From a virus (taxonomy: Duplodnaviria > Caudoviricetes): DNA of 55,491 bases. Where the stretch lies: positions 1 through 55,491 of the IMG/VR virus record IMGVR_UViG_3300021964_004668; one strand, 5' to 3'. The notes under the pieces are model-generated. The model had not been told where the DNA came from, ran no database searches, and saw nothing but the letters and a program-made list of their open reading frames with translations. How positions within the stretch are numbered: position 1 is the first letter of the stretch; the number at the start of each line of letters is the position of its first letter. Positions 1-55,491 of this stretch are shown piece after piece. The position numbers were made by a program, and so were the translations under genes.

Positions 1-1
1 C

Positions 2-142
2 ACAACCTGTACCCCTTGCCTCGAATGTTCCAAACTTATCTATCAATCAGGAATTGAACGAGTCGTTTACAAAGAACGATATCGAACCGAAGAAGGATTG
101 ACATTTCTACAGAACTGCGGTATCGGGCTGGAACAGCTATGA
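2..142 (+). CDS. dCMP deaminase, C-terminal fragment (starts before window)
   Basis: Frame 2 reads TTCTPCLECSKLIYQSGIERVVY..., the PCxxC zinc motif of dCMP deaminases; TGA overlaps the next ATG. Confidence 0.85.
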   Translation, partial: TTCTPCLECSKLIYQSGIERVVYKERYRTEEGLTFLQNCGIGLEQL

Positions 143-930
143 ACACAGTTCAAGAAATATATCAAGCAGAATTAAGAAAAGTTCTCAGGGCCCGTTTGAG
201 AGGAACCATGTTTCCTACTGACAATGTCTTGTACTTCCCTAATAATATTGATGTCCGTATTTGTCCAAAGAATGGTATGACCACTATTAAGTGGGCCTTA
301 CTCTACGTTCTAAGACTGGACTATGATGCTTCGTCTGCTGCAAGTGTTGAAGATAAGTTTGAGGCCCAGTTATGTGGCACTAAGGGATGGCGAGTACGAG
401 AGATAAAGGAACATGGTTATCAACCTGACCTGCCTTTTAGACAAGAGTCACTAAGAGTCGCAATTTCACGTGACCCGATTGAAAGGTTCCTGTCCGCCTG
501 TGAATATATAAAAACTGAGTACACCAAGTCATCTAACATGTTGACCTCTTCGGGAACACTTGACAAAGAGTCTCTTGAGGCATTGGGTAAGATGTCTGAC
601 CTTGATGATTTGCCTGACAACTTGGATGATATCATTGATGGCGTTTGGTCTGGTGATATTCACAATAGTCACTTCTATACGCAGACACATTTTTACGGCA
701 ACCGTGGGCAATATGATGAAATTTTTCAGATGCAAGACTTTGCGGAATTTTTAGAATGGTTGCGAAAGAAGACGGGGTCTAATCGAAAAATCGATAAGAT
801 TCACTCTAACTCAACATCTGGTCTTTGGTTTGGTAGTAAAAATGACTTGACAGAAGATCAGAAAAAGCGTATAATGAGAATCTACGCAGAGGACTATGAT
901 TATGGCTGGACAGAAGATGAACCCCTTTAA
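139..930 (+). CDS. sulfotransferase family protein
   Basis: PAPS-binding motifs CPKNGMTT (5'-PSB) and RDPIERFLSA (3'-PB). Confidence 0.75.
   Translation: MNTVQEIYQAELRKVLRARLRGTMFPTDNVLYFPNNIDVRICPKNGMTTIKWALLYVLRLDYDASSAASVEDKFEAQLCGTKGWRVREIKEHGYQPDLPFRQESLRVAISRDPIERFLSACEYIKTEYTKSSNMLTSSGTLDKESLEALGKMSDLDDLPDNLDDIIDGVWSGDIHNSHFYTQTHFYGNRGQYDEIFQMQDFAEFLEWLRKKTGSNRKIDKIHSNSTSGLWFGSKNDLTEDQKKRIMRIYAEDYDYGWTEDEPL
847..875 (+). promoter_or_regulatory. sigma70-type early promoter upstream of gp62
   Basis: TTGACA-17nt-TATAAT, exact consensus, inside the 3' end of the preceding gene. Confidence 0.75.
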
Positions 931-1294
931 TTATGTAAACAGTATTAACCTGTCTAAGAAAGACATCATGGTTACGGCTGATGATGAGAAAGCATACAAC
1001 TCTTTCATGGTCAATCGATCCCTTTCATACTTTTCCGACACCGCTGTCATCGCAAACGAGATGAACAGGTATCACCAACTGGACTCGCGTCTACAATATC
1101 AGTTTCTTATAAATATGGTAAGGAAACGAAAGCGTTTCTCCAAGTGGGTAAAACCTGACGTAGAAAACGACCTTGAGTCGGTGAAAGAATACTATGGATA
1201 CAGTAATGAAAAGGCACGACAAATCCTATCTCTTCTCACACCTTCTCAGATCAAAGCGATAAAGAATAAGGTGTATAAAGGTGGAAGAAAATAA
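917..1294 (+). CDS. gp62: clamp loader small subunit (T4 gp62-like)
   Basis: MNPFNYVNSIN..., YNSFMVNRSLSYF, RKRKRFSKW, YYGYSNEKA; lies directly before regA as in T4; start placed at ATG 917. Confidence 0.9.
   Translation: MNPFNYVNSINLSKKDIMVTADDEKAYNSFMVNRSLSYFSDTAVIANEMNRYHQLDSRLQYQFLINMVRKRKRFSKWVKPDVENDLESVKEYYGYSNEKARQILSLLTPSQIKAIKNKVYKGGRK
1108..1115 (+). promoter_or_regulatory. possible T4-type late promoter inside gp62, upstream of regA
   Basis: TATAAATA. Confidence 0.45.
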
Positions 1295-1691
1295 ATTAGT
1301 TTCATGGAGTCCAGTGAATATGCTAGAGATCACTCTAGCTGAACCCGATGACTTCCTCAAAGTCCGTGAGACGTTGACCCGTATCGGTGTAGCGTCACGC
1401 AAAGAACAAAAACTATTCCAGTCGTGCCACATCCTGCATAAACAGGGGCGATACTATATTGTCCATTTCAAAGAACTGTTTATGCTTGATGGTAAGAAGG
1501 CCAACCTAGAAGAGAGTGATGTGCAGCGTAGGAATACAATCGCAACACTGTTATCTGACTGGGGTCTGGTCGAGATCCAGAACAAGGAAGTGGCACAAGA
1601 CTGTGCGCCTCTACGTCAAATCAAGATCATTGGATACAAGGACAAGAGTGAATGGGAACTGTGTCCTAAGTACAACATCGGGAACAAATGA
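1281..1691 (+). CDS. regA: translational repressor RegA
   Basis: PDDFLKVRETLTRIGVAS, LFQSCHILHKQGRYYIVHFKELF, KYNIG; GTG start. Confidence 0.97.
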   Translation: MEENKLVSWSPVNMLEITLAEPDDFLKVRETLTRIGVASRKEQKLFQSCHILHKQGRYYIVHFKELFMLDGKKANLEESDVQRRNTIATLLSDWGLVEIQNKEVAQDCAPLRQIKIIGYKDKSEWELCPKYNIGNK

Positions 1692-2251
1692 TTGGGTTTG
1701 CTGAACACCTAGATGAGATCAGACAAAAGAAGCATTGGTGGACTAAGACGGATTTTGATATCACTTGGGACGAAATGCTTCGTCTGGTTGACACTCATCC
1801 AGAACGGTTATATGACTGGAACCGAGAGAAACAACGGCTGGGTCTGAACGAGTTTCACACAAGGCCGTCTGCTCCTCAGTTCGCAAAAGATGTTGTTGCG
1901 GAGATGCATGAACTCTTTGCTGAACCCGCACCCAAGAAAGAAAAATACGATAAGGGACATCCCCATGTTACGAACATTGCTTTCTGTGGATTCGGACAGT
2001 ACTCTGGATCTTACCCTAGACATGCGGATAGCATGGATGTTTTTCTAGTCCAGATACTTAATCCTTGTAAGATTACCATAGGGCAATCCGAAGAACCTAG
2101 AAACACTGATGACATACATATTATGCAGCCAGGCGATGCCGTGTGGTTGCCACGGGGTACATGGCACCAACTTGAACCCAGTGTATCACGGGTCACATTC
2201 TCATTTGGATTTGAGAGTGACCCTGATTGCGATCCAGCCAGTTTCGTTTAG
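1688..2251 (+). CDS. JmjC/cupin-like 2OG-Fe(II) oxygenase
   Basis: HxD (HADSMD) and distal PGDAVWLPRGTWH motif. Confidence 0.7.
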   Translation: MIGFAEHLDEIRQKKHWWTKTDFDITWDEMLRLVDTHPERLYDWNREKQRLGLNEFHTRPSAPQFAKDVVAEMHELFAEPAPKKEKYDKGHPHVTNIAFCGFGQYSGSYPRHADSMDVFLVQILNPCKITIGQSEEPRNTDDIHIMQPGDAVWLPRGTWHQLEPSVSRVTFSFGFESDPDCDPASFV

Positions 2252-2264
2252 AAATACTGGATCG

Positions 2265-2272
2265 TATAAATA
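2265..2272 (+). promoter_or_regulatory. T4-type late promoter for hsp20
   Basis: Intergenic TATAAATA. Confidence 0.8.
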
Positions 2273-2275
2273 AGG

Positions 2276-2328
2276 TCGGAATGCCGAATGATTCGGGTTC
2301 CGATTTGATCTTGCTAAACATAGGAGAT
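2276..2328 (+). promoter_or_regulatory. ROSE-like RNA thermometer in hsp20 5' UTR
   Basis: 5' hairpin (TCGGAA..CCGAA-TGA-TTCGG.TTCCGA), then ATCTTGCT (2308-2315) pairing with AGGAGAT (2322-2328), which covers the SD and leaves a bulged G. Confidence 0.7.
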
Positions 2329-2336
2329 ATAGCGAC

Positions 2337-2753
2337 ATGACACACCTAAAAGTAGGTAAACAACTCTTTCCGAAATCCGCGTTCATTGGTTTCGACCATT
2401 TGTTCAACGAACTGGAATACGCAACGAAACATGCTAATGACAACTATCCGCCTCACAATATTATCAAAGAGACGGATGATGAGTTTGTTATTGAGGTTGC
2501 TGTTGCGGGATTCAAACAGGAACACATCAACGTAGAACAGAAAGAGCGTTCACTCACGATTACAGGCGAATCTGATACAGACGAGAGGGAGGTTATCCAT
2601 CGTGGAATATCTACCCGCAACTTCAAGCGTCAGTTTCGATTATCGGAGTATGTCCAAGTAACCGGAGCCTCTCTAAAGGACGGTATTCTTGCAGTAACCT
2701 TGAAGTTAGAAATCCCAGAAGAGAAGCAGCCTCGTAAAATCAAAATCGATTAA
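2337..2753 (+). CDS. hsp20: small heat shock protein Hsp20 (IbpA-like)
   Basis: FIGFDHLF, YPPHNI, IEVAVAGF, HRGISTRNFKRQFRL, ASLKDGIL, IPEEKQPRKIKI. Confidence 0.95.
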   Translation: MTHLKVGKQLFPKSAFIGFDHLFNELEYATKHANDNYPPHNIIKETDDEFVIEVAVAGFKQEHINVEQKERSLTITGESDTDEREVIHRGISTRNFKRQFRLSEYVQVTGASLKDGILAVTLKLEIPEEKQPRKIKID

Positions 2754-2765
2754 CGGGGATAAAAA

Positions 2766-2849
2766 ATGAAAGTAATCTCAAAATCTGAGATGACGTTGTT
2801 CGCAGTAGTCGCCTTTGCGATGGCACTGTGTTTCCAACCGATTCTCTAA
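2766..2849 (+). CDS. 27-aa hydrophobic peptide
   Basis: MKVISKSEMTLFAVVAFAMALCFQPIL*, preceded by GGGGA, lying between hsp20 and a terminator. Confidence 0.5.
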   Translation: MKVISKSEMTLFAVVAFAMALCFQPIL

Positions 2850-2855
2850 AAAATC

Positions 2856-2885
2856 AGGGGGCGGGAAACTGCCCCCTTTCTTGTT
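2856..2885 (+). terminator. Rho-independent terminator
   Basis: AGGGGGCGG-GAAA-CTGCCCCCT stem-loop followed by TTCTTGTT. Confidence 0.85.
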
Positions 2886-3629
2886 ATGAAAGCATACATG
2901 TTAGCCAACCTAGACGATCCAATCTCTGTACAATACACAGAGATAGCACTGGAGTCATGGGCGAAACAATACATCCTTGACATCGAAGTCGTACAGTGTT
3001 ATACTCCCGATACGATTGCTGATCTCGAACCCCTATACAACTGGAAACCTTTACTCCACGGATTGCAGAGAGGTGAGAACAGTAGTCCGTCTGAACGAGC
3101 AGGAGACATCTCGCATTGGCAGCTTCTACATAAACGTGCAGAGGGTGGGGCACGATTCTATGTGATGGAACATGATTCGTATTTGTTGGACGCTGATGAG
3201 TTTGAACGACAGTTTGATTTTACGATGGAACACAACCTGGCTTATGCCAACCATGGATTGTTCATGTCCTGTTACTCTGTGTCCGAAGATGCTGCGAAGT
3301 ACATGACACACTTATTATTGAAACGAGGATTCCCACTGAACGGTGGGCCCTTTGGATGCATGGAGAGACTGGTTAAGACCTACATGTCAGACAACCCATC
3401 TAATGCTGGATTCCGGTGGATGTGCCACCACCCTAATGCAGACCATGTAAACGTGGGTGGTTCGTCCGAGGCACTACGTGACACCTACAACTTTTATGCA
3501 AAAGAGAAGACACCCTTCACTCTTGCTTCTACTCAAGTGATATCCAAGTCTTTTGGTATCACGCAGGCCCATCACGGGATGAACAAACCCCCATGGGAAA
3601 GGAGTCCATATTTCAAAATTATTGATTGA
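2886..3629 (+). CDS. glycosyltransferase family 25-like protein
   Basis: ISHWQLL and VMEHDS motifs resemble GT25 SH..LW / LEDD. Confidence 0.55.
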   Translation: MKAYMLANLDDPISVQYTEIALESWAKQYILDIEVVQCYTPDTIADLEPLYNWKPLLHGLQRGENSSPSERAGDISHWQLLHKRAEGGARFYVMEHDSYLLDADEFERQFDFTMEHNLAYANHGLFMSCYSVSEDAAKYMTHLLLKRGFPLNGGPFGCMERLVKTYMSDNPSNAGFRWMCHHPNADHVNVGGSSEALRDTYNFYAKEKTPFTLASTQVISKSFGITQAHHGMNKPPWERSPYFKIID

Positions 3630-3654
3630 CATTCCTCGTCCGATGGTGTATAAT
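3626..3654 (+). promoter_or_regulatory. sigma70-type promoter for DNA polymerase
   Basis: TTGACA-17nt-TATAAT, exact consensus. Confidence 0.85.
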
Positions 3655-3677
3655 GTCCGTCTAATTATGAGGTGATA

Positions 3678-6164
3678 ATGAAGTTCTACACATCAGTACA
3701 ACGATACGGCAACACGATCCTCTATCGTGGATACCAAGACGGTGAACGTGTTAAGAAACGTGTTCCGTTCAAACCAACACTATATGTGTCATCACAAACA
3801 CCATCTAAGGGTACACTGTCCCCTTGGAAGACCCTTGACGATAAATCGGTTGCACCAATAGAGTTTGACTCTATGCGAGACGCGACTGACTTCATCAAGC
3901 AATACGAACATGTTCCTACCATGAAGGTCTATGGTATGAACAACTTCATCAACCAATTCATCACACAAGAGTTCCCCAAAGACATCGCCTTTGATCGTGA
4001 CCAGATCGTTGTGTCTACTATCGACATTGAGGTACAGTCTGACGAGGGATTCCCCGAACCTGACAAAGCAAACTATCCCATCATCTCTATCTGTACCAAG
4101 GCCAGCAACGAGGAGTTCTTTCGTGTCTGGGGTCTGGGTGAATACACTCCTAACGAGAATACAATCTATAACCAATGCGACACAGAGTTGCAACTGATTG
4201 ATTCCTTTCTGAACTACTGGCAGAACCATGGTTCGCCCGATGTGGTGACTGGCTGGAACTCCAAAGGATTCGACATCCCCTATCTTGTAAACAGAACAAG
4301 GAAGGTCATCGGTGAGGAGTCGGTCAAACGATTCTCACCTTGGGGTGTGGTCAGTGCTCGTAAGGTTCGCGCAAACAAGTTTGGTATGAACGAGACTGAC
4401 ACCTATGACATCATGGGTATCGCGCAGTTGGATTACTATGACCTGTTCAAGAAGTTCACCTACAATACTCTGGGTCAGCAAGAGTCCTATCGATTGGATC
4501 ACATTGCTCATGTGGTGTTGGGTGAACGTAAACTGTCCTACGAGGAACATGGTAACCTGTACACTCTGTACAAGGAAGACCACCAGAAGTTCATTGACTA
4601 CAACATCAAAGACGTTGACCTTGTAGACAAACTTGAAGAGAAGTTAGGCATCCTGACCCTCGCAATGACCATGGCATATCGTGGTGGTGTGAACTATGAG
4701 GATGTGCTGGGTACGACTGCGATCTGGGACAGTATCCTCTATCGACTCTTGCATAACAAGAAGGTGGTCGTACCACCCAAGATTGAGAAGCCCAAGGGCG
4801 ACTATGCTGGTGGTTATGTGAAGGAACCCCAAGTAGGTTCACATGATTGGGTAACCTCTTTCGATTTGAACTCTCTATATCCCAACATCATTGTTCAATA
4901 CAACATGTCTCCCGAAACTGTGGTCGATGGTCTGGTGCACACTAGTGTGGAACACATGTTGCGTGGCATGACAGAACACGATGGTAAGTATGCCTTGGCA
5001 CCAAGTGGTGTCAGGTTCTCTCGTGAGAAGGAGGGAGTGATTCCCAGTATCATTCGTCAGTACTACAGTGAACGACGAACCATCAAAGACGAGATGTTGA
5101 AGGCGCAACAAGAGTACGAACAGAATCCTAGTAGGGAACTGTCCAATAAGATTGCGACTCTTGACAATCAACAGATGTCGATCAAGATTCTGATGAACAG
5201 TCTCTATGGTGCGTTGGGTAATCGGTGGTTCCGATACTTCGATCAACGTGTCGCTGAGTCCATCACTCTGGCTGGTCAACTGTCTATCAAGTGGGCAGAA
5301 CGTGCGGTCAATCGTGAGATGAACAAACTTCTCTCTACCGATGACGAGGACTATGTGATTGCGATTGACACCGACTCAGTCTACATTCGCATGGGTACTC
5401 TGGTCGATAAGTTCAACCCCAAAGATCCGGTCAAGTTCTTGGATAAGATTTGTGCAGAACACTTTGAGAAAGTTCTGGAGAAGACCTATCAAGAACTAGC
5501 AGACTATACCAGTGCGTATGTCAACCGCATGGAAATGGGACGCGAGGTTATCGCTGACCGTGGCATCTGGGTCGCAAAGAAACGATACATCTTGAATGTA
5601 CACAACTCCGAGGGTGTGCAGTTCGCAGAACCCAAACTCAAGATGATGGGTATCGAAGCCATCAAGTCATCTACTCCGATGGTAGTGCGTGACAAGATGA
5701 AAGAGATGTTCCGCATACTGGTGGATGGATCTGAGTCCAAGACACAGAACTTCATCACCAAGTTCCGCAATGAGTTCTCTGCCCTACCTGCCGAGGATAT
5801 CTCTTTTCCCCGTGGAGTGAGTGACGTTGATAAGTGGATGGATCGTAAGGAGATCTACAAGAAGGGTACACCCATCCACGTGCGTGGTGCTCTGTTGTAC
5901 AATCACCACACCAAGGGCATGTCTCGTTATGAAACAGTGAAGAATGGTGAGAAGGTCAAGTTCGTCTATCTCAAGACACCTAACCCTATCAAGGAGAATG
6001 TCATCTCCTATCCGGTCAACCTGCCTCGTGAACTAGCACTTGATAAGTATATTGACTATGACAAGATGTTCGAGAAGACATTCCTTGATCCTCTCGAACC
6101 CATACTGGACGCAGTCGGTTGGACGGCTGAACCCCAAGCAACACTGGAGGACTTCTTCGGATGA
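3678..6164 (+). CDS. gp43: family B DNA polymerase (T4 gp43-like)
   Basis: Exonuclease motifs [20 protein letters not shown]; polymerase motifs [30 protein letters not shown]. Confidence 0.98.
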
Positions 6165-6481
6165 AACCTAATAATAGAACTAACCATACAGACCCGCATT
6201 CTGGGAAGAGGATGTTTATTAGAGGTGGAGGGAGAAAGAGTGATAGACCATTAGACTCTTTTGATTTTGATATTGATAAACATCATTTGGATAATAATGA
6301 ATGGCTACAGGATAATGATTGGGATAACAAAAAAAAGTTAAAGTTTTCTGAAGGCACAATGAGAAAACATTTGAAAAAATATATGAAAAAAAGCGTCCGA
6401 AGAAACTACAGTGGAGTAGATGAGAGGTTTGTTGATGATCCCGAACTTTTCAAACTTTATCTAGAGGATATGTTGTCATGA
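6161..6481 (+). CDS. hypothetical protein (AT-rich)
   Basis: 106-aa ORF overlapping both neighbours by ATGA. Confidence 0.6.
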
Positions 6482-6708
6482 AAACAAGAATCCATGTCAA
6501 TCAACATAAGATTCGTTCTAACAAGAAACACGGTGACCGAGAACCTGTCATCACCGTGAAGGACTATAAGAATAATCGATACACCGATACGGCCATCATC
6601 CGTGATGCGGATGGCAACGAGGTCGCACGTGTAGTCTATTCCCCCGACAAGCCACTGTCCTGTGGTGCTAGAGTCTGGATTGAAACTGATTTGGAAGTTA
6701 GTACTTGA
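6478..6708 (+). CDS. hypothetical phage protein
   Basis: [13 protein letters not shown]...PLSCGARVWIET; upstream GAGGA; ATGA overlap. Confidence 0.7.
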   Translation: MKTRIHVNQHKIRSNKKHGDREPVITVKDYKNNRYTDTAIIRDADGNEVARVVYSPDKPLSCGARVWIETDLEVST

Positions 6709-6733
6709 CAAGTCCTGCCCGATCTGTTACTAT
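6705..6733 (+). promoter_or_regulatory. sigma70-type promoter, probably giving a leaderless mRNA
   Basis: TTGACA-17nt-TACTAT; ATG follows 6 nt later with no SD. Confidence 0.65.
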
Positions 6734-6739
6734 ACCACA

Positions 6740-7696
6740 ATGAAATATTCTCTTACGATATTCAAAAATACGTATGACAACCAGACTCACCGGAGGATGG
6801 AGTTCGATACGTGGGATAAGTTTGAGAACTTACTTTATGAACTATCCCAAAAGGAGGGTAGAAAAGGTGGAAGTAATTCTTCTGTGCTTATTAGTCCTGC
6901 TACTTATCACACCGATACTACACGGTCTAATAAAAGTGTTGCTCTATGGGGCGGTTGGGCTTGTCTTGATGTCGATGATTATGTGGTACGGGGTGATCCT
7001 GTTCTAACACCCGTCGAGTGTCTACAACAAGACCTACAAGAGAAGTTTGGTAGGTTCTACTATGTGTGTTACAATACCGCATCGTCAACCTACGAGCAAC
7101 CCAAGTTCCGTCTGGTGTTCCCTTTGACTCGTACTGTCGAGAGCAAAGATCTGGCACACTTCTGGTTTTCCATGAACAAACAGTTTGATGAACTTGGTGA
7201 CAAACAGACCAAAGACCTGTCCCGTATGTACTATGTCCCCGCACAGTATCCAGACGCATACAGTTTCATCTTCACTAATGATGGGGTCAAACTAGACCCT
7301 GATATGTTGATGAACAAGTACTCGTTTGTTGAACCGCAAGGTAAGACATTCATGGACAGACTCCCGCCTGAGTTGCAGAAGGCTGTGATCGAACATCGTA
7401 AGAACTCGCTGGACAATACGGATATCACTTGGACATCCTATCATGATTGTCCCTTCTTTCCCAAGCGACTGACCCTAGAGTATCGAGCAATCACTGGTAC
7501 TGGTTGGTATCACAAGATGTATCAGATCATGATTGCTATCGCGGGTAATGCTGTCTCCAAGGGTTATCCGATTACTGCGGGTCAGATTGCACAGATGTGT
7601 AGTGAGTTAGATCGCGAGACTGGTAACTGGTATGAAAACAGACCTCTAGATAAAGAGGCGGATAGAGCATTAGAATACATTTATAGGAACGGATGA
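6740..7696 (+). CDS. AEP-superfamily primase/primpol-like protein
   Basis: hhDhD motif (CLDVDD), YNTASS, KFRLVFPL, DLSRMYYVP, helical C-terminal domain; start placed at ATG 6740. Confidence 0.6.
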   Translation: MKYSLTIFKNTYDNQTHRRMEFDTWDKFENLLYELSQKEGRKGGSNSSVLISPATYHTDTTRSNKSVALWGGWACLDVDDYVVRGDPVLTPVECLQQDLQEKFGRFYYVCYNTASSTYEQPKFRLVFPLTRTVESKDLAHFWFSMNKQFDELGDKQTKDLSRMYYVPAQYPDAYSFIFTNDGVKLDPDMLMNKYSFVEPQGKTFMDRLPPELQKAVIEHRKNSLDNTDITWTSYHDCPFFPKRLTLEYRAITGTGWYHKMYQIMIAIAGNAVSKGYPITAGQIAQMCSELDRETGNWYENRPLDKEADRALEYIYRNG

Positions 7697-8634
7697 TGAG
7701 AATATTAATCACGGGTGCTGCCGGATTCATCGGCACTCACCTCATGGCTTCACTAATTGATGATGGGTTTGATGTCGTTGGTATCGACAACTTCAACGAC
7801 TTCTATGATCCCAATCTCAAGAAGGTCAGAGTTATTTCACATGGTCACCATGTGTTTCCGTGTGACCTCAAAAACTTTGATGAGTTGGATCGTGCATTCG
7901 CTGTAATCAAACCGGATATGGTAATGCACCTTGCTGCTCGTGCTAATGTACGAGACTCGTTTGGTAGGGAGGTGATGTATCACCAAGACAACATCGATGC
8001 TACTCAGAACTTGATCCAAGTCTGTAAGATGTATGATGTGAACAAGGTCATCTATGCATCCACTAGTTCAGTCTACGGTGGTACACCTATTCCTCCCACA
8101 GGCTGGACTGAGGATGAAGTGACCGGACACCAGTTGAATGCCTATGCCTACACCAAGTACATCAACGAATGTCAGTTCCGTATCTCTGGCCTGTACAATG
8201 TGGGACTTCGATTCTTCACAGTCTATGGCCCGTGGGGCAGACCAGACATGGCACTATTCCAATTTACCGATGCGATTGTCAAGGGTGAACCTATTGAGGC
8301 ATACAACTACGGTAAGATGAAACGAGATTTTACCTATATCGGTGATATTGTTCAGGGTATCAAACTCGCAATGTTTTCTGATACCGAGAACAATGAGATC
8401 TACAATATCGGTAGGGGCAAACAGGTTGAGTTGATGCACTTTATCGACTGCATAAGTAATGAACTGGGAAGAGAGGCAGATGTGGTTCTCGCTCCTCGTC
8501 ATCCCGCTGACACTCTAGAGACTTGGAGTGACACGACAAAACTGAGAGGACTTGGGTATCAACCCATCGTGAACATTGAGGAAGGTGTCGCCGCCTTTGT
8601 TCGATGGTATAAAGAATATTACGGAGTAAACTAA
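7693..8634 (+). CDS. NAD-dependent epimerase (UDP-glucuronate 4-epimerase-like)
   Basis: GAAGFIG, YASTSSVYG, YAYTK, FFTVYGPWGRPDMA, RDFTYIGD. Confidence 0.9.
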   Translation: MMRILITGAAGFIGTHLMASLIDDGFDVVGIDNFNDFYDPNLKKVRVISHGHHVFPCDLKNFDELDRAFAVIKPDMVMHLAARANVRDSFGREVMYHQDNIDATQNLIQVCKMYDVNKVIYASTSSVYGGTPIPPTGWTEDEVTGHQLNAYAYTKYINECQFRISGLYNVGLRFFTVYGPWGRPDMALFQFTDAIVKGEPIEAYNYGKMKRDFTYIGDIVQGIKLAMFSDTENNEIYNIGRGKQVELMHFIDCISNELGREADVVLAPRHPADTLETWSDTTKLRGLGYQPIVNIEEGVAAFVRWYKEYYGVN

Positions 8635-9546
8635 ATGGCTGATGATGGTATGCGAAACATTAATCCTGACGGAACTGTGCAGGAGGTAATGGGCAAATTG
8701 AAGATTGGTATTGTGGGTCACGGGTTTGTAGGTGGTGCGGTGGACTACGCATTCACTCACCCTGAGATCGACAAGTTCTATGTTGACCCCAAGTACAATA
8801 CTACGATTGATGACTTGGTCGAGTGGGGGCCTCACATCTCATTCATCTGTGCACCGACACCGATGGCTGACAGTGGATTCATCGATGCCTCTATCGTAGA
8901 AGATGCGGCACTGAAACTTCTTGAACACACCGAAGGTGGTGTCGTTGTCAAATCAACAATCACCCCCGATATCGTGGATCGATTGTACTCCTCTATCTTT
9001 GAAGAGGACATCAAACGACTGACAATCAATCCTGAGTTCTTGACTGAGTCTAGTGCAAAGGAAGCGTTTGTCAATGCTGACTATCATATTATTGGTGGAC
9101 ATCCCGATGCCTGTCAGGGACTTGCACAACTCTATGATGTGTACAGTTTGTGTAACGCAACTGAATTCATCTTCTGTTCTGGCCCTGAAGCGGCATTCAT
9201 CAAATATGGTGTGAACTCTTATCTTGCTATGAAAGTAACATACTTCAACCAGATGTATGATGCGATTCAGAAGTTTGGTTGTAACTATCCCACAGTCGCA
9301 AAGGCGATTGGTCGAGATCCTAGAATTGGTATCGGTCACACCCGTGTGCCTGGCTACGATGGTAAACGTGGATTCGGTGGTGCTTGTTTCCCCAAGGACA
9401 CCCGTGCATTTAATTTGTTTGATCCAGACTTGACATTGATTGAAAAATGTGTTAAGATAAACAACGATTATCGCAAACAATATGAACTAGATGACCGTGA
9501 GGAGTCAAACAATGTCGATTATGGACAAACTAAAGAAGAACAGTAA
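8635..9546 (+). CDS. UDP-glucose 6-dehydrogenase-like protein (short form, no C-terminal domain)
   Basis: GHGFVG, CAPTP, VKSTI, NPEFL, GFGGACFPKD. Confidence 0.88.
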   Translation: MADDGMRNINPDGTVQEVMGKLKIGIVGHGFVGGAVDYAFTHPEIDKFYVDPKYNTTIDDLVEWGPHISFICAPTPMADSGFIDASIVEDAALKLLEHTEGGVVVKSTITPDIVDRLYSSIFEEDIKRLTINPEFLTESSAKEAFVNADYHIIGGHPDACQGLAQLYDVYSLCNATEFIFCSGPEAAFIKYGVNSYLAMKVTYFNQMYDAIQKFGCNYPTVAKAIGRDPRIGIGHTRVPGYDGKRGFGGACFPKDTRAFNLFDPDLTLIEKCVKINNDYRKQYELDDREESNNVDYGQTKEEQ

Positions 9547-10561
9547 GATCAAGACCACCGAGGTCTTGGATCAGAGTAAGTTCTTCACAGAAAAAGATAT
9601 GGTGCCAACCGATGTTCCGATGGTGAATGTCGCGTTGAGCGGAAGTATTGACGGTGGTGTCACGCCTGGCCTAACAGTTCTTGCTGGGCCTTCCAAGCAC
9701 TTTAAGACTTCATTTGCCCTGCTAATGGCGGGTGCTTATTTGAAGGCTAAGAAAGATGCAGTTATGTTGTTCTATGATAGTGAGTTTGGTAGTCCCCAAT
9801 CTTACTTTGAACAGTTTGGAATTGACACCGGCAGGGTGTTGCATACGCCCATTGCCAATGTCGAGGAACTCAAGATTGATCTAATCAATCAACTTGAAGA
9901 ACTTGACCGGAGCGATGACGTTATTATCGTTATTGATTCGATTGGTAATCTCGCATCCAAAAAGGAATTGGAGGATGCACTCAATGAGAAGTCTGTGGCA
10001 GATATGTCCCGTGCTAAAGCTCTAAAGGGTTTGTTCAGAATGTGTACTCCGTATTTGACTATGAAGAACATTCCCATGCTTGCCGTCAACCACACTTATA
10101 AAGAAATTGGTCTCTTCCCGAAAGATATCGTGGGTGGAGGTACTGGTATCTACTACAGTGCCGACAACATCTGGATTCTAGGAAGGCAACAAGACAAGGT
10201 CGGTACTGAGATCAAAGGGTATCACTTTGTCATCAACGTGGAGAAGTCTCGTTATGTTAAAGAGAAGTCTAAGATCCCTATCTCAGTTTCTTGGGAAGGT
10301 GGTGTACAGCGTTATAGCGGTCTTCTGGACGTTGCTCTTGCTGGTAACTATTGTACTAAGCCTTCCAATGGTTGGTATGCTCGTGTTGATCGGGAAACTG
10401 GAGAGATCCTTGAACCAAAAGTACGGTTAGCAGATACACTCAAAGAAGAGTTCTGGGCACCCATCTTTGCGGAGACGGACTTCGCAGAGTTTCTGAAGTC
10501 ACAGTACTCCATTGGTCTTGCACAGAAAGTTGACATGGAAGAGATTGCTAATGCCGAATGA
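9512..10561 (+). CDS. uvsX: UvsX RecA-like recombinase
   Basis: AGPSKHFKT, FYDSEFG, IDSIGNLAS, GGGTGIYYSAD, KSRYVKEK; GGAG SD before ATG 9512. Confidence 0.96.
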   Translation: MSIMDKLKKNSKIKTTEVLDQSKFFTEKDMVPTDVPMVNVALSGSIDGGVTPGLTVLAGPSKHFKTSFALLMAGAYLKAKKDAVMLFYDSEFGSPQSYFEQFGIDTGRVLHTPIANVEELKIDLINQLEELDRSDDVIIVIDSIGNLASKKELEDALNEKSVADMSRAKALKGLFRMCTPYLTMKNIPMLAVNHTYKEIGLFPKDIVGGGTGIYYSADNIWILGRQQDKVGTEIKGYHFVINVEKSRYVKEKSKIPISVSWEGGVQRYSGLLDVALAGNYCTKPSNGWYARVDRETGEILEPKVRLADTLKEEFWAPIFAETDFAEFLKSQYSIGLAQKVDMEEIANAE

Positions 10562-10958
10562 CATTGAACAAATGTTGAGTGAAAATGTCCACTATGAAAT
10601 CGTCCCAGCTGATGATATCCATGGGTGGAACATTAGACTACTGGAGGAGTACCCTGAAACGGTTATCTCCTTCGGTACAATTTCATTTGACGCTATTGAG
10701 GAAGAGGATGGTTACATCTCCTTCAACTTCTCTATTGTTTCCACACCAGATCCAGATTTAACAACAGAAGACTTGACTTTTCAAGCATATGTTGGTAGAA
10801 TACTGAGTGCGGTGATAGAAAAGGCTATCACCGAAGGAACAATGATTGCCAAGGATAACGAGACTAACGCTATCCTTGCAACCGAAGATATGCTAGAGGA
10901 CTTACATGCTGAACATCAATCTGGAGCAGACGGTATTACGGAACCTTCTGACCAATGA
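10551..10958 (+). CDS. gp40-like head vertex assembly chaperone (by position)
   Basis: Acidic ~135-aa ORF between uvsX and gp41, where T4 has gp40. Confidence 0.5.
   Translation: MPNDIEQMLSENVHYEIVPADDIHGWNIRLLEEYPETVISFGTISFDAIEEEDGYISFNFSIVSTPDPDLTTEDLTFQAYVGRILSAVIEKAITEGTMIAKDNETNAILATEDMLEDLHAEHQSGADGITEPSDQ
10773..10801 (+). promoter_or_regulatory. sigma70-type promoter upstream of gp41
   Basis: TTGACT-17nt-TAGAAT. Confidence 0.55.
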
Positions 10959-12315
10959 ACCCTACATGCGGAAGGTTCTTCCGTTCATAACACCGGACTA
11001 CTTTGACGGAGTCTATCGTGGACTCTTCAAAGAAGTCACCAAGTTTGTCGCCAAGTACAATGTACTACCCACACTAGAAGCTTTCAAGATTGAGGTTGAT
11101 GAGAATCAATCTCTGGGTGAAGATAACTATCGTGTTGCGATGGATCTTCTACCCAACATCTTTACACCGGAACCTGAGAACCTTGAATGGTTGATTGAAC
11201 GTACCGAGAAGTGGTGTCAGGATCGTGCCGTGTACAATGCGGTCATGGAGTCTATCAGTATTATTGATGGCAAACATGCGACCATGCAGAAGAATGCCAT
11301 TCCTGATGTACTGAGTAAGGCCTTGGGTGTGACCTTTGATACCAACATTGGTCACGACTACCTTGAGAATGTCGATGGTCGATATGAGTTTTATCATGAG
11401 CAGGAAGAGAGGATACCTTTTGATCTGGACTACTTTAACCAAATCACTAAAGGTGGTTTACCCAACAAGACACTCAACATTGCATTGGCTGGTACTGGTG
11501 TCGGTAAGTCTCTGTTTATGTGTCATGTCGCTGCCAGTGCACTGAGTCAAGGACATAATGTACTCTACATCACTATGGAGATGGCAGAGGAACGTATTGC
11601 GGAACGCATCGATGCGAACCTATTGAATGTTCCTATTGATCAACTGGAGAACCTGTCCAAAGAAATGTTTACTGATAAGGTATCCCAGATCGCTGCGAAG
11701 ACCCAAGGTAAACTGATCATCAAAGAGTATCCTACAGGACAGGCAAACACCAGTCACTTCCGTGCACTGTTGAATGAACTGAAACTGAAGAAGAACTTTG
11801 TGCCTCAGTTGATCTTTGTTGACTACTTGAATATCTGTGCCTCGTCTCGTATGAAGGGTATGGGTGGTGCAATCAACTCTTACTCTTATATCAAGAGTAT
11901 TGCGGAAGAGATGCGTGGTCTTGCTGTTGAGTTCAATGTGCCTATCATGTCTGCTACCCAGACTACTCGTGGTGGGTACAACAATGATGATGTCGGTCTG
12001 GAGGATACTTCAGAATCATTCGGTCTACCTGCAACGGCTGACCTGATGTTTGCTCTGATCTCTAACGACGAGTTGAACAGTCTGGGTAAGATCATGGTCA
12101 AGCAGTTGAAGAATCGGTACAATGATCCGACTCGACACAATCGATTCACGGTAAAGGTTGACCGTAGTAAGATGCGTCTGTCCGATGACGATGATGATGA
12201 GATGCTCCCGAATCCTGCTGATAAGGGATGGGATGATAAACCACTGTTTGATCGTAGTACATCGGGACAACGAGTCGCGCAGGAAAATCATAAGTTCCAG
12301 AACTTCAAACTATAG
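10906..12315 (+). CDS. gp41: replicative DNA helicase (T4 gp41-like)
   Basis: AGTGVGKS Walker A, YITMEMAEE, FVDYLNI, SATQTTR, SESFGLPATAD, KQLKNRY. Confidence 0.97.
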   Translation: MLNINLEQTVLRNLLTNEPYMRKVLPFITPDYFDGVYRGLFKEVTKFVAKYNVLPTLEAFKIEVDENQSLGEDNYRVAMDLLPNIFTPEPENLEWLIERTEKWCQDRAVYNAVMESISIIDGKHATMQKNAIPDVLSKALGVTFDTNIGHDYLENVDGRYEFYHEQEERIPFDLDYFNQITKGGLPNKTLNIALAGTGVGKSLFMCHVAASALSQGHNVLYITMEMAEERIAERIDANLLNVPIDQLENLSKEMFTDKVSQIAAKTQGKLIIKEYPTGQANTSHFRALLNELKLKKNFVPQLIFVDYLNICASSRMKGMGGAINSYSYIKSIAEEMRGLAVEFNVPIMSATQTTRGGYNNDDVGLEDTSESFGLPATADLMFALISNDELNSLGKIMVKQLKNRYNDPTRHNRFTVKVDRSKMRLSDDDDDEMLPNPADKGWDDKPLFDRSTSGQRVAQENHKFQNFKL

Positions 12316-12323
12316 GTATTACT

Positions 12324-12560
12324 ATGGATTTTATTTGGCCTCTGTGCACCACCATTCTAATGTTCTTGTCCTTCTGGATCGGCAGATTCTTTGGATTCAA
12401 GGACGGTTGGGGTGTGGGGTATGATGAGGGAGCCGCTGCAACTGTTCCGGTTGTTGCGAAGGCAGTATTGAATTGGGTACGTATAGATAAAGATGTTAAT
12501 CTTAGTGATCCTGAGATCACTGAAGTGTGTCAAAACATAACATTGGAAATACTAGAATGA
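12324..12560 (+). CDS. hypothetical membrane protein
   Basis: N-terminal hydrophobic helix; packed tightly between genes. Confidence 0.6.
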   Translation: MDFIWPLCTTILMFLSFWIGRFFGFKDGWGVGYDEGAAATVPVVAKAVLNWVRIDKDVNLSDPEITEVCQNITLEILE

Positions 12561-13255
12561 CCCATGTAAAGGAAATTTCTGCCCCACCAGACTTCCTTGG
12601 ATATATAAAATCCTTGTGTCTGAAATGGGCGGAAGAGGTGGTGGAGTCCAATAACGCTCCCCACCCATTTCTGAAACACAGACAACGACCACACCATATC
12701 ATCAACACGGCTAGTTGGGATGAGTGGGATAAAGTAGAAGCGTATGCTGGTGTGCGCGAAGCACGTGAGATCAAACGCAGACAGATATTGATGCTCCGTG
12801 AATATGGATTGGTGAATCGTATTGTCATTGAACAGTACGATATGCCTCCGATGATTAACAGGTGGATTCAAGATGCGGTATATCAACAGTTTGGTATTCC
12901 GCACGATGAGACTATGCCTATCCTACAGATTCAGAATGGTGGTGAACTATTGCATCCCCATCAAGGTCATGGTAGGGAGGCTAGTATGTTTTGCTTGTTG
13001 CGTGGTGAGGGTGAGGTGACTAAGTGGTATGAAGAAATCGCACCCTTTGAACAGTTGGAGAAGTTCCGTATACCGGATCTGAACAAACTGGAAGTGAAGA
13101 CCGAATACACGATGAAGGAAGATCAGTGGGTACTGTTCAACCACAAGGCGTGGCATTCGGTACATAGAAAATCTGATGTTGGTGTAAGAATCAACTTAGG
13201 TATTGATTTCAAAACAATGAACATAAACCAAAGTGAGGAATTTTTTAATGAGTAG
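12557..13255 (+). CDS. hypothetical protein, possible double-stranded beta-helix oxygenase
   Basis: HPHQGH and WVLFNHKAWHSV motifs; start placed at ATG 12557. Confidence 0.45.
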   Translation: MTHVKEISAPPDFLGYIKSLCLKWAEEVVESNNAPHPFLKHRQRPHHIINTASWDEWDKVEAYAGVREAREIKRRQILMLREYGLVNRIVIEQYDMPPMINRWIQDAVYQQFGIPHDETMPILQIQNGGELLHPHQGHGREASMFCLLRGEGEVTKWYEEIAPFEQLEKFRIPDLNKLEVKTEYTMKEDQWVLFNHKAWHSVHRKSDVGVRINLGIDFKTMNINQSEEFFNE

Positions 13256-13943
13256 TGTGAGTTTGGTTGCCATGAGTAACCCATCAGCGACTACAGGTTG
13301 TCATACGGCCGAGGAACTGGTGGCGTATGCTGCTAGGGTTAGTAATCCTTCTAATCAAAGCAACAAGAAGACTGCCCAAGGTCTGGTGAAGTATCTGATC
13401 CGTGAAGGTCATTGGTCACCTTTCGAGATGGTTCATATCACCATGGAGATCAAAACGACTCGTGACATCGCACGACAGATCCTACGGCATCGATCATTCG
13501 CGTTTCAGGAGTTCTCGCAACGGTATGCTGTGCAGGATGAGTTTGAGTTACGGGGCGCAAGGTTGCAAGACCCTAAGAACCGTCAGAACTCAATTGAACT
13601 CGACATAGAAGATATCGGTAAGGGTGGTGACAAGTCAACCGATGAACGCCTGTACGAGAACTGGAACATGAAACAGTCCGAGGTTATTGCGGCATCCAAG
13701 GCAGCATATAACTGGGCGTTGGATAATGGTATTGCCAAGGAACAGGCTCGCGCAGTTCTACCCGAAGGAAACACTAAATCCACACTCTATATGGCAGGTT
13801 CTCTTCGCTCGTGGATTCACTACTGCGAGTTGCGTATGGGTAACGGTACTCAGAAGGAACATATGGTTGTTGCAGAGAAGTGTTGGGAGATCCTCCGTGG
13901 TCACTTCCCCAACGTAATTCAGGCATGTGAAGAAGATGGCTGA
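13248..13943 (+). CDS. thyX: FAD-dependent thymidylate synthase
   Basis: ThyX motif RHRSFAFQEFSQRY, HWSPFE, AKEQARAVLP, TQKEH. Confidence 0.97.
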   Translation: MSSVSLVAMSNPSATTGCHTAEELVAYAARVSNPSNQSNKKTAQGLVKYLIREGHWSPFEMVHITMEIKTTRDIARQILRHRSFAFQEFSQRYAVQDEFELRGARLQDPKNRQNSIELDIEDIGKGGDKSTDERLYENWNMKQSEVIAASKAAYNWALDNGIAKEQARAVLPEGNTKSTLYMAGSLRSWIHYCELRMGNGTQKEHMVVAEKCWEILRGHFPNVIQACEEDG

Positions 13944-14619
13944 GATTGTAATTCGTAACAAGGATCTGTTGAAGACCCTTGACGATACTCTGGATATGTT
14001 TCTCGAACACAAGGAATTGTGTTATGAACTGGCATCAAACCTTCAGGTAGATGTGCCGGTTGAGGAGTGGGAGAAGTATTGTCAATCCGAGTATCTTTAC
14101 GAACTACTTGAGAACGATCTGGAACACATAGGGTTTCCTGAGAAGGCCTATGGGTTTCAGGTTGCTCCTGGCGCTGTTGTGCGACCAGATGTATTTGAAC
14201 CCCTGAAACAATGGACTAAGCATGAACTCCCCATGTTGTTCGGTGCGAGGTCTAACTCTCTGACATCATTCTACCCACCTAATGGGTTTGTAGGATGGCA
14301 CACCAACTGGAACGCCCACGGGTATCAGATCATCATTACTTGGAGTGAGTCTGGAGACGGATACTTCTCTTACTATGACATGGTGAATGATGAGATCATC
14401 ACTGAACCAGATGTGAGGGGATGGCAGGCGAGGTGGTATAGGTTTGGTCGCAAGGACGAACCCGATCATCACTTCTGGCACACCGCGTGGACTAACTGCC
14501 CACGATTCACTCTGGCATTCAAGTTTCCCTACGGACACATCGGAGGCGGTATATTCGTAGAGGAAGAACAGGCATTTGATGCGATACACGATTTCGTTGA
14601 TTCGTTAGAAAGTACTTGA
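13936..14619 (+). CDS. hypothetical protein, possible Fe-dependent beta-helix enzyme
   Basis: YPPNGFVGWHTN ... WHTAWTNCPRFTL. Confidence 0.55.
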   Translation: MAEIVIRNKDLLKTLDDTLDMFLEHKELCYELASNLQVDVPVEEWEKYCQSEYLYELLENDLEHIGFPEKAYGFQVAPGAVVRPDVFEPLKQWTKHELPMLFGARSNSLTSFYPPNGFVGWHTNWNAHGYQIIITWSESGDGYFSYYDMVNDEIITEPDVRGWQARWYRFGRKDEPDHHFWHTAWTNCPRFTLAFKFPYGHIGGGIFVEEEQAFDAIHDFVDSLEST

Positions 14620-14644
14620 CAAACCCCCACCCCTTTGATATAAT
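14616..14644 (+). promoter_or_regulatory. sigma70-type promoter
   Basis: TTGACA-17nt-TATAAT. Confidence 0.85.
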
Positions 14645-14670
14645 ACGTGAAATTCATTTGGAGAAGCCCT

Positions 14671-14949
14671 ATGGCAGACATTAAGTATAAATACAATGAA
14701 GATCAGTCACTTGGCGAGTTGGCACAGTACATCGACTCTACCTATGGCGAACATTATTCTAAGAACAAGTTCCAAGCAACCGAGTTCATCATTGACGGTG
14801 GCCACGGTGATGGTTTCTGTATCGGTAACATCATGAAGTACGCTCAACGGTATGGTAACAAGAACGGTTACAACCGTGCTGATCTGATGAAGGTATTACA
14901 CTATGCCATCATCCAGTTGCATGTACACGATACCTACGGACGAAACTAA
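14671..14949 (+). CDS. DUF3310-like protein
   Basis: HYS..., GFCIGNIMKYAQRYGNK, DLMKVLHY. Confidence 0.7.
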   Translation: MADIKYKYNEDQSLGELAQYIDSTYGEHYSKNKFQATEFIIDGGHGDGFCIGNIMKYAQRYGNKNGYNRADLMKVLHYAIIQLHVHDTYGRN

Positions 14950-15134
14950 TGGAGTTTATTGTAGGTGCTGCTGCCGGAATCCTCTTAATGGTGTCGTGTT
15001 TATTCATATATGTTTCTGAACACATACGGCAAGAACGCAAGGCGGGTAAACAAATCCCACTGCCGTGGGAGAAACCAGACCGTAAGCCATTTGATAAGTC
15101 TGACATCAAATACCGTGATGGCGATAATACCTAA
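14949..15134 (+). CDS. small membrane protein
   Basis: N-terminal TM helix; TAATG overlap. Confidence 0.65.
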   Translation: MEFIVGAAAGILLMVSCLFIYVSEHIRQERKAGKQIPLPWEKPDRKPFDKSDIKYRDGDNT

Positions 15135-15142
15135 AAAAAGTG

Positions 15143-15195
15143 TTGACAAACCTTGTTCTCTTCGGTATAATACTTGTATTGAAACTGAGAAAGGA
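15143..15195 (+). promoter_or_regulatory. early promoter plus conserved leader cassette, copy 1
   Basis: TTGACA-17-TATAAT then ACTTGTATTGAAACTGAGAAAGGA. Confidence 0.9.
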
Positions 15196-15201
15196 GTTCT
15201 T

Positions 15202-15564
15202 ATGAGACCAGCGACTTGGGAAGAGGTGAATGGAACGGCTTACCGAGGTTCTATTTTCACCACCTACGATAAGATCGTTTCTATATTGGGTGAACCCCAC
15301 TATACTGATCCTGATCCATATGCTAAGTGGAACTGTGAGTGGGCAGTGATGACTGATGAGGGTGTTGCTTTTACACTCTATAACTGGAAAGATGGTCACA
15401 CTCCTACGGAGGAGTACGGTTGGCATGTTGGTGGTAAAGACATGAACTCTTTATGGGCTGCAATGGACATAATTGGTGACGCACTTGATAGTGGCTCTAT
15501 CAAGAAAGAGATCGATGTTCCGATGGGAAAATATGAAGGTATGAAGGAGGTTCGTTATGAGTAA
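15202..15564 (+). CDS. hypothetical early protein
   Basis: AAGGAG SD before ATG 15202; FTLYNWK...WHVGG. Confidence 0.75.
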   Translation: MRPATWEEVNGTAYRGSIFTTYDKIVSILGEPHYTDPDPYAKWNCEWAVMTDEGVAFTLYNWKDGHTPTEEYGWHVGGKDMNSLWAAMDIIGDALDSGSIKKEIDVPMGKYEGMKEVRYE

Positions 15565-15736
15565 GTTTGGACAGGTAGTGTTCGAGTGTCAAGAAGTGGC
15601 AGAATCTAATTATAGTGAGTCACGTGAAACTGTAATTGAGATAGCAGAGAAGGTCTTCAAGGGTGACTCCTACAAGGTCTCTCTGACAGTTCAAGAGTGG
15701 CAAAAGATTCGCGAAGATATGTGGCAGGTGTTCTGA
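15557..15736 (+). CDS. hypothetical protein (59 aa, not in ORF track)
   Basis: AAGGAGG SD; MSKFGQVVFECQ...DMWQVF*; overlaps both neighbours. Confidence 0.7.
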   Translation: MSKFGQVVFECQEVAESNYSESRETVIEIAEKVFKGDSYKVSLTVQEWQKIREDMWQVF

Positions 15737-15879
15737 TGAAAAAACAAAAAGTCAAACCTCGTTTCGCAAAGGAACTGTTTGACAACGATAGTCCCTATGG
15801 ACATAAGGTTCAGCGGGATCGCACCAAATACAAGCGCAAGGACAAGTATCCCAGAGATAGTTGGGATACTACGCAGTAA
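15736..15879 (+). CDS. small basic protein, ArfA-like
   Basis: MKKQKVKPRFAKELFDNDSPYGHKVQRDRTKYKRKDKY; TGATG overlap. Confidence 0.45.
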   Translation: MKKQKVKPRFAKELFDNDSPYGHKVQRDRTKYKRKDKYPRDSWDTTQ

Positions 15880-16567
15880 AGAAGTTCCTTATGATAATCC
15901 CCGCAATGTCATGTCTGTGAAAACTGGCATTGTGGGCGTTATCATGATGTTGTTTGTGAAACCCCTCTCCGAAGGTTATCATCCCTAACCACCAATCACT
16001 GTGTGGTTCTCCTCCCCTATGTGAGTAACTAAACACAAGTGATCCTACCAACTTTGCCAGACCCGCTGGTGCGAGCCACGCATAGACAAGTGCGAATGGA
16101 TCAATAAGAGATAAGAAACATCCCCAGACGAACAGACATTGCCAATAGTACTTGACTTGTGCTCTGTACCTATCTACCTTCAGCAAGTCTCGAACATACT
16201 TGAAGTTGATTGTCGTGAACACTTGCAAGAAGTACGAGTAAAAATACCCCTTGTGAGTGGGAGAGTGTGGGTCTTTGTCGGTATCGGTGAACAGATGATG
16301 TTCCCTATGATTGGCAACCCAGACAATCGCGGGCCCTACCATCATAATGTGTGCAAAGAATAACATCACATATTCAAACCACAGAGGCGACTCAAAGGCC
16401 TTGTGAGATAGGTATCGGTGGTATCCCATGGTGATACCAAAGGTCATGATACCGAAATACATGACTCCGAAAATTGCCCACTGTACCGGAGTGGCATACA
16501 TTACCATGGGTATCAGACTAAAGATTGCGACAATCTGACCGATTAATAACTGTATGGGTAGACTCAT
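15869..16567 (-). CDS. membrane fatty-acid desaturase (delta-9 acyl-lipid type)
   Basis: His boxes HRYLSH, HREHH, HKQHH; TDTDKDPHSP; GEGFH; TM segments. Confidence 0.93.
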   Translation of the reverse strand: MSLPIQLLIGQIVAIFSLIPMVMYATPVQWAIFGVMYFGIMTFGITMGYHRYLSHKAFESPLWFEYVMLFFAHIMMVGPAIVWVANHREHHLFTDTDKDPHSPTHKGYFYSYFLQVFTTINFKYVRDLLKVDRYRAQVKYYWQCLFVWGCFLSLIDPFALVYAWLAPAGLAKLVGSLVFSYSHRGGEPHSDWWLGMITFGEGFHKQHHDNAHNASFHRHDIAGIIIRNFFTA

Positions 16568-16863
16568 TGATCTTTCCTATGGCTTCTGAATCGTCTGACC
16601 TTTCCATCGTAGAATAACATCTTGTACCATGGAGTGTTTCGTTTCATCTTAGGTAGGGTGTATTCCCATTTGGTTCCTTCCGGTGAAACCCAGACAACGT
16701 GATACCCTATCCATCGCTTGGATGCATACCATTCTGGTTTACCTCCGTGTTTGATCAACTGTTCCAATGTCCAGAAGTAACAGTTGTTTTTACTGCTGAA
16801 CAGTCGGACAGGCCATGACCAAAAGAAGACTACAAATAGAAATAGCGTAAACAGTTTCCTCAT
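16564..16863 (-). CDS. hypothetical membrane-anchored protein
   Basis: MRKLFTLFLFVVFFWSWP...; ATG 5 nt after a minus-strand TATAAATA; overlaps the desaturase start. Confidence 0.7.
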   Translation of the reverse strand: MRKLFTLFLFVVFFWSWPVRLFSSKNNCYFWTLEQLIKHGGKPEWYASKRWIGYHVVWVSPEGTKWEYTLPKMKRNTPWYKMLFYDGKVRRFRSHRKDQ

Positions 16864-16868
16864 GCAGA

Positions 16869-16886
16869 TATTTATACTTATAAATA
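16869..16886. promoter_or_regulatory. back-to-back divergent T4-type late promoters
   Basis: TATTTATA-CT-TATAAATA; each is followed 5 nt later by an ATG on its own strand. Confidence 0.85.
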
Positions 16887-16891
16887 CGAGC

Positions 16892-17173
16892 ATGGAACAA
16901 GCATTCACCCTAATAGAAGAATTAGGGTTTCCTATTGCATCCGCTTTGATTGGTGGATTCTTTATGTTTCTGACACTCAAGTACATTATGGACGGCGTGA
17001 TTGGTCAGGTGAACTCAATCAAAGGGATTGTGGGGAGCCTAGACAATCGCGTCAAGACTATGAATCATGATATGGTTCGTATGGATACGACTCTGTGTGT
17101 TGTTCTGGGAATAAGACCAGACCTCAATCGCATCAGTCGCGCTGACGGTAAAGAAGATGCAAGGCGTGATTGA
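16892..17173 (+). CDS. small membrane protein with coiled coil (YvrJ-like GFP motif), paralog 1
   Basis: ELGFPIASA + TM helix + LDNRVKTMNHDMVR. Confidence 0.75.
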   Translation: MEQAFTLIEELGFPIASALIGGFFMFLTLKYIMDGVIGQVNSIKGIVGSLDNRVKTMNHDMVRMDTTLCVVLGIRPDLNRISRADGKEDARRD

Positions 17174-17424
17174 TGGACTTCGTAGAAGTAGTAAAGTCAT
17201 TTGGGTTTCCGGTTGTCGCGGCAGTTGGTATGCTCTATATGATTTACTTTGTCTGGAAGACCATTACGGAAGAAGTTGAACAACAACTTGATGCGACTAT
17301 GGTGACTTTGATTGCATTGATTGACCGTGTCAGAATGCTGGATAATGATATCATTCGATTGCAACAGAAGTTAGATACGGCGATTGAAATGAAGAGGGTG
17401 AACGAGGAAGAAAATAATGAATAA
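17170..17424 (+). CDS. small membrane protein with coiled coil (YvrJ-like GFP motif), paralog 2
   Basis: SFGFPVVAA + TM helix + LIDRVRMLDNDIIR. Confidence 0.75.
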   Translation: MMDFVEVVKSFGFPVVAAVGMLYMIYFVWKTITEEVEQQLDATMVTLIALIDRVRMLDNDIIRLQQKLDTAIEMKRVNEEENNE

Positions 17425-17893
17425 TGTCTTGCGTACCTTTTATTTCAGAGCATTTGCGGCCGGCGTTGGAGTCGTATTGTTGTCGTTCTGTACTGAGTCG
17501 GTTGCTGCGCCTATCGAACATCAATTCAAATCCCCTTCATTCAGTGGGATCAATCAGTCGAGTCACTATCTGACCATTGAGAATCAAGAGACTTCTCGTA
17601 AGGAAGCCATTGAACAGGAACTTGAGGATCTTCAGGACGAGATCGAAAGAGACGCAGAGAATACGACTCTTGCGAAGTTTATACGTAACGTAGAAAGTAG
17701 GATTTACTCTACACTGTCGAGACAGATTGTAGATAGCATGTTCGGTGAGAACCCCAGTGATACTGGATCGTTCAACATCGAAGGAACAGGAATAACATAC
17801 GTCAAAAATGGCGATAGTGTGGAGTTAACGATAACGGATGAAGACGGTAGTACGACTGTCATTACTATCCCTATTGGTGATTTTGGGATCTAG
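17417..17893 (+). CDS. csgF: curli assembly protein CsgF-like
   Basis: Signal peptide, then HQFKSPSFSG (CsgF NPxFGG-like), LSRQIVDSMFG, ITDEDGSTTVITIP; adjacent to csgG. Confidence 0.85.
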   Translation: MNNVLRTFYFRAFAAGVGVVLLSFCTESVAAPIEHQFKSPSFSGINQSSHYLTIENQETSRKEAIEQELEDLQDEIERDAENTTLAKFIRNVESRIYSTLSRQIVDSMFGENPSDTGSFNIEGTGITYVKNGDSVELTITDEDGSTTVITIPIGDFGI

Positions 17894-18656
17894 TTGTGCT
17901 AGCATGAACTCTCAATTGGTTTTACCAAAACCAGAAGAGCCTAAAGTACAACTGACATTGCTTCAGAAAGAACTGAAGGATGTCTCAGCACCCACAAGGA
18001 AACCAACGGTAGCCGTTTATCAGTTTACCGATCAGACGGGACAGAAGAGACAGAACAGTAGTGGAGGGACTTCGTTTAGTTCCGCAGTGACCCAAGCGCC
18101 ATCAGTGTATCTGATCAGGGCACTGAAGCGTGCGGCTAACGGAGAGTTTTTCCGTGTCGTGGATCGTCAAGTTCTTGATCATGTGACCAGAGAACGACAA
18201 CTGATCAGGCAGACTCGACAGTCGTATGAAGGAGAAGAATCGAAAAAATTACCAGCATTGACGTTTGCTGGTATGATTATTGCAGGTGGTATCGTAGGTT
18301 TCGACACCTCTGTAGAGACGGGTGGGGCTGGTGCCAGATATCTTGGTATCGGATCTTCTCGTGAATATAGTGTTGACACAGTGACGATTAATATCAGACT
18401 TGTGTCGGTTGCAACTGGTGAGGTTCTGCTTGATGTAATAACAAGCAAGACCATACTATCTACCGCTTATGGTGGGGACGTATTTAGATTTATAGAACAG
18501 GGTACTGAACTGGTAGAAGTAGAGTCAGGAGTAACCAAAAACGAAAGCGTCTCTATCGCGACTCAACGTGCAATAGAGGCTGGTGTCTTAGAACTGATAT
18601 TGCAAGGAAGCGATAAGAAGTACTGGACTTTAATGGAGAAAACCAATGAGCGTTAG
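17838..18656 (+). CDS. csgG: curli secretion channel CsgG (lipoprotein)
   Basis: Lipoprotein signal ending GSSC; VAVYQFTDQTGQ, FSSAVTQ, ERQLIR, GGAGARYLGIG, RLVSVATGEVL. Confidence 0.93.
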   Translation: MKTVVRLSLLSLLVILGSSCASMNSQLVLPKPEEPKVQLTLLQKELKDVSAPTRKPTVAVYQFTDQTGQKRQNSSGGTSFSSAVTQAPSVYLIRALKRAANGEFFRVVDRQVLDHVTRERQLIRQTRQSYEGEESKKLPALTFAGMIIAGGIVGFDTSVETGGAGARYLGIGSSREYSVDTVTINIRLVSVATGEVLLDVITSKTILSTAYGGDVFRFIEQGTELVEVESGVTKNESVSIATQRAIEAGVLELILQGSDKKYWTLMEKTNER

Positions 18657-19374
18657 GCATACTAAGTTTGCCGTGATGTTCGTAATCAGCTTTGCGGCCG
18701 CAACACTTGCCGCAGACAATGAGATATACATTGATCAGATAGGAGATGGGTCATCCATCGATATCGTACAGGACGGTTCGGGTAATGTCATAGGTGGGTC
18801 TACTACAGACACCACCAAGATGGTTCTGAACGGCGCGAATATGAACTTCAGCGTCAATCAAACCGGAAGCGGCAATACCTTGATTGGTTCGGTCTTCGGT
18901 ACATCGACAATTGATATTGATGTGGCGGGATCGACAAACGACATTCTGTTCGATGTTGATAAAGACAACGTGTACGGTGCGACCAACGGAGACTATGTAA
19001 TCAACATAACTGGCGGTAACAATGATCTGGACTTCGATGTCGGATCACTAGATACTGCTAATGATCTAGACCTTGACTTTGTATTGGACGGTGACTTCAA
19101 CACGGCCGATGTGAATATCGATGCGTCTAGTCTGACCTTTAATCTAGATATTGTTGGAGATAATAATAATCTAGTCTATGATGGTAGTGGGTATGATGGT
19201 CACAGTTTTGTGATTAGTGGTTCTGGTAACTATAATGATATTACAGTAAACCAAGAATCTACCTTACAGAAAGATACGCTGGAGATAGATTTTAATGGTT
19301 CGGGAACAAGTACAACTGCTGCTACTATGTGCATCAGCCAGTCTGATTCCGGTCTCAACACTACATGCGAGTGA
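18646..19374 (+). CDS. secreted curlin-like beta-repeat protein
   Basis: Signal peptide; NEIYIDQIG, IVQDGSGN, VNQTGSGN and recurring GxxN; rich in G/N/D/S; follows csgG. Confidence 0.75.
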   Translation: MSVRHTKFAVMFVISFAAATLAADNEIYIDQIGDGSSIDIVQDGSGNVIGGSTTDTTKMVLNGANMNFSVNQTGSGNTLIGSVFGTSTIDIDVAGSTNDILFDVDKDNVYGATNGDYVINITGGNNDLDFDVGSLDTANDLDLDFVLDGDFNTADVNIDASSLTFNLDIVGDNNNLVYDGSGYDGHSFVISGSGNYNDITVNQESTLQKDTLEIDFNGSGTSTTAATMCISQSDSGLNTTCE

Positions 19375-20404
19375 TGTAGGGAACGTAGATCGTGCTGTCG
19401 GGTGGAGAGAGATCCTCAGAGATGAGGCCTCTATTCGTCCGAATACTGGCCAGGATGTAGTGTCTAAGGACGACCTTCGCACGGGCGAGGGTCGCCTTCA
19501 GGTGCGTTTTGTTGATGATTCCAAACTAAGAATGACAGAACATACCCGTATCGTGATCGATAATGTGGTATTTGATGATGATCCCAGTAAATCAGACCTT
19601 GCCATGACCTTTGCACAGGGTACAGCAAGGTTCATATCAGGTGAACTGGGTAAGGTCAATAAAGAGAATGTACGCCTACGAACCCCTACCGCATCCATCG
19701 GTATTCGGGGAACAGACTTCACAGTAACCGTAGATGAACTAGGGCAGACCCTCGTAGTCCTATTACCGGATGTCAACGGAGTTTCGTCTGGTGAGATCAT
19801 TGTGTCTACTATGGCTGGTGAGGTTATCTTGAACGAACCTTTCCAAGCGACCAACACTTATGTTGCCGAGGAACCACCAAGTAGTCCTGCCATCCTAGAT
19901 CTGACTCTGGACATGTTGAACAACATCATGATCATCAACCCACCCAAGAAGAAAGAAACTGAGGAAGAGTTATTGTTATCTACAAGGGCTGACCGAAACA
20001 TCAACCCCCTTGACATAGACTTCCTTGATCAAGACTTGTTACAAAACGAAGAGTTGGAACGAGACTATCTGGAGTTCACTGAGTTGGACATAAACTTCCT
20101 TGATGTTGAACTACTGGAGGATTTGCTTGAAGCCTTTGACAGTCTGGATGAAGAACTACTAAAGGAACGACAAAGCACCGGAGAACTGTCTCTAGAGGGT
20201 ACAGAAGAGGGGTTTGACCCCACTACTCAGTTTGCTACCATAGTAGAAGGTGACAAGGTAACGGTGAGACGAGAGGTCAATGACATCGCAGAGATCCGAG
20301 TAGACAAGGATGCATCCACCCTTATAAATATGTCTCAGGACGGTAAACAACTTGACCCAGTCAAGATAAATGGACAAGACACGGTGATAAACATAGTACA
20401 ATGA
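19295..20404 (+). CDS. FecR-domain periplasmic protein
   Basis: Signal-like N-terminus; DDLRTGEG, FVDDSKL, GTARFISG, LRTPTASIGIRGTDFTVTV; acidic C-terminal extension. Confidence 0.88.
   Translation: MVREQVQLLLLCASASLIPVSTLHASDVGNVDRAVGWREILRDEASIRPNTGQDVVSKDDLRTGEGRLQVRFVDDSKLRMTEHTRIVIDNVVFDDDPSKSDLAMTFAQGTARFISGELGKVNKENVRLRTPTASIGIRGTDFTVTVDELGQTLVVLLPDVNGVSSGEIIVSTMAGEVILNEPFQATNTYVAEEPPSSPAILDLTLDMLNNIMIINPPKKKETEEELLLSTRADRNINPLDIDFLDQDLLQNEELERDYLEFTELDINFLDVELLEDLLEAFDSLDEELLKERQSTGELSLEGTEEGFDPTTQFATIVEGDKVTVRREVNDIAEIRVDKDASTLINMSQDGKQLDPVKINGQDTVINIVQ
20323..20330 (+). promoter_or_regulatory. possible late promoter upstream of the cyclase gene
   Basis: TATAAATA 70 nt before ATG 20401, inside the FecR gene. 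Confidence 0.5.
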
Positions 20405-22224
20405 AGACATGGCACGTATTGGTCACTCTTATTGTCATGGTGACAATAAGGTTATTCGACCCCTTTCTATTGGAGAGTGCTAGACTCTCTTTCTTTGATT
20501 CTCTGCAAAGAGCCCAAGACACAAAACCGTCCGAGATCGTACTGGTAGACATAGACGAGAAGACCCTAGACAAACTAGGACAGTACCCCATTCCCCGTGA
20601 GTTACTGGCACAAGAGATTGACAAGATGGGTGAGAGCCTTATCGGTATCAACATCTTGTTTTCCGAGGAAGATAGATGGGGCGGAGACGATGCCTTTGCT
20701 GAGACTCTGACCTACAAACAGTCTGTGGTTGCTATCACACCATCTAATCGGACTAAAACCGATTACAGACCACCACGGATAGGAGTTGCCGCTTTTGGTG
20801 ACAAAGCGGTAGAATCTTTCCTCTCTCCTTCCGCTGGTATGTTGTTTGCACAGGATAAGATACACAACGCAGCATGGGGTTACGGGACAATATCTTCAAC
20901 GCAAGACATCGACGGCATTGTTCGTAGACAACCTCTTCTGGTAAACTTTGATGATCGACTGTACCCCGCCTTCGCACTGGACATACTCAGAGTCGCGGCA
21001 GGAGACATATCTTACCAGATATCCACGGATGACTATGGTATTGAGTTTGTCCGTATCCCAGCCTTCAAATCGATCATGACAGACAGTTCGGGTAATGTGA
21101 ACATTGCATACTGGAATGAGTTCAAGCGATACTCACTGGTGGATATGGATCAGATCCCAGATGGATCAATCGCGATCATGGGTGCAACCTTCGAGGGATC
21201 TAATGTGGTGTCCACACCCATGGGAGCCATGTACCCGCACGACATTCAAGCAAACTTACTCAAGACCATGATCGACGGAGTAGTGATCAAGAGACCGGAT
21301 GAATTTATTTTATATGAGCTCTTGACAACTATTGTTTTTTGTGTTATACTCTTAGCTCTGCTCAGGGCGGCTAGTATACCAGTATCCGGTATGATATTTG
21401 GTATTATGGTTGCTGGGATTTACATCTTTTCGACAGACACTTTTGCAACCTACTTCTATCTAGTCGATCCGGTATTTCCTATTCTCACTCTAGTGTTGGT
21501 GTTCGCACACGGTTCCTTTGTACAGTTCTATACTCAGTTCAAAGCAAAACAGATGATCAAGGGACAATTTGGTACATACCTATCTCCCGACATGGTTGAC
21601 ATGCTGGCTAAAGATCCGAGTCTGATGAAACTGGGTGGAGAGAAGAAGGAGATGTCCTTTCTCTTCATGGACATTGTTGGGTTTACGCCCATCTCAGAAC
21701 ACTATAAGAACAATGACGATCCTGAAGGACTGGTCGCATTGATCAACAACTATCTCAATGAAATGACAAATATTATTTTGCAAAATGGTGGAACCATTGA
21801 TAAATACATGGGCGATTGCATCATGGCATTCTGGAACGCACCACTACCTTGTAACAACCACGCAGAGATGGCCGTCAAATCTGCAATAGAGATAGAGCAA
21901 AAAACTAATGTACTTAGACAACGATTTCTTGACGAAGGTCTACCCCCCATCAATGTCGGTACTGGCGTCAATACAGGTGACTGCATTGTTGGCAATATGG
22001 GTAGTGAATCTCGTTTTGACTACTCCGTCATTGGGGATGCAGTCAACCTTGCTGCCCGCCTTGAAGCAACCGCAGCCCGTGGTGACTACATCGACAACAA
22101 AACCATCTACTCCAGCTTTACCAAAGATCAACTTATAGATATCAAGTCCAAGCATATTGGACAGATCAAGGTAAAAGGTAAGGAAGAGATGATAGACATC
22201 TATACTCATGATACAGATAGTTGA
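20401..22224 (+). CDS. CHASE2-domain membrane class III adenylate cyclase
   Basis: TM; CHASE2 (IVLVDIDE, DIDGIVRR, TPMG..YPHDIQA); three TMs; FMDIVGFT, DKYMGDCIMAFW, YSVIGDAVNLAARLE, VKGK. Confidence 0.95.
   Translation: MKTWHVLVTLIVMVTIRLFDPFLLESARLSFFDSLQRAQDTKPSEIVLVDIDEKTLDKLGQYPIPRELLAQEIDKMGESLIGINILFSEEDRWGGDDAFAETLTYKQSVVAITPSNRTKTDYRPPRIGVAAFGDKAVESFLSPSAGMLFAQDKIHNAAWGYGTISSTQDIDGIVRRQPLLVNFDDRLYPAFALDILRVAAGDISYQISTDDYGIEFVRIPAFKSIMTDSSGNVNIAYWNEFKRYSLVDMDQIPDGSIAIMGATFEGSNVVSTPMGAMYPHDIQANLLKTMIDGVVIKRPDEFILYELLTTIVFCVILLALLRAASIPVSGMIFGIMVAGIYIFSTDTFATYFYLVDPVFPILTLVLVFAHGSFVQFYTQFKAKQMIKGQFGTYLSPDMVDMLAKDPSLMKLGGEKKEMSFLFMDIVGFTPISEHYKNNDDPEGLVALINNYLNEMTNIILQNGGTIDKYMGDCIMAFWNAPLPCNNHAEMAVKSAIEIEQKTNVLRQRFLDEGLPPINVGTGVNTGDCIVGNMGSESRFDYSVIGDAVNLAARLEATAARGDYIDNKTIYSSFTKDQLIDIKSKHIGQIKVKGKEEMIDIYTHDTDS
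21322..21350 (+). promoter_or_regulatory. possible sigma70-type promoter inside the cyclase gene
   Basis: TTGACA-17nt-TATACT. Confidence 0.4.
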
Positions 22225-22708
22225 CAACTTTCTGGAACCTGATGCCTTTGATGAACTGGTACAGGCATATCATGAGTGCCGTATGTACAGTGCATATGAC
22301 TATGGTGAGAGACGAGGTGGTGCATACTATGCGGTGGCAGACTGGATAGATTGTTACCGTAGCGATAACCTTAGATATGCGTTTGACGATATCTCGACAC
22401 AAATCGATGAGGTGCTAGGTGTCAAAGTCCAGTTGATGACGTTTTTCCGACACCCCCTAGAGACCTTCCCTGTCCTAGAGGGCCGTGGTGCGAAGATTCC
22501 GCAACACATTGACCGTAACTTCGAGAGGTCTGGTGTACTCTACATGCTTGGTACGGAGGGTCAGGGGACTACCGTAAAGGATGAGTATGTTGAATGGGTA
22601 GAGAATCGTGCTATTGCCTTTGATGCCCAAACCCTCCACAATCCACACTTCGGTGGAGCAGACCGTATCTCCCTCACATTTTTCGGACTTAATACGAAAA
22701 AGTTATAA
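22208..22708 (+). CDS. 2OG-Fe(II) oxygenase-like protein
   Basis: IVDNFL start, HID, GVLYM, ENRAIAFD...H, R.SLTFF. Confidence 0.65.
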   Translation: MIQIVDNFLEPDAFDELVQAYHECRMYSAYDYGERRGGAYYAVADWIDCYRSDNLRYAFDDISTQIDEVLGVKVQLMTFFRHPLETFPVLEGRGAKIPQHIDRNFERSGVLYMLGTEGQGTTVKDEYVEWVENRAIAFDAQTLHNPHFGGADRISLTFFGLNTKKL

Positions 22709-22727
22709 GCATATAACAAAATAGTAT

Positions 22728-22776
22728 TTGACTTTTCTCTCAGAATCCTTCATAATACTCTTGTATTGAGAATGAG
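22728..22776 (+). promoter_or_regulatory. early promoter plus leader cassette, degenerate copy
   Basis: TTGACT-17-CATAAT then ACTCTTGTATTGAGAATGAG. Confidence 0.7.
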
Positions 22777-22785
22777 GTTGCAGGG

Positions 22786-23043
22786 ATGGCATTTTACACT
22801 TGGTCTTCTGATTGTATTGGACAGTTCACCGAAAAAGAGGTGGGTAACTATTTCGAGTATTCTCTGAATGCCGATGGATGGTTTGCTGAGTATCCTCACA
22901 TCGTATGGGTCGGAGGGCCCGGTCAAGGTTATCGTTACGCCAATGTCAAGAAGACTGTAGCCTACATCGTGGTCGATGAAGACGAGTACGGCGATCCTAT
23001 CGAAGAAAAGTGGGACATCAAAAAACACATAAAATATGTGTGA
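22786..23043 (+). CDS. hypothetical early protein
   Basis: ORF directly after the promoter cassette. Confidence 0.7.
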   Translation: MAFYTWSSDCIGQFTEKEVGNYFEYSLNADGWFAEYPHIVWVGGPGQGYRYANVKKTVAYIVVDEDEYGDPIEEKWDIKKHIKYV

Positions 23044-23050
23044 TCAGCTG

Positions 23051-23103
23051 TTGACATTTGTTGCTGACTAGTGTAAAATACTTGTATTGATAATGAGAAA
23101 GGA
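23051..23103 (+). promoter_or_regulatory. early promoter plus conserved leader cassette, copy 2
   Basis: TTGACA-17-TAAAAT then ACTTGTATTGATAATGAGAAAGGA. Confidence 0.85.
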
Positions 23104-23112
23104 AGTATAGAT

Positions 23113-23442
23113 ATGGGAATGACGATCAATGTTTATCGAAGCAATCTGGGTGACAGCACCAACGGTGGTGTATCCTCTTACTCTGGTAGACTGTGTGTCA
23201 CCAACTGTGAAGGCCCCTTTGAGCCTAGTGAGGATGCCCCTGCGGTTAAACTCGTGATGGCAGAACCTATCGGTGGTCGTAAGATCCTCCGGTTGATCCC
23301 TGAGTGCGCGGAAGGCAAACAGACGATGTTCGGAGGCAACTACGGTTCGACTTCGGATTCACGATTCTCGCAACTGTGCGAAAAGTTACTTGGTGGTGCC
23401 TTCTACGGTGCTGTCGCAATTCATGACCGAGTGGAGTACTAA
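23113..23442 (+). CDS. hypothetical early protein
   Basis: DSTNGGVS, MFGGNYGSTSDSRF, IHDRVE; strong SD. Confidence 0.75.
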   Translation: MGMTINVYRSNLGDSTNGGVSSYSGRLCVTNCEGPFEPSEDAPAVKLVMAEPIGGRKILRLIPECAEGKQTMFGGNYGSTSDSRFSQLCEKLLGGAFYGAVAIHDRVEY

Positions 23443-23667
23443 ATGTTGGTTAATGGTTTGAAAGGTGTGGATCTCCGCACCGGACTACGGGTTGAGATTG
23501 CTCTCAACTATAAAGAGATGCAACTTGTTTTGGATCAAAGTGAGACTGTCAACGAAAGTTGGGAACTCATGTGCGATGCCGTTTTGGAACGCACTGGTCG
23601 CCAGATCAAGGGTGCAATGGATTTGAATTACATCGTGGTAAACGGTGTCGAGAAAGTTTTTCACTAG
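23443..23667 (+). CDS. hypothetical protein
   Basis: GGAG SD; abuts previous stop. Confidence 0.7.
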   Translation: MLVNGLKGVDLRTGLRVEIALNYKEMQLVLDQSETVNESWELMCDAVLERTGRQIKGAMDLNYIVVNGVEKVFH

Positions 23668-23676
23668 GAGAAGAAA

Positions 23677-24645
23677 ATGAGTCATGAAGTAGAAATCATC
23701 AACGGTCAAGCCCAGATGGCATATGCGGGCGATGTCCCGTGGCACGGTCTTGGCACCAAGGTCGCGGCAGACCTATCACCGCAACAGATCATGCAACAGG
23801 CTGGTCTGGATTGGACGGTACAGAAGGAAGTTCTGACTACCGCATCAGGTGTTGAACTTGAGTCTCAGAAGGCGCTCGTGCGTACATCTGACAACAAGGT
23901 TCTAGACATCGTCGGTGAGAACTGGGAACCTGTTCAGAACGAAGAGGCGTTTGAGTTCTTCTCTGAGTACTGCGCTGCGGGTGACATGGAAATGCACACC
24001 GCTGGTTCACTCAAAGGTGGTCAGATGGTCTGGGGTCTTGCAAAAGTCAAGGAGTCGTTTGACATCCTTGGTGGCGACCAAGTCGATTCTTACCTGTTGT
24101 TCTCAAACCCACACATGTACGGTAAGTCAGTCGATGTTCGATTCACTCCGATTCGCGTGGTCTGCAACAACACTCTGACCCTATCTCTGGGACAGAAGGT
24201 TGCGAACTCTTGCAAGATCAACCACCGCTCTCAGTTCAACCCTAACAAGGTGAAGGAAGCACTAGGTATCGCATCTGAGAAGTTTGCGAAGTACAAAGAT
24301 ACTGCTGAGTTCCTCGCGTCCAAGCGATACGATATGAAGTCTCTGATCAACTACTACAACGAAGTGTTCCCGCGAACCTATGTTGGTAAGAAGCCTGTCA
24401 CTGTGGAAGATTTCAAAGATCTGACCAGCAACGGTCAACTGGCATACTCCTTCTTGGAGACCCAGCCTGGCGCTGAGTTCGGTGCTGGTTCATGGTGGTC
24501 TGCACTTAATAGTGTGACCTACCTGACTGACCACAAGATGGGTCGTGAGGTTGATACTCGCTTGACTTCTGCATGGTTTGGTCAGAACCAGACTCGCAAA
24601 GTCAAGGCAGTCGAAAAAGCGGTAGAGTATGCCCTCGCCGCTTAA
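23677..24645 (+). CDS. DUF932 family protein
   Basis: PWHGLG, AGLDWTV, VQNEEAF, TAGSLKGG, TPIRVVCNNTL. Confidence 0.9.
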   Translation: MSHEVEIINGQAQMAYAGDVPWHGLGTKVAADLSPQQIMQQAGLDWTVQKEVLTTASGVELESQKALVRTSDNKVLDIVGENWEPVQNEEAFEFFSEYCAAGDMEMHTAGSLKGGQMVWGLAKVKESFDILGGDQVDSYLLFSNPHMYGKSVDVRFTPIRVVCNNTLTLSLGQKVANSCKINHRSQFNPNKVKEALGIASEKFAKYKDTAEFLASKRYDMKSLINYYNEVFPRTYVGKKPVTVEDFKDLTSNGQLAYSFLETQPGAEFGAGSWWSALNSVTYLTDHKMGREVDTRLTSAWFGQNQTRKVKAVEKAVEYALAA

Positions 24646-25267
24646 TACAATCAAGGTTCTGGGTGAGGTCGATGTGAGTCATTACATCGATCTCTTCTCG
24701 GACATCGATGATGCTGACTGGATGGGTGAATTTGCGAAGTTCAGTAAAAGGTACATCCCATTCTTCAATGAGTTGGAACGGTTACCTTTGCTGTATTCTA
24801 TGCCGAAGGATCAGGAGGGAAAGACGATAGAGGAATCTGCGAGTACATGGAAGATTGCTGATCTCATAAAGTATATGAACAGCGACGAGTACAAGCAGGA
24901 TGTGGTATTGAACGGTGAGTTATATGACAAGTACTACAACGAGGAGTTCTTTGAAAGCCTGTACAGGTTGTTGACTGACCAGTTAGGGAAGGGTAAGTAT
25001 AGCATGTTTATGTTCAATCTGATGAATCCACATTCGCAGATTGCAGAACATAAGGATGAAAGAACGGGCGATAATAAAAGGATACATATCCCTATCGTCA
25101 CTGACCCTGACGTTACATTTATGAACAATGGCGATACGGTGAATATGGAGGTGGGTAAGGTCTATTGGATAGATCATACCAAGATGCATTCAGTAGATAA
25201 CCCCACTGACTGTGAACGTATTCACCTTGTAATTGATTGGAAACTTGATGGAGAAAATTATGTATAG
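24629..25267 (+). CDS. aspartyl/asparaginyl beta-hydroxylase-like 2OG-Fe(II) oxygenase
   Basis: HKD, RIHIPIVT, WIDHTKMHSVDN, RIHLVID. Confidence 0.8.
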   Translation: MPSPLNTIKVLGEVDVSHYIDLFSDIDDADWMGEFAKFSKRYIPFFNELERLPLLYSMPKDQEGKTIEESASTWKIADLIKYMNSDEYKQDVVLNGELYDKYYNEEFFESLYRLLTDQLGKGKYSMFMFNLMNPHSQIAEHKDERTGDNKRIHIPIVTDPDVTFMNNGDTVNMEVGKVYWIDHTKMHSVDNPTDCERIHLVIDWKLDGENYV

Positions 25268-25832
25268 TGGTGCAAAACTACCAATAGTAAACTTTCAGAC
25301 TCGTGTTCGGAATAACGAGATTGAAGGTGACAATCCTTTTGAATGGAAGACCGTGAGTAGCGACGAGCTGTTCGGGAGTGGTCGCAATGTGATCTTCTCG
25401 TTGCCAGGCGCATTTACTCCCACGTGTTCGACATATCAGTTACCGGACTTTGAACGTCTGATGTCCGAAGGTGCATTCGATGAATTCGGAATCGATAACA
25501 TCTATTGCGTTTCGGTCAATGACTCGTTTGTGATGAACAAGTGGGCTGAGGATCAACGTCTTCAGAACGTCAAAGTTGTGCCTGATGGTTCGGGTGAGTT
25601 CAATCGTAAACTGGGTATGCTGGTCTATAAGAACAATCTTGGTTTCGGTATGCGCTCATGGCGGTATGCGATGATTGTCACTGATGGCGTGGTTGAGGCA
25701 TTCCTCCCAGAACCCGGCTTACGTGATGATGCGGATGATGACCCCTATGGTGAGTCCTCGCCTCAGAACGTACTGAACGTGTTGGCTGACCTGAAACAAG
25801 GAAATGCCATCCGATTTGGAACCTACGGGTAA
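25260..25832 (+). CDS. peroxiredoxin (Prx5 type)
   Basis: SLPGAFTPTCS, SVNDSFVM, PDGSGEF, GMRSWRYAM. Confidence 0.93.
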   Translation: MYSGAKLPIVNFQTRVRNNEIEGDNPFEWKTVSSDELFGSGRNVIFSLPGAFTPTCSTYQLPDFERLMSEGAFDEFGIDNIYCVSVNDSFVMNKWAEDQRLQNVKVVPDGSGEFNRKLGMLVYKNNLGFGMRSWRYAMIVTDGVVEAFLPEPGLRDDADDDPYGESSPQNVLNVLADLKQGNAIRFGTYG

Positions 25833-25913
25833 AACTTTTTTTGAAAACCCTTAGAAATCAACAACTTATTATCAAAAAAAGTTCTTGACATTTCTTGCGC
25901 CATCGCCTATAAT
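25833..25913 (+). promoter_or_regulatory. inverted repeat enclosing an IHF-consensus site, followed by a sigma70 promoter
   Basis: AACTTTTTTTGA (25833-25844) / TCAAAAAAAGTT (25872-25883); AATCAACAACTTA (25856-25868); TTGACA-17-TATAAT (25885-25913). Confidence 0.7.
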
Positions 25914-25937
25914 GTATAGGTAAAGTTGAGTTGAGGA

Positions 25938-26375
25938 ATGATTATGATTGCTGTTGTTTCTAAGGGTGGACGAAAAGCGCATCGTGAGTTGGCTGAGAAG
26001 GTCTGTTACTTCATGATCAAAAAGTTGATGCCTCGCCACCGCAAAATCGTGGTCGGTATCGAGTTTCAAGCGAACTTGGAAAAGAATGACGGTATGATGG
26101 CGTATGCCATGGACTTGGAAGACCGAGTCTTCGAGATCGGTATTGACCGAGACTTGATGAAGAACCACGGTCTTCGTGAGTTCGTCACTGCGGTCTGTCA
26201 CGAGATGGTTCACGTGAAGCAGTATGTCAAGGGTGAACTGAAGTACACGGGTGGCAAAGAACTTTGGAAGGGTCGGGACTGCACCGACATGGAATACATG
26301 GAACAACCATGGGAGAAGGAGGCGTATCGCCTTCAGGACAAGTTAGCGTTAGAAATCTGGAATGAGGTCATGTAA
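25938..26375 (+). CDS. zinc metallopeptidase-like protein (SprT-like)
   Basis: HEMVHVKQY (HExxH) and PWEKEAY. Confidence 0.75.
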   Translation: MIMIAVVSKGGRKAHRELAEKVCYFMIKKLMPRHRKIVVGIEFQANLEKNDGMMAYAMDLEDRVFEIGIDRDLMKNHGLREFVTAVCHEMVHVKQYVKGELKYTGGKELWKGRDCTDMEYMEQPWEKEAYRLQDKLALEIWNEVM

Positions 26376-27526
26376 TGGACAATAGGGTAGCAGAGGTTCT
26401 GTGGCGGGAGCAGTCTCGGCAGAATAACACCATCGAACTGATTGCGAGCGAGAACTTCGCGTCCCAGTCTGTCATGGATCTTTGCGGTAGCGTCTTTACC
26501 AACAAGTATGCCGAAGGGTATTCTGGTAAACGGTACTACAACGGATGTGACCATATGGATGAGATCGAAGATCTCGCCATTGAACAAGTCAAACAACTCT
26601 ATGGTTGTGGGTTTGCCAATGTGCAACCCCACTGTGGAGCGAATGCGAATACCGCGATCTATCTTGCCTTCCTAGAGCCAGGAGATCGAATTCTGGGCAT
26701 GGATCTTGCTAGTGGTGGTCATCTGTCGCACGGTGCGTGGGTAAACATCTCCGGTAAGGTCTATGAGTCACACTCTTATGGAGTCGATGAACAAGGATTC
26801 TTGGACTACGCAAAGATCCTTGATCAAGCGATCAAGGTCAAACCCAAGATGATCGTAGCGGGTGCCAGTGCGTATTCTCGTCGCATCAACTGGTCGATGT
26901 TCCGTGAGATTGCTGATCATGTCGGAGCGTACCTACTGGTCGATATGGCGCACTACAGCGGTCTGGTTGCTGGTGGTGCATATCCAAATCCATTACCATG
27001 GGCAGACTTCGTTACATCGACCACCCATAAGACTCTGCGAGGGCCACGGGGCGGAATGATCCTATGGAACAATCCAGACTATACCCGTAAAATCAATAGT
27101 GCCGTATTCCCCGGCTCTCAGGGTGGCCCTCTGATGAACATTGTCGCCGCAAAGGCGCAGTGTTTCATTGAGGCGAATACTGATGAGTTCGGAGTCTATG
27201 CTCATCAGGTGATCACGAATGCGAAAGAGATGGCGCGTGTATTCAAAGAAAATGGATATAAGTGCTTGACAGATGGTACAGATTCGCATATAATACTGCT
27301 TGACTTGGGAGACCATAAATTGAGTGGCCGACAAGCAGCAGATCTATTAGAATCAAAAGGTATCACCGTTAACAAAAACGGTGTGCCCAATGACCCACGA
27401 TCTTTCGTGGAAACCAGTGGTATCCGAATCGGTACTGCCGCAGAAACCACGAGGAATCCGAATCGTGATCGTTTCGAGGGTATTGCTGCAAGGATTTGTT
27501 ACATTTTAGATAACGGAGTAGTGTAA
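26375..27526 (+). CDS. glyA: serine hydroxymethyltransferase
   Basis: LIASENF, NKYAEGY, GGHLSHG, DMAHYSGLV, PLP-lysine motif STTHKTLRGPRGG, SGIRIGT. Confidence 0.97.
   Translation: MDNRVAEVLWREQSRQNNTIELIASENFASQSVMDLCGSVFTNKYAEGYSGKRYYNGCDHMDEIEDLAIEQVKQLYGCGFANVQPHCGANANTAIYLAFLEPGDRILGMDLASGGHLSHGAWVNISGKVYESHSYGVDEQGFLDYAKILDQAIKVKPKMIVAGASAYSRRINWSMFREIADHVGAYLLVDMAHYSGLVAGGAYPNPLPWADFVTSTTHKTLRGPRGGMILWNNPDYTRKINSAVFPGSQGGPLMNIVAAKAQCFIEANTDEFGVYAHQVITNAKEMARVFKENGYKCLTDGTDSHIILLDLGDHKLSGRQAADLLESKGITVNKNGVPNDPRSFVETSGIRIGTAAETTRNPNRDRFEGIAARICYILDNGVV
27266..27294 (+). promoter_or_regulatory. sigma70-type promoter inside glyA
   Basis: TTGACA-17nt-TATAAT, exact consensus. Confidence 0.65.
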
Positions 27527-27822
27527 TGACAGAATATAAAACATCAATTATTGATGATGGTGTTCGATCTGAACTTTCTTCTTGGATGACGCCCGAGGGT
27601 TTGGAACTGTCTCTATTCATGGGTGCTAACAGTGAACCAGTCATTGAGGGTTTGGTATTGTATAAAGATCTGATTGATCAGGAACTTGAAGCATGTCGAA
27701 TGCCTAGTGGGGATAAGACAAGCTTGTTTGGCCAATATGATCATCATGCTGACTTGTTTGTGGAGGCTCTAGAAGAGGCTGCCGCATACGCACGAAAAGA
27801 ACTGGAGTTTAGACGAGCATGA
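27526..27822 (+). CDS. hypothetical protein
   Basis: GGAG SD; TAATG overlap. Confidence 0.7.
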   Translation: MTEYKTSIIDDGVRSELSSWMTPEGLELSLFMGANSEPVIEGLVLYKDLIDQELEACRMPSGDKTSLFGQYDHHADLFVEALEEAAAYARKELEFRRA

Positions 27823-27986
27823 CATTTATCCATGAACAAGTGGAACAAACCATACTAGCACAAGCAAGACGTTTATATCACCACGTGGTCAATGGCGGTA
27901 AGTTGAAACCTGAAGATGTTTCTTACATGGTATCTGCTCTTGAGGAAGCCTACAAGAAACTAGAACGAGCAAAGATAGAAGAATAA
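27819..27986 (+). CDS. hypothetical protein (55 aa, not in ORF track)
   Basis: MTFIHEQVEQ...AKIEE*; overlaps both neighbours. Confidence 0.65.
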   Translation: MTFIHEQVEQTILAQARRLYHHVVNGGKLKPEDVSYMVSALEEAYKKLERAKIEE

Positions 27987-28663
27987 TGTTTGAACACGTA
28001 AACGTCGAACTGACTGAGATGGACGCAGTCACTACCGACTCTGGTCGTAAGTACAAAACGCCAGAGGGTATTAACCTACCGTCCATCACAACGGTTCTAT
28101 CGATACTGTCACGCGACTCTATCGCCAAGTGGCGTAAGCGAGTCGGTGAGGCAGAAGCCAACAAGATCTCTACCCGCGCATCGGGTCGTGGTACTCGTGT
28201 GCATGAAATTATCGAAAAGTACATCAATAACGAGGAGGATTTCCGAGATGGTTACACACCCGATATTATTTCTTCTTTTAATGATGTTCGGGATATTCTC
28301 GACAATCGTATTGGGCGCGTATATGCCCAAGAAGCTCCGTTATACTCTAATCACCTTGGCGTGGCTGGTCGCGTGGATTGTGTTGCTGAGTTCGATGGTA
28401 AACTATCAATCATAGACTTCAAGACTTCGATGAAACCTAAACGACTTGAGTGGATCAAGAACTACTTCATGCAAGAGTCTGCCTACGCCATCATGTGGGA
28501 AGAACGCACGGGTATGCCGATCACTCAGTTGGTCACCATTATCTCAGTTGACAATAATGAACCTCAAGTGTTCATTGAGCACCGTGACAATTGGGTTAAC
28601 AGCCTGCAAAATACCATAGAGAAATACAACGAAGAGCAAAATTCGACTTCCATTTTATTATAA
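27986..28663 (+). CDS. PD-(D/E)xK exonuclease
   Basis: PSITTVL, GTRVHEIIE, AGRVDCV, IIDFKTS, QESAY. Confidence 0.88.
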   Translation: MFEHVNVELTEMDAVTTDSGRKYKTPEGINLPSITTVLSILSRDSIAKWRKRVGEAEANKISTRASGRGTRVHEIIEKYINNEEDFRDGYTPDIISSFNDVRDILDNRIGRVYAQEAPLYSNHLGVAGRVDCVAEFDGKLSIIDFKTSMKPKRLEWIKNYFMQESAYAIMWEERTGMPITQLVTIISVDNNEPQVFIEHRDNWVNSLQNTIEKYNEEQNSTSILL

Positions 28664-28666
28664 ATA
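28659..28666 (+). promoter_or_regulatory. T4-type late promoter heading the internal-protein cluster
   Basis: TATAAATA. Confidence 0.8.
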
Positions 28667-28707
28667 GTGTTATAATACACTTTTGTAACAATGGGAATAA
28701 TCGAATA

Positions 28708-29781
28708 ATGCAGAAGTTTAATACCTTTCTGTCTGAGGGATTAAAAGCAGAGGATTATGAAGCATCTATCGTGATGGGATTCTACGAACTTACTGGTAGA
28801 CCCATTACTGATAATCCTCTAAAGTACGGTATCTCTGATAAAGTATTCAATATTATTAAGGGTAATCCTAAAGCATTAGACGCGGGTCGCAAGATCGCTG
28901 AGTCGGTGTTAAAACAATACCCCGCATTGAAGAACAAAGAAGCAGAACAGTATGGTCGTGCAAAGGCGACACTGACTAACTTCTGGAAATCTCATGGTGC
29001 GTCTGACATTACACCCAAGACAGATGTTTTGATTGGTGATATGCGATTCTCTGTTAAGATTGGTATCGCACAGTTGATGTCTGGCGGTAAAGCAGAATCG
29101 ACTGCCACCTTCGAGGCCGCAACCAAGAACTCCAACCCCGAACTCAAGAAATCCCCACAATACAAAGCAACGGTTGATGTCCTAGAAGGATTTGTAAAGA
29201 ACACTCTCGCACCATCTCAATTAAGACCCTTGATTAAGTCTGGTACTGACCCTGTAGTAAACAAGGCAGAGAAAGCACATAAAGACTGTATGGAAGAGTT
29301 GGGTAAACTGTTCAACGAATCTAAATCATTCAAGGTTGAGTTTGCACGAGAGGCGATGTCTGGATACGAGAAGTTTGGAAGAACCTCAAACGCTGCCGCT
29401 GAGTTTATGTTAGTTGCCTCGGCCGATGGTGGTACAGTTAAAATACATTCGGTAGATGATGATGCTTACTGTTTGAAGATTGCAAATGCAATGAAACTAC
29501 AGGCAAGATTCAAGACATCATCTCGTAAAATCAAAAAGGTTAAGACTGGTGAGTACAACTACTGGTCAGTTATATCTCTTATTGTAGACTCTATGCAAGA
29601 CTCTGAGGAACTCAGTGAGAGTATAGAGTTACAGGAATTAAAACTGTTAAAAACTATTCGTGGGTGGATGTCTAAGACTTGGAATAAGGTTACGGCATTC
29701 TATAAAAAAGGTGTTGACAAACTAAAGTCATTTCTTGGGGCAGAACCAGACCCGTCATTCCGAAATAAGATAAAATTCTAA
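28708..29781 (+). CDS. putative internal head protein with nuclease-like motif
   Basis: CTS-like start MQKFNTFLSE; TPKTDVLIGDMRFSVK resembles a PD-(D/E)xK-type core. Confidence 0.55.
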   Translation: MQKFNTFLSEGLKAEDYEASIVMGFYELTGRPITDNPLKYGISDKVFNIIKGNPKALDAGRKIAESVLKQYPALKNKEAEQYGRAKATLTNFWKSHGASDITPKTDVLIGDMRFSVKIGIAQLMSGGKAESTATFEAATKNSNPELKKSPQYKATVDVLEGFVKNTLAPSQLRPLIKSGTDPVVNKAEKAHKDCMEELGKLFNESKSFKVEFAREAMSGYEKFGRTSNAAAEFMLVASADGGTVKIHSVDDDAYCLKIANAMKLQARFKTSSRKIKKVKTGEYNYWSVISLIVDSMQDSEELSESIELQELKLLKTIRGWMSKTWNKVTAFYKKGVDKLKSFLGAEPDPSFRNKIKF

Positions 29782-31001
29782 TGAACTTCACCGATTTCAT
29801 AACAGAACAGAAGAACACTCACATGACCCACATTGAGGACAAGGTTCTCTATGGTGGTGTGAGTGGTACGCGACAGGCCATCAATGCGTTACGCGAGTTG
29901 CGTGACATGTTGGCGGGTCAGACGAGTTCTAAACTATCTACCAAGTGGGATGGTGCTCCCGCAATCTTCTGCGGTCAAGATCCCACCGATGGCGAGTTCT
30001 TTGTTGCCAAGAAGGGTGTGTTCGCAAAGAACCCCAAGGTCTATAAGACTGCGGCGGAGATCGATGGTGACATGTCTGGTGACCTTGCAGACAAGATGAA
30101 ACTTGCATTAAAACATTTGCCAGAACTTGGTATAAAGGGTATAATTCAGGGTGACTTCTTGTTCTCAAAACCAGATCTCAGCACCGAGACTATTGAGGGT
30201 CAGAAGTATGTGACCTTCCACCCTAACACGATTATCTATGCTGTACCCTATGATCAGGCAGATGCACTGCGTAAGGCCAAGATCGGTATCGTATGGCACA
30301 CCACCTACACGGGCAGTTCGTTTGAGTCACTGAAAGCATCCTATGGTGTGGACGTATCCAAGTTCAAGAACTCCGCAAACGTCTGGTCACAAGACGCCAT
30401 GTTGCGTGATGTGTCCGGTGCGACAATGAATAAGAGAGAGACTGCCGAAGTGACGAAGCATCTGTCCGATGCGGGTAAGATCTTCAATAAGATCTCCGGT
30501 ACGACACTGCGTGAGTTAGAACGTAATCAAGACCTTGCTCAACTTATTGAACAGTACAATAACACTTTTGTGCGGCAACAAATGGTCATTTCTAACACTA
30601 ATACGCACGTAACAGGTTTAATCAAGTGGTTGAATGATAAGTTTCAGAAAGAGATGGATAAGAGAAGTACCGCTGCGGGTAAGAAGACCCAGCAGGACAA
30701 ACTGGATGCACTCATGAAATTCTTCTCTCCGAAGAACAAAAAGAATCTAGTTGCAATGTTTGATTTGCAAAAAAGTATTGTTCTTGCGAAGTTAAAACTT
30801 ATAAATAAACTTAATAGCATATCTTCATATGACACTTTTGTTCAGACTAAGAAAGGTTATAAGGTTAGAACGGGTGCAGAAGGATTTGTTGCTATTGACA
30901 AATTAGGTGGTGATGCGGTCAAGTTGGTTGACCGTCTAGAATTTTCGTATAATAACTTCAGTCCAGATATACTGAAGGGATGGGATAAACCAAAGAGGTA
31001 A
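29781..31001 (+). CDS. RNA-ligase-like nucleotidyltransferase (DUF6267-like), putative internal protein
   Basis: MNFTDFITE start; KWDGAP (motif I), QGDFLF, EGFV (IV), KLVDR (V). Confidence 0.7.
   Translation: MNFTDFITEQKNTHMTHIEDKVLYGGVSGTRQAINALRELRDMLAGQTSSKLSTKWDGAPAIFCGQDPTDGEFFVAKKGVFAKNPKVYKTAAEIDGDMSGDLADKMKLALKHLPELGIKGIIQGDFLFSKPDLSTETIEGQKYVTFHPNTIIYAVPYDQADALRKAKIGIVWHTTYTGSSFESLKASYGVDVSKFKNSANVWSQDAMLRDVSGATMNKRETAEVTKHLSDAGKIFNKISGTTLRELERNQDLAQLIEQYNNTFVRQQMVISNTNTHVTGLIKWLNDKFQKEMDKRSTAAGKKTQQDKLDALMKFFSPKNKKNLVAMFDLQKSIVLAKLKLINKLNSISSYDTFVQTKKGYKVRTGAEGFVAIDKLGGDAVKLVDRLEFSYNNFSPDILKGWDKPKR
30800..30807 (+). promoter_or_regulatory. possible internal late promoter
   Basis: TATAAATA about 200 nt before ATG 31004. 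Confidence 0.5.
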
Positions 31002-31003
31002 AC

Positions 31004-31480
31004 ATGGCTAAACCAATGAGCCTAAAGACATTCCTGAACGTGGATTACACCCAGACGGGCGATCCGCAACAAGCGTACAACGCAAAGAAGCGCAAGCGAG
31101 ATAGCGGTGCGGGAACTGATGCTGAGTATTCATCAACGAATCCCCCGAATGAGGCACTCAACGTACAACAACGTATGAAGTTGTCTCGCTCTCTCAAAAA
31201 GAACAAAGCAAAGATTGCTATGGGTCGCAAACGTGCTGCCCGTAAAGTTGCTAATGTTGACACTCTAAAGAAACGTGCACAGAAACAGGCACGTATGCAG
31301 TTCCTCAAGAAGATTACCAAAGACACCCCCAAGGACGAATTGTCTCTGTCCCGTAGACAGGACATTGAGAAACGTCTAGATAAGATGAAACCCAAGATCG
31401 ACAAACTTGCACGGAAGTTGCTTCCTCAAGTTCGTAAGGGTGAACTTGAAAAGAAACGAGGTGGTCAAAAGAGTGATTAA
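31004..31480 (+). CDS. highly basic hypothetical protein
   Basis: K/R-rich; GAGGT SD. Confidence 0.75.
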   Translation: MAKPMSLKTFLNVDYTQTGDPQQAYNAKKRKRDSGAGTDAEYSSTNPPNEALNVQQRMKLSRSLKKNKAKIAMGRKRAARKVANVDTLKKRAQKQARMQFLKKITKDTPKDELSLSRRQDIEKRLDKMKPKIDKLARKLLPQVRKGELEKKRGGQKSD

Positions 31481-33446
31481 GAATTTCAAATCCTATCTGG
31501 TCGAAGAGGCTAAAGAGGTTTATTTTACCTTTGGTAGAATGAATCCGCCTACTATCGGGCATGGGAAAGTATTAGAGACTATCGCAAAGAAGGCTGGTGG
31601 CGCTGACTGGAAGGTCTATGTGTCTCAGTCTGTTGGCCCCAAAGATCCTCTATCCTACTCCGACAAGGTCAAACACCTACGCAAGATGTTCCCCAAGTAT
31701 GGTCGTAACATCATGGTGGACAAGGGTGTTAAGAATGTATTTGACATTGCTGCCAAGTTATACGATCAAGGATACAAACGAATCACCATGGTAGTCGGAG
31801 AAGACCGTCTACGTGAGTTTGAAGTCCTACTGAACAAATACAACGGTAAGAAAGCACGCCACGGGTTCTATAACTTTGAGTCCATCAATATCGTGTCTGC
31901 GGGTCGCAGAGATCCCGATGCAGAAGGTGTCGAAGGTATGTCTGCGTCCAAGCAACGTGCCAATGCCAAAGAGAACGATTACCAATCATTTACTCAGGGT
32001 GTTCCCAAAGGTATGTCCGACAAGGACACTCGTAGGTTGTTCAATGATGTGCGTAAGGGTATGGGTCTCAAGGAAGAGACCTCATTCAAGCGTCACATTG
32101 AGATGCCTACTGTTTCCGAAACAAGAGAACAGTTTGTCAAGGGTGAACTCTTTGAGTTGGGTGATACTGTTGTTATCAAAGAAAGCGAAGAGGTCGGTGT
32201 CGTATCTCATCTGGGCGCAAACTACGTTATCGTAGAGTCCGGTGACCGTAAGATGCGTAAGTGGTTGGATGCGGTAGAACTGGTCGAGAAGAAGTTGACC
32301 CCCGCTGAGATCAAGAAACGCGAAGAGATTGCGAAGGCAATGGAACGCGAGAACCCCGACATGCCGATGGACAAGAAGATGGCCATCGCGACTGCAACCG
32401 CAAAACGAGTTGCAGAGAAACAAGATCCTGACATCAAGGACAGAGAAGGGACTCAACCCGCACGTTATCACAAGGGACTCAAGAAGTCTACTAAGGCGAA
32501 ACGTGACGCACACTTCAAGAAGCATGGCAAGAAGGCGGATGATGATCCGTCTGCGTACAAACCTGCTCCTGGCGATAAGACCGCTAAAACCAAACCGTCC
32601 AAGTACACCAAAGCATTCAAAGACATGTATGAGGAAGTATCTCAGAAACAACTCAATGACCTTGAGAAGTTTGCTGATAGACTACTCAAGAAGTTCGATG
32701 TCGATGTTGAGTTCACACGTCACTTCGCTGACCGTATGAATGACAAACGCAACAAACCTGCTATCACAGTTGCAGAATTGCAACGTGTGTTTAAGAAGAT
32801 TGCGAAGAACAAAGCAAAGAACATTAGACAGAATCCTGATAGTGAAGCAGTCATTAAAGACTTACAGATGGATTTGAACTTACCTGTTGTTATCAAGTAT
32901 GACCGCAACAAGGATGAGTTCGAGGTAGTCAACAAGACTATCATGCGTAAGAAAGATTTCAAGACTACTTCTAAGACCATCACCACCGAAGAGAATGGTG
33001 CTGGAGATGAGGGTACTGATAAGTTAGTCAAGAAGTACAAGAAAGATACTCCTCTAGAAGAAAGAAAGTTTATTGACTTTACAAACCCTGTATTTGGTGA
33101 TATACTAGACAAATTAGTTAATGGTGACCTCTACAAGAAAGTGATCCGTAAGTATCTAGATGCAAGACGTAAGAATCCTAAACAGGGTCAAGCATTGTTG
33201 GTCAAGATTGCTCGTCAATATGGTGTCCCCGCGAAACAGACTCAGAATCTGTTCTTCAAACTCTTGGATAAGGGTGCCCTACCTAAGCACCTTGACTGGA
33301 GAGACAAGGCATTTGGTGAGGATGCTGTCCAACAAGCACGAGATGCAATCGCTCGTGAGAAAGAACAAGACAAGGCGAAGCATGATCGTATTCTAGATCG
33401 TGCGCGACTGGCCCGAGCAAAGGCAAAGAATAGAGAAACCAAATGA
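31473..33446 (+). CDS. HIGH-family nucleotidyltransferase fused to several small domains
   Basis: GTG start after GAGGT; FGRMNPPTIGH, DPLSY, VGEDR, MSASKQR; C-terminal modules separated by xxE sites. Confidence 0.85.
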   Translation: MIKNFKSYLVEEAKEVYFTFGRMNPPTIGHGKVLETIAKKAGGADWKVYVSQSVGPKDPLSYSDKVKHLRKMFPKYGRNIMVDKGVKNVFDIAAKLYDQGYKRITMVVGEDRLREFEVLLNKYNGKKARHGFYNFESINIVSAGRRDPDAEGVEGMSASKQRANAKENDYQSFTQGVPKGMSDKDTRRLFNDVRKGMGLKEETSFKRHIEMPTVSETREQFVKGELFELGDTVVIKESEEVGVVSHLGANYVIVESGDRKMRKWLDAVELVEKKLTPAEIKKREEIAKAMERENPDMPMDKKMAIATATAKRVAEKQDPDIKDREGTQPARYHKGLKKSTKAKRDAHFKKHGKKADDDPSAYKPAPGDKTAKTKPSKYTKAFKDMYEEVSQKQLNDLEKFADRLLKKFDVDVEFTRHFADRMNDKRNKPAITVAELQRVFKKIAKNKAKNIRQNPDSEAVIKDLQMDLNLPVVIKYDRNKDEFEVVNKTIMRKKDFKTTSKTITTEENGAGDEGTDKLVKKYKKDTPLEERKFIDFTNPVFGDILDKLVNGDLYKKVIRKYLDARRKNPKQGQALLVKIARQYGVPAKQTQNLFFKLLDKGALPKHLDWRDKAFGEDAVQQARDAIAREKEQDKAKHDRILDRARLARAKAKNRETK

Positions 33447-33661
33447 ATCTATACGAAGCGGATGATGCCCTGAAAAAGAAAGCAGAGAAATCTGGTATCT
33501 CTTATGGGACTCTCAAGAAAGTTTACAACCGTGGTGTTGCCGCGTGGAAGACTGGTCATAGGCCAGGCACTACTCCTCAACAGTGGGGTTATGCCCGTGT
33601 CAATGCCTTCATAGTCAAGAAGAAAAAAGGTGGTCTGAACCACGATAAGGATCTGGCATGA
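33443..33661 (+). CDS. DUF5824-like basic protein (C-terminal half)
   Basis: VYNRGVAAWKTGHRPGTTPQQWGYARVNAF; family name recalled from memory. Confidence 0.6.
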   Translation: MNLYEADDALKKKAEKSGISYGTLKKVYNRGVAAWKTGHRPGTTPQQWGYARVNAFIVKKKKGGLNHDKDLA

Positions 33662-33954
33662 AATCATACTGGGACATAGTCACAGAACTTAAAGAGGGAA
33701 AGAACGATTACCCTCTGTACCATAAGACCTATTCGGGTGCAATGAGTGCCGCATACGCATTCGCAAAGAAGAAAGGGTTTGAGGTAGACAAGGACGATAT
33801 TGATAGTAAGGTGGCAATGGGGCCCAAGAAACCGTCCAATGGTAAGACCAATAGTTTTACTCTCAAGTTGGATGGTGAGAAACGCAAGATGCTTGCCGTA
33901 CAGGTTACAAACCTTGATAATAAACGATACGAACTAAACGCATACATCACTTAG
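33658..33954 (+). CDS. hypothetical, putative internal protein
   Basis: MKSYWDIVTELKE start; ATGA overlap. Confidence 0.7.
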   Translation: MKSYWDIVTELKEGKNDYPLYHKTYSGAMSAAYAFAKKKGFEVDKDDIDSKVAMGPKKPSNGKTNSFTLKLDGEKRKMLAVQVTNLDNKRYELNAYIT

Positions 33955-33962
33955 GACTCAGA

Positions 33963-35201
33963 ATGAAAAGACTATCAGAAATCAGTGAAGCGATTGACTT
34001 CATGAAGACAGCCAAAGCTCTGGAAGATTACGCCAAGAAGTCTGGCGGTATTGATAAAGAATCTTTCCAGAAGGTTGCTGCATATGTACGTGAGATTGGT
34101 AGGAACTCATCTACCATGGTACAGAACAAGGCGTTTACGGCGATGAAGAAGTTTATCGGCGGTATGGACACTGATCCTCGTGATGGTGTGTTGCAGATCC
34201 TACAGAAACATGGTATGTTCAAGAATGGTCGTTTGATGCAGGAGTCTGTAGAAGAGATCACTGAGTTCTCGGATGCTCAACTGGCACAACTCAAGAAGGC
34301 ATATCAAAACCTAGAAAAGATCAATGTTGCTTCACCTACCTATAAGAAGTTGAAGAAAATGATCGCAAGCATGGACGCAAAGATGCTTGAGAAGGTTGCT
34401 CGTGCGAAGGTCAAGTTTGTATCTCAGATTGCTGCAAGGGAACTCGCTGCAAAGGGCGTCAAGTTAAAAGCAAAGGACTACATGGAAGAAGTCCAAGAAG
34501 CAGTCTCTCCTGCTCAACAGGCTGCGATTGCAATCTCTAAGAAAGAGAGGGGTGAGAAACCAAAAGCAATGAAAGAAGACGGTCATAATGATGTAGAGTC
34601 TATGAAGAATAAAGTCAAGACTGCTATGTCTGCACTTCAAAAGATGAATACTGAACTTGGTAAATTGGGCGATCAAGACTCGTTACCAACTTGGTGGACA
34701 AATAAAGTTGCTGTTGCGGTTGATAAACTTGATGGTATGGCAGACTATATTGATACCCAAGTTGAATCTGTTGACGAATGTGCATCTGAGGATGACTTCA
34801 AACCACATATGATGTATGATCCTAAGACGGGCAAAGGTTACAAGGCAAATAAGTATGCTGACCATGTTCGTATGGACAAGATGGGTTACACCCACGAGAA
34901 ACCAGAAATCAAAGAAAGAAAGATTGACCCTGCCGATGTAGATAATGACGCGACTGATGATGACCGTAAGGCGGCTGATAAGAATGTTGTTATGCAAATA
35001 CGAAAAGCAGCGGATCTAGAAAAAGGATCTGATATTGAGTTCAAGGATGGTAAGAAAGGTAAACTGTCTCAAGCGGATGCCAAGAAACTGACCAATATGT
35101 TCAACACCCTGAAACGACCCGCTGACAAAGAGAAGTTTCAGAAGGTGGTCTCCAAGGATCTTCGATCTGTCAAAGCCCTACTAAAGAGGTTAGGACGATA
35201 A
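33963..35201 (+). CDS. modular charged protein, putative internal polyprotein
   Basis: MKRLSEISE start; helical modules separated by Glu-rich linkers. Confidence 0.7.
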   Translation: MKRLSEISEAIDFMKTAKALEDYAKKSGGIDKESFQKVAAYVREIGRNSSTMVQNKAFTAMKKFIGGMDTDPRDGVLQILQKHGMFKNGRLMQESVEEITEFSDAQLAQLKKAYQNLEKINVASPTYKKLKKMIASMDAKMLEKVARAKVKFVSQIAARELAAKGVKLKAKDYMEEVQEAVSPAQQAAIAISKKERGEKPKAMKEDGHNDVESMKNKVKTAMSALQKMNTELGKLGDQDSLPTWWTNKVAVAVDKLDGMADYIDTQVESVDECASEDDFKPHMMYDPKTGKGYKANKYADHVRMDKMGYTHEKPEIKERKIDPADVDNDATDDDRKAADKNVVMQIRKAADLEKGSDIEFKDGKKGKLSQADAKKLTNMFNTLKRPADKEKFQKVVSKDLRSVKALLKRLGR

Positions 35202-35202
35202 G

Positions 35203-36510
35203 ATGGCACAGTTTAGTACCACCACAGGCGATTTACTAAGAAACAACGAAACAATCTACGAAGTTGTTATGACATCTGGACAGGCAGGCCCTTCCACATA
35301 TGTTCCTAATGGTAATTTGAATACCTCGTCTGATGCATTTGGTAGAACGAGAATCTCGCAACCACTAACATTGTTTGATAGTTCGCACAGATATGCTGAT
35401 AACGATTTGTGGGCAGAGGATACTACTGGAACTGCAAGTAGCACATTTAACTCAAATGCTGGTTTGGTTGAACTTGATGTTGGCAGTGCAAGTGGTGATG
35501 AGATTCTTCGTGAGACAAAAAAAGTTTTCTCATATCAGCCAGGCAAGTCATTGTTGATTATGAATACATTTATGTTCGCTGAACCTAAAACAAACCTAAG
35601 ACAGCGTGTGGGGTATTTTGGCACAGACAATGGTATTTACTTAGAACAAGATGGAACTACTGTTAATTTTGTTGAGAGAAGTTTAGTCACTGGTTCTGTA
35701 ACCGAAAGTAAAATTCAACAATCTGATTGGAATGTTGATAAACTAGATGGAGATGGGCGTTCGGGAGTAACATTAGACCTAACCAAAGCACAAATTCTTT
35801 GGATGGATTTGGAGTGGTTAGGACTTGGTAGTGCAAGAGTAGGATTTATTATCAATGGACAGTTTATTTGCTGTCATATCTTCCATCACGCAAACTTGAC
35901 GGACTCAACGTATATCACAACTGCATCTCTTCCTCTAAGACAAGAGATTACAAATACTGGATTAACCTCTGGTGCAAGTCAAGCAAAACAAGTTTGTGCT
36001 ACTGTTATGTCTGAGGGTGGTTATGAACTGAGAGGTAGACAACACGCAATTGGAATTCCGATTACATCCGCCTATTCTTTGACAACTGCGGGAACATTTT
36101 ATCCTATCGTTTCAATAAGATTAAAGTCTACAAGACTAGATGCGATTGTTATTAATACCGCACTGTCTATATTGGGTGTTGGTAATGGTATAAACTTTGC
36201 TTGGCGACTTGTTGCAGGAGGAGTTGTTACTACCGCATCTTGGACAAGTGCTGGAGCAAATTCATCTGTTGAATATACAATATCTGGAACGGCACATGAT
36301 GGTGGCGGTAGAGTTCTTGCTACGGGTTTCATCAACTCATCTAATCAAGGTTCGCCAACAATTGATATTCTAAAGGAAGCCTTGTTTAAGTTTCAGTTGG
36401 AAAGGGATACATTTACAGACACTCCCGAACCACTAACATTCTTGGTGGCGGCTGCAACTGATAGTCAAGAAATATTTGCGTCAATGGATTGGGAAGAAAT
36501 TACAAGATAA
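35203..36510 (+). CDS. putative virion structural protein (beta-rich)
   Basis: T/S/G-rich; DAFGRTRIS, YQPGKS, WLGLGSARVGF; in late region. Confidence 0.6.
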   Translation: MAQFSTTTGDLLRNNETIYEVVMTSGQAGPSTYVPNGNLNTSSDAFGRTRISQPLTLFDSSHRYADNDLWAEDTTGTASSTFNSNAGLVELDVGSASGDEILRETKKVFSYQPGKSLLIMNTFMFAEPKTNLRQRVGYFGTDNGIYLEQDGTTVNFVERSLVTGSVTESKIQQSDWNVDKLDGDGRSGVTLDLTKAQILWMDLEWLGLGSARVGFIINGQFICCHIFHHANLTDSTYITTASLPLRQEITNTGLTSGASQAKQVCATVMSEGGYELRGRQHAIGIPITSAYSLTTAGTFYPIVSIRLKSTRLDAIVINTALSILGVGNGINFAWRLVAGGVVTTASWTSAGANSSVEYTISGTAHDGGGRVLATGFINSSNQGSPTIDILKEALFKFQLERDTFTDTPEPLTFLVAAATDSQEIFASMDWEEITR

Positions 36511-37025
36511 TGAAAACATTTAACGAACATTGTGACTGCGGATCAGAGTCAGATCTGGTAGAGAACAATATCTTCCGTGTGGGATCAGAGAAGTACTTTG
36601 AGTACTGGCGTGACCTACGCGAACAGTATCACAATGGTGAACTGCAAGTACAACCCCACGAGGTAGACATCATGGAGTCTGACCTTGGAGAGTTTGCCGA
36701 GTTCAATGGTGAGAATGTTGCACTGGACTGCATCTTTGAAGCAGAGAAGAAACAACCAGAACTGAACAAACCGAAGGCGGGTGGGCCCAAGAAGTACTAT
36801 GTGTACGTCAAAGATCCGTCTACAGGTAATATCAAGAAGGTGTCTTGGGGTGATACGACTGGACTCAAAGTCAAGTTGAATGATCCGAAGGCACGTAAGT
36901 CATTTGCTGCTCGTCATAAGTGTGACCAACAGAACGATAAGACTAAGGCGGCATACTGGGCATGTAGATTGCCTAGATATGCAAAGCAACTCGGTTTATC
37001 GGGTGGTGGGAGTTTCTTTTGGTGA
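36510..37025 (+). CDS. hypothetical, putative internal protein
   Basis: MKTFNE start; basic C-terminal domain KKYYVYV...ARKSFAARHKC...AAYWAC after CIFE. Confidence 0.75.
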   Translation: MKTFNEHCDCGSESDLVENNIFRVGSEKYFEYWRDLREQYHNGELQVQPHEVDIMESDLGEFAEFNGENVALDCIFEAEKKQPELNKPKAGGPKKYYVYVKDPSTGNIKKVSWGDTTGLKVKLNDPKARKSFAARHKCDQQNDKTKAAYWACRLPRYAKQLGLSGGGSFFW

Positions 37026-37288
37026 AACCTTACCATGAACTGAAGGTGATTCATGGAAGCATCAGAACCTTCAGCAAAGATGTTAATGAAGAAGAGTTGG
37101 TTTGGCACAGGGATAAAGAAAAGAGACGTATCATTGTGCTGGAGGGTTACGGCTGGAAACTACAGTTTGACAATCAAGAGCCGACACAATTACTGGAACA
37201 ACACAGTTATAATATACCAGAAATGGTATATCATAGGATCATAAAAGGTCAAGGTGACCTAGTTTTAAGGGTATATGACGGACAGTGA
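37019..37288 (+). CDS. cupin-like hypothetical protein
   Basis: LVWHRD ... IPEMVYHRIIKG. Confidence 0.65.
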   Translation: MVKPYHELKVIHGSIRTFSKDVNEEELVWHRDKEKRRIIVLEGYGWKLQFDNQEPTQLLEQHSYNIPEMVYHRIIKGQGDLVLRVYDGQ

Positions 37289-37965
37289 AGATTATAAATC
37301 TATTGTATCGTGGTGGTGCTGGTGGTGAGTTTTTCGGTGGTTTGTTACAAGAGTTAGATGGGGTCGCTGAGAAACCTTTACATAAAGAAATGAATACAGA
37401 ACGCTGGTTTCTGAAACGAGAGGATTACCAGTCACACGAGATAGAGGTGACTAGGAACGATCCTTGGAGAGTACAGAAACCTAAGTGGAATGAGAAGCTT
37501 TGGAACGTCAGACTAGACCATGGTTATGGGTTTGTCCTAAACCAAGAGTTCTGGTCTGACTATCTCTGGAATGATTGGGAAGAGACAAAGACGATCATAT
37601 TCATGCCTCGAAACAGGAAGAGTCTTGAATTTACAGAACGTCTAGCGAAACTGAAACTGGTGAAACCATCAGATCATGCTCAGGGTCAAGCCATGCTTGA
37701 CGATGGGATACTAGATGTAGACCAGTTTTGGAATAGACCTTGGGAGTCCATGGCACATTACTTTCATGTGTACATGGAGACTATCCCAGATGACCATGAC
37801 TTTCTAATGGTCGATCCGTATGAGTTGTTGTTTGACTCGACGGGGACGGTAGGGGAACTTTCCCGTATCGGTGAGTATTTGGGAGTAAAAATCCCTAAAC
37901 ATTGGGAATATAAGATCTGTAGTTACAGATTGGAAAACCAAAATCTTATAAATAAGAATAGTTAA
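37285..37965 (+). CDS. hypothetical protein, possibly sulfotransferase-like
   Basis: N-terminal YRGGAGGEFF loop; C-terminal YELLF...IGEYLG. Confidence 0.5.
   Translation: MKIINLLYRGGAGGEFFGGLLQELDGVAEKPLHKEMNTERWFLKREDYQSHEIEVTRNDPWRVQKPKWNEKLWNVRLDHGYGFVLNQEFWSDYLWNDWEETKTIIFMPRNRKSLEFTERLAKLKLVKPSDHAQGQAMLDDGILDVDQFWNRPWESMAHYFHVYMETIPDDHDFLMVDPYELLFDSTGTVGELSRIGEYLGVKIPKHWEYKICSYRLENQNLINKNS
37947..37954 (+). promoter_or_regulatory. T4-type late promoter
   Basis: TATAAATA 39 nt before ATG 37994. Confidence 0.75.
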
Positions 37966-37993
37966 CTCTATATAAAAATGGGAAGTAGATGAT

Positions 37994-38278
37994 ATGGCTG
38001 AATCGGGTACACAGACGCAACGACTAGATCGTATTGAAGAGAAGATAGATAGACTATCTGAAGCAATGATTAGTCTTGCCCGTGCGGAAGAAAAGTTGAT
38101 CGCCATAGAGAAGAACAACCATAATAACTTTGATAGGATGAATAGATTCTCCGCCAAGTTAGATGATATAGAGAAAAAGGTAGATGACAACGCGAGAACG
38201 GTTGCCATCATTAATAAAGTAGTATATGTTATTTCGGTTGCACTTATCGGTGCAATTGTGAAATACTTCTGGATGTAA
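37994..38278 (+). CDS. coiled-coil protein with C-terminal TM helix
   Basis: RLDRIEEKIDRL... plus hydrophobic C-terminus. Confidence 0.75.
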   Translation: MAESGTQTQRLDRIEEKIDRLSEAMISLARAEEKLIAIEKNNHNNFDRMNRFSAKLDDIEKKVDDNARTVAIINKVVYVISVALIGAIVKYFWM

Positions 38279-38289
38279 ACGGAGACAAA

Positions 38290-39264
38290 ATGAAAACATC
38301 TGATATCGAAAAACTAGGTGCTGCATGGGCCTCCGTGGTGAATGCTAATCTTGGTGAGAAAAAACTAGATCCTGTTAACGATAAAGAGAACGACAAGAAG
38401 TTCAAAGATCGTAAGGACAAGGACATCGACAATGACGGCGATGTAGATAGTTCTGACGAGTATCTCCACAAAAGACGTGCCGCTACTGACGATGCGATTG
38501 ATGGTGGTAAGAAACCAGCCAAGAATGTGAAGAAAGAATCTGAAGACGAGGAAGGTGAAGAGAAGAAAAAGAAACCTTTCCCACCTAAGAAAGACGGCGA
38601 AGAAAAAGACGCTGAAGACAATGGTGACGAGTCTGAAGACGAAGACGAAGAAAAAGAAGCACCTAAAGTTGCTGGTAAGAAGGACGACAAGAAGAAAGTT
38701 GCCTCTAATGCCAAGACCGCAGAGATCTCCAAGATCGGTGAAGCAACCGAAGAACTTCTGAATATGTTTGAGTACATTCTGGGTGAACGCAAAGAGACTA
38801 AAGGTGCTACCAAACCTGAAGGTATCATGGACAAGGAATCTCCTAAGTCTAAAGAGTTTGCCGACAAGCATAAGGTTGAAGTAGAGGACGAAGAAAAGAC
38901 TCACGAAACTGCAACCAAGGCTGGACAAGCAACTAAGGCAAAGTCTGGTAAGCGTCCACAGGATAATGCTGCGGGTGACACCAATGTTGTGAAATCAACA
39001 GAAGCACCTGTAAAGGAAGAGCACGAGAATTGTGGTACCGAAGATTGCTGCGGTGAGTGTGATGTTGAGACTATTGAAGAGAAAGCACTGGTAGTAGATA
39101 CTTCAACTCAGAATGGTTCTGTATCTCTTGTTGATATGGCACGTGCCCATCTTGCTGGTGACATGAAGCGTGACACCGAGAAAGAAAAGAAAGCATATGA
39201 TGCTCGTACCAGAGAAGCAAAGGCATTCTTAGAAAGAATGGCAAAACGTCGAGGAGATTGTTAA
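38290..39264 (+). CDS. highly charged low-complexity protein with DxDxDG motif, possible core/scaffold protein
   Basis: DIDNDGDVDSSDEYLHKRR; E/K/D-rich; GGAG SD. Confidence 0.75.
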   Translation: MKTSDIEKLGAAWASVVNANLGEKKLDPVNDKENDKKFKDRKDKDIDNDGDVDSSDEYLHKRRAATDDAIDGGKKPAKNVKKESEDEEGEEKKKKPFPPKKDGEEKDAEDNGDESEDEDEEKEAPKVAGKKDDKKKVASNAKTAEISKIGEATEELLNMFEYILGERKETKGATKPEGIMDKESPKSKEFADKHKVEVEDEEKTHETATKAGQATKAKSGKRPQDNAAGDTNVVKSTEAPVKEEHENCGTEDCCGECDVETIEEKALVVDTSTQNGSVSLVDMARAHLAGDMKRDTEKEKKAYDARTREAKAFLERMAKRRGDC

Positions 39265-39611
39265 TGGGAATTAAAGCCCCTGCATGGTGTGCAAACGCAG
39301 TTCCTACTTCACGTGGTTGGGAAGACCCACAGTCAGGTGAAGTATATGTGTCCGCTCGTTTCACACAAGAACAACTTGATGAATATAACGGTGTCGTTAC
39401 ACAACCTGAAGTTCTGACCGAAGTTCCTAGAAATGATTTTGAGAAGACTCCTCAGATGTTGACCGAAGCCCCCGTGGGTAACAAGTCACTTGATGAGATG
39501 ACGAAGACAGAACTTGAAGCACTTGGTCGCCAACACGGTGTTGAACTAAATCGTCGTGAAAGTAAACAGACCCTTCTAGAAAAGACGAGGAATATCCTCA
39601 AGGGTTGGTAA
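39264..39611 (+). CDS. hypothetical protein with C-terminal HeH/Rho-N-like motif
   Basis: MTKTELEALGRQHGVELNRRESKQTLL; GAGGAG SD. Confidence 0.65.
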   Translation: MGIKAPAWCANAVPTSRGWEDPQSGEVYVSARFTQEQLDEYNGVVTQPEVLTEVPRNDFEKTPQMLTEAPVGNKSLDEMTKTELEALGRQHGVELNRRESKQTLLEKTRNILKGW

Positions 39612-39615
39612 GATG

Positions 39616-39633
39616 TGCCCCCGCAAGGGGGCA
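39616..39633 (+). other. GC-rich GNRA hairpin (terminator-like, no U-tract)
   Basis: TGCCCCC-GCAA-GGGGGCA, intergenic. Confidence 0.6.
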
Positions 39634-39654
39634 TAAAATCATATAAGTAGTTAT

Positions 39655-40023
39655 ATGATGAAACTCACTAAAGACAATGTGACGGTGTATGCCGCCCAAA
39701 ACTATCACAATCCTAGATGCATTGATAGTGAAGAGTTTTTTGAAGACCTAAAGAAGTTCAAGTACGTCAAACGATTACTCAATCGTTATCGTGATACTGG
39801 CGTACTTTCAGAACGTCTCATCCTCAATCATCTTATCGTAATATTTAATGTGTTCGGTTACGAGGCAGGACTAAACATCCTTGAACTCAAGATCGAACTT
39901 GAACACTGGGGTACATTGAAACCCTTTCTAATATTTCTCAGCGCAATCAAGAACACCGAATATACCAACATTGAGATGGATAATTTGGTAATTGAACGAC
40001 TGCGTGAGATCAAAAATGTATAA
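39655..40023 (+). CDS. T4-like phage hypothetical protein
   Basis: EEFFEDLKKFKYVKRLL, ERLILNHLIVIFNVFG; TATAAGTA 5 nt upstream. Confidence 0.8.
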   Translation: MMKLTKDNVTVYAAQNYHNPRCIDSEEFFEDLKKFKYVKRLLNRYRDTGVLSERLILNHLIVIFNVFGYEAGLNILELKIELEHWGTLKPFLIFLSAIKNTEYTNIEMDNLVIERLREIKNV

Positions 40024-40026
40024 ATA
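40019..40026 (+). promoter_or_regulatory. T4-type late promoter (leaderless geometry)
   Basis: TATAAATA-GACTT-ATG. Confidence 0.8.
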
Positions 40027-40031
40027 GACTT

Positions 40032-40631
40032 ATGGGATTACTCAAATCAGCAGCAGACCTCGTCTATACGATCCGGTTCTTGAAACTGTTAGTGACTCCG
40101 TTTACGGACACTGAAGCATACAAGGCAGGTATTGTAGATGAAGACGGGAAGAAACGCAAGGACTTCAATACGAATAGTACTGATGACCGTGAAGCGTATC
40201 GCAGCCATTACACTCCATTCCACCGTCTGGTATTCAACCTCAAACGACTCATGGCAAAGGTGCCTGGCGGACAGTCAGTGGTCGCACGATATGGTGCAGC
40301 ACTCGCACTGATCAAAGAGAATGGTCAACTATCAAATTCTAAACTCATGCAGATCCACAAAGAGACAGGCATAGACATCCTTGATGTACTCGCAGAAGAC
40401 TCTCAATGGTTTATGTTGGAAGACAAACAACTAGGGCCAGGCGTCTATCGATTCAAACACGATACCATCACTATAGACTGTGAAGACATAGTGAAGAAAG
40501 ATGACAGGGTACGAGTCTTTGAAAGTGACTCAAGTCCAGTTCATGAAGTTTTAGGTATTGATATATACAAGGGAATGCACCTGAACTCTAAACAGTGGGT
40601 ATACTTCTCATCAGGAGAGATTACGCGATGA
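40032..40631 (+). CDS. T4-like phage hypothetical protein
   Basis: DLVYTIRFLKLLVTPF, GIVDEDG, YTPFHRLVFNLKR. Confidence 0.8.
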   Translation: MGLLKSAADLVYTIRFLKLLVTPFTDTEAYKAGIVDEDGKKRKDFNTNSTDDREAYRSHYTPFHRLVFNLKRLMAKVPGGQSVVARYGAALALIKENGQLSNSKLMQIHKETGIDILDVLAEDSQWFMLEDKQLGPGVYRFKHDTITIDCEDIVKKDDRVRVFESDSSPVHEVLGIDIYKGMHLNSKQWVYFSSGEITR

Positions 40632-40813
40632 AGGGATTCAAACAGTTCAGCGAAGAGATGACTGCCACAGGTGCAGTCGCTGGGGCAGGGGACGATAGTG
40701 AAACCGTACCAGTATATCTTGGCAAGAAGAAAAAGAAACGAGATGAGAGACCAGATGTCTTGAAACGTTTTATAAGTAAACAAGAAGAATCGAAAAAATA
40801 CTGGAGTAAGTAG
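40628..40813 (+). CDS. small putative internal protein
   Basis: GGAG SD; MKGFKQFSEE start. Confidence 0.7.
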   Translation: MKGFKQFSEEMTATGAVAGAGDDSETVPVYLGKKKKKRDERPDVLKRFISKQEESKKYWSK

Positions 40814-41398
40814 ATGGAATTCATTATAGACCAATTGATGACATGGTGGCAGTTCACCCTCGCAGGTGTGTTGATCATCATAGGATGGATCATTAACCTA
40901 TTCGGTGTTGATCAGGATGAACCACTGGTTGGTCTAGAGTTTAATGAGATGCCTCACATGAAACCCATTACAATCGAAACGGCAGGTAAAGGGTTCTGGG
41001 GTGCGATCAAGATTTGGCTTCTGGGTGTACGCACATGGGAGATTGCCAAAGACTGGAACTTCTCTCTAGACGGTGAGAAGTATGTCATCCCCAAAGGGTT
41101 CGTCTTTGACGGTGCCTCTGTTCCTAAGTTCCTTGCTTCATGGTTATCACCGACTGGTGTACTACTCGTAGGTGGTCTGGTTCATGACTATGTCTACAAG
41201 TACACTGTCCTACTCAAGAAGGGTAAGAAAAAGACCACAGACCCCATGACACAGAAAGAAGCAGATGCACTGTTCCGTGACATCGGTATTGAACAGAATG
41301 GATTTCATTTCCTGAACAAACTGGCATACTGGGCACTACGCATCGGTGGGTTTGTTGCATGGAATGGACACAGAAAAGTAGGATCAAAGGCAATCTAA
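40814..41398 (+). CDS. DUF1353 family protein with N-terminal TM
   Basis: IPKGFVFDGASVP, VHDYVY, ADALF. Confidence 0.8.
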   Translation: MEFIIDQLMTWWQFTLAGVLIIIGWIINLFGVDQDEPLVGLEFNEMPHMKPITIETAGKGFWGAIKIWLLGVRTWEIAKDWNFSLDGEKYVIPKGFVFDGASVPKFLASWLSPTGVLLVGGLVHDYVYKYTVLLKKGKKKTTDPMTQKEADALFRDIGIEQNGFHFLNKLAYWALRIGGFVAWNGHRKVGSKAI

Positions 41399-41559
41399 TG
41401 GACTTTATCAAAGCAAGACTCAAAGAACGAACCTCACTTGATGGTGTGGTTCTTATCGCTGCGGGAGTTATCTTCCTAGTGTTCAAACCTTTCGCTTCTA
41501 TTGCTGCATATGCTGCTATCGCATATGGTGGTTGGACTATCTACAAGAAAGAAGACTAA
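41398..41559 (+). CDS. small two-TM protein, candidate holin
   Basis: MDFIKARLKERTSLDG + two hydrophobic segments + KKED; directly before the spanins. Confidence 0.5.
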   Translation: MDFIKARLKERTSLDGVVLIAAGVIFLVFKPFASIAAYAAIAYGGWTIYKKED

Positions 41560-41963
41560 TGATTAAGGTCTATGTGTTCATTGCCATATTTGGTCTACTG
41601 AGTACGGTAGTGTTTGGTGTATATCGTGAGTATAACGATATGAAAGATCGTATCGAAACTCTGCGCGAAAACAATGTGAAACTCAAACTTGTCGCAGAAG
41701 AGAACCAGAAGGCGCTGGAGGAAGCGCAACTCTTTGCACAAGAGATGACTGAACGCAACCAAGAACTACAGATTGGTTTACAAGAAGCGGAAGTCTATAC
41801 GGACAAATTGCGAGGCAAATTGCAGAGACATGACCTCACGCTACTCAGTCTACAGAAGCCTGGACTGATTGAAAAGAGAGTTAATAATGCTACAAAGAAG
41901 GTATGGAATGAAATCGAAACTATCACCGGCGCTGCTGCTACTTCTGCTTCTACCAGTAATTAG
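41559..41963 (+). CDS. i-spanin (Rz-like)
   Basis: N-terminal TM + long coiled coil, KPGLIEKRVN; overlaps a lipoprotein gene. Confidence 0.75.
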   Translation: MIKVYVFIAIFGLLSTVVFGVYREYNDMKDRIETLRENNVKLKLVAEENQKALEEAQLFAQEMTERNQELQIGLQEAEVYTDKLRGKLQRHDLTLLSLQKPGLIEKRVNNATKKVWNEIETITGAAATSASTSN

Positions 41964-42312
41964 TGGGTGTTCACTGATTGGTAGACAACCACCGGAACCA
42001 GAGGTTGTTGTCAAGACGAAGGTTATCGAAAAAAAGATACCTCTACAGGTTGCCCCTAAGCCGGTTTCTCTCAATCACCCCAGAATTTACGTGGTGACCG
42101 AGAAGAACTGGGAAGATTTCATAGAGACCTACAAGAAAGATAACGGTCAGGAATGGGTATTCTATGCATTCAGCGTAAGATCATACGAAACTCTTGCACT
42201 AAATATCGCTGAGATACGACGATATCTAGAGCAACAGAATGCCATCATAGCCTACTACGAAGGCGCTATCCAACGCAAACCCAAAGAAGAAGAAATCTCA
42301 GAAAAAGATTGA
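41908..42312 (+). CDS. o-spanin (Rz1-like lipoprotein)
   Basis: MKSKLSPALLLLLLLPVISGC lipobox; proline-rich linker; YETLALN. Confidence 0.8.
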   Translation: MKSKLSPALLLLLLLPVISGCSLIGRQPPEPEVVVKTKVIEKKIPLQVAPKPVSLNHPRIYVVTEKNWEDFIETYKKDNGQEWVFYAFSVRSYETLALNIAEIRRYLEQQNAIIAYYEGAIQRKPKEEEISEKD

Positions 42313-42380
42313 CTTTCTTCTCGTCAAGAGGTATAATACCTGATCTAAAAACTACGAGGGTGATATATATTATTACCCTC
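42309..42380 (+). promoter_or_regulatory. sigma70-type promoter and leader hairpin of nrdA
   Basis: TTGACT-17-TATAAT (42309-42337); GAGGGTGATA-TATAT-TATTACCCTC hairpin (42356-42380). Confidence 0.7.
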
Positions 42381-42408
42381 CGATAAACTACACACCATGG
42401 AAAAATAG

Positions 42409-44394
42409 ATGCCCGTCAAAATTGATAAAAAGAAAGATAGTCTCCTCGCTGAATACGCAGTAGGAATGTTACAAGACTTTTATTTACGTGATTATGAGAA
42501 GAGTCCTCAAGAGGGATTCAAAAGGGCATCAGAAGCATGGTCTAAGTATCGGGGTCAAATGGACGAAGATCTTGCACAGAGGTTGTACGATTATGTGTCT
42601 AATAAGTGGTTCATGTTCGCGTCTCCGGTTCTATCCAATGCTCCGAATGGCACCAAGAAAGACAAGGGAATGCCTATCTCTTGCTTCCTCACTTATGTGC
42701 CAGATACGCTGGAAGGTCTTATCGACCATTCTTCTGAGTTACGTTGGCTTAGTGTATATGGTGGCGGCGTTGGAGGTCATTGGAGTGATGTGCGTACCGT
42801 GTCAGACATTGCGCCAGGCCCTATACCCTTCCTACACACAGTAGATGCTGACATGATTGCGTATCGTCAGGGGAAGACTCGCAAGGGTTCCTACGCTGCG
42901 TACATGGATATCCACCATCCAGACATCATTGAGTTCATGAACATGCGTATCCCCACGGGTGATGTGCAACGTAAGGCATTGAACCTACATAATGCACTCA
43001 ACATTACCGACGAGTTCATGGAAGCGGTGGTCAACAACACTGAGTTTGATCTGCGTGATCCCAAAGACGGTGCTGTAAAGGAAACCGTCAATGCTCGTAA
43101 ACTGTGGGAGCGTATCCTTGAGATTCGATTCCGTACAGGCGAACCCTACCTAAACTTCATTGATACTGCAAATGCATCTTTACCACAGTCGTTGAAAGAT
43201 CGTGGATTGAAGATTCATGGATCTAATCTATGTAATGAGATTCATCTACCGACAAGCGCGGATCGTACTGCGGTATGTTGTTTGTCAAGTCTAAACTTGG
43301 AGTACTACGATGAGTGGAAAGATACGAGTATTATTCGTGATCTCATTACTATGCTTGACAACGTCTTGCAGTTCTTTATCGATGAAGCCCCAGATACAAT
43401 TCAACGAGCAAAATATAGTGCAGAGCGCGAACGATCTATCGGACTTGGGGCGATGGGATTCCACAGCCTACTTCAGAAGCACGGCGTTGCATGGGAGTCT
43501 GAGGCTGCGAAGGAAATCAATCAAGTTGTCTTTCGACATATCAAAGAAGAAGCCGACAAACAAACTAAACTTCTCGCCGAACAAAGAGGAGAATATCCTG
43601 ATGGAGTGGGAACTGGCAGACGCAATGCACACTTGCTCGCTATCGCCCCGAATGCGTCCAGTGGTGTTATCCTGTCCACCTCTCCGTCTATCGAACCCCT
43701 CAAGGCAAATGCGTACACACATAGGACACGCGCCGGATCTTTCCTTGTAAAGAATAAATATCTAACCCAGCTCTTAGATGAGAAGGGTCAAAACAACGAA
43801 TCTACTTGGACATCAATCATTACCAAGAAAGGTTCGGTACAACACCTTCCTTTCCTCACCGAAGGAGAGAAGGCAGTCTTCAAGACAGCAGATGAACTTG
43901 ATCAAAACTGGGTGGTTACTCACGCAGCGGAACGTCAACCGTTTATCTGTCAGGGACAGTCAGTGAACCTGTTCTTCCCTGCTGGGGCTGAGAAGTCATA
44001 TGTCAACAAGGTGCATCTGAAAGCATGGAAGGAAGGACTCAAGGGTCTATACTACTTGCGTACAGAGGCAAAACAAAGAGCAGAGAACGTATCCGAGAAA
44101 GTAGAACGTGTCGCACTCCAAGGTGATACTCGTACTATAATCTATGGAAAGGACGATTGCCCATACTGCGCTATGGCAAAGGAAGAGTTGACACTGAGAG
44201 GAATCCCGTTTGACTACATTGATCTGAAAGAAATCGGAAAGACTGCTGCCGAGGTCACAGGTCGTAAAGTCAAGACCGTACCACAGATTTACCTAGAAGG
44301 TGAGTATGTGGGTGGTTGGGATGAATTGATGGAACACTTGAACGAAAACCATGAAACTGAAGATGGCGATGAATGCATCGCCTGTGAGGGGTAA
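42409..44394 (+). CDS. nrdA: ribonucleotide reductase class I alpha subunit with fused glutaredoxin
   Basis: ASPVLSN, ISCF, SNLCNEI, IAPNASS, LYYLR; then GKDDCPYC...TVPQIY; terminal CIACEG. Confidence 0.96.
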   Translation: MPVKIDKKKDSLLAEYAVGMLQDFYLRDYEKSPQEGFKRASEAWSKYRGQMDEDLAQRLYDYVSNKWFMFASPVLSNAPNGTKKDKGMPISCFLTYVPDTLEGLIDHSSELRWLSVYGGGVGGHWSDVRTVSDIAPGPIPFLHTVDADMIAYRQGKTRKGSYAAYMDIHHPDIIEFMNMRIPTGDVQRKALNLHNALNITDEFMEAVVNNTEFDLRDPKDGAVKETVNARKLWERILEIRFRTGEPYLNFIDTANASLPQSLKDRGLKIHGSNLCNEIHLPTSADRTAVCCLSSLNLEYYDEWKDTSIIRDLITMLDNVLQFFIDEAPDTIQRAKYSAERERSIGLGAMGFHSLLQKHGVAWESEAAKEINQVVFRHIKEEADKQTKLLAEQRGEYPDGVGTGRRNAHLLAIAPNASSGVILSTSPSIEPLKANAYTHRTRAGSFLVKNKYLTQLLDEKGQNNESTWTSIITKKGSVQHLPFLTEGEKAVFKTADELDQNWVVTHAAERQPFICQGQSVNLFFPAGAEKSYVNKVHLKAWKEGLKGLYYLRTEAKQRAENVSEKVERVALQGDTRTIIYGKDDCPYCAMAKEELTLRGIPFDYIDLKEIGKTAAEVTGRKVKTVPQIYLEGEYVGGWDELMEHLNENHETEDGDECIACEG

Positions 44395-44401
44395 AAAATA
44401 G

Positions 44402-45373
44402 ATGGCGTTACTAGAGTTCAGTAAAACTTACAAACCGTTCTTATATCCTTGGGCGGTAGAACTAGTAAAGAAACATGAAGAGGTTCACTGGGTAGAGGAT
44501 GAGGCAGAACTGTCTGAGGATATCCAAGACTGGCGAACCAAACTGACCGAAGAAGAGAAAGAGTTTATCACCCAAGTATTGAGGCTGTTCACTCAGTCTG
44601 ACGTACAGGTCGGTGAGAACTATCACGAGTTGTTGATTCCTCGTTTCAAAAACAACGAAGTCCGTAATATGTTGTCCTCGTTTGCAAACCGTGAGGGTGT
44701 ACACCAACGTGCCTATGCATTGTTGAATGATACCTTGGGTCTGCCTGATGAAGAACACCATGCATTCCTTGAGTACAAGGAGATGGCTGACAAGATCGAC
44801 TTTATGAAAGAGGGAGACATCAATAACCTGACTGGTCTGGCACTGGTGTTGGCACAGTCTGTGTTCAACGAGGGTATGTCTCTGTTCGCATCGTTTGTCA
44901 TGCTACTGAACTTCCAACGGTTCGGTAAGATGAAGGGTATGGGTACGATTGTTGAGTGGTCTATTCGAGACGAGACTCTACATGTACAGGGGAACGCAAA
45001 GTTGTTCCGCGAGTTCTGTGAAGAACGTCCCCGTGTCGTGAACGATGAGTTGAAGTCTAAGATCTATCAGATGGCCAAGAATGCTGTCAAGTTAGAAGAT
45101 CGATTTATCACACTGGCATACAAATCGGGTGAGATCGAAGGTCTACCGGAGGCAGATGTAAAACAATACATCCGTCATATTGCAGACCGTAGACTCCTCC
45201 AACTTGGTTTGAAACCAAAGTTTGGTGTCAAGGACAATCCACTGCCGTGGTTGGACTGGGTATTGAATGGTGCATCCCACGACAACTTCTTTGAGAAACG
45301 TGTTACTGAGTATTCCGTTAACGGTATGGAAGGTGACTGGGGATGGGATGCTGACGAAGCCACTGCGGCATGA
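44402..45373 (+). CDS. nrdB: ribonucleotide reductase class Ia beta subunit
   Basis: FTQSDVQV, REGVHQRAY, NEGMSLF, RDETLH, NFFEKRVTEY. Confidence 0.96.
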   Translation: MALLEFSKTYKPFLYPWAVELVKKHEEVHWVEDEAELSEDIQDWRTKLTEEEKEFITQVLRLFTQSDVQVGENYHELLIPRFKNNEVRNMLSSFANREGVHQRAYALLNDTLGLPDEEHHAFLEYKEMADKIDFMKEGDINNLTGLALVLAQSVFNEGMSLFASFVMLLNFQRFGKMKGMGTIVEWSIRDETLHVQGNAKLFREFCEERPRVVNDELKSKIYQMAKNAVKLEDRFITLAYKSGEIEGLPEADVKQYIRHIADRRLLQLGLKPKFGVKDNPLPWLDWVLNGASHDNFFEKRVTEYSVNGMEGDWGWDADEATAA

Positions 45374-45504
45374 TAGAAGATGACGAACTCCCCATCTTCA
45401 TCTTAGAATGTAATCTATGTGAAAGTGAAGTTGAGGTGATAGTCAAGGACAGTGAGGAGGAACCCCAATACTGTCCTATGTGTGGAGTCTCCATACAAGA
45501 CTAG
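45370..45504 (+). CDS. small zinc-ribbon protein (44 aa, not in ORF track)
   Basis: CNLC...YCPMCG; ATGA overlap with nrdB. Confidence 0.75.
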   Translation: MIEDDELPIFILECNLCESEVEVIVKDSEEEPQYCPMCGVSIQD

Positions 45505-45517
45505 CATATATACCTTT

Positions 45518-45922
45518 ATGTGGATATATGAAGGTAAGGAGTTTGAACCAGAAGACGGATTCTTGGAGCAATACCAAGGATTCGTCTACTGCTTGACGGA
45601 GTTAAGCACTGGTAAAAAGTATATTGGTAAGAAGTTCTTCTGGAAACCCAAGATACTCCCTGTTACGAAAACAAGAAAAAGACGCAAACGAACACGAGTC
45701 CAATCGGACTGGCGTGACTACTATGGTTCCTCAGAACAGGTAAAAACTCTCGTAGAAGGGGGTCAGGAGTTCCATAGAGAGGTTCTCCGGTTGTGTCATA
45801 CTAAAGGTGAGTGTTCGTATTACGAAGCAAAACTACAGTTCCAATACGATGTTCTGTTGAGTGATGAATACTACAATGAGTTTATAGGCTGCAAGATTCA
45901 TGCAAAACATATTAGATCGTAA
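45518..45922 (+). CDS. GIY-YIG endonuclease (catalytic domain only)
   Basis: GFVY...KKYIGKK, YYGSS, YYEAKLQ, YYN. Confidence 0.8.
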   Translation: MWIYEGKEFEPEDGFLEQYQGFVYCLTELSTGKKYIGKKFFWKPKILPVTKTRKRRKRTRVQSDWRDYYGSSEQVKTLVEGGQEFHREVLRLCHTKGECSYYEAKLQFQYDVLLSDEYYNEFIGCKIHAKHIRS

Positions 45923-47126
45923 CCTTATATGTGAAATATTTGCCGGTGAGGATATCGACACTCACATAAACCAGATGAAGTGGCGACTATTTGATGCGGG
46001 TGCGAAGAAGGGTGACCTTGTTACGATATCGATCATGGGAGTCAATGTCAAACATGTTGGTGCAATACTTGCATGTGCTGAGATGGGACTGAGAGTATTC
46101 ATTCTAGACAGTCCCGCTACCAAGGAGTCTCTGCCCTTTACCAAACTTGCACTCCACGGCCCATCCGATTACTATATTTACAGTTCTGCCGAAGACACCA
46201 CCAAAATCTATAACGGTCTACATGACGAGATGATGAGGCGATACGGCGGAGTCAGTATTGATGCTGAGTCTCCTACGCAACACAAGTTCTTCCAAGCAGC
46301 ACCCGTATACGAAGACGATCCTTTTCTAGTCAGTTCCACATCAGGAACGACTGGGCCATCCAAACCAGTCACATTCTCTCACAAAGAGGTTGTTGGTATT
46401 GCGAAAAGAAATATAAAGATATTTGGATTCACTCGACACTCGCGAGTGATTCACTCTAGGAATCTACATCACGCTTCTGCCATGCTCACCTCACTATTAC
46501 CCAGTCTTATGGTAACGAGTGTTCGTCAAGCTTCAATCCACAACCACCACACCTTTTCAATTGGTCACGACAATTCCCATGACGAATCAATATCCTATCT
46601 AAGAGGGTTACAAGGGATATATGAGTTGGGTGCTAGTCACATTATGATACCAAACAAGAGTACACTATACGACTTCCTCAGCTCATTCTCTGGGCCTTTC
46701 CGAAAAACACTAAATATCAATATGTCGGGGTTTGTATTGGACGAAGAGTTTGTTGAACTAGCAAAGAAATATAACGTGGCATTTCAGTCTCACTATGGCA
46801 GTATCGACACCGCCATTCCTTTATTGGTAAACTATGTAAATGCTAATACTAAAATACTTCCCAATAGTCTTGGCGTATTACCGGATAACTTCTATAGGAC
46901 TACGCTGAAGTATGGTCAGATGATGGTAGAACACGAGTGGTGGGACAATCCTCGTTACATAGATGACGATATCTCATTTGTAGATGGACAATACATACTA
47001 AATAGGCAAAGAGAACCACAGATAGATATACCGGCCGGTTTTGACATAACTCCATTCTTTCAGGATACAAAGATCAATTACGAACAGTTAAGGGGGCATT
47101 TGAGTGTTATTAGTAAACGGGTGTAG
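45900..47126 (+). CDS. AMP-binding (ANL adenylating enzyme)-like protein
   Basis: GAKKGDLV, SSTSGTTGPSKPV (A3), LHHAS, HYGSID; C-terminal subdomain looks absent. Confidence 0.7.
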   Translation: MQNILDRNLICEIFAGEDIDTHINQMKWRLFDAGAKKGDLVTISIMGVNVKHVGAILACAEMGLRVFILDSPATKESLPFTKLALHGPSDYYIYSSAEDTTKIYNGLHDEMMRRYGGVSIDAESPTQHKFFQAAPVYEDDPFLVSSTSGTTGPSKPVTFSHKEVVGIAKRNIKIFGFTRHSRVIHSRNLHHASAMLTSLLPSLMVTSVRQASIHNHHTFSIGHDNSHDESISYLRGLQGIYELGASHIMIPNKSTLYDFLSSFSGPFRKTLNINMSGFVLDEEFVELAKKYNVAFQSHYGSIDTAIPLLVNYVNANTKILPNSLGVLPDNFYRTTLKYGQMMVEHEWWDNPRYIDDDISFVDGQYILNRQREPQIDIPAGFDITPFFQDTKINYEQLRGHLSVISKRV

Positions 47127-47943
47127 TTTCACCATGGGAGATGAGTTGGAGGGATGTGAGTCAGTTCCAATGGATCACTGGCCCCTTACATGGGCATATC
47201 AACTCGCTAGAAAGTTAGATACGGTAGAGGATAACATTGCAAACTGCGGCAGCGGTAACGATAAGATATTTCGTGACACAGTAGACTATCTGGTAAAACA
47301 TGGAAAGGATCGTGATGTCACAGATGTCATGGTCTTATGGTCTGATCCTATACGAAAGGAAACTCTACTCGAAGTGCCTGATCTCAATCTTGATGAGATG
47401 GAAGTCTATCCGCACATTTCCATGACCCAATGGCATGAACGTCGAAACAATGATGTTGCAGTATCCATGTCCCCAGATCTGACTAGGATTCACTGCAACG
47501 ATGCCATCTACAACTATCACAACACCTTCAAACGTAGACCAAGATTGATTACTGCGCTGAGGTCTTCCTTTGGTACAGGTCTCACCCACACGTTATCAAA
47601 GATGGTTGCTATGCAGGCTATCTGTGACGGTATGGGAATCAGAGTCATGCAGGGAGTGTTTCACTCCCACATACGGACAGAATGGTTAAAACTAAATACT
47701 AAGATCAAGAACGGTGATACAAGTCAACAGGTGCAAGCTTGGCGTGCTTGGGTGAATGATAGTATTCAGTTGCTTCGACCAGAGTGTAAGATTGGTATTG
47801 GTGAATACGATATGACTCTAAAAGAATTTCAACAAGACAGACCTTGGCATCCGGGCGGTCATCCAGACGCACAAGCCCACGCCGAGTTTGCGGAATATCT
47901 CTTTTATATCAATCAACAAATACGTGAAAATGATAACTCGTGA
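47104..47943 (+). CDS. SGNH-hydrolase-like protein
   Basis: NGCSFT, GSGN, MVLWS, GHPDAQAH. Confidence 0.65.
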   Translation: MLLVNGCSFTMGDELEGCESVPMDHWPLTWAYQLARKLDTVEDNIANCGSGNDKIFRDTVDYLVKHGKDRDVTDVMVLWSDPIRKETLLEVPDLNLDEMEVYPHISMTQWHERRNNDVAVSMSPDLTRIHCNDAIYNYHNTFKRRPRLITALRSSFGTGLTHTLSKMVAMQAICDGMGIRVMQGVFHSHIRTEWLKLNTKIKNGDTSQQVQAWRAWVNDSIQLLRPECKIGIGEYDMTLKEFQQDRPWHPGGHPDAQAHAEFAEYLFYINQQIRENDNS

Positions 47944-48898
47944 CGTTATAAAGGATAGTATCCTTATAGATGAATTGACTAAGACTGAGTTCTGTGAGAT
48001 CATCAATCAGTTCAAACATCTGTTGATACAAAACGGTGTGAGGAAAGGTGAGGTCACTACCATCATTATGCCTCAGAACGGTGCTTCTCAACTGGCTGCG
48101 ATGTTTGCGTGTCTAGAACTAGGACTACCGTTGTGGGTAATTCCCGATACACTGTGGGCTGGCGTTGAGGAAACTTTTGATGAAAAAGATCTTGACAAGT
48201 TACCTGTTAATAGGATAGAATACTTTGATGAGGCTTCGCGGAGGTTTCACAATAAGTATTTTGAACACAACCCAGCATACAAGATCTACATGGATGGATC
48301 GACAACCATTCGCAACATCATGGACGCGACACAACTGCCACCAGATATAGATGATATCCAACCGTGGACAGTCAGTCCAGATGACTATGCGTTTGTCCGT
48401 AGTGACAAGTTCTGGAGACAAGAGGAGAATCCGTTTGATGGTATGCAGATAACTCACGAGCAGTGTCTTACCAATGCAAAGGACTTTATTTCCTACTATA
48501 GTGATAGGGTGACCGGATACGGACTATCGTACCATCACCAAAATGCGTTTGAACGGAACATCCTACCCGCGCTGATGAGTGCCAAAGTTGTGAACTCTCT
48601 GCGCCTTGCATCTCCATCGTTGTTCGGTGAACACATCTCACGATTGTCCGTGAAGCGATATCTACCCAGACTGATGAAGCAACAGTCCATCTATGCACTG
48701 GAAGATGATACCATGGAGATGATTGCGGAATGCATGTTGGAGTGGGGACAATGTTTTATCGAACCACTATGGGTCTGTCCACATGAGAACAAGTCTCATC
48801 ACGACAAGCACTATGACTGGGAAGAGGAACTGAACTTCAAGTTCTTTGGTACACGGTTCATCGGGGAAGACCAGAAAGGAATACCAAAAAAAGTTTGA
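47930..48898 (+). CDS. degenerate AMP-binding-like paralog
   Basis: QFKHLLIQNGVRKGE...AAMFACLELGL aligns by eye with the 45900 protein; no SGTTG motif. Confidence 0.5.
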   Translation: MITRDVIKDSILIDELTKTEFCEIINQFKHLLIQNGVRKGEVTTIIMPQNGASQLAAMFACLELGLPLWVIPDTLWAGVEETFDEKDLDKLPVNRIEYFDEASRRFHNKYFEHNPAYKIYMDGSTTIRNIMDATQLPPDIDDIQPWTVSPDDYAFVRSDKFWRQEENPFDGMQITHEQCLTNAKDFISYYSDRVTGYGLSYHHQNAFERNILPALMSAKVVNSLRLASPSLFGEHISRLSVKRYLPRLMKQQSIYALEDDTMEMIAECMLEWGQCFIEPLWVCPHENKSHHDKHYDWEEELNFKFFGTRFIGEDQKGIPKKV

Positions 48899-48906
48899 AA
48901 AAAGGC

Positions 48907-48959
48907 TTGACATTCTCTGATACAGGGTGTATAATACTTGTATTGAAAATGAGAAAGGA
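48907..48959 (+). promoter_or_regulatory. early promoter plus conserved leader cassette, copy 3
   Basis: TTGACA-17-TATAAT then ACTTGTATTGAAAATGAGAAAGGA. Confidence 0.9.
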
Positions 48960-48965
48960 AATCTT

Positions 48966-49229
48966 ATGTCGCAAATCACCAACTTCGTTGCTCTTCGCAA
49001 CAACCCCGCCCTTGTTGAGTTCCGCAACTATATCCTGTCATTCTATGGGTATGACGGTTTGTACCCCGAAGAGGGATTCAATGTTGCTGCCTGTGAGGAA
49101 GCCATTCAGGAATATCTGAAGGTCTGCTCTAAAAAGGATGCCGTTTGGGAGTGGGGTGACGGTGATAGTATAGACCGCGAGCGTGTCCTCACTTGTTTTG
49201 AAATGAAAAAAAGTGAAAAAAAGGGTTGA
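48966..49229 (+). CDS. hypothetical early protein
   Basis: ATG after the cassette SD; WGDGDSIDRERV. Confidence 0.75.
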   Translation: MSQITNFVALRNNPALVEFRNYILSFYGYDGLYPEEGFNVAACEEAIQEYLKVCSKKDAVWEWGDGDSIDRERVLTCFEMKKSEKKG

Positions 49230-49278
49230 CAAACCCTGTCGCATAGTCTATAATACTTGTATTGAAACTGAGAAAGGA
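49226..49278 (+). promoter_or_regulatory. early promoter plus conserved leader cassette, copy 4
   Basis: TTGACA-17-TATAAT then ACTTGTATTGAAACTGAGAAAGGA; last 30 nt identical to 15166-15195. Confidence 0.9.
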
Positions 49279-49286
49279 ACTGAGAA

Positions 49287-49706
49287 ATGGCCTACGTTAG
49301 TCAAGAAATGAAGAAAGAACTTGCTCCTGCTATCAAGGCGTTGGCAAAAGAATATGGTTACAAAGTATCTTTGGGTGTCCAACACCACATGACTTTGGTT
49401 GCCAAGATTAAAGGTGCGGAAGACATCCTTGAAGAGTACTGTGAAGTTCAAATGGAACCTCAGAAAGTCCTAGAGAGGGAATGCAGGCACTATAAGTTTG
49501 ACCCTGTTGAGGTTATGGCTGACGCTTCTAAGTGGGGTCACAGGGTGAACGAATACTGGATTAGTGAGAACTATGGGCCGAAAGGAACTGAGTTCTTGAC
49601 TAAGATGAAGTCTGCAATGGAAGGGCCTGATTTCTTCTGTGAAGATGACAGCATGACCGACTACTTCCACAGAAGTCACTACATTGAAATGAGTTTATAC
49701 GCATGA
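49287..49706 (+). CDS. hypothetical early protein (LPD29-like C-terminal motif)
   Basis: DDSMTDYFH. Confidence 0.65.
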   Translation: MAYVSQEMKKELAPAIKALAKEYGYKVSLGVQHHMTLVAKIKGAEDILEEYCEVQMEPQKVLERECRHYKFDPVEVMADASKWGHRVNEYWISENYGPKGTEFLTKMKSAMEGPDFFCEDDSMTDYFHRSHYIEMSLYA

Positions 49707-49792
49707 GAGAGTGGGGTCGATTGGAATGGTTAATCGCGGGGTTGTGGATACTTGCCCCGCTGTCAATACTTTACATTAATGGGATAATTTGA
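49703..49792 (+). CDS. 29-aa membrane peptide
   Basis: MREWGRLEWLIAGLWILAPLSILYINGII*; overlaps both neighbours. Confidence 0.5.
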   Translation: MREWGRLEWLIAGLWILAPLSILYINGII

Positions 49793-49962
49793 TGACAAAA
49801 GAAATCACCACCGAAGACTTTTTCTTCGACATTCTGGACGCTCTACGTGAGTCCGGTCAAATGAATATGTTTGGCGCCCCCCGTTACCTGACCGAAGAGT
49901 TCGGTCTGGAAAAGAACAAAGCTCGTGCTGTAGTTAAGGCATGGATGGCTCGTAAGGAATGA
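49792..49962 (+). CDS. hypothetical protein (56 aa, not in ORF track)
   Basis: LDALRESGQMNMFGAPRYL motif; TGATG overlap. Confidence 0.7.
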   Translation: MTKEITTEDFFFDILDALRESGQMNMFGAPRYLTEEFGLEKNKARAVVKAWMARKE

Positions 49963-49969
49963 CTACATA

Positions 49970-50167
49970 ATGATTAGCGAAAAAGAAATATTTCTTGAAG
50001 AAATTCTCAAGAAGAAAAGTGCGATAGAGGAATACATCAAAGTCGCAAAAGGAAAACTTGAGGAAGCTGAACTGGAAAAGGATGAAGAGGGAGTCGCAAC
50101 TGCGACTTTTCTCGTTGCGGAATATGAGACAATGTTAGAAGAATTTTGTAAATATTATCGCATTTAG
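49970..50167 (+). CDS. hypothetical acidic helical protein
   Basis: 65-aa ORF with upstream AAGGA. Confidence 0.6.
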   Translation: MISEKEIFLEEILKKKSAIEEYIKVAKGKLEEAELEKDEEGVATATFLVAEYETMLEEFCKYYRI

Positions 50168-50206
50168 AAATCCTTTCACGTATACATAATAACATAAGAG
50201 GAACTT

Positions 50207-50632
50207 ATGCAAAAACAGGTTTTTGAAATCTTTGAAGATTTCCAGAAATTGAGTAACCGAAAAGACAAGATTGCCTTTCTACAAGAACAAGGCAATACGG
50301 TTCCAGCGGTGAAAGACGTAGTTCGAGGCTGTTTTGATGAACGTCTCAAATTTGCCCTACCTGAAGGCAAACCGCCTTACACTCCCAATAGACCAGAGTC
50401 TGTACCTAGTAGCCTATTGATGCTTCACCGTGAGTTCGGTGACTATGTCGAAGGCACTAATCGAAATAAACGATTGGGTAAACTTAAAACGGAAACCCGA
50501 TTCATTCAGTTATTGGAGAGTATCCACGCAGAGGACGCATTGATCGTACTTGCAATGAAGGATAAGAAATCTCCAGTCAAAGGTTTGACCAAAAAGATTG
50601 TAGAGGAGGCATTTCCTAACCTACTATCTTAG
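50207..50632 (+). CDS. T4-like phage hypothetical protein
   Basis: FALPEGKPPY, ETRFIQLLESIH, VEEAFP; GAGGA SD; TATACATA upstream. Confidence 0.8.
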   Translation: MQKQVFEIFEDFQKLSNRKDKIAFLQEQGNTVPAVKDVVRGCFDERLKFALPEGKPPYTPNRPESVPSSLLMLHREFGDYVEGTNRNKRLGKLKTETRFIQLLESIHAEDALIVLAMKDKKSPVKGLTKKIVEEAFPNLLS

Positions 50633-50671
50633 ACTTCGTTATGTGATTCCAATAATAACAGGAGCGCATTT

Positions 50672-50839
50672 ATGCCGAAAAACCAAATAGAGAGATTGAA
50701 GAACGACAGCCGTGAACTTGATAATTACATTCACCGTCTCAAGAAAAAAGGCCGAGACAATCTTGCTCATAAATTAACGGTAAAGAAAGCGTTCATTAAT
50801 CAAACTATTGCCGATTACGAACAACTAAGTCTAGTATAG
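50672..50839 (+). CDS. hypothetical basic protein (55 aa, not in ORF track)
   Basis: AGGAG SD; MPKNQIERLKNDS... Confidence 0.7.
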   Translation: MPKNQIERLKNDSRELDNYIHRLKKKGRDNLAHKLTVKKAFINQTIADYEQLSLV

Positions 50840-50860
50840 ATAAGGTAGGTGATTATATCT

Positions 50861-50885
50861 CGTGGGGGCGTTCATCGCCCCCTCG
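50861..50885 (+). other. intergenic GC-rich hairpin
   Basis: CG-T-GGGGGCG-TTCAT-CGCCCCC-T-CG. Confidence 0.6.
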
Positions 50886-50906
50886 TCACTTCTGGAGAAT
50901 GAAAAT

Positions 50907-51143
50907 ATGCCCTTTTATACAATTGTAAACAAAGAGACTGGTGAGGAAGAAGAATGTATGTGCTCCTTCTCTCGTCTACAAAAACGCTTAGAGGAGTTGG
51001 GGCCTGACTGGCAACAACGCATCGGTGCACCCGCACTTGTTACCCACACAGGTAACATGATCAACAAGACATCGGGTGACTGGAAGAACCTGATGGGCAA
51101 CATCAAAAAACACTCTGGTCGAGGAAACAACATCAAAACATGA
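50907..51143 (+). CDS. FmdB-like small protein
   Basis: MPFYTIVNKETGE start; precedes phoH; GGAG SD. Confidence 0.6.
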   Translation: MPFYTIVNKETGEEEECMCSFSRLQKRLEELGPDWQQRIGAPALVTHTGNMINKTSGDWKNLMGNIKKHSGRGNNIKT

Positions 51144-51829
51144 GTCAAATGAAACGACTTCGTATCGATCATCTCTTGACATACGACCCCATAACCGAAA
51201 ATCAAAGAACTGCATACGATGCTTGGGAAGAAGGTGATCACCTTGTTCTTTGTGGATCTGCGGGTACGGGCAAGACTTTTGTAGGGATGTATCTGGCGTT
51301 ACAGGATGTGCTGGATAAGTCCTTTCCACAAGAGAAACTTATTATCGTGAGAAGTGTGGTTCCCACCAGAGAGATGGGTTATCTGCCTGGCTCTATCGAA
51401 GAGAAGGTTGATGCATATACCACACCGTACCGTGCGGCTGCGACTGAACTTTTCAATGAAACTGGCGCATATGATGTGCTAGAGAAACAAGGCGTCATCA
51501 ACTTTATGTCCACCTCATTCATACGAGGCGTGACTCTGGATGAGTGTATCATCTTGGTTGATGAAATGCAGAACCTTACATATCACGAGTTGGACTCTAT
51601 AATTACACGAGTAGGACGTAACAGCCGTATCATCTTCAGTGGTGATTACTACCAGTCCGACTTGATAAAAGAATCAGACAAGAAAGGTATTCTAGACTTC
51701 ATGAATATCATAGAGATGATGAACAACTTCACCACTGTTGAATTTGGTTGGCCGGACATCGTGAGGTCTGATTTTGTCCGAGACTATATAATGACTAAAG
51801 AGATGGTAGAAAGAGGAAACCTAACATGA
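51140..51829 (+). CDS. phoH: PhoH-like ATPase
   Basis: GSAGTGKT, GYLPG, FIRGVTL, VDEMQN, ITRVG, GDYYQSD, DIVRS. Confidence 0.95.
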   Translation: MSQMKRLRIDHLLTYDPITENQRTAYDAWEEGDHLVLCGSAGTGKTFVGMYLALQDVLDKSFPQEKLIIVRSVVPTREMGYLPGSIEEKVDAYTTPYRAAATELFNETGAYDVLEKQGVINFMSTSFIRGVTLDECIILVDEMQNLTYHELDSIITRVGRNSRIIFSGDYYQSDLIKESDKKGILDFMNIIEMMNNFTTVEFGWPDIVRSDFVRDYIMTKEMVERGNLT

Positions 51830-52269
51830 ATAGAGAATCTGTATTTGAACAATTAAAGATTGACGAAGGCGTAGTATACGAAATCTACGAAGATCACCTT
51901 GGATACCCTACTTTTGGAGTGGGGCACTTGGTGTTGGAATCTGATCCAGAACACGGACAAGAAGTCGGAACTCCTGTCTCTGAAGAGAGAGTGCGAGAGT
52001 GCTTTGAACGTGACCTTGACACAGCAATTAATGAGTGTGTTACTCTATACGGAGATGATTGGGAAGGGTTCCCTGGCGAGGTTCAGGAAGTCTTGGTCAA
52101 TATGTTGTTCAATCTTGGACGACCACGCTTGAGTAAATTCAAGAATTTTAACGCTAAACTTATTGAAGGTGATTATGCAGGTGCCGCGCCCGAAGGATTA
52201 GATTCACTTTGGGCTAGACAGGTTGGCCCACGTGCAGACAGACTAATGAAAAGGCTCGAAGAAGTCTGA
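51826..52269 (+). CDS. phage lysozyme (GH24, T4-lysozyme-like endolysin)
   Basis: LKIDEG...YEDHLGYPTFGVGHL (E, D, T catalytic residues), NMLFNLG, SLWARQV.PRA. Confidence 0.92.
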   Translation: MNRESVFEQLKIDEGVVYEIYEDHLGYPTFGVGHLVLESDPEHGQEVGTPVSEERVRECFERDLDTAINECVTLYGDDWEGFPGEVQEVLVNMLFNLGRPRLSKFKNFNAKLIEGDYAGAAPEGLDSLWARQVGPRADRLMKRLEEV

Positions 52270-52273
52270 TAGA

Positions 52274-53146
52274 ATGAAGAACATAATCTTTCAATACATG
52301 GTCACCAACGAGGACACCGCCTCGCGAGGCAAGGTTCCTCAGTATAAAGCTGGGAATGGTGATAGGGTAGAACTGTATCGAAAGACAGCAGACTTATCAG
52401 CTGAATCCTTTCGCATCTATGCGGAGAAGATTGGTGCAACTCATCACTACTCTAAGAAGCAGGTATATACAGCAGGTAAGTCTGGCAACACGGTTCTATT
52501 GTTTGAGTGTCTGAGGTGCATTTACGACGAGATGTACGATGAGTTCGATCAACTCTTGTTTGTCGATACGGACATCATCGCCAACACCGAAGAGAACATC
52601 TTTGAACTTGCGGGCGACTATGATGTCTGTGGAGTCTATGAGTCAGATATTCGTTCTGATACCGATGGTGGGTATAACTCATGGGACTACGACGATAAAA
52701 AACGAATCCTGATCGAAGAGAAGTATGCCCGTCACGGTATACCAATAGTACCCACAAGCCCTCCACAGAGACCCTCCAGCATCGCAACACTCAATACTGG
52801 GGTTCTGATATGGTCTAGGGATGCACGACTCCGTGCCAGAGAAGTCTTTGATCCGTGGTATGACTATGTCTTGGATGGTATCGAACACGATACTCCGTTC
52901 TGGTTGAACAACGACCAACCTTGGATATCTGGTCAACTGGTCAAACACGGGTTTTCGGTTCTGGGTCTAGATCAGACATGGAATGATACCCCTACTCACT
53001 ATCGCGACTGGCATGGGGACTATGGTGAAGGTGCTATGAGTGCCTACGACAAGTGGAAGAACCAAAACTTCCTTCACTATACTGGTGGTGGGAACAAGGT
53101 TGAGATGTTGAGGCATCATCAAATGGATCTATTTAAGTACATTTAG
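52274..53146 (+). CDS. GT-A fold glycosyltransferase
   Basis: FVDTDI (DxD), NTGVL, NDQPWI, WN, FLHY. Confidence 0.8.
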   Translation: MKNIIFQYMVTNEDTASRGKVPQYKAGNGDRVELYRKTADLSAESFRIYAEKIGATHHYSKKQVYTAGKSGNTVLLFECLRCIYDEMYDEFDQLLFVDTDIIANTEENIFELAGDYDVCGVYESDIRSDTDGGYNSWDYDDKKRILIEEKYARHGIPIVPTSPPQRPSSIATLNTGVLIWSRDARLRAREVFDPWYDYVLDGIEHDTPFWLNNDQPWISGQLVKHGFSVLGLDQTWNDTPTHYRDWHGDYGEGAMSAYDKWKNQNFLHYTGGGNKVEMLRHHQMDLFKYI

Positions 53147-53149
53147 TCC

Positions 53150-53178
53150 TTGACAAATCCTGTTGCTGTTGTTATAAT
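53150..53178 (+). promoter_or_regulatory. sigma70-type promoter
   Basis: TTGACA-17nt-TATAAT. Confidence 0.85.
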
Positions 53179-53208
53179 AGTAATATAATCAAGAAATAAG
53201 GAGTAAAA

Positions 53209-53793
53209 GTGCTAGATCAGTACCACAAAGTCATCTTGACCGATGCGGATGGTGTACTGTTGAACTGGGGATACGCATTCGATGTCTGGATGACCGAGAA
53301 AGGTTATAATGTTATCAACAAGAATGCATACGGTATTCACGAGATTTTTGATGGACTCAGCAAGCCAGAGTCCAAGAGACTGATTCGAGAGTTTAACGAG
53401 AGTGCAGCGGTCGGTTTCATCCCACCTCTACGAGACGCAATCCAATACGTGAGGAAACTTCACGAAGAACACGGATATGTCTTTCACCTTATCACGAGTC
53501 TGAGTAAGAACGAGAACGCACAGAAGTTACGAACCATGAACATCAAGAAGTTGTTTGGTGAGACTGCGTTTGAGAAGTTCATTTACCTTGACACTGGGGC
53601 AGACAAGGACGAAGTCCTGAAGGAATACGAAGGTACCGGATACACTTGGGTCGAAGACAAGGTTGAGAACGCAGACGCTGGAGACCAGTTCGGTCTGGAC
53701 TCTATTGTCATGGAACACGGTTACAACATGGAATCTGAGAAGTACCCTCTAATGAAGGGTTGGAAGGATGTATACGAATACCTAGTTGGTTGA
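53209..53793 (+). CDS. HAD-family phosphatase / 5'(3')-nucleotidase (T4 gp30.2-like)
   Basis: TDADGVLL, ITS, K, WVEDK. Confidence 0.85.
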   Translation: MLDQYHKVILTDADGVLLNWGYAFDVWMTEKGYNVINKNAYGIHEIFDGLSKPESKRLIREFNESAAVGFIPPLRDAIQYVRKLHEEHGYVFHLITSLSKNENAQKLRTMNIKKLFGETAFEKFIYLDTGADKDEVLKEYEGTGYTWVEDKVENADAGDQFGLDSIVMEHGYNMESEKYPLMKGWKDVYEYLVG

Positions 53794-53808
53794 TGTATAT
53801 ATAACTAC

Positions 53809-55326
53809 ATGAGATATGTAGGTTTTTCAGAGTTTTTTCATGACGCAAGTCTTGCCATCGTCAACCAAGACGGTTCGGTAGCATTTGCGTCCCAAGCAGA
53901 ACGGTACAGTGGTCTGAAGATGGATCACTTGATACCCCCAGAGATGTGGTCGTTTGTAAATAAAGACGATCATGTCACCTACTATGAAGACGCAGATCTT
54001 CGTAGGGAGAAGATGGGTGGTATGCGTACCTTCCAAAATAATCCAGATGTTGCTAGAAAGGCAAAACGAGGTTGGATTGATACCGCATACCCCATGCGGA
54101 ACTCGCTTACCTTTGATACCTTCAACGAACATCACGAGAGTCATTGTGCTCTCGCATTTCTGACTCGTCCGTGGGAATCAAAAGAAGATACCGTCATGGT
54201 GTCGGTAGATGGTTCTGGTGAACTTGAGTCTCTGGTCATCAAAGACCACAACTTCAAGACAATCAAACAAATACTGTGGCCTCAGTCCTTGGGATCTATG
54301 TACGGGACAGTAACATCTGCTCTCGGATTCAAGGCATTGCGAGACGAATATATTGTCATGGGTCTGGCATCCTACGGTGAGGTAGACCAGACCCTATATG
54401 ACATCCTTCGCAATATGTACTATTGGTTTGAAAGTGAGCATGGTCGTAATGTGAGGCAGATAGTGGATTTTGAGGGACACTGTATTGCGGAGAGTGCCTT
54501 GTCTGCGAAGTATGTTGACTATGAAAACAAGATCCTGAAACGAATCAAGGGTATCTCTGAAGAAGATGCCAGTGCGTCTATACAGAAGTTCTTTGAGGAC
54601 GAAGTACTCAAGGTGATGCAAGAGGCTCGTAAGTACGGTTCTAAACTCGTCTATAGTGGTGGGTGTGCACAGAATGTCACTGCCAACTCTAAGATTCGCG
54701 AACTGTTCGATGATATGCATATTGCTATTGCACCTAATGATGCGGGTAACGCACTAGGGTGTGCCCTGTACTCGTGGCACAAGGCCACAGGCGGGGACAA
54801 TGTAAAGTGTAGTCCTTACCTTGGTCACAACATTGATCGTCCCATAGACCCTAAGATGGTCGCTCAGTACCTTGTTGATATCAAGATATGTGGTGTTGCG
54901 AATGGTCGTGCAGAGTACGGCCCTCGTGCACTGGGTAATCGTTCTCTGTTGGCAGATGTGCGATATGATGTAAAGGATACTGTGAATACAATCAAACGTA
55001 GACATAAGTTTAGACCCTTTGCACCCGCTATCCTTTCTGAGTACGCTGACGAGTATTTTGAAGGGCCTATGAACGAGTATATGCAGTACACCGCAAAGGC
55101 AAAGCATGACTACTCATCGGTCACCCATGTAGATGGTACAGCAAGGGTACAACTGGTCAAACCTGACTGTGAGTCTGTCCTACGTCCGATTCTAGAGGAG
55201 TATTACGAGTTGACGGGTGTTCCTATGTTACTAAATACATCTCTGAACATACGCAACAGACCGATGGTGAACACCATAGAAGATGCGGAAGAGTGGGAAC
55301 GTAAGTACAATGTAAAGGTATTCTAA
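53809..55326 (+). CDS. carbamoyltransferase (NodU/CmcH family)
   Basis: FHDAS, EHHESH, VDGSGE, VMGLASYG, YSGGCAQN, EYGPRALGNRS, FRPFAP, HVDGTARVQ, LLNTSLN. Confidence 0.95.
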   Translation: MRYVGFSEFFHDASLAIVNQDGSVAFASQAERYSGLKMDHLIPPEMWSFVNKDDHVTYYEDADLRREKMGGMRTFQNNPDVARKAKRGWIDTAYPMRNSLTFDTFNEHHESHCALAFLTRPWESKEDTVMVSVDGSGELESLVIKDHNFKTIKQILWPQSLGSMYGTVTSALGFKALRDEYIVMGLASYGEVDQTLYDILRNMYYWFESEHGRNVRQIVDFEGHCIAESALSAKYVDYENKILKRIKGISEEDASASIQKFFEDEVLKVMQEARKYGSKLVYSGGCAQNVTANSKIRELFDDMHIAIAPNDAGNALGCALYSWHKATGGDNVKCSPYLGHNIDRPIDPKMVAQYLVDIKICGVANGRAEYGPRALGNRSLLADVRYDVKDTVNTIKRRHKFRPFAPAILSEYADEYFEGPMNEYMQYTAKAKHDYSSVTHVDGTARVQLVKPDCESVLRPILEEYYELTGVPMLLNTSLNIRNRPMVNTIEDAEEWERKYNVKVF

Positions 55327-55491
55327 TGGCTGAGTGGGTAAAGACCTATGACTTGAGAGGGGGTTCCTTTGAAGAAGATAAGGAAAAGATCCTCAGACAC
55401 GTAGAGGACATAAAGCGTAATCATGACACTAGGTTCGCAAAGATGTCTAATTCTGATTACAAGTTACACAGGGATGTCAGTCGAACAACTT
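55326..55491 (+). CDS. hypothetical protein, N-terminal fragment (runs off window)
   Basis: TAATG overlap; MAEWVKTYDLRGG... open to window end. Confidence 0.6.
   Translation, partial: MAEWVKTYDLRGGSFEEDKEKILRHVEDIKRNHDTRFAKMSNSDYKLHRDVSRTT

Follow-up and report, generated by a model that had tools for sequence, protein, structure and literature searches.

In this study, seven overlapping genes of a T4-like phage were found to combine two modules with separate bacterial origins, a curli-type secretion pore and a FecR-CHASE2 receptor cyclase. The genes lie co-oriented on the plus strand at positions 16892-22224 of a 55,491-nt stretch of viral DNA (IMG/VR record IMGVR_UViG_3300021964_004668; hereafter the window), which represents only about 34% of a genome. 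Our preferred reading, that this is a conserved late envelope cassette of marine T4-like phages in which the curli pore and a FecR-CHASE2 cAMP receptor are joined with phage-specific genes, has in our judgement about an even chance of being correct. The phage has a G+C content of approximately 44% and belongs to a T4-like lineage distinct from HTVC008M and Melnitz; its DNA polymerase is nearest to that of Phage C48C1 (64% identity), with 48% identity to those of cyanomyophages.

The cassette runs in the order small gene A, small gene B, csgF, csgG, a repeat gene, fecR and a CHASE2 cyclase gene, and successive pairs overlap by 4, 8, 56, 11, 80 and 4 nt. The coordinates and the Pfam and PHROG profile matches agree with the initial annotation, which had described seven overlapping genes of these identities in one direction. 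A T4-type late-promoter motif, TATAAATA, was read directly at 16879-16886 (+) and ends 5 nt short of the first gene's ATG. This motif is enriched across the window (10 occurrences against 1.57 expected; 0 of 100 shuffles reached 10). Of 75 related loci, 53 have it no more than 150 nt ahead of their first gene; in none of the 75-80 related loci did it precede small gene B, csgG, the repeat gene or fecR. A second TATAAATA is located at 20323-20330 (+), within the 3' end of fecR and 70 nt before the cyclase ATG, and a motif of this type precedes the cyclase in 12 of 59 related loci. Thus, the single promoter claimed earlier is present ahead of the first gene, but it is not strictly the only one. 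Judged from the motif, the cassette would be expressed late. A back-to-back TATAAATA on the minus strand (16869-16876) belongs to a neighbouring divergent gene pair outside the cassette, which comprises a small membrane protein gene (16564-16863, -) and a fatty-acid desaturase gene (15869-16567, -).

The CsgF homolog (17417-17893, +) carries a signal peptide and matches PF10614 (E 5e-18) and phrog_35372; no sequence match to it was found in the PDB. The CsgG homolog (17838-18656, +; PF03783, E 2e-50), an outer-membrane lipoprotein pore, aligned over its full length with E. coli CsgG 3x2r (E 2e-44) and shares the lipobox Cys. Its constriction loop differs from that of E. coli by a two-residue insertion and by replacement of Tyr with Asn and of Asn with Ser, with Phe kept. 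A PF10627 search gave no match to CsgE within the window, as the initial annotation had noted. According to their authors, PMC7029224 and PMC9599517 found neither CsgD nor CsgE in pelagiphages, and clusters without CsgE are described in PMC9599517.

Small proteins A (93 aa; 16892-17173, +) and B (84 aa; 17170-17424, +) share a match to phrog_18771 (E 3.5e-30 and 5.8e-27, respectively), and each has one hydrophobic segment, that of A at residues 11-37. Both are single-pass membrane proteins; in A, the transmembrane helix is N-terminal and is followed by a likely coiled coil. Searches of Pfam, NCBIfam and PADLOC returned no family for A, and Pfam returned none for B. Protein A has 2202 homologs; the 120 listed are named nothing beyond 'hypothetical protein', and its nearest named Atlas cluster, YvrJ (0.90), is a lead only. 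The two proteins had been called paralogous, and this holds at the profile level, where both match the same PHROG and some phage clades possess a single-copy homolog matching both, but pairwise BLASTP gave no alignment. PMC9599517 labels such proteins histidine kinases, a naming that is unsupported here. Always first in the operon, these two inner-membrane coiled-coil proteins are probably accessory parts.

The repeat gene (18646-19374, +) encodes a secreted 242-aa protein with a high content of D, G, T, N and S. At the family level, the evidence suggests a curlin-like protein: the Melnitz homolog matches Curlin_rpt (E 8.6e-6), and the phage-family HMM matches the Curlin_rpt proteins adjoining csgFG in six of seven alphaproteobacterial loci. 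The protein in the window itself, called secreted and curlin-like in the initial annotation, falls below the Pfam cut-off for Curlin_rpt (15.7 bits against 20.7; E 0.015). Its AF2 model (pLDDT 83) is a predicted beta-solenoid that compares best with Pontibacter CsgA 8c50 (Z 17.6 over 207 residues, rmsd 9.0, 26% identity); SufD-like beta-helices tie with it, scoring within 1 Z. This protein is likely the secretion substrate of CsgG.

The fecR gene (19295-20404, +; PF04773, E 7e-12) encodes a periplasmic protein of 369 aa. In the AF2 model, a signal peptide is followed by a FecR beta-domain (~27-210), an acidic Leu/Asp-rich linker (~210-300) and a small C-terminal beta-domain (300-369); the linker is conserved, and invariant columns are present in an alignment of 41 sequences. 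The model resembles the cell-surface signalling domain of PupR (6ovk; Foldseek E 1e-4; Z 14.6, rmsd 2.6, 131 residues), and its residues 25-119 show a middling match to the domain that anchors an RTX adhesin to the cell surface (5ix9; Z 7.2, rmsd 3.1, 73 residues). The N-terminus is a signal peptide, with no anti-sigma domain or transmembrane anchor. Because the protein is secreted and has no anti-sigma part, transcription control through a FecI route is impossible. A search of the window for an STN-domain transducer was negative, as was one for an ECF-type sigma factor in the window and in a complete related genome (G405).

The last gene (20401-22224, +) encodes a receptor adenylate cyclase with CHASE2 (PF05226, E 1e-38) and Guanylate_cyc (PF00211, E 2e-19) domains. 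Residues 5-25 form the first transmembrane segment and residues ~25-300 the periplasmic CHASE2 domain; a hydrophobic block spans 300-376, and the class III catalytic domain, on the cytoplasmic side, covers 415-598. The catalytic motifs are intact, as claimed earlier: D424, K468, D472, N549 and R553 do not vary among 46 phage and bacterial cyclases, and S542 is kept in at least 90% of 13 phage cyclases. The best solved relative is the adenylate cyclase CyaB of P. aeruginosa (3r5g, E 5e-37), with whose Lys and Thr K468 and S542 align, in keeping with the proposal that the Lys and Ser point to ATP. On this sequence evidence the product would probably be cAMP, but Pycsar PycC profiles match the catalytic domain as well (E 7e-24). 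A single origin is indicated for the phage cyclases, which group in one clade at a support of 100 (16 of 39 phage rows used in the tree). All 13 aligned phage cyclases retain CHASE2, which implies that their activity is regulated rather than constitutive. No cNMP_binding domain was found in the window or in the genomes of five related phages, of which one is 100% complete; with no recognisable receptor in the phage, cAMP would most likely target host proteins.

Linkage was surveyed in the best 80 of 151 IMG/VR relatives of CsgG, counting evaluable loci only. Upstream of csgG, csgF (77/77), small gene B (76/76) and small gene A (70/70) were always present; downstream were the repeat gene (73/73), fecR (62/62) and, where at least 6 kb could be evaluated, the cyclase (42/43). 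The linkage of fecR and the cyclase with csgFG suggested earlier therefore stands; it holds down to 45% CsgG identity, and the order also occurs in Pelagibacter phage HTVC008M and Methylophilales phage Melnitz. Genes with no relation to the cassette (Mom, NifU, SNase) may be inserted at the fecR-cyclase junction, and one locus (L082) keeps fecR and has no cyclase in 5 kb downstream. The cluster itself, including FecR and adenylate cyclase, is not new, and its novelty had been overrated: it was published for pelagiphage podoviruses and myoviruses (mSystems 2022, PMC9599517), with the cyclase described as 'frequently', not always, present. Thus, FecR is tied to csgFG more tightly than the cyclase is, and it may serve the secretion module and not the cyclase.

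Among bacteria, FecR and CHASE2 are a sensor pair. A FecR-domain ORF was found near 27 of the 80 closest bacterial cyclases (20 of 48 where the flanks were full), and in a second sample a FecR-domain gene lay near nine of 20 CHASE2 genes, seven of these at a distance of 150 nt or less. It is not an obligatory pairing, since no more than roughly one-third to one-half of the bacterial CHASE2 cyclases show it. Neither csgG, csgF, the repeat gene nor the small genes occurred in any of the 80 closest bacterial cyclase loci (~10 kb on each side). Conversely, a close CsgG (E <= 1e-48) occurred in seven of 401 genomes; at these seven alphaproteobacterial loci, csgF was present at all and curlin-repeat genes at six, and fecR or cyclase at none. 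As the bacterial pair never sits beside csgFG in these samples, the phage cassette appears to be a chimera of type VIII secretion and receptor-cyclase modules. This reading, the recognition of the FecR/CHASE2 pair (the word CHASE2 is absent from PMC9599517), the secretion and adhesin context of that pair in bacteria, the rejection of the histidine-kinase label and the negative search for a phage cAMP receptor are what is added here. In the literature, a LysM-FecR protein adjoins a CHASE2 histidine kinase in Burkholderia and P. aeruginosa (PMC5192318). In S. meliloti, the receptor cyclase CyaD1 has CHASE2, and the cAMP/Clr targets include the FecR-domain protein SMc02177, which is dispensable for plant-signal perception (PMC5498481). 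This recurrent neighbourhood makes a sensing step from FecR to CHASE2 reasonable.

Under the preferred reading, the first module would be a minimal type VIII (curli) secretion system, in which lipoprotein CsgG forms the outer-membrane pore, CsgF caps it, and the curlin-repeat beta-solenoid is exported by Sec and probably leaves through CsgG. The soluble periplasmic FecR-fold protein may contact, as partner or ligand, the CHASE2 domain of the inner-membrane class IIIb adenylate cyclase. The condition of the periplasm, or that of the secretion apparatus, could thereby be converted to cytoplasmic cAMP, acting most likely on host proteins. Of the trans-envelope relay proposed at first, the step from FecR to CHASE2 is reasonable, but no finding ties the pore or fibre to FecR, and the anti-sigma and transmembrane parts of a true FecR relay are absent. 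The lysis timing, superinfection sensing and CRP output suggested with it are conjectural.

The cassette might instead be a complete curli machine that equips the infected cell with amyloid fibres, whether for aggregation ('sibling capture') or as a shield against superinfection, with FecR and the cyclase only indirect regulators of expression, as hypothesised in PMC7029224 (2020) and PMC9599517 (2022). CsgG, CsgF and the curlin-like subunit are universal in the cluster, and the repeat family shares homology with the Curlin_rpt proteins encoded next to csgFG in bacteria; however, a late phage operon that has a promoter motif of its own does not obviously require a cAMP-dependent transcription factor, the FecI route is closed, CsgE is missing from the window and CsgD and CsgE from those authors' clusters, and it is left unexplained why the phages keep a membrane-bound receptor cyclase whose sensor domain is extracytoplasmic. 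Melnitz cultures did not clump according to PMC9004378, which argues against abundant adhesive fibres, and we consider this explanation rather unlikely. The altered constriction loop, the lack of the usual periplasmic gate CsgE in the window (~34% of a genome) and in pelagiphage clusters (PMC9599517), and the late expression suggested by the motif would also suit a modified CsgGF that acts as a gated hole, the other genes gating it, either for lysis timing in a pinholin- or secretin-like manner, as argued for Melnitz (PMC9004378), or for import of nutrients or cofactors (PMC7029224, PMC9599517). An outer-membrane pore is unable to depolarise the inner membrane, however, and the curlin-like substrate gene is conserved equally with the pore; we think this unlikely.

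It is highly improbable that the cyclase is an independent counter-defence or host-takeover enzyme, for example one flooding the cell with cyclic nucleotides, whose linkage with csgFG-fecR is mere co-transfer. The Pycsar profile matches, the insertions at the fecR-cyclase junction and the separate TATAAATA in some loci fit such a role, but CHASE2 is retained throughout, the nearest relative of known structure is an adenylate cyclase, and the linkage persists across divergent phages. Scarcely credible is a regulator of iron (ferric citrate), suggested in PMC9599517: it follows from the Pfam name only, whereas the protein has a signal peptide in place of an anti-sigma domain and transmembrane helix, the STN transducer and ECF-type sigma are missing as described above, and the bacterial relatives of its domain sit in adhesins and beside CHASE2 sensors.

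In sum, the cassette resembles several known systems in part. It shares small gene(s), csgF, csgG, a curlin-repeat gene, fecR and adenylate cyclase with the pelagiphage T8SS/Curli cluster of PMC9599517, and its cyclase is 47% and 37% identical to those of HTVC008M and Melnitz; unlike that cluster, the window's clade has fecR directly followed by the cyclase (gap 0 nt), with no second curlin/PA14 gene in between. Like E. coli CsgA-G, it has a full-length CsgG with the lipobox Cys, a CsgF family member and a repeat beta-solenoid subunit, but CsgE is unmatched in the window, the constriction loop is altered and the subunit is very divergent. In the Burkholderia 'BiofilmReg', P. aeruginosa and S. 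meliloti CyaD1/SMc02177 pairs, a secreted FecR-domain gene likewise adjoins a periplasmic-CHASE2 sensor, with other output domains and other partners. The FecA-FecR-FecI system shares the FecR beta-domain fold and the idea of a trans-periplasm signal; the phage protein lacks its anti-sigma part, membrane anchor, STN transducer and ECF sigma, and its output would be cAMP instead of transcription. Bacterial FecR/CHASE2 pairs also adjoin type I secretion systems and giant RTX adhesins with an N-terminal FecR domain, at LapA-LapG-like loci with a BTLCP protease. No ABC, HlyD, TolC or BTLCP genes were found in the 83 viral loci scanned. The bacterial adhesin loci and the phage cassette have in common a CHASE2 cyclase, a FecR fold and the secretion of a repeat-rich surface protein, but in the phage FecR is a separate protein and secretion would be carried out by the T8SS.

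The cassette of seven plus-strand genes at 16892-22224, in which neighbours overlap by 4 to 80 nt, had been described in the initial annotation as a curli pore joined to FecR and a CHASE2 cyclase, and family scans of all seven genes confirmed that observation. The first two genes encode small proteins A and B (phrog_18771, without a Pfam family). They are followed by csgF (PF10614, E 5e-18, 65.9 bits against a cut-off of 25.8), csgG (PF03783, E 2e-50, above the cut-off), a gene for a repeat protein with a high content of D, G, T, N and S, a FecR-domain gene (PF04773, E 7e-12, 46 bits), and a gene for a cyclase with a CHASE2 domain (PF05226, E 1e-38, 133.6 bits) and a class III cyclase domain (E 2e-19). 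This architecture is already known: the accessible text of PMC9599517 (2022) describes the same cluster in pelagiphage podoviruses and myoviruses as 'HK', CsgF, CsgG, CsgA/B, FecR, an optional second CsgA/B and adenylate cyclase. The window, a 55.5-kb IMG/VR virus record with an estimated completeness of 34% and a G+C content of about 44%, is thus a further member of the published cluster, in another T4-like lineage. It carries T4-type replication genes (gp43-like DNA polymerase, UvsX, DnaB-like helicase, ThyX, ribonucleotide reductase and PhoH), and its DNA polymerase is 64% identical to that of 'Phage C48C1' and about 48% identical to those of cyanomyophages. The cassette DNA gave no megablast match among GenBank phages, where relatives were found at the protein level only.

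An IMG/VR scan with CsgG returned 151 relatives, the best 80 of which (45-100% identity) were searched by tblastn with the window proteins. Counts were taken over loci with enough flank; near-duplicates are included, and the loci are not independent. Small gene A was present in 70/70 evaluable loci, small gene B in 76/76, csgF in 77/77, the repeat gene in 73/73 and fecR in 62/62. The cyclase was found in 50 of the 52 loci with at least 3 kb of downstream flank, and in 42/43 with at least 6 kb. In one phage locus (L082), fecR is present and the 5 kb downstream of it are occupied by other genes, with no cyclase. The fecR-cyclase junction measures 0-17 nt in the window's clade and 400-1900 nt elsewhere; in the Pelagibacter phage HTVC008M and the Methylophilales phage Melnitz, a second curlin/PA14 gene lies inside it. 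In other phage clades the junction is an insertion hot spot (L066:10391-11369; L039:7567-7962; L001:5637-6962), and the inserts encode Mom-family, NifU-like or SNase proteins or else a further curlin-repeat protein that bears a PA14 domain.

The window contains 10 copies of the T4-type late motif TATAAATA, where 1.57 would be expected. A plus-strand copy at 16879-16886 ends 5 nt before the first cassette ATG, a mirror copy at 16869-16876 on the minus strand serves a divergent gene pair, and a further plus-strand copy at 20323-20330 precedes the cyclase. Among related loci, where the background is 0.03 per 150 nt, the 150 nt ahead of the first small gene contained the motif in 53/75, with a conserved spacing: it mostly starts 13 nt before the ATG. 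It was found before the cyclase in 12/59 loci, before csgF in 2/79, and before small gene B, csgG, the repeat gene and fecR in none of 75-80 loci. This distribution is consistent with a single late transcription unit that can have a second start before the cyclase. Three genes (16869-16892; 16861-16876 on the minus strand; 40019-40034) have the motif ending exactly 5 nt ahead of their ATG, among them two that diverge back to back across an intergenic gap of 28 nt. Since there is no space for a Shine-Dalgarno leader between motif and ATG, the late mRNAs may be leaderless. One metatranscriptome run contains 5% of the sampled words; its contigs of 85-151 nt match csgG (18351-18625) and fecR (19315-19665), and chimeric pieces fall on the cyclase domain. 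These contigs could stem from DNA carry-over, and they show no readable transcript ends.

The divergent pair, at 15869-16863 on the minus strand behind its own motif copy, encodes a small membrane protein along with a fatty-acid desaturase (PF00487, E 4e-11); only some of the related loci keep the pair upstream of the cassette. On the other side of the cassette, a 166-aa gene (22208-22708) overlaps the cyclase stop by 17 nt and may be on the same transcript. Homologs with 40-95% identity stand after the cyclase in many related loci; the gene has no Pfam family and weakly matches a PHROG 'endonuclease V' family (E 1.5e-9). Sugar-nucleotide and surface-modification genes are found elsewhere in the window (7693-9546, 29781-33446, 53809-55326), including an epimerase, a UDP-glucose dehydrogenase-like protein, cytidylyltransferases and a Nol-like carbamoyltransferase.

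Small proteins A and B (84-93 aa) each have one hydrophobic/transmembrane helix and a charged tail, and BLASTP gave no alignment between them. The family has 2202 database relatives, and the 120 listed are named only 'hypothetical protein'. YvrJ (0.90) is the closest named ESM Atlas cluster and serves as no more than a lead. The published label of histidine kinase was rejected: neither HisKA/DHp nor HATPase_c was found, and no Pfam, NCBIfam or PADLOC match was obtained even at E up to 5.

On the curli side, CsgG aligns over its full length to E. coli CsgG (3x2r; E 2e-44) and keeps the lipobox Cys; its constriction loop has a two-residue insertion, with Asn and Ser in place of the E. coli Tyr and Asn. 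CsgF had no phmmer match among PDB sequences at E <= 1. No CsgE (PF10627) match was found in the window, which is about 34% of a genome. According to the accessible text of PMC9599517, CsgE and CsgD are also missing from alphaproteobacterial curli operons, so they would not define the wider curli family. The repeat protein carries a signal peptide and reaches E 0.015 against Curlin_rpt (15.7 bits, below the cut-off of 20.7). Its Melnitz homolog passes this cut-off (8.6e-6, 26 bits), and an HMM of the phage repeat family matches genuine Curlin_rpt proteins beside csgFG in 6/7 alphaproteobacterial loci. The AlphaFold model (pLDDT 83, pTM 0.80) consists of stacked pairs of short strands. Foldseek returned nothing for it in the PDB at E <= 0.001; an exhaustive VIA structure search gave the top rank to Pontibacter CsgA (Z 17.6 and rmsd 9.0 over 207 aligned residues, 26% identity), in a tie, within 1 Z, with SufD-type beta-helices, and the E. 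coli CsgA fibril scored Z 10.8. We read the repeat protein as a probable divergent curlin.

In the model of the FecR-domain protein (pLDDT 70), a signal helix is followed by a beta-domain at 27-210, a linker and a small C-terminal beta-domain. The linker, at about 210-300, is poorly modelled, acidic and rich in conserved Leu/Asp. The beta-domain resembles the cell-surface signalling domain of PupR (6ovk; Foldseek E 1e-4; Z 14.6, rmsd 2.6, 131 residues aligned), and residues 25-119 bear a weak likeness, at a middling Z of 7.2, to the domain that anchors an RTX adhesin (5ix9). A FecR-type anti-sigma regulator with a membrane anchor was rejected, because FecR is the sole Pfam family and the N-terminus is a 25-residue signal-like helix. 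No STN-domain transducer was matched in the window. As for an ECF sigma partner, Sigma70_r2 had no match in the window or in the complete phage relative G405; HTVC008M and Melnitz gave weak matches far from the cassette.

Along the cyclase, one N-terminal hydrophobic segment (5-25) is followed by CHASE2, then by a hydrophobic block (300-376), and last by the catalytic domain. By family scan and hydrophobicity, CHASE2 lies between the hydrophobic segments, which is the arrangement of receptor cyclases. Among solved structures, the phage enzyme is closest to CyaB, an adenylate cyclase of P. aeruginosa (3r5g; E 5e-37). Across 46 sequences from phages and bacteria there is no variation at the metal-binding Asp pair D424 and D472, the substrate Lys K468 and the transition-state residues N549 and R553, all of which align to CyaB. 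K468 falls on the CyaB Lys, and S542 on the CyaB Thr. A Lys/Thr-Ser pair is the mark of class IIIb adenylate cyclases, and by this rule the predicted product is cAMP. Profiles of the Pycsar PycC cyclase also match the domain (E 7e-24), as expected from the shared cyclase fold. A FastTree phylogeny of 91 rows (the complete set of 75 bacterial sequences reaching 550 aa, together with 16 of the 39 phage sequences, picked to span the clades) placed the phage cyclases in one clade with a support of 100, whose sister group is a polytomy. A cNMP-binding domain was found neither in the window nor in five related phage genomes, one of them complete; thus, any cAMP would act via host proteins or an unrecognised phage receptor.

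In bacteria, the two halves of the cassette turn up in different surroundings. The closest bacterial cyclases, taken as one genome per species and the best 80 of more than 600 matches, are 27-47% identical and mostly alphaproteobacterial. With phage-family HMMs, csgG, csgF, the repeat gene and the small genes were found within about 10 kb at none of these 80 loci. The neighbours were instead a FecR-domain ORF (27 loci), a type I secretion ABC exporter (22), an HlyD adaptor (21), a BTLCP protease (10) and a TolC-like protein (8). Of 48 loci with full flanks, 20 had FecR, 15 had ABC plus HlyD, and 27 had either; Pfam scans bore out these assignments. At many loci the FecR domain lies at about residues 145-240 of proteins of 900-1500 aa with cadherin-like, Big_9, FG-GAP or RTX repeats, which places it in the N-terminal part of what is likely a type I-secreted adhesin. 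The typical order is adhesin, ABC, HlyD, cyclase (e.g. bacterial loci L090 and L135). Alphaproteobacterial clusters such as L090, L135, L129, L107, L100, L131 and L149, among others, comprise a BTLCP protease, a giant adhesin with an N-terminal FecR domain, an ABC exporter, HlyD and a CHASE2 adenylate cyclase. Our search of the openly available literature found no description of such clusters among the papers listed. In the other direction, close CsgG (E <= 1e-48) occurred in 7 of 401 sampled alphaproteobacterial genomes; within about 10 kb on each side, these loci contained csgF in 7/7, curlin-repeat genes in 6/7, and fecR, the cyclase and the small genes in 0/7.

FecR and CHASE2 also adjoin in a second sample, the first 20 listed Pseudomonadota CHASE2 matches with coordinates above 30 kb, one per genome. 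A FecR-domain ORF lay within 2 kb in 9/20 and within 150 nt in 7/20, in a sample biased to the best-scoring CHASE2 domains, mostly cyclases. From the accessible parts of published work, both Burkholderia and P. aeruginosa have a LysM-FecR protein that adjoins a CHASE2 histidine kinase (PMC5192318), and in S. meliloti the FecR-domain protein SMc02177 is among the cAMP/Clr targets, with the CHASE2 cyclase CyaD1 in the same pathway (PMC5498481). Beside bacterial CHASE2 cyclases, we also observed an HlyD adaptor with an N-terminal cNMP-binding domain (L098:8267-9982) and Na+/H+ exchangers with a C-terminal one (L101:7153-9642, L155:12230-14752), which are candidate cAMP readers. The HlyD protein was rejected as a general reader in bacterial loci, as it occurs at one locus only.

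The cassette would bring together two units, a minimal one for curli secretion and a receptor cyclase. The initial annotation had proposed a trans-envelope signalling system, an interpretation that finds partial support: its gene families were identified, and the signalling steps, like every step of the mechanism considered here, we infer. The FecR-fold protein would be exported to the periplasm, the compartment in which the CHASE2 domain would also lie. Given the recurrent adjacency of both families in bacteria, the simplest reading is that the two may be direct functional partners. When the CHASE2 domain (cyclase 24-300; alignment A4) and the mature form of the FecR protein (26-369; alignment A3) were modelled as a complex, the score was 0.00 against a mark of 0.32, a 'no answer' verdict that speaks neither for nor against such a partnership. 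In the bacterial loci the FecR fold would be the adhesin end that leaves the cell last, which, together with the weak likeness to 5ix9, suggests that the FecR/CHASE2 pair may monitor a secretion substrate. Since FecR is more constant than the cyclase in phage clusters, it may also serve the pore, for instance by replacing the missing CsgE.

A more far-reaching reading, which we consider rather unlikely, is that FecR-fold protein and CHASE2 cyclase together sense the state of secretion, and that in the course of evolution this sensor became attached to two different secretion systems, type I adhesins in alphaproteobacteria and the curli pore in phages. In alphaproteobacteria, the FecR fold would be an N-terminal adhesin module, likely kept in the periplasm, and the adjoining cyclase would report its presence. 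In phages, the pair would be re-wired to the type VIII curli pore, the conserved acidic FecR linker might thread or dock at the CsgG channel instead of CsgE, and cAMP in the infected cell would report whether the pore or fibre is assembled, occupied or pulled from outside. If this were true, it would provide the first ligand class for CHASE2, a sensor domain without a known ligand, and phages would own a contact- or envelope-sensing second-messenger system. The published proposals for the cluster, in the accessible text of PMC9599517, are aggregation, import or superinfection defence.

Cassettes of this type are abundant in ocean phages, with the 2202 relatives of the small proteins and 151 IMG/VR contigs with close CsgG, and each uses about 5 kb of a streamlined genome. 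In their accessible text, PMC7029224 (2020) and PMC9004378 (2022) discuss phage csgF and csgG with no mention of the cyclase, FecR or CHASE2, and that of PMC9599517 likewise contains no mention of CHASE2; our search for CHASE2 together with FecR found nothing on phages among the papers listed. This study adds a sharper hypothesis for the fecR and cyclase genes and the separate bacterial contexts of the cassette halves. Once FecR/CHASE2 is recognised as a bacterial receptor pair, the vague label of 'regulator' gives way to a concrete question: is cAMP synthesis under the control of a FecR fold or of secretion state? The question bears on bacterial monitoring of type I-secreted adhesins and on the CHASE2 signal, which is not known according to the Pfam text cited in the accessible part of PMC5192318. 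As for known systems, FecR, HK and AC are not part of bacterial curli operons in the account of PMC9599517, as far as its text is accessible. Compared with FecIRA signalling, the phage protein shares the periplasmic FecR domain and lacks the anti-sigma domain; no STN transducer was found in the window, and no ECF sigma factor in the window or in G405.

Follow-up and report, generated by a model that had tools for sequence, protein, structure and literature searches.

The window analysed here, which is the whole 55.5-kb record and a genome fragment from a marine T4-type myovirus resembling pelagimyophages, carries between the gp41 helicase and RNR genes one late cluster (28708–40813; all features given below are on the plus strand), several of whose proteins begin with a short leader resembling the capsid targeting sequence (CTS) of T4. 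We consider it likely that the cluster is transcribed late and encodes cargo of the head interior, tagged with a CTS-like leader. By analogy with T4, the occurrence of a head-loading tag on a row of late genes suggests that the leader-tagged enzymes probably travel inside the capsid and are delivered together with the DNA. We found no published description of such a leader in marine T4-like phages.

Leader pattern and gene content of the cluster

In T4, ipII and ipIII both encode the N-terminus MKTYQEFIAE, as the preliminary description of this DNA had stated, and residues 4 and 7 of the CTS govern targeting while residues 8 and 10 govern processing (PMC9026906). The cluster leaders are in the same register, positions 4 and 7 being aromatic/hydrophobic and positions 8–10 reading [LIV]-x-E. 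For counting we used a strict pattern, ^M.{1,3}[FYW]..[FYWLIM][LIVFMST].E, which was written post hoc with the data already seen, a point that counts against our interpretation. Five ORFs (28708, 29781, 31473, 33658, and 40628) begin with M-x(1-3)-F/Y-x-x-F/Y/I-[LIVS]-x-E, so that the strict pattern matches 5 of 17 ORFs in the cluster versus 2 of 64 elsewhere in the window (one-sided Fisher p = 0.0038), the two exceptions being 10551 (MPNDIEQMLSE) and 15557 (MSKFGQVVFE). With 62 of 64 ORFs outside the cluster lacking the pattern, the statement of the earlier proposal that early and replication genes mostly lack it is borne out for the replication genes. All eight ORF starts that it had named as alike are present as written; in addition to the five strict matches, 33963 has an aliphatic variant, whereas 33443 has no leader and 36510 a partial, doubtful one.

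A T4-type late-promoter-like motif, TATAAATA, had also been reported upstream of the cluster and is indeed located at 28659–28666, 42 nt 5' of the first cluster ORF (28708). It is over-represented in the window (10 copies versus 1.57 expected; none of 100 shuffles reached 10), and the other three of its four cluster copies are at 30800–30807 (within the DUF6267 gene, ~200 nt 5' of ORF 31004), 37947–37954 (40 nt 5' of ORF 37994), and 40019–40026 (immediately 5' of ORF 40032). Phage C48C1 has the same motif directly 5' of the ORF equivalent to 28708.

Three leader-bearing ORFs encode enzyme-like proteins. ORF 28708 (28708–29781; 357 aa; MQKFNTFLSE) has a 10-codon leader (28708–28737) that matches the strict pattern and is conserved in orthologues, and its protein matches no model in Pfam, PHROG, or NCBIfam. 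Its AF2 model (pLDDT 72; 32 for residues 1–10) has a predicted fold similar to those of the type IIP restriction endonucleases HinP1I, MspI, and HhaI (Foldseek E 9.7e-4 for HinP1I; VIA Z 10.5 for HinP1I, then 10.4, 9.7 for MspI, and 6.1, with the next match at 4.2). E10, D106, S115, K117, and E130 are invariant among 61 homologues; unlike those enzymes, the protein has D-x8-S-x-K as its candidate triad. Packaging an endonuclease would call for some means of protecting the phage's own DNA, and the window showed no DNA methyltransferase, which counts against our explanation.

ORF 29781 (29781–31001; 406 aa; MNFTDFITE) encodes a DUF6267 protein (PF19782, 6e-102), an RNA-ligase-like covalent nucleotidyltransferase by fold and motifs, with a 9-codon leader (29781–29807). 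For its AF2 model (pLDDT 93.7; below 50 for residues 1–10), RNA ligases rank first among the long fold matches (Z 8.0–6.9), and ligase motifs I, IV, and V (KxDG, EGFV, VKLV) are present, with K55-x-D57-G58, E367-G368, and K381 invariant in 76 sequences. The predicted fold thus resembles T4 Rnl1, Rnl2, and other RNA ligases, from which it differs by a modelled helical insertion of ~130 residues between the motif I and motif IV strands. Neither this protein nor that of ORF 28708 matches solved structures at the sequence level. Among 110 full-length DUF6267 representatives, 35 have the leader by the strict pattern and 49 by a relaxed one, and many of the rest start right where the conserved domain does (KN.H..H.ED); the leader is maintained down to ~40% identity. 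As annotated, the cyanomyovirus homologues Syn9 gp183 and S-SM1 gp189 lack a leader, so that packaging of DUF6267 by this route is not universal.

ORF 31473 (31473–33446; 657 aa; MIKNFKSYLVE) encodes a cytidylyltransferase-like protein (phrog_3041 and phrog_395 cytidyltransferase; PF01467) with a DUF5824 N-half and a Lys-rich C-terminal part. Its GTG start lies inside a reading frame open from TTG 31407, and we take this GTG as the start because orthologues have ATG at the same codon; the 11-codon leader (31473–31505) matches the strict pattern and is kept in orthologues. The labels nuclease-like, RNA-ligase-like, and nucleotidyltransferase that these three proteins had been given hold at the level of folds and motifs.

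The remaining ORFs are more varied. ORF 33658 (33658–33954; 98 aa; MKSYWDIVTE), to which no function was assigned, and ORF 40628 (40628–40813; 61 aa; MKGFKQFSEE; orthologues MK.F..F.EE) match the strict pattern, and the latter has weak similarity to the N-terminal region of the S-CREM2 virion protein ORF160 (26 residues, pairwise E 0.001). The 412-aa mosaic protein of ORF 33963 (33963–35201; MKRLSEISE) consists of modules common to many proteins, some with PF11450 or PF19141, and its homologues begin with MKTIKEILAE, MKKLKEILAE, or MKRLSEITE. The leader of the 158-aa basic protein of ORF 31004 (31004–31480; MAKPMSLKTFLNVD) is an uncertain variant because it has Asp in place of the expected Glu and one extra residue in the spacing (orthologues MAKPLGFKDFL.VD). 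That of ORF 36510 (36510–37025; 171 aa; MKTFNEHCDCG) is doubtful because orthologues keep only MK[ST]F.[ED]H, directly followed by a Cys motif. We rejected a leader on ORF 33443 (33443–33661; 72 aa; MNLYE), which is the C-terminal half of a DUF5824 domain: the aligned residues are internal to a longer ORF in most relatives, and among the 25 commonest variants listed only 3 (5 loci) have an initial Met. ORF 35203 (35203–36510; 435 aa) has no leader and is a homologue of a cyanomyovirus "virion structural protein" (phrog_1645, 1.5e-147), with 61–63% identity to S-RIM12 and S-RIM8 and 68% to HMO-2011.

Virion proteomes of related cyanomyoviruses

Leader-bearing enzymes of related cyanomyoviruses are found in three published virion proteomes (S-CREM2, S-SM1, and S-CRM01), that of S-SM1 as far as the available part of its source describes it. 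The strict pattern matches 5 of 219 annotated CDS starts in S-CREM2, and four of these five (SAM hydrolase, APH/ChoK-like kinase, cytidylyltransferase, and ORF136) belong to the 52-protein virion proteome (Table 3, PMC10665884; Fisher p = 0.012). The fifth, ORF30 (pectate lyase, MNFKKWFKE), is absent, which counts against our explanation, as does the authors' caution that virion preparations might contain co-purified, abundant infection proteins (PMC10665884). The same authors left six "non-structural" virion proteins unexplained, three of which are the hydrolase, kinase, and cytidylyltransferase (PMC10665884). In S-SM1 the virion-detected protein is the cytidylyltransferase T4-GC190 (MKKFSAFLNE; PMC3037559, available part), and in S-CRM01 it is a kinase (MISFDQFLSE), as stated in PMC10665884. 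These virion-associated hydrolase, kinase, and cytidylyltransferase proteins of the three phages begin with the same leader as the cluster proteins, and the ORF 31473 protein is homologous to the cytidylyltransferases detected in S-SM1 and S-CREM2 virions. The link between the leader and these proteins is new here: the source papers, in the text available for them, report the proteins without mention of a targeting leader, the word "internal" being absent from PMC10665884 and the terms "capsid targeting" and "internal protein" from PMC3037559.

The leader might instead target proteins to the prohead as assembly, core, or DNA-condensing components, like T4 gp67, gp68, and the basic internal proteins, with the enzyme folds incidental or inactive and no enzymatic payload injected. 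Small, basic, or low-complexity cluster proteins (31004–31480, 38290–39264, and the C-terminal half of 31473–33446) favor such a role, T4 RNA ligase 1 is also annotated as a tail-fibre attachment catalyst, and the cytidylyltransferase is a core gene in 16 of 16 cyanomyoviruses compared (PMC3037559, available part), which fits a morphogenetic function. We nevertheless regard this as unlikely, since the invariance of the ligase motifs and of the four nuclease-like residues argues for retained catalysis, and the S-CREM2 leader-bearing proteins are still present in mature virions.

Conservation and separability of the leader

The leader is retained by orthologues across 80 IMG/VR loci, and synonymous codons encode its conserved residues in a set of 143 different leader DNA sequences (TTT 100, TTC 37; GAA 113, GAG 30). 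In both AlphaFold models (ORF 28708 and DUF6267) the leader is disordered, residues 1–10 being the sole N-terminal low-confidence segment. The slot 5' of DUF6267 is occupied in relatives by the window's own family, phrog_1462, phrog_2496, phrog_8438, phrog_3060, or a 247-aa protein, all with the leader, so that at this single position it precedes at least five families unrelated to each other and is separable from its cargo. As a specificity control, the pattern matches 3 of 278 annotated CDS starts in T4, namely ipII, ipIII, and gp61.1.

Highly expressed phage genes often encode Lys or Asn as the second residue and have A/T-rich codons near the start. A shared N-terminus unrelated to the capsid, serving as a chaperone- or partner-binding tag, a stability signal, or an aid to translation initiation on late mRNAs, would be consistent with this background, but it is quite improbable given that residues are maintained across synonymous codon changes, that the pattern singles out known T4 CTS proteins and recovers four virion proteins among five S-CREM2 matches, and that the leader ends exactly where the folded domain begins. 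A resemblance of some N-termini through chance or composition, to which a short and post hoc pattern is open, is very unlikely in view of the enrichment within the window, the persistence of the leader in divergent DUF6267 proteins, and the 197 matches at the first three start codons of 2,642 ORFs versus 19 at 12,099 later in-frame ones in the 80 loci, where orthologues are not independent.

Register, conservation, separability, and related virion proteomes thus lend good indirect support to the earlier proposal that a T4 CTS-like leader marks capsid-packaged proteins of the cluster, with ORFs 33443 and 36510 removed from the set. No head gene, protease, or scaffold is encoded in the window, which counts against our explanation; a gp21-type prohead protease was found in 5 of 5 related records searched.

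Known packaged proteins and a proposed mechanism

The closest parallel is the gp21-processed internal-protein system of T4. Like IPI, IPII, and IPIII, the proteins described here have a leader of ~10 residues in CTS register, conserved on unrelated mature proteins at a locus of variable cargo, in a T4-type phage whose relatives encode a gp21 homologue. Unlike the T4 proteins, which are small (95–193 aa as annotated), the cargo is mostly large and enzyme-like (357–657 aa); its genes lie together in one late cluster rather than at the ip loci of T4, position 4 is preferentially Phe, and packaging and cleavage are putative. T4 Alt, an ADP-ribosyltransferase injected with the DNA, is likewise a large head-carried enzyme of a T4-type phage, and its N-terminal propeptide is cut off by gp21 (PMC9026906); its leader (MELITELFDE) differs from the IP-type leader found here, as do the enzyme families. 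The ejection proteins of the giant phages SPN3US and phiKZ are also packaged in the head, where a related prohead protease cuts after Glu in a short motif, but the available part of PMC5694885 gives their motif as A-x-E or S-x-E and most of their propeptides as longer than 100 residues, whereas the leaders here are of T4 length.

On the T4 model, each cargo protein would be made with an N-terminal leader of ~10 residues functionally homologous to the CTS. Aromatic/hydrophobic residues near positions 4 and 7 would bind the protein to the prohead scaffolding core, and a gp21-type protease would cut at the [LIV]-x-E end, releasing the mature protein within the head. Such cargo would include the HinP1I/MspI-fold nuclease-like protein, the RNA-ligase-like DUF6267 protein, the NMNAT/cytidylyltransferase-like protein, and several small or basic proteins. 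By the same analogy, leader-driven targeting and cleavage would be followed by injection into the host, where these proteins might act before transcription and may have a biological role that could include anti-defence.

Gene content and relatives of the window

Every large ORF of the window lies on the + strand. PHROG and Pfam scans identified T4-type replication genes (gp62 clamp loader, RegA, gp43 polymerase, primase, UvsX, and gp41 helicase) together with genes for ThyX, SHMT, nrdA, nrdB, PhoH, and Hsp20, and they found no head or tail module in this one contig, which is a fragment of a genome. Among the closest named relatives of the proteins encoded in the late cluster (28708–40813, + strand, with ORFs named by start coordinate) are phage C48C1 (65% identity for the DUF6267 protein of ORF 29781), Methylophilales phage Melnitz (58% identity for the product of ORF 28708), and Pelagibacter phage HTVC008M (37–39% identity), and the gene order downstream of the gp41 helicase gene is common to these three phages. 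The window also contains a CsgF/CsgG curli-like operon, which is known from pelagimyophages (PMC7029224). Based on the gene content, the relatives with the same gene order, and the curli-like operon, we take the window to be part of the genome of a pelagimyophage-like marine T4-type myovirus. A megablast search of 50,697 phage records returned no near-identical DNA to the cluster. The podovirus HMO-2011 was dropped as a relative because it has only a phrog_1645 protein in common and differs in gene order and content.

The region from 17417 to 22224 (+) encodes, consecutively, homologues of CsgF (PF10614) and CsgG (PF03783), an unassigned ORF, a FecR-domain protein, and a protein with CHASE2 and adenylate/guanylate cyclase domains. 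A sugar-nucleotide epimerase, a short UDP-glucose dehydrogenase-like ORF, ThyX, SHMT, two AMP-binding-like ORFs, and a carbamoyltransferase, all of which could act in cell-surface or DNA modification, are encoded at 7693–9546, 13248–13943, 26375–27526, 45900–48898, and 53809–55326 (+).

The late-promoter motif TATAAATA, which the preliminary description placed at 28659, is present there, and the window contains 10 copies versus 1.57 expected. One copy, at 2265–2272 (+), precedes the hsp20 gene (2337–2753) by 65 nt, and this position suggests that Hsp20 may be expressed late. Hsp20 has been proposed as an aid to capsid maturation (PMC3037559).

Conservation and modularity of the N-terminal leader

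The preliminary description had singled out eight ORFs of the cluster as beginning with a leader, that is, an N-terminal tag of about ten residues that resembles the T4 capsid targeting sequence (CTS) and ends in Glu. All eight N-termini read as written there, and five hold as leaders, namely, those of ORFs 28708 (MQKFNTFLSE), 29781 (MNFTDFITE), 31473 (MIKNFKSYLVE), 33658 (MKSYWDIVTE), and 40628 (MKGFKQFSEE). A CTS is expected to be a propeptide of approximately 10–19 residues at the extreme N-terminus with aromatic or hydrophobic targeting residues at about positions 4 and 7 (PMC9026906), and these five have both the length and the residues. ORF 33963 carries a variant with aliphatic residues, and its homologues read MKTIKEILAE and similar. 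Of the remaining two, ORF 33443 has no leader, as it corresponds to the C-terminal half of DUF5824 and lies within longer ORFs in most relatives, and ORF 36510 is doubtful, conservation at its start being limited to MK[ST]F.[ED]H. The gp21 cleavage motif [L/I]-x-E is present and conserved as a sequence motif at the leader end; ORF 40628 has S at the [L/I] position in the window and Y, M, or I in its orthologues. A strict pattern (^M.{1,3}[FYW]..[FYWLIM][LIVFMST].E), drawn up only after inspecting the data, matches 5 of the 17 cluster ORFs versus 2 of the 64 other ORFs in the window (p = 0.0038), in line with the proposed enrichment of the motif in the cluster.

Among orthologues from 80 IMG/VR loci with 69–100% DUF6267 identity, the leader is kept by the families to which ORFs 28708, 29781, 31473, and 40628 belong. 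E10 does not vary among 61 homologues of ORF 28708; of the 120 homologues listed, 67 fit the strict pattern, and most others have a shortened leader such as MQPLLEA. The conserved leader residues are encoded with free use of synonymous codons (143 distinct leader DNA sequences); therefore, selection acts on the peptide. Across the 80 loci, the first three start codons of 2642 + strand ORFs give 197 matches to the strict pattern, compared with 19 matches at 12099 start codons further along in frame; these counts take in orthologues and non-coding ORFs.

The leader is also separable from the protein that follows it. Among 110 full-length DUF6267 representatives of 50%-identity clusters, 35 have a strict leader and 49 have a leader in a relaxed form, and many of the remaining ones start directly at KN.H..H.ED, a conserved motif that comes after the leader. 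In both AlphaFold models (ORFs 28708 and 29781), residues 1–10 are of low confidence and the fold begins just afterwards. The slot just upstream of DUF6267 is occupied across relatives by differing, unrelated proteins, all with the leader (the window's own family, phrog_1462, phrog_2496, phrog_8438, phrog_3060, and a 247-aa protein), and the same leader is thus found on unrelated mature proteins, as expected of a CTS. Nine alternative cargo proteins (i.e., leader-bearing proteins) from relatives matched no Pfam family. This arrangement of variable cargo behind a conserved leader resembles that of the T-even phages, whose internal-protein genes vary and whose CTS is conserved (PMC3012670).

In a relative that is 87% complete (147.6 kb, 205 ORFs called), five ORFs match the strict pattern: three neighbours in the syntenic cluster, one that lies elsewhere (phrog_5268), and one whose match, at an internal GTG, is probably false. 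A gp21-type protease is encoded in all five related records searched, and its N-terminus reads MKLIAEQ in Melnitz and MKLITEE in HTVC008M; neither this protease nor a scaffold core was seen among the genes of the window, itself part of a larger genome.

The leader pattern in T4 and in cyanophage virions

The CTS mechanism is textbook knowledge for T4. The strict pattern matches 14 start codons in the whole T4 genome and only 3 of 278 annotated CDS starts, those of ipII, ipIII, and gp61.1, and it misses IPI, which has a longer propeptide, demonstrating that the pattern is specific and not fully sensitive. T4 gp61.1 (NC_000866 18966–19130, minus strand) is a hypothetical protein of 54 aa that starts with the near-perfect CTS MKTFKEFIKE, and its gene is flanked by genes 61 and 41, a genomic position that matches that of the marine cluster; we know of no evidence that it is packaged.

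In Synechococcus phage S-CREM2, the strict pattern matches 10 start codons, and 5 of 219 CDS match at their annotated starts. Four of these five, the SAM hydrolase ORF6 (MKDFDSFLEE), the APH/ChoK-like kinase ORF14 (MKRFDAFLTE), ORF136 (MQTFSMFFSE), and the cytidylyltransferase ORF154 (MKNFSSFLTE), belong to the set of 52 proteins identified in purified virions (Table 3 of PMC10665884; Fisher p = 0.012), and the pectate lyase ORF30 (MNFKKWFKE) is absent from that list. The authors of that study called the SAM hydrolase, the kinase, and the cytidylyltransferase unexpected "non-structural" virion proteins, described kinases and cytidyltransferases as frequent in cyanophage virions, cautioned that co-purification with virions is possible, and did not mention a targeting sequence (PMC10665884). 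Two other virion proteomes agree with this link between leader and virion: the S-SM1 cytidylyltransferase T4-GC190, which starts MKKFSAFLNE, was reported in virions (PMC3037559), and the S-CRM01 kinase, which starts MISFDQFLSE, is said to be virion-detected (PMC10665884). Leader-bearing proteins have thus been published in virions of three related phages, S-SM1, S-CREM2, and S-CRM01 (PMC3037559, PMC10665884). Syn9 gp184 starts MKKFSAFLSE, and a 108-aa ORF of S-RIM12 that adjoins a "virion structural protein" starts MKSYNEFISE.

Cargo proteins and their possible delivery

Three leader-bearing proteins had been labeled as nuclease-like, RNA-ligase-like, and nucleotidyltransferase in the preliminary description, and these labels stand at the level of fold for ORF 28708, of motif and fold for ORF 29781, and of sequence for ORF 31473. 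The ORF 28708 protein matched no family in Pfam, PHROG, or NCBIfam. Its model, with a pLDDT of only 72, resembles HinP1I, MspI, and HhaI, which are restriction endonucleases (Foldseek E 9.7e-4), and shares the HinP1I/MspI fold, the VIA Z values for these enzymes being 10.5 (199 aligned residues, rmsd 4.2), 10.4, 9.7, and 6.1 and that of the next row 4.2. The catalytic motif of HinP1I and MspI has the form D...(E/Q/N/S)-x-K, and D106, S115, K117, and E130, which are invariant in the alignment of homologues, are candidate catalytic residues. A cluster bearing RE_HaeIII at 0.86 in the protein atlas is a weak lead and a hint only. We saw no DNA methyltransferase or other self-protection in the window, which covers about a third of a genome. 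Melnitz (MZ577097) encodes an annotated M.HhaI-like cytosine methylase and a leader-bearing orthologue of the HinP1I/HhaI-fold protein at 4010–5227 and 12203–13288, and these could form a phage restriction-modification pair with a packaged nuclease. A packaged nuclease is not implausible because T4 can carry a CTS-fused staphylococcal nuclease within active virus (PMC3012670).

The DUF6267 model (pLDDT 93.7) has as its seven best long alignments (177–201 residues) RNA ligases with middling Z values of 8.0–6.9, including the Naegleria nick-sealing ligase (8.0), fungal Trl1 (7.9 and 7.7), T4 Rnl2 (7.3 and 7.2), and T4 Rnl1 (7.2), followed by DNA ligases (6.4–5.5). Foldseek gave no match at E <= 0.001 and only weak ligase rows; the ligase assignment therefore comes from the wide VIA search and from the motifs. 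KxDG, EGFV, and VKLV (K55, D57, G58, E367, G368, and K381) do not vary across 76 sequences, and we take them to be ligase motifs I (KxDG, with the catalytic lysine), IV (EGxV), and V (xKxx). ORF 31473 has an N-terminal cytidylyltransferase-like domain (PF01467, 23.4 bits versus a curated cut-off of 21), matches phrog_3041 (1.7e-70), and contains TIGH, an instance of the (H/T)xGH motif; it has no NCBIfam match.

Eight cluster proteins matched no NCBIfam family, and sequence searches of solved structures returned nothing meaningful for three cargo proteins and the A1 profile. ORF 35203, which lacks a leader, is a homologue of the "virion structural protein" of cyanomyoviruses. The 61-aa ORF 40628 product is weakly similar to ORF160, a virion protein of S-CREM2 (pairwise E 0.001 over 26 residues); this similarity was not counted as evidence, and pairwise comparison found none to S-SM1 gp197.

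DUF5824 is split within 31473–33661 (+), its N-half forming residues 329–393 of a 657-aa protein and its C-half a separate 72-aa ORF (33443–33661) that overlaps the upstream stop by ATGA and is usually within a longer ORF in relatives. Within 36510–37288 (+), ORF 37019–37288 has only a TTG start and overlaps the end of ORF 36510–37025 by 7 nt. Because its orthologues either start LVKPY (TTG) or run in frame from upstream residues (SGKPY), the two ORFs may form a single protein in some relatives or be linked through a frameshift. The mosaic 412-aa product of ORF 33963–35201 (+) shares 15–30% of its length at 60–85% identity with hundreds of database proteins, some of which carry PF11450 (DUF3008) or PF19141 (DUF5824), and short modules seem to be shuffled among head-cluster proteins.

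By analogy with T4, the leader would bind the scaffold core, the prohead protease would cut after its Glu, and the mature cargo proteins would be ejected with the DNA and act early. Possible early roles, each a testable function of the packaged protein, are attack on host DNA or exclusion of rival phages for the nuclease-like cargo, RNA repair (of cleaved tRNA) for the ligase-like cargo, and supply of nucleotide cofactors for the NMNAT-like cargo. We tentatively suggest that pelagimyophages, methylophages, and cyanomyoviruses may share an ancestral CTS-based delivery with a swappable, head-loaded, and injected enzyme arsenal, possibly comprising restriction-endonuclease-like nucleases, RNA-ligase-like repair enzymes, NMNAT-like nucleotidyltransferases, kinases, and SAM hydrolases, in which the slot upstream of DUF6267 would be a hypervariable effector cassette.

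Virion-associated cytidylyltransferases are already published for cyanophages. We found no description of a CTS for cyanophages or for T4-like phages from the sea in the openly readable literature, a prior mention elsewhere being possible, and the accessible part of the pelagimyophage paper describes no such leader (PMC7029224). Relative to the searched literature, what is new is the link between CTS and virion enzymes, the fact that it extends to pelagimyophage-like phages, the recognition of cargo with an endonuclease fold and of RNA-ligase-like cargo, and the variable cargo slot. Enzymes classed as "non-structural" (cytidylyltransferase, kinase, and SAM hydrolase) recur in cyanophage virion proteomes, their presence was left unexplained by the authors, and a simple sequence leader would account for it. 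Should the leader function as the T4 CTS does, it could serve to load foreign proteins into marine phage heads. Uncultured marine T4-like phages, pelagimyophages included, belong to the most abundant marine viruses and are difficult to cultivate. In these phages, the leader would make it possible to predict candidate injected proteins from sequence alone, and, if delivery is indeed shared among these lineages, the injected effectors of uncultured ocean phages would be directly readable from their genomes.
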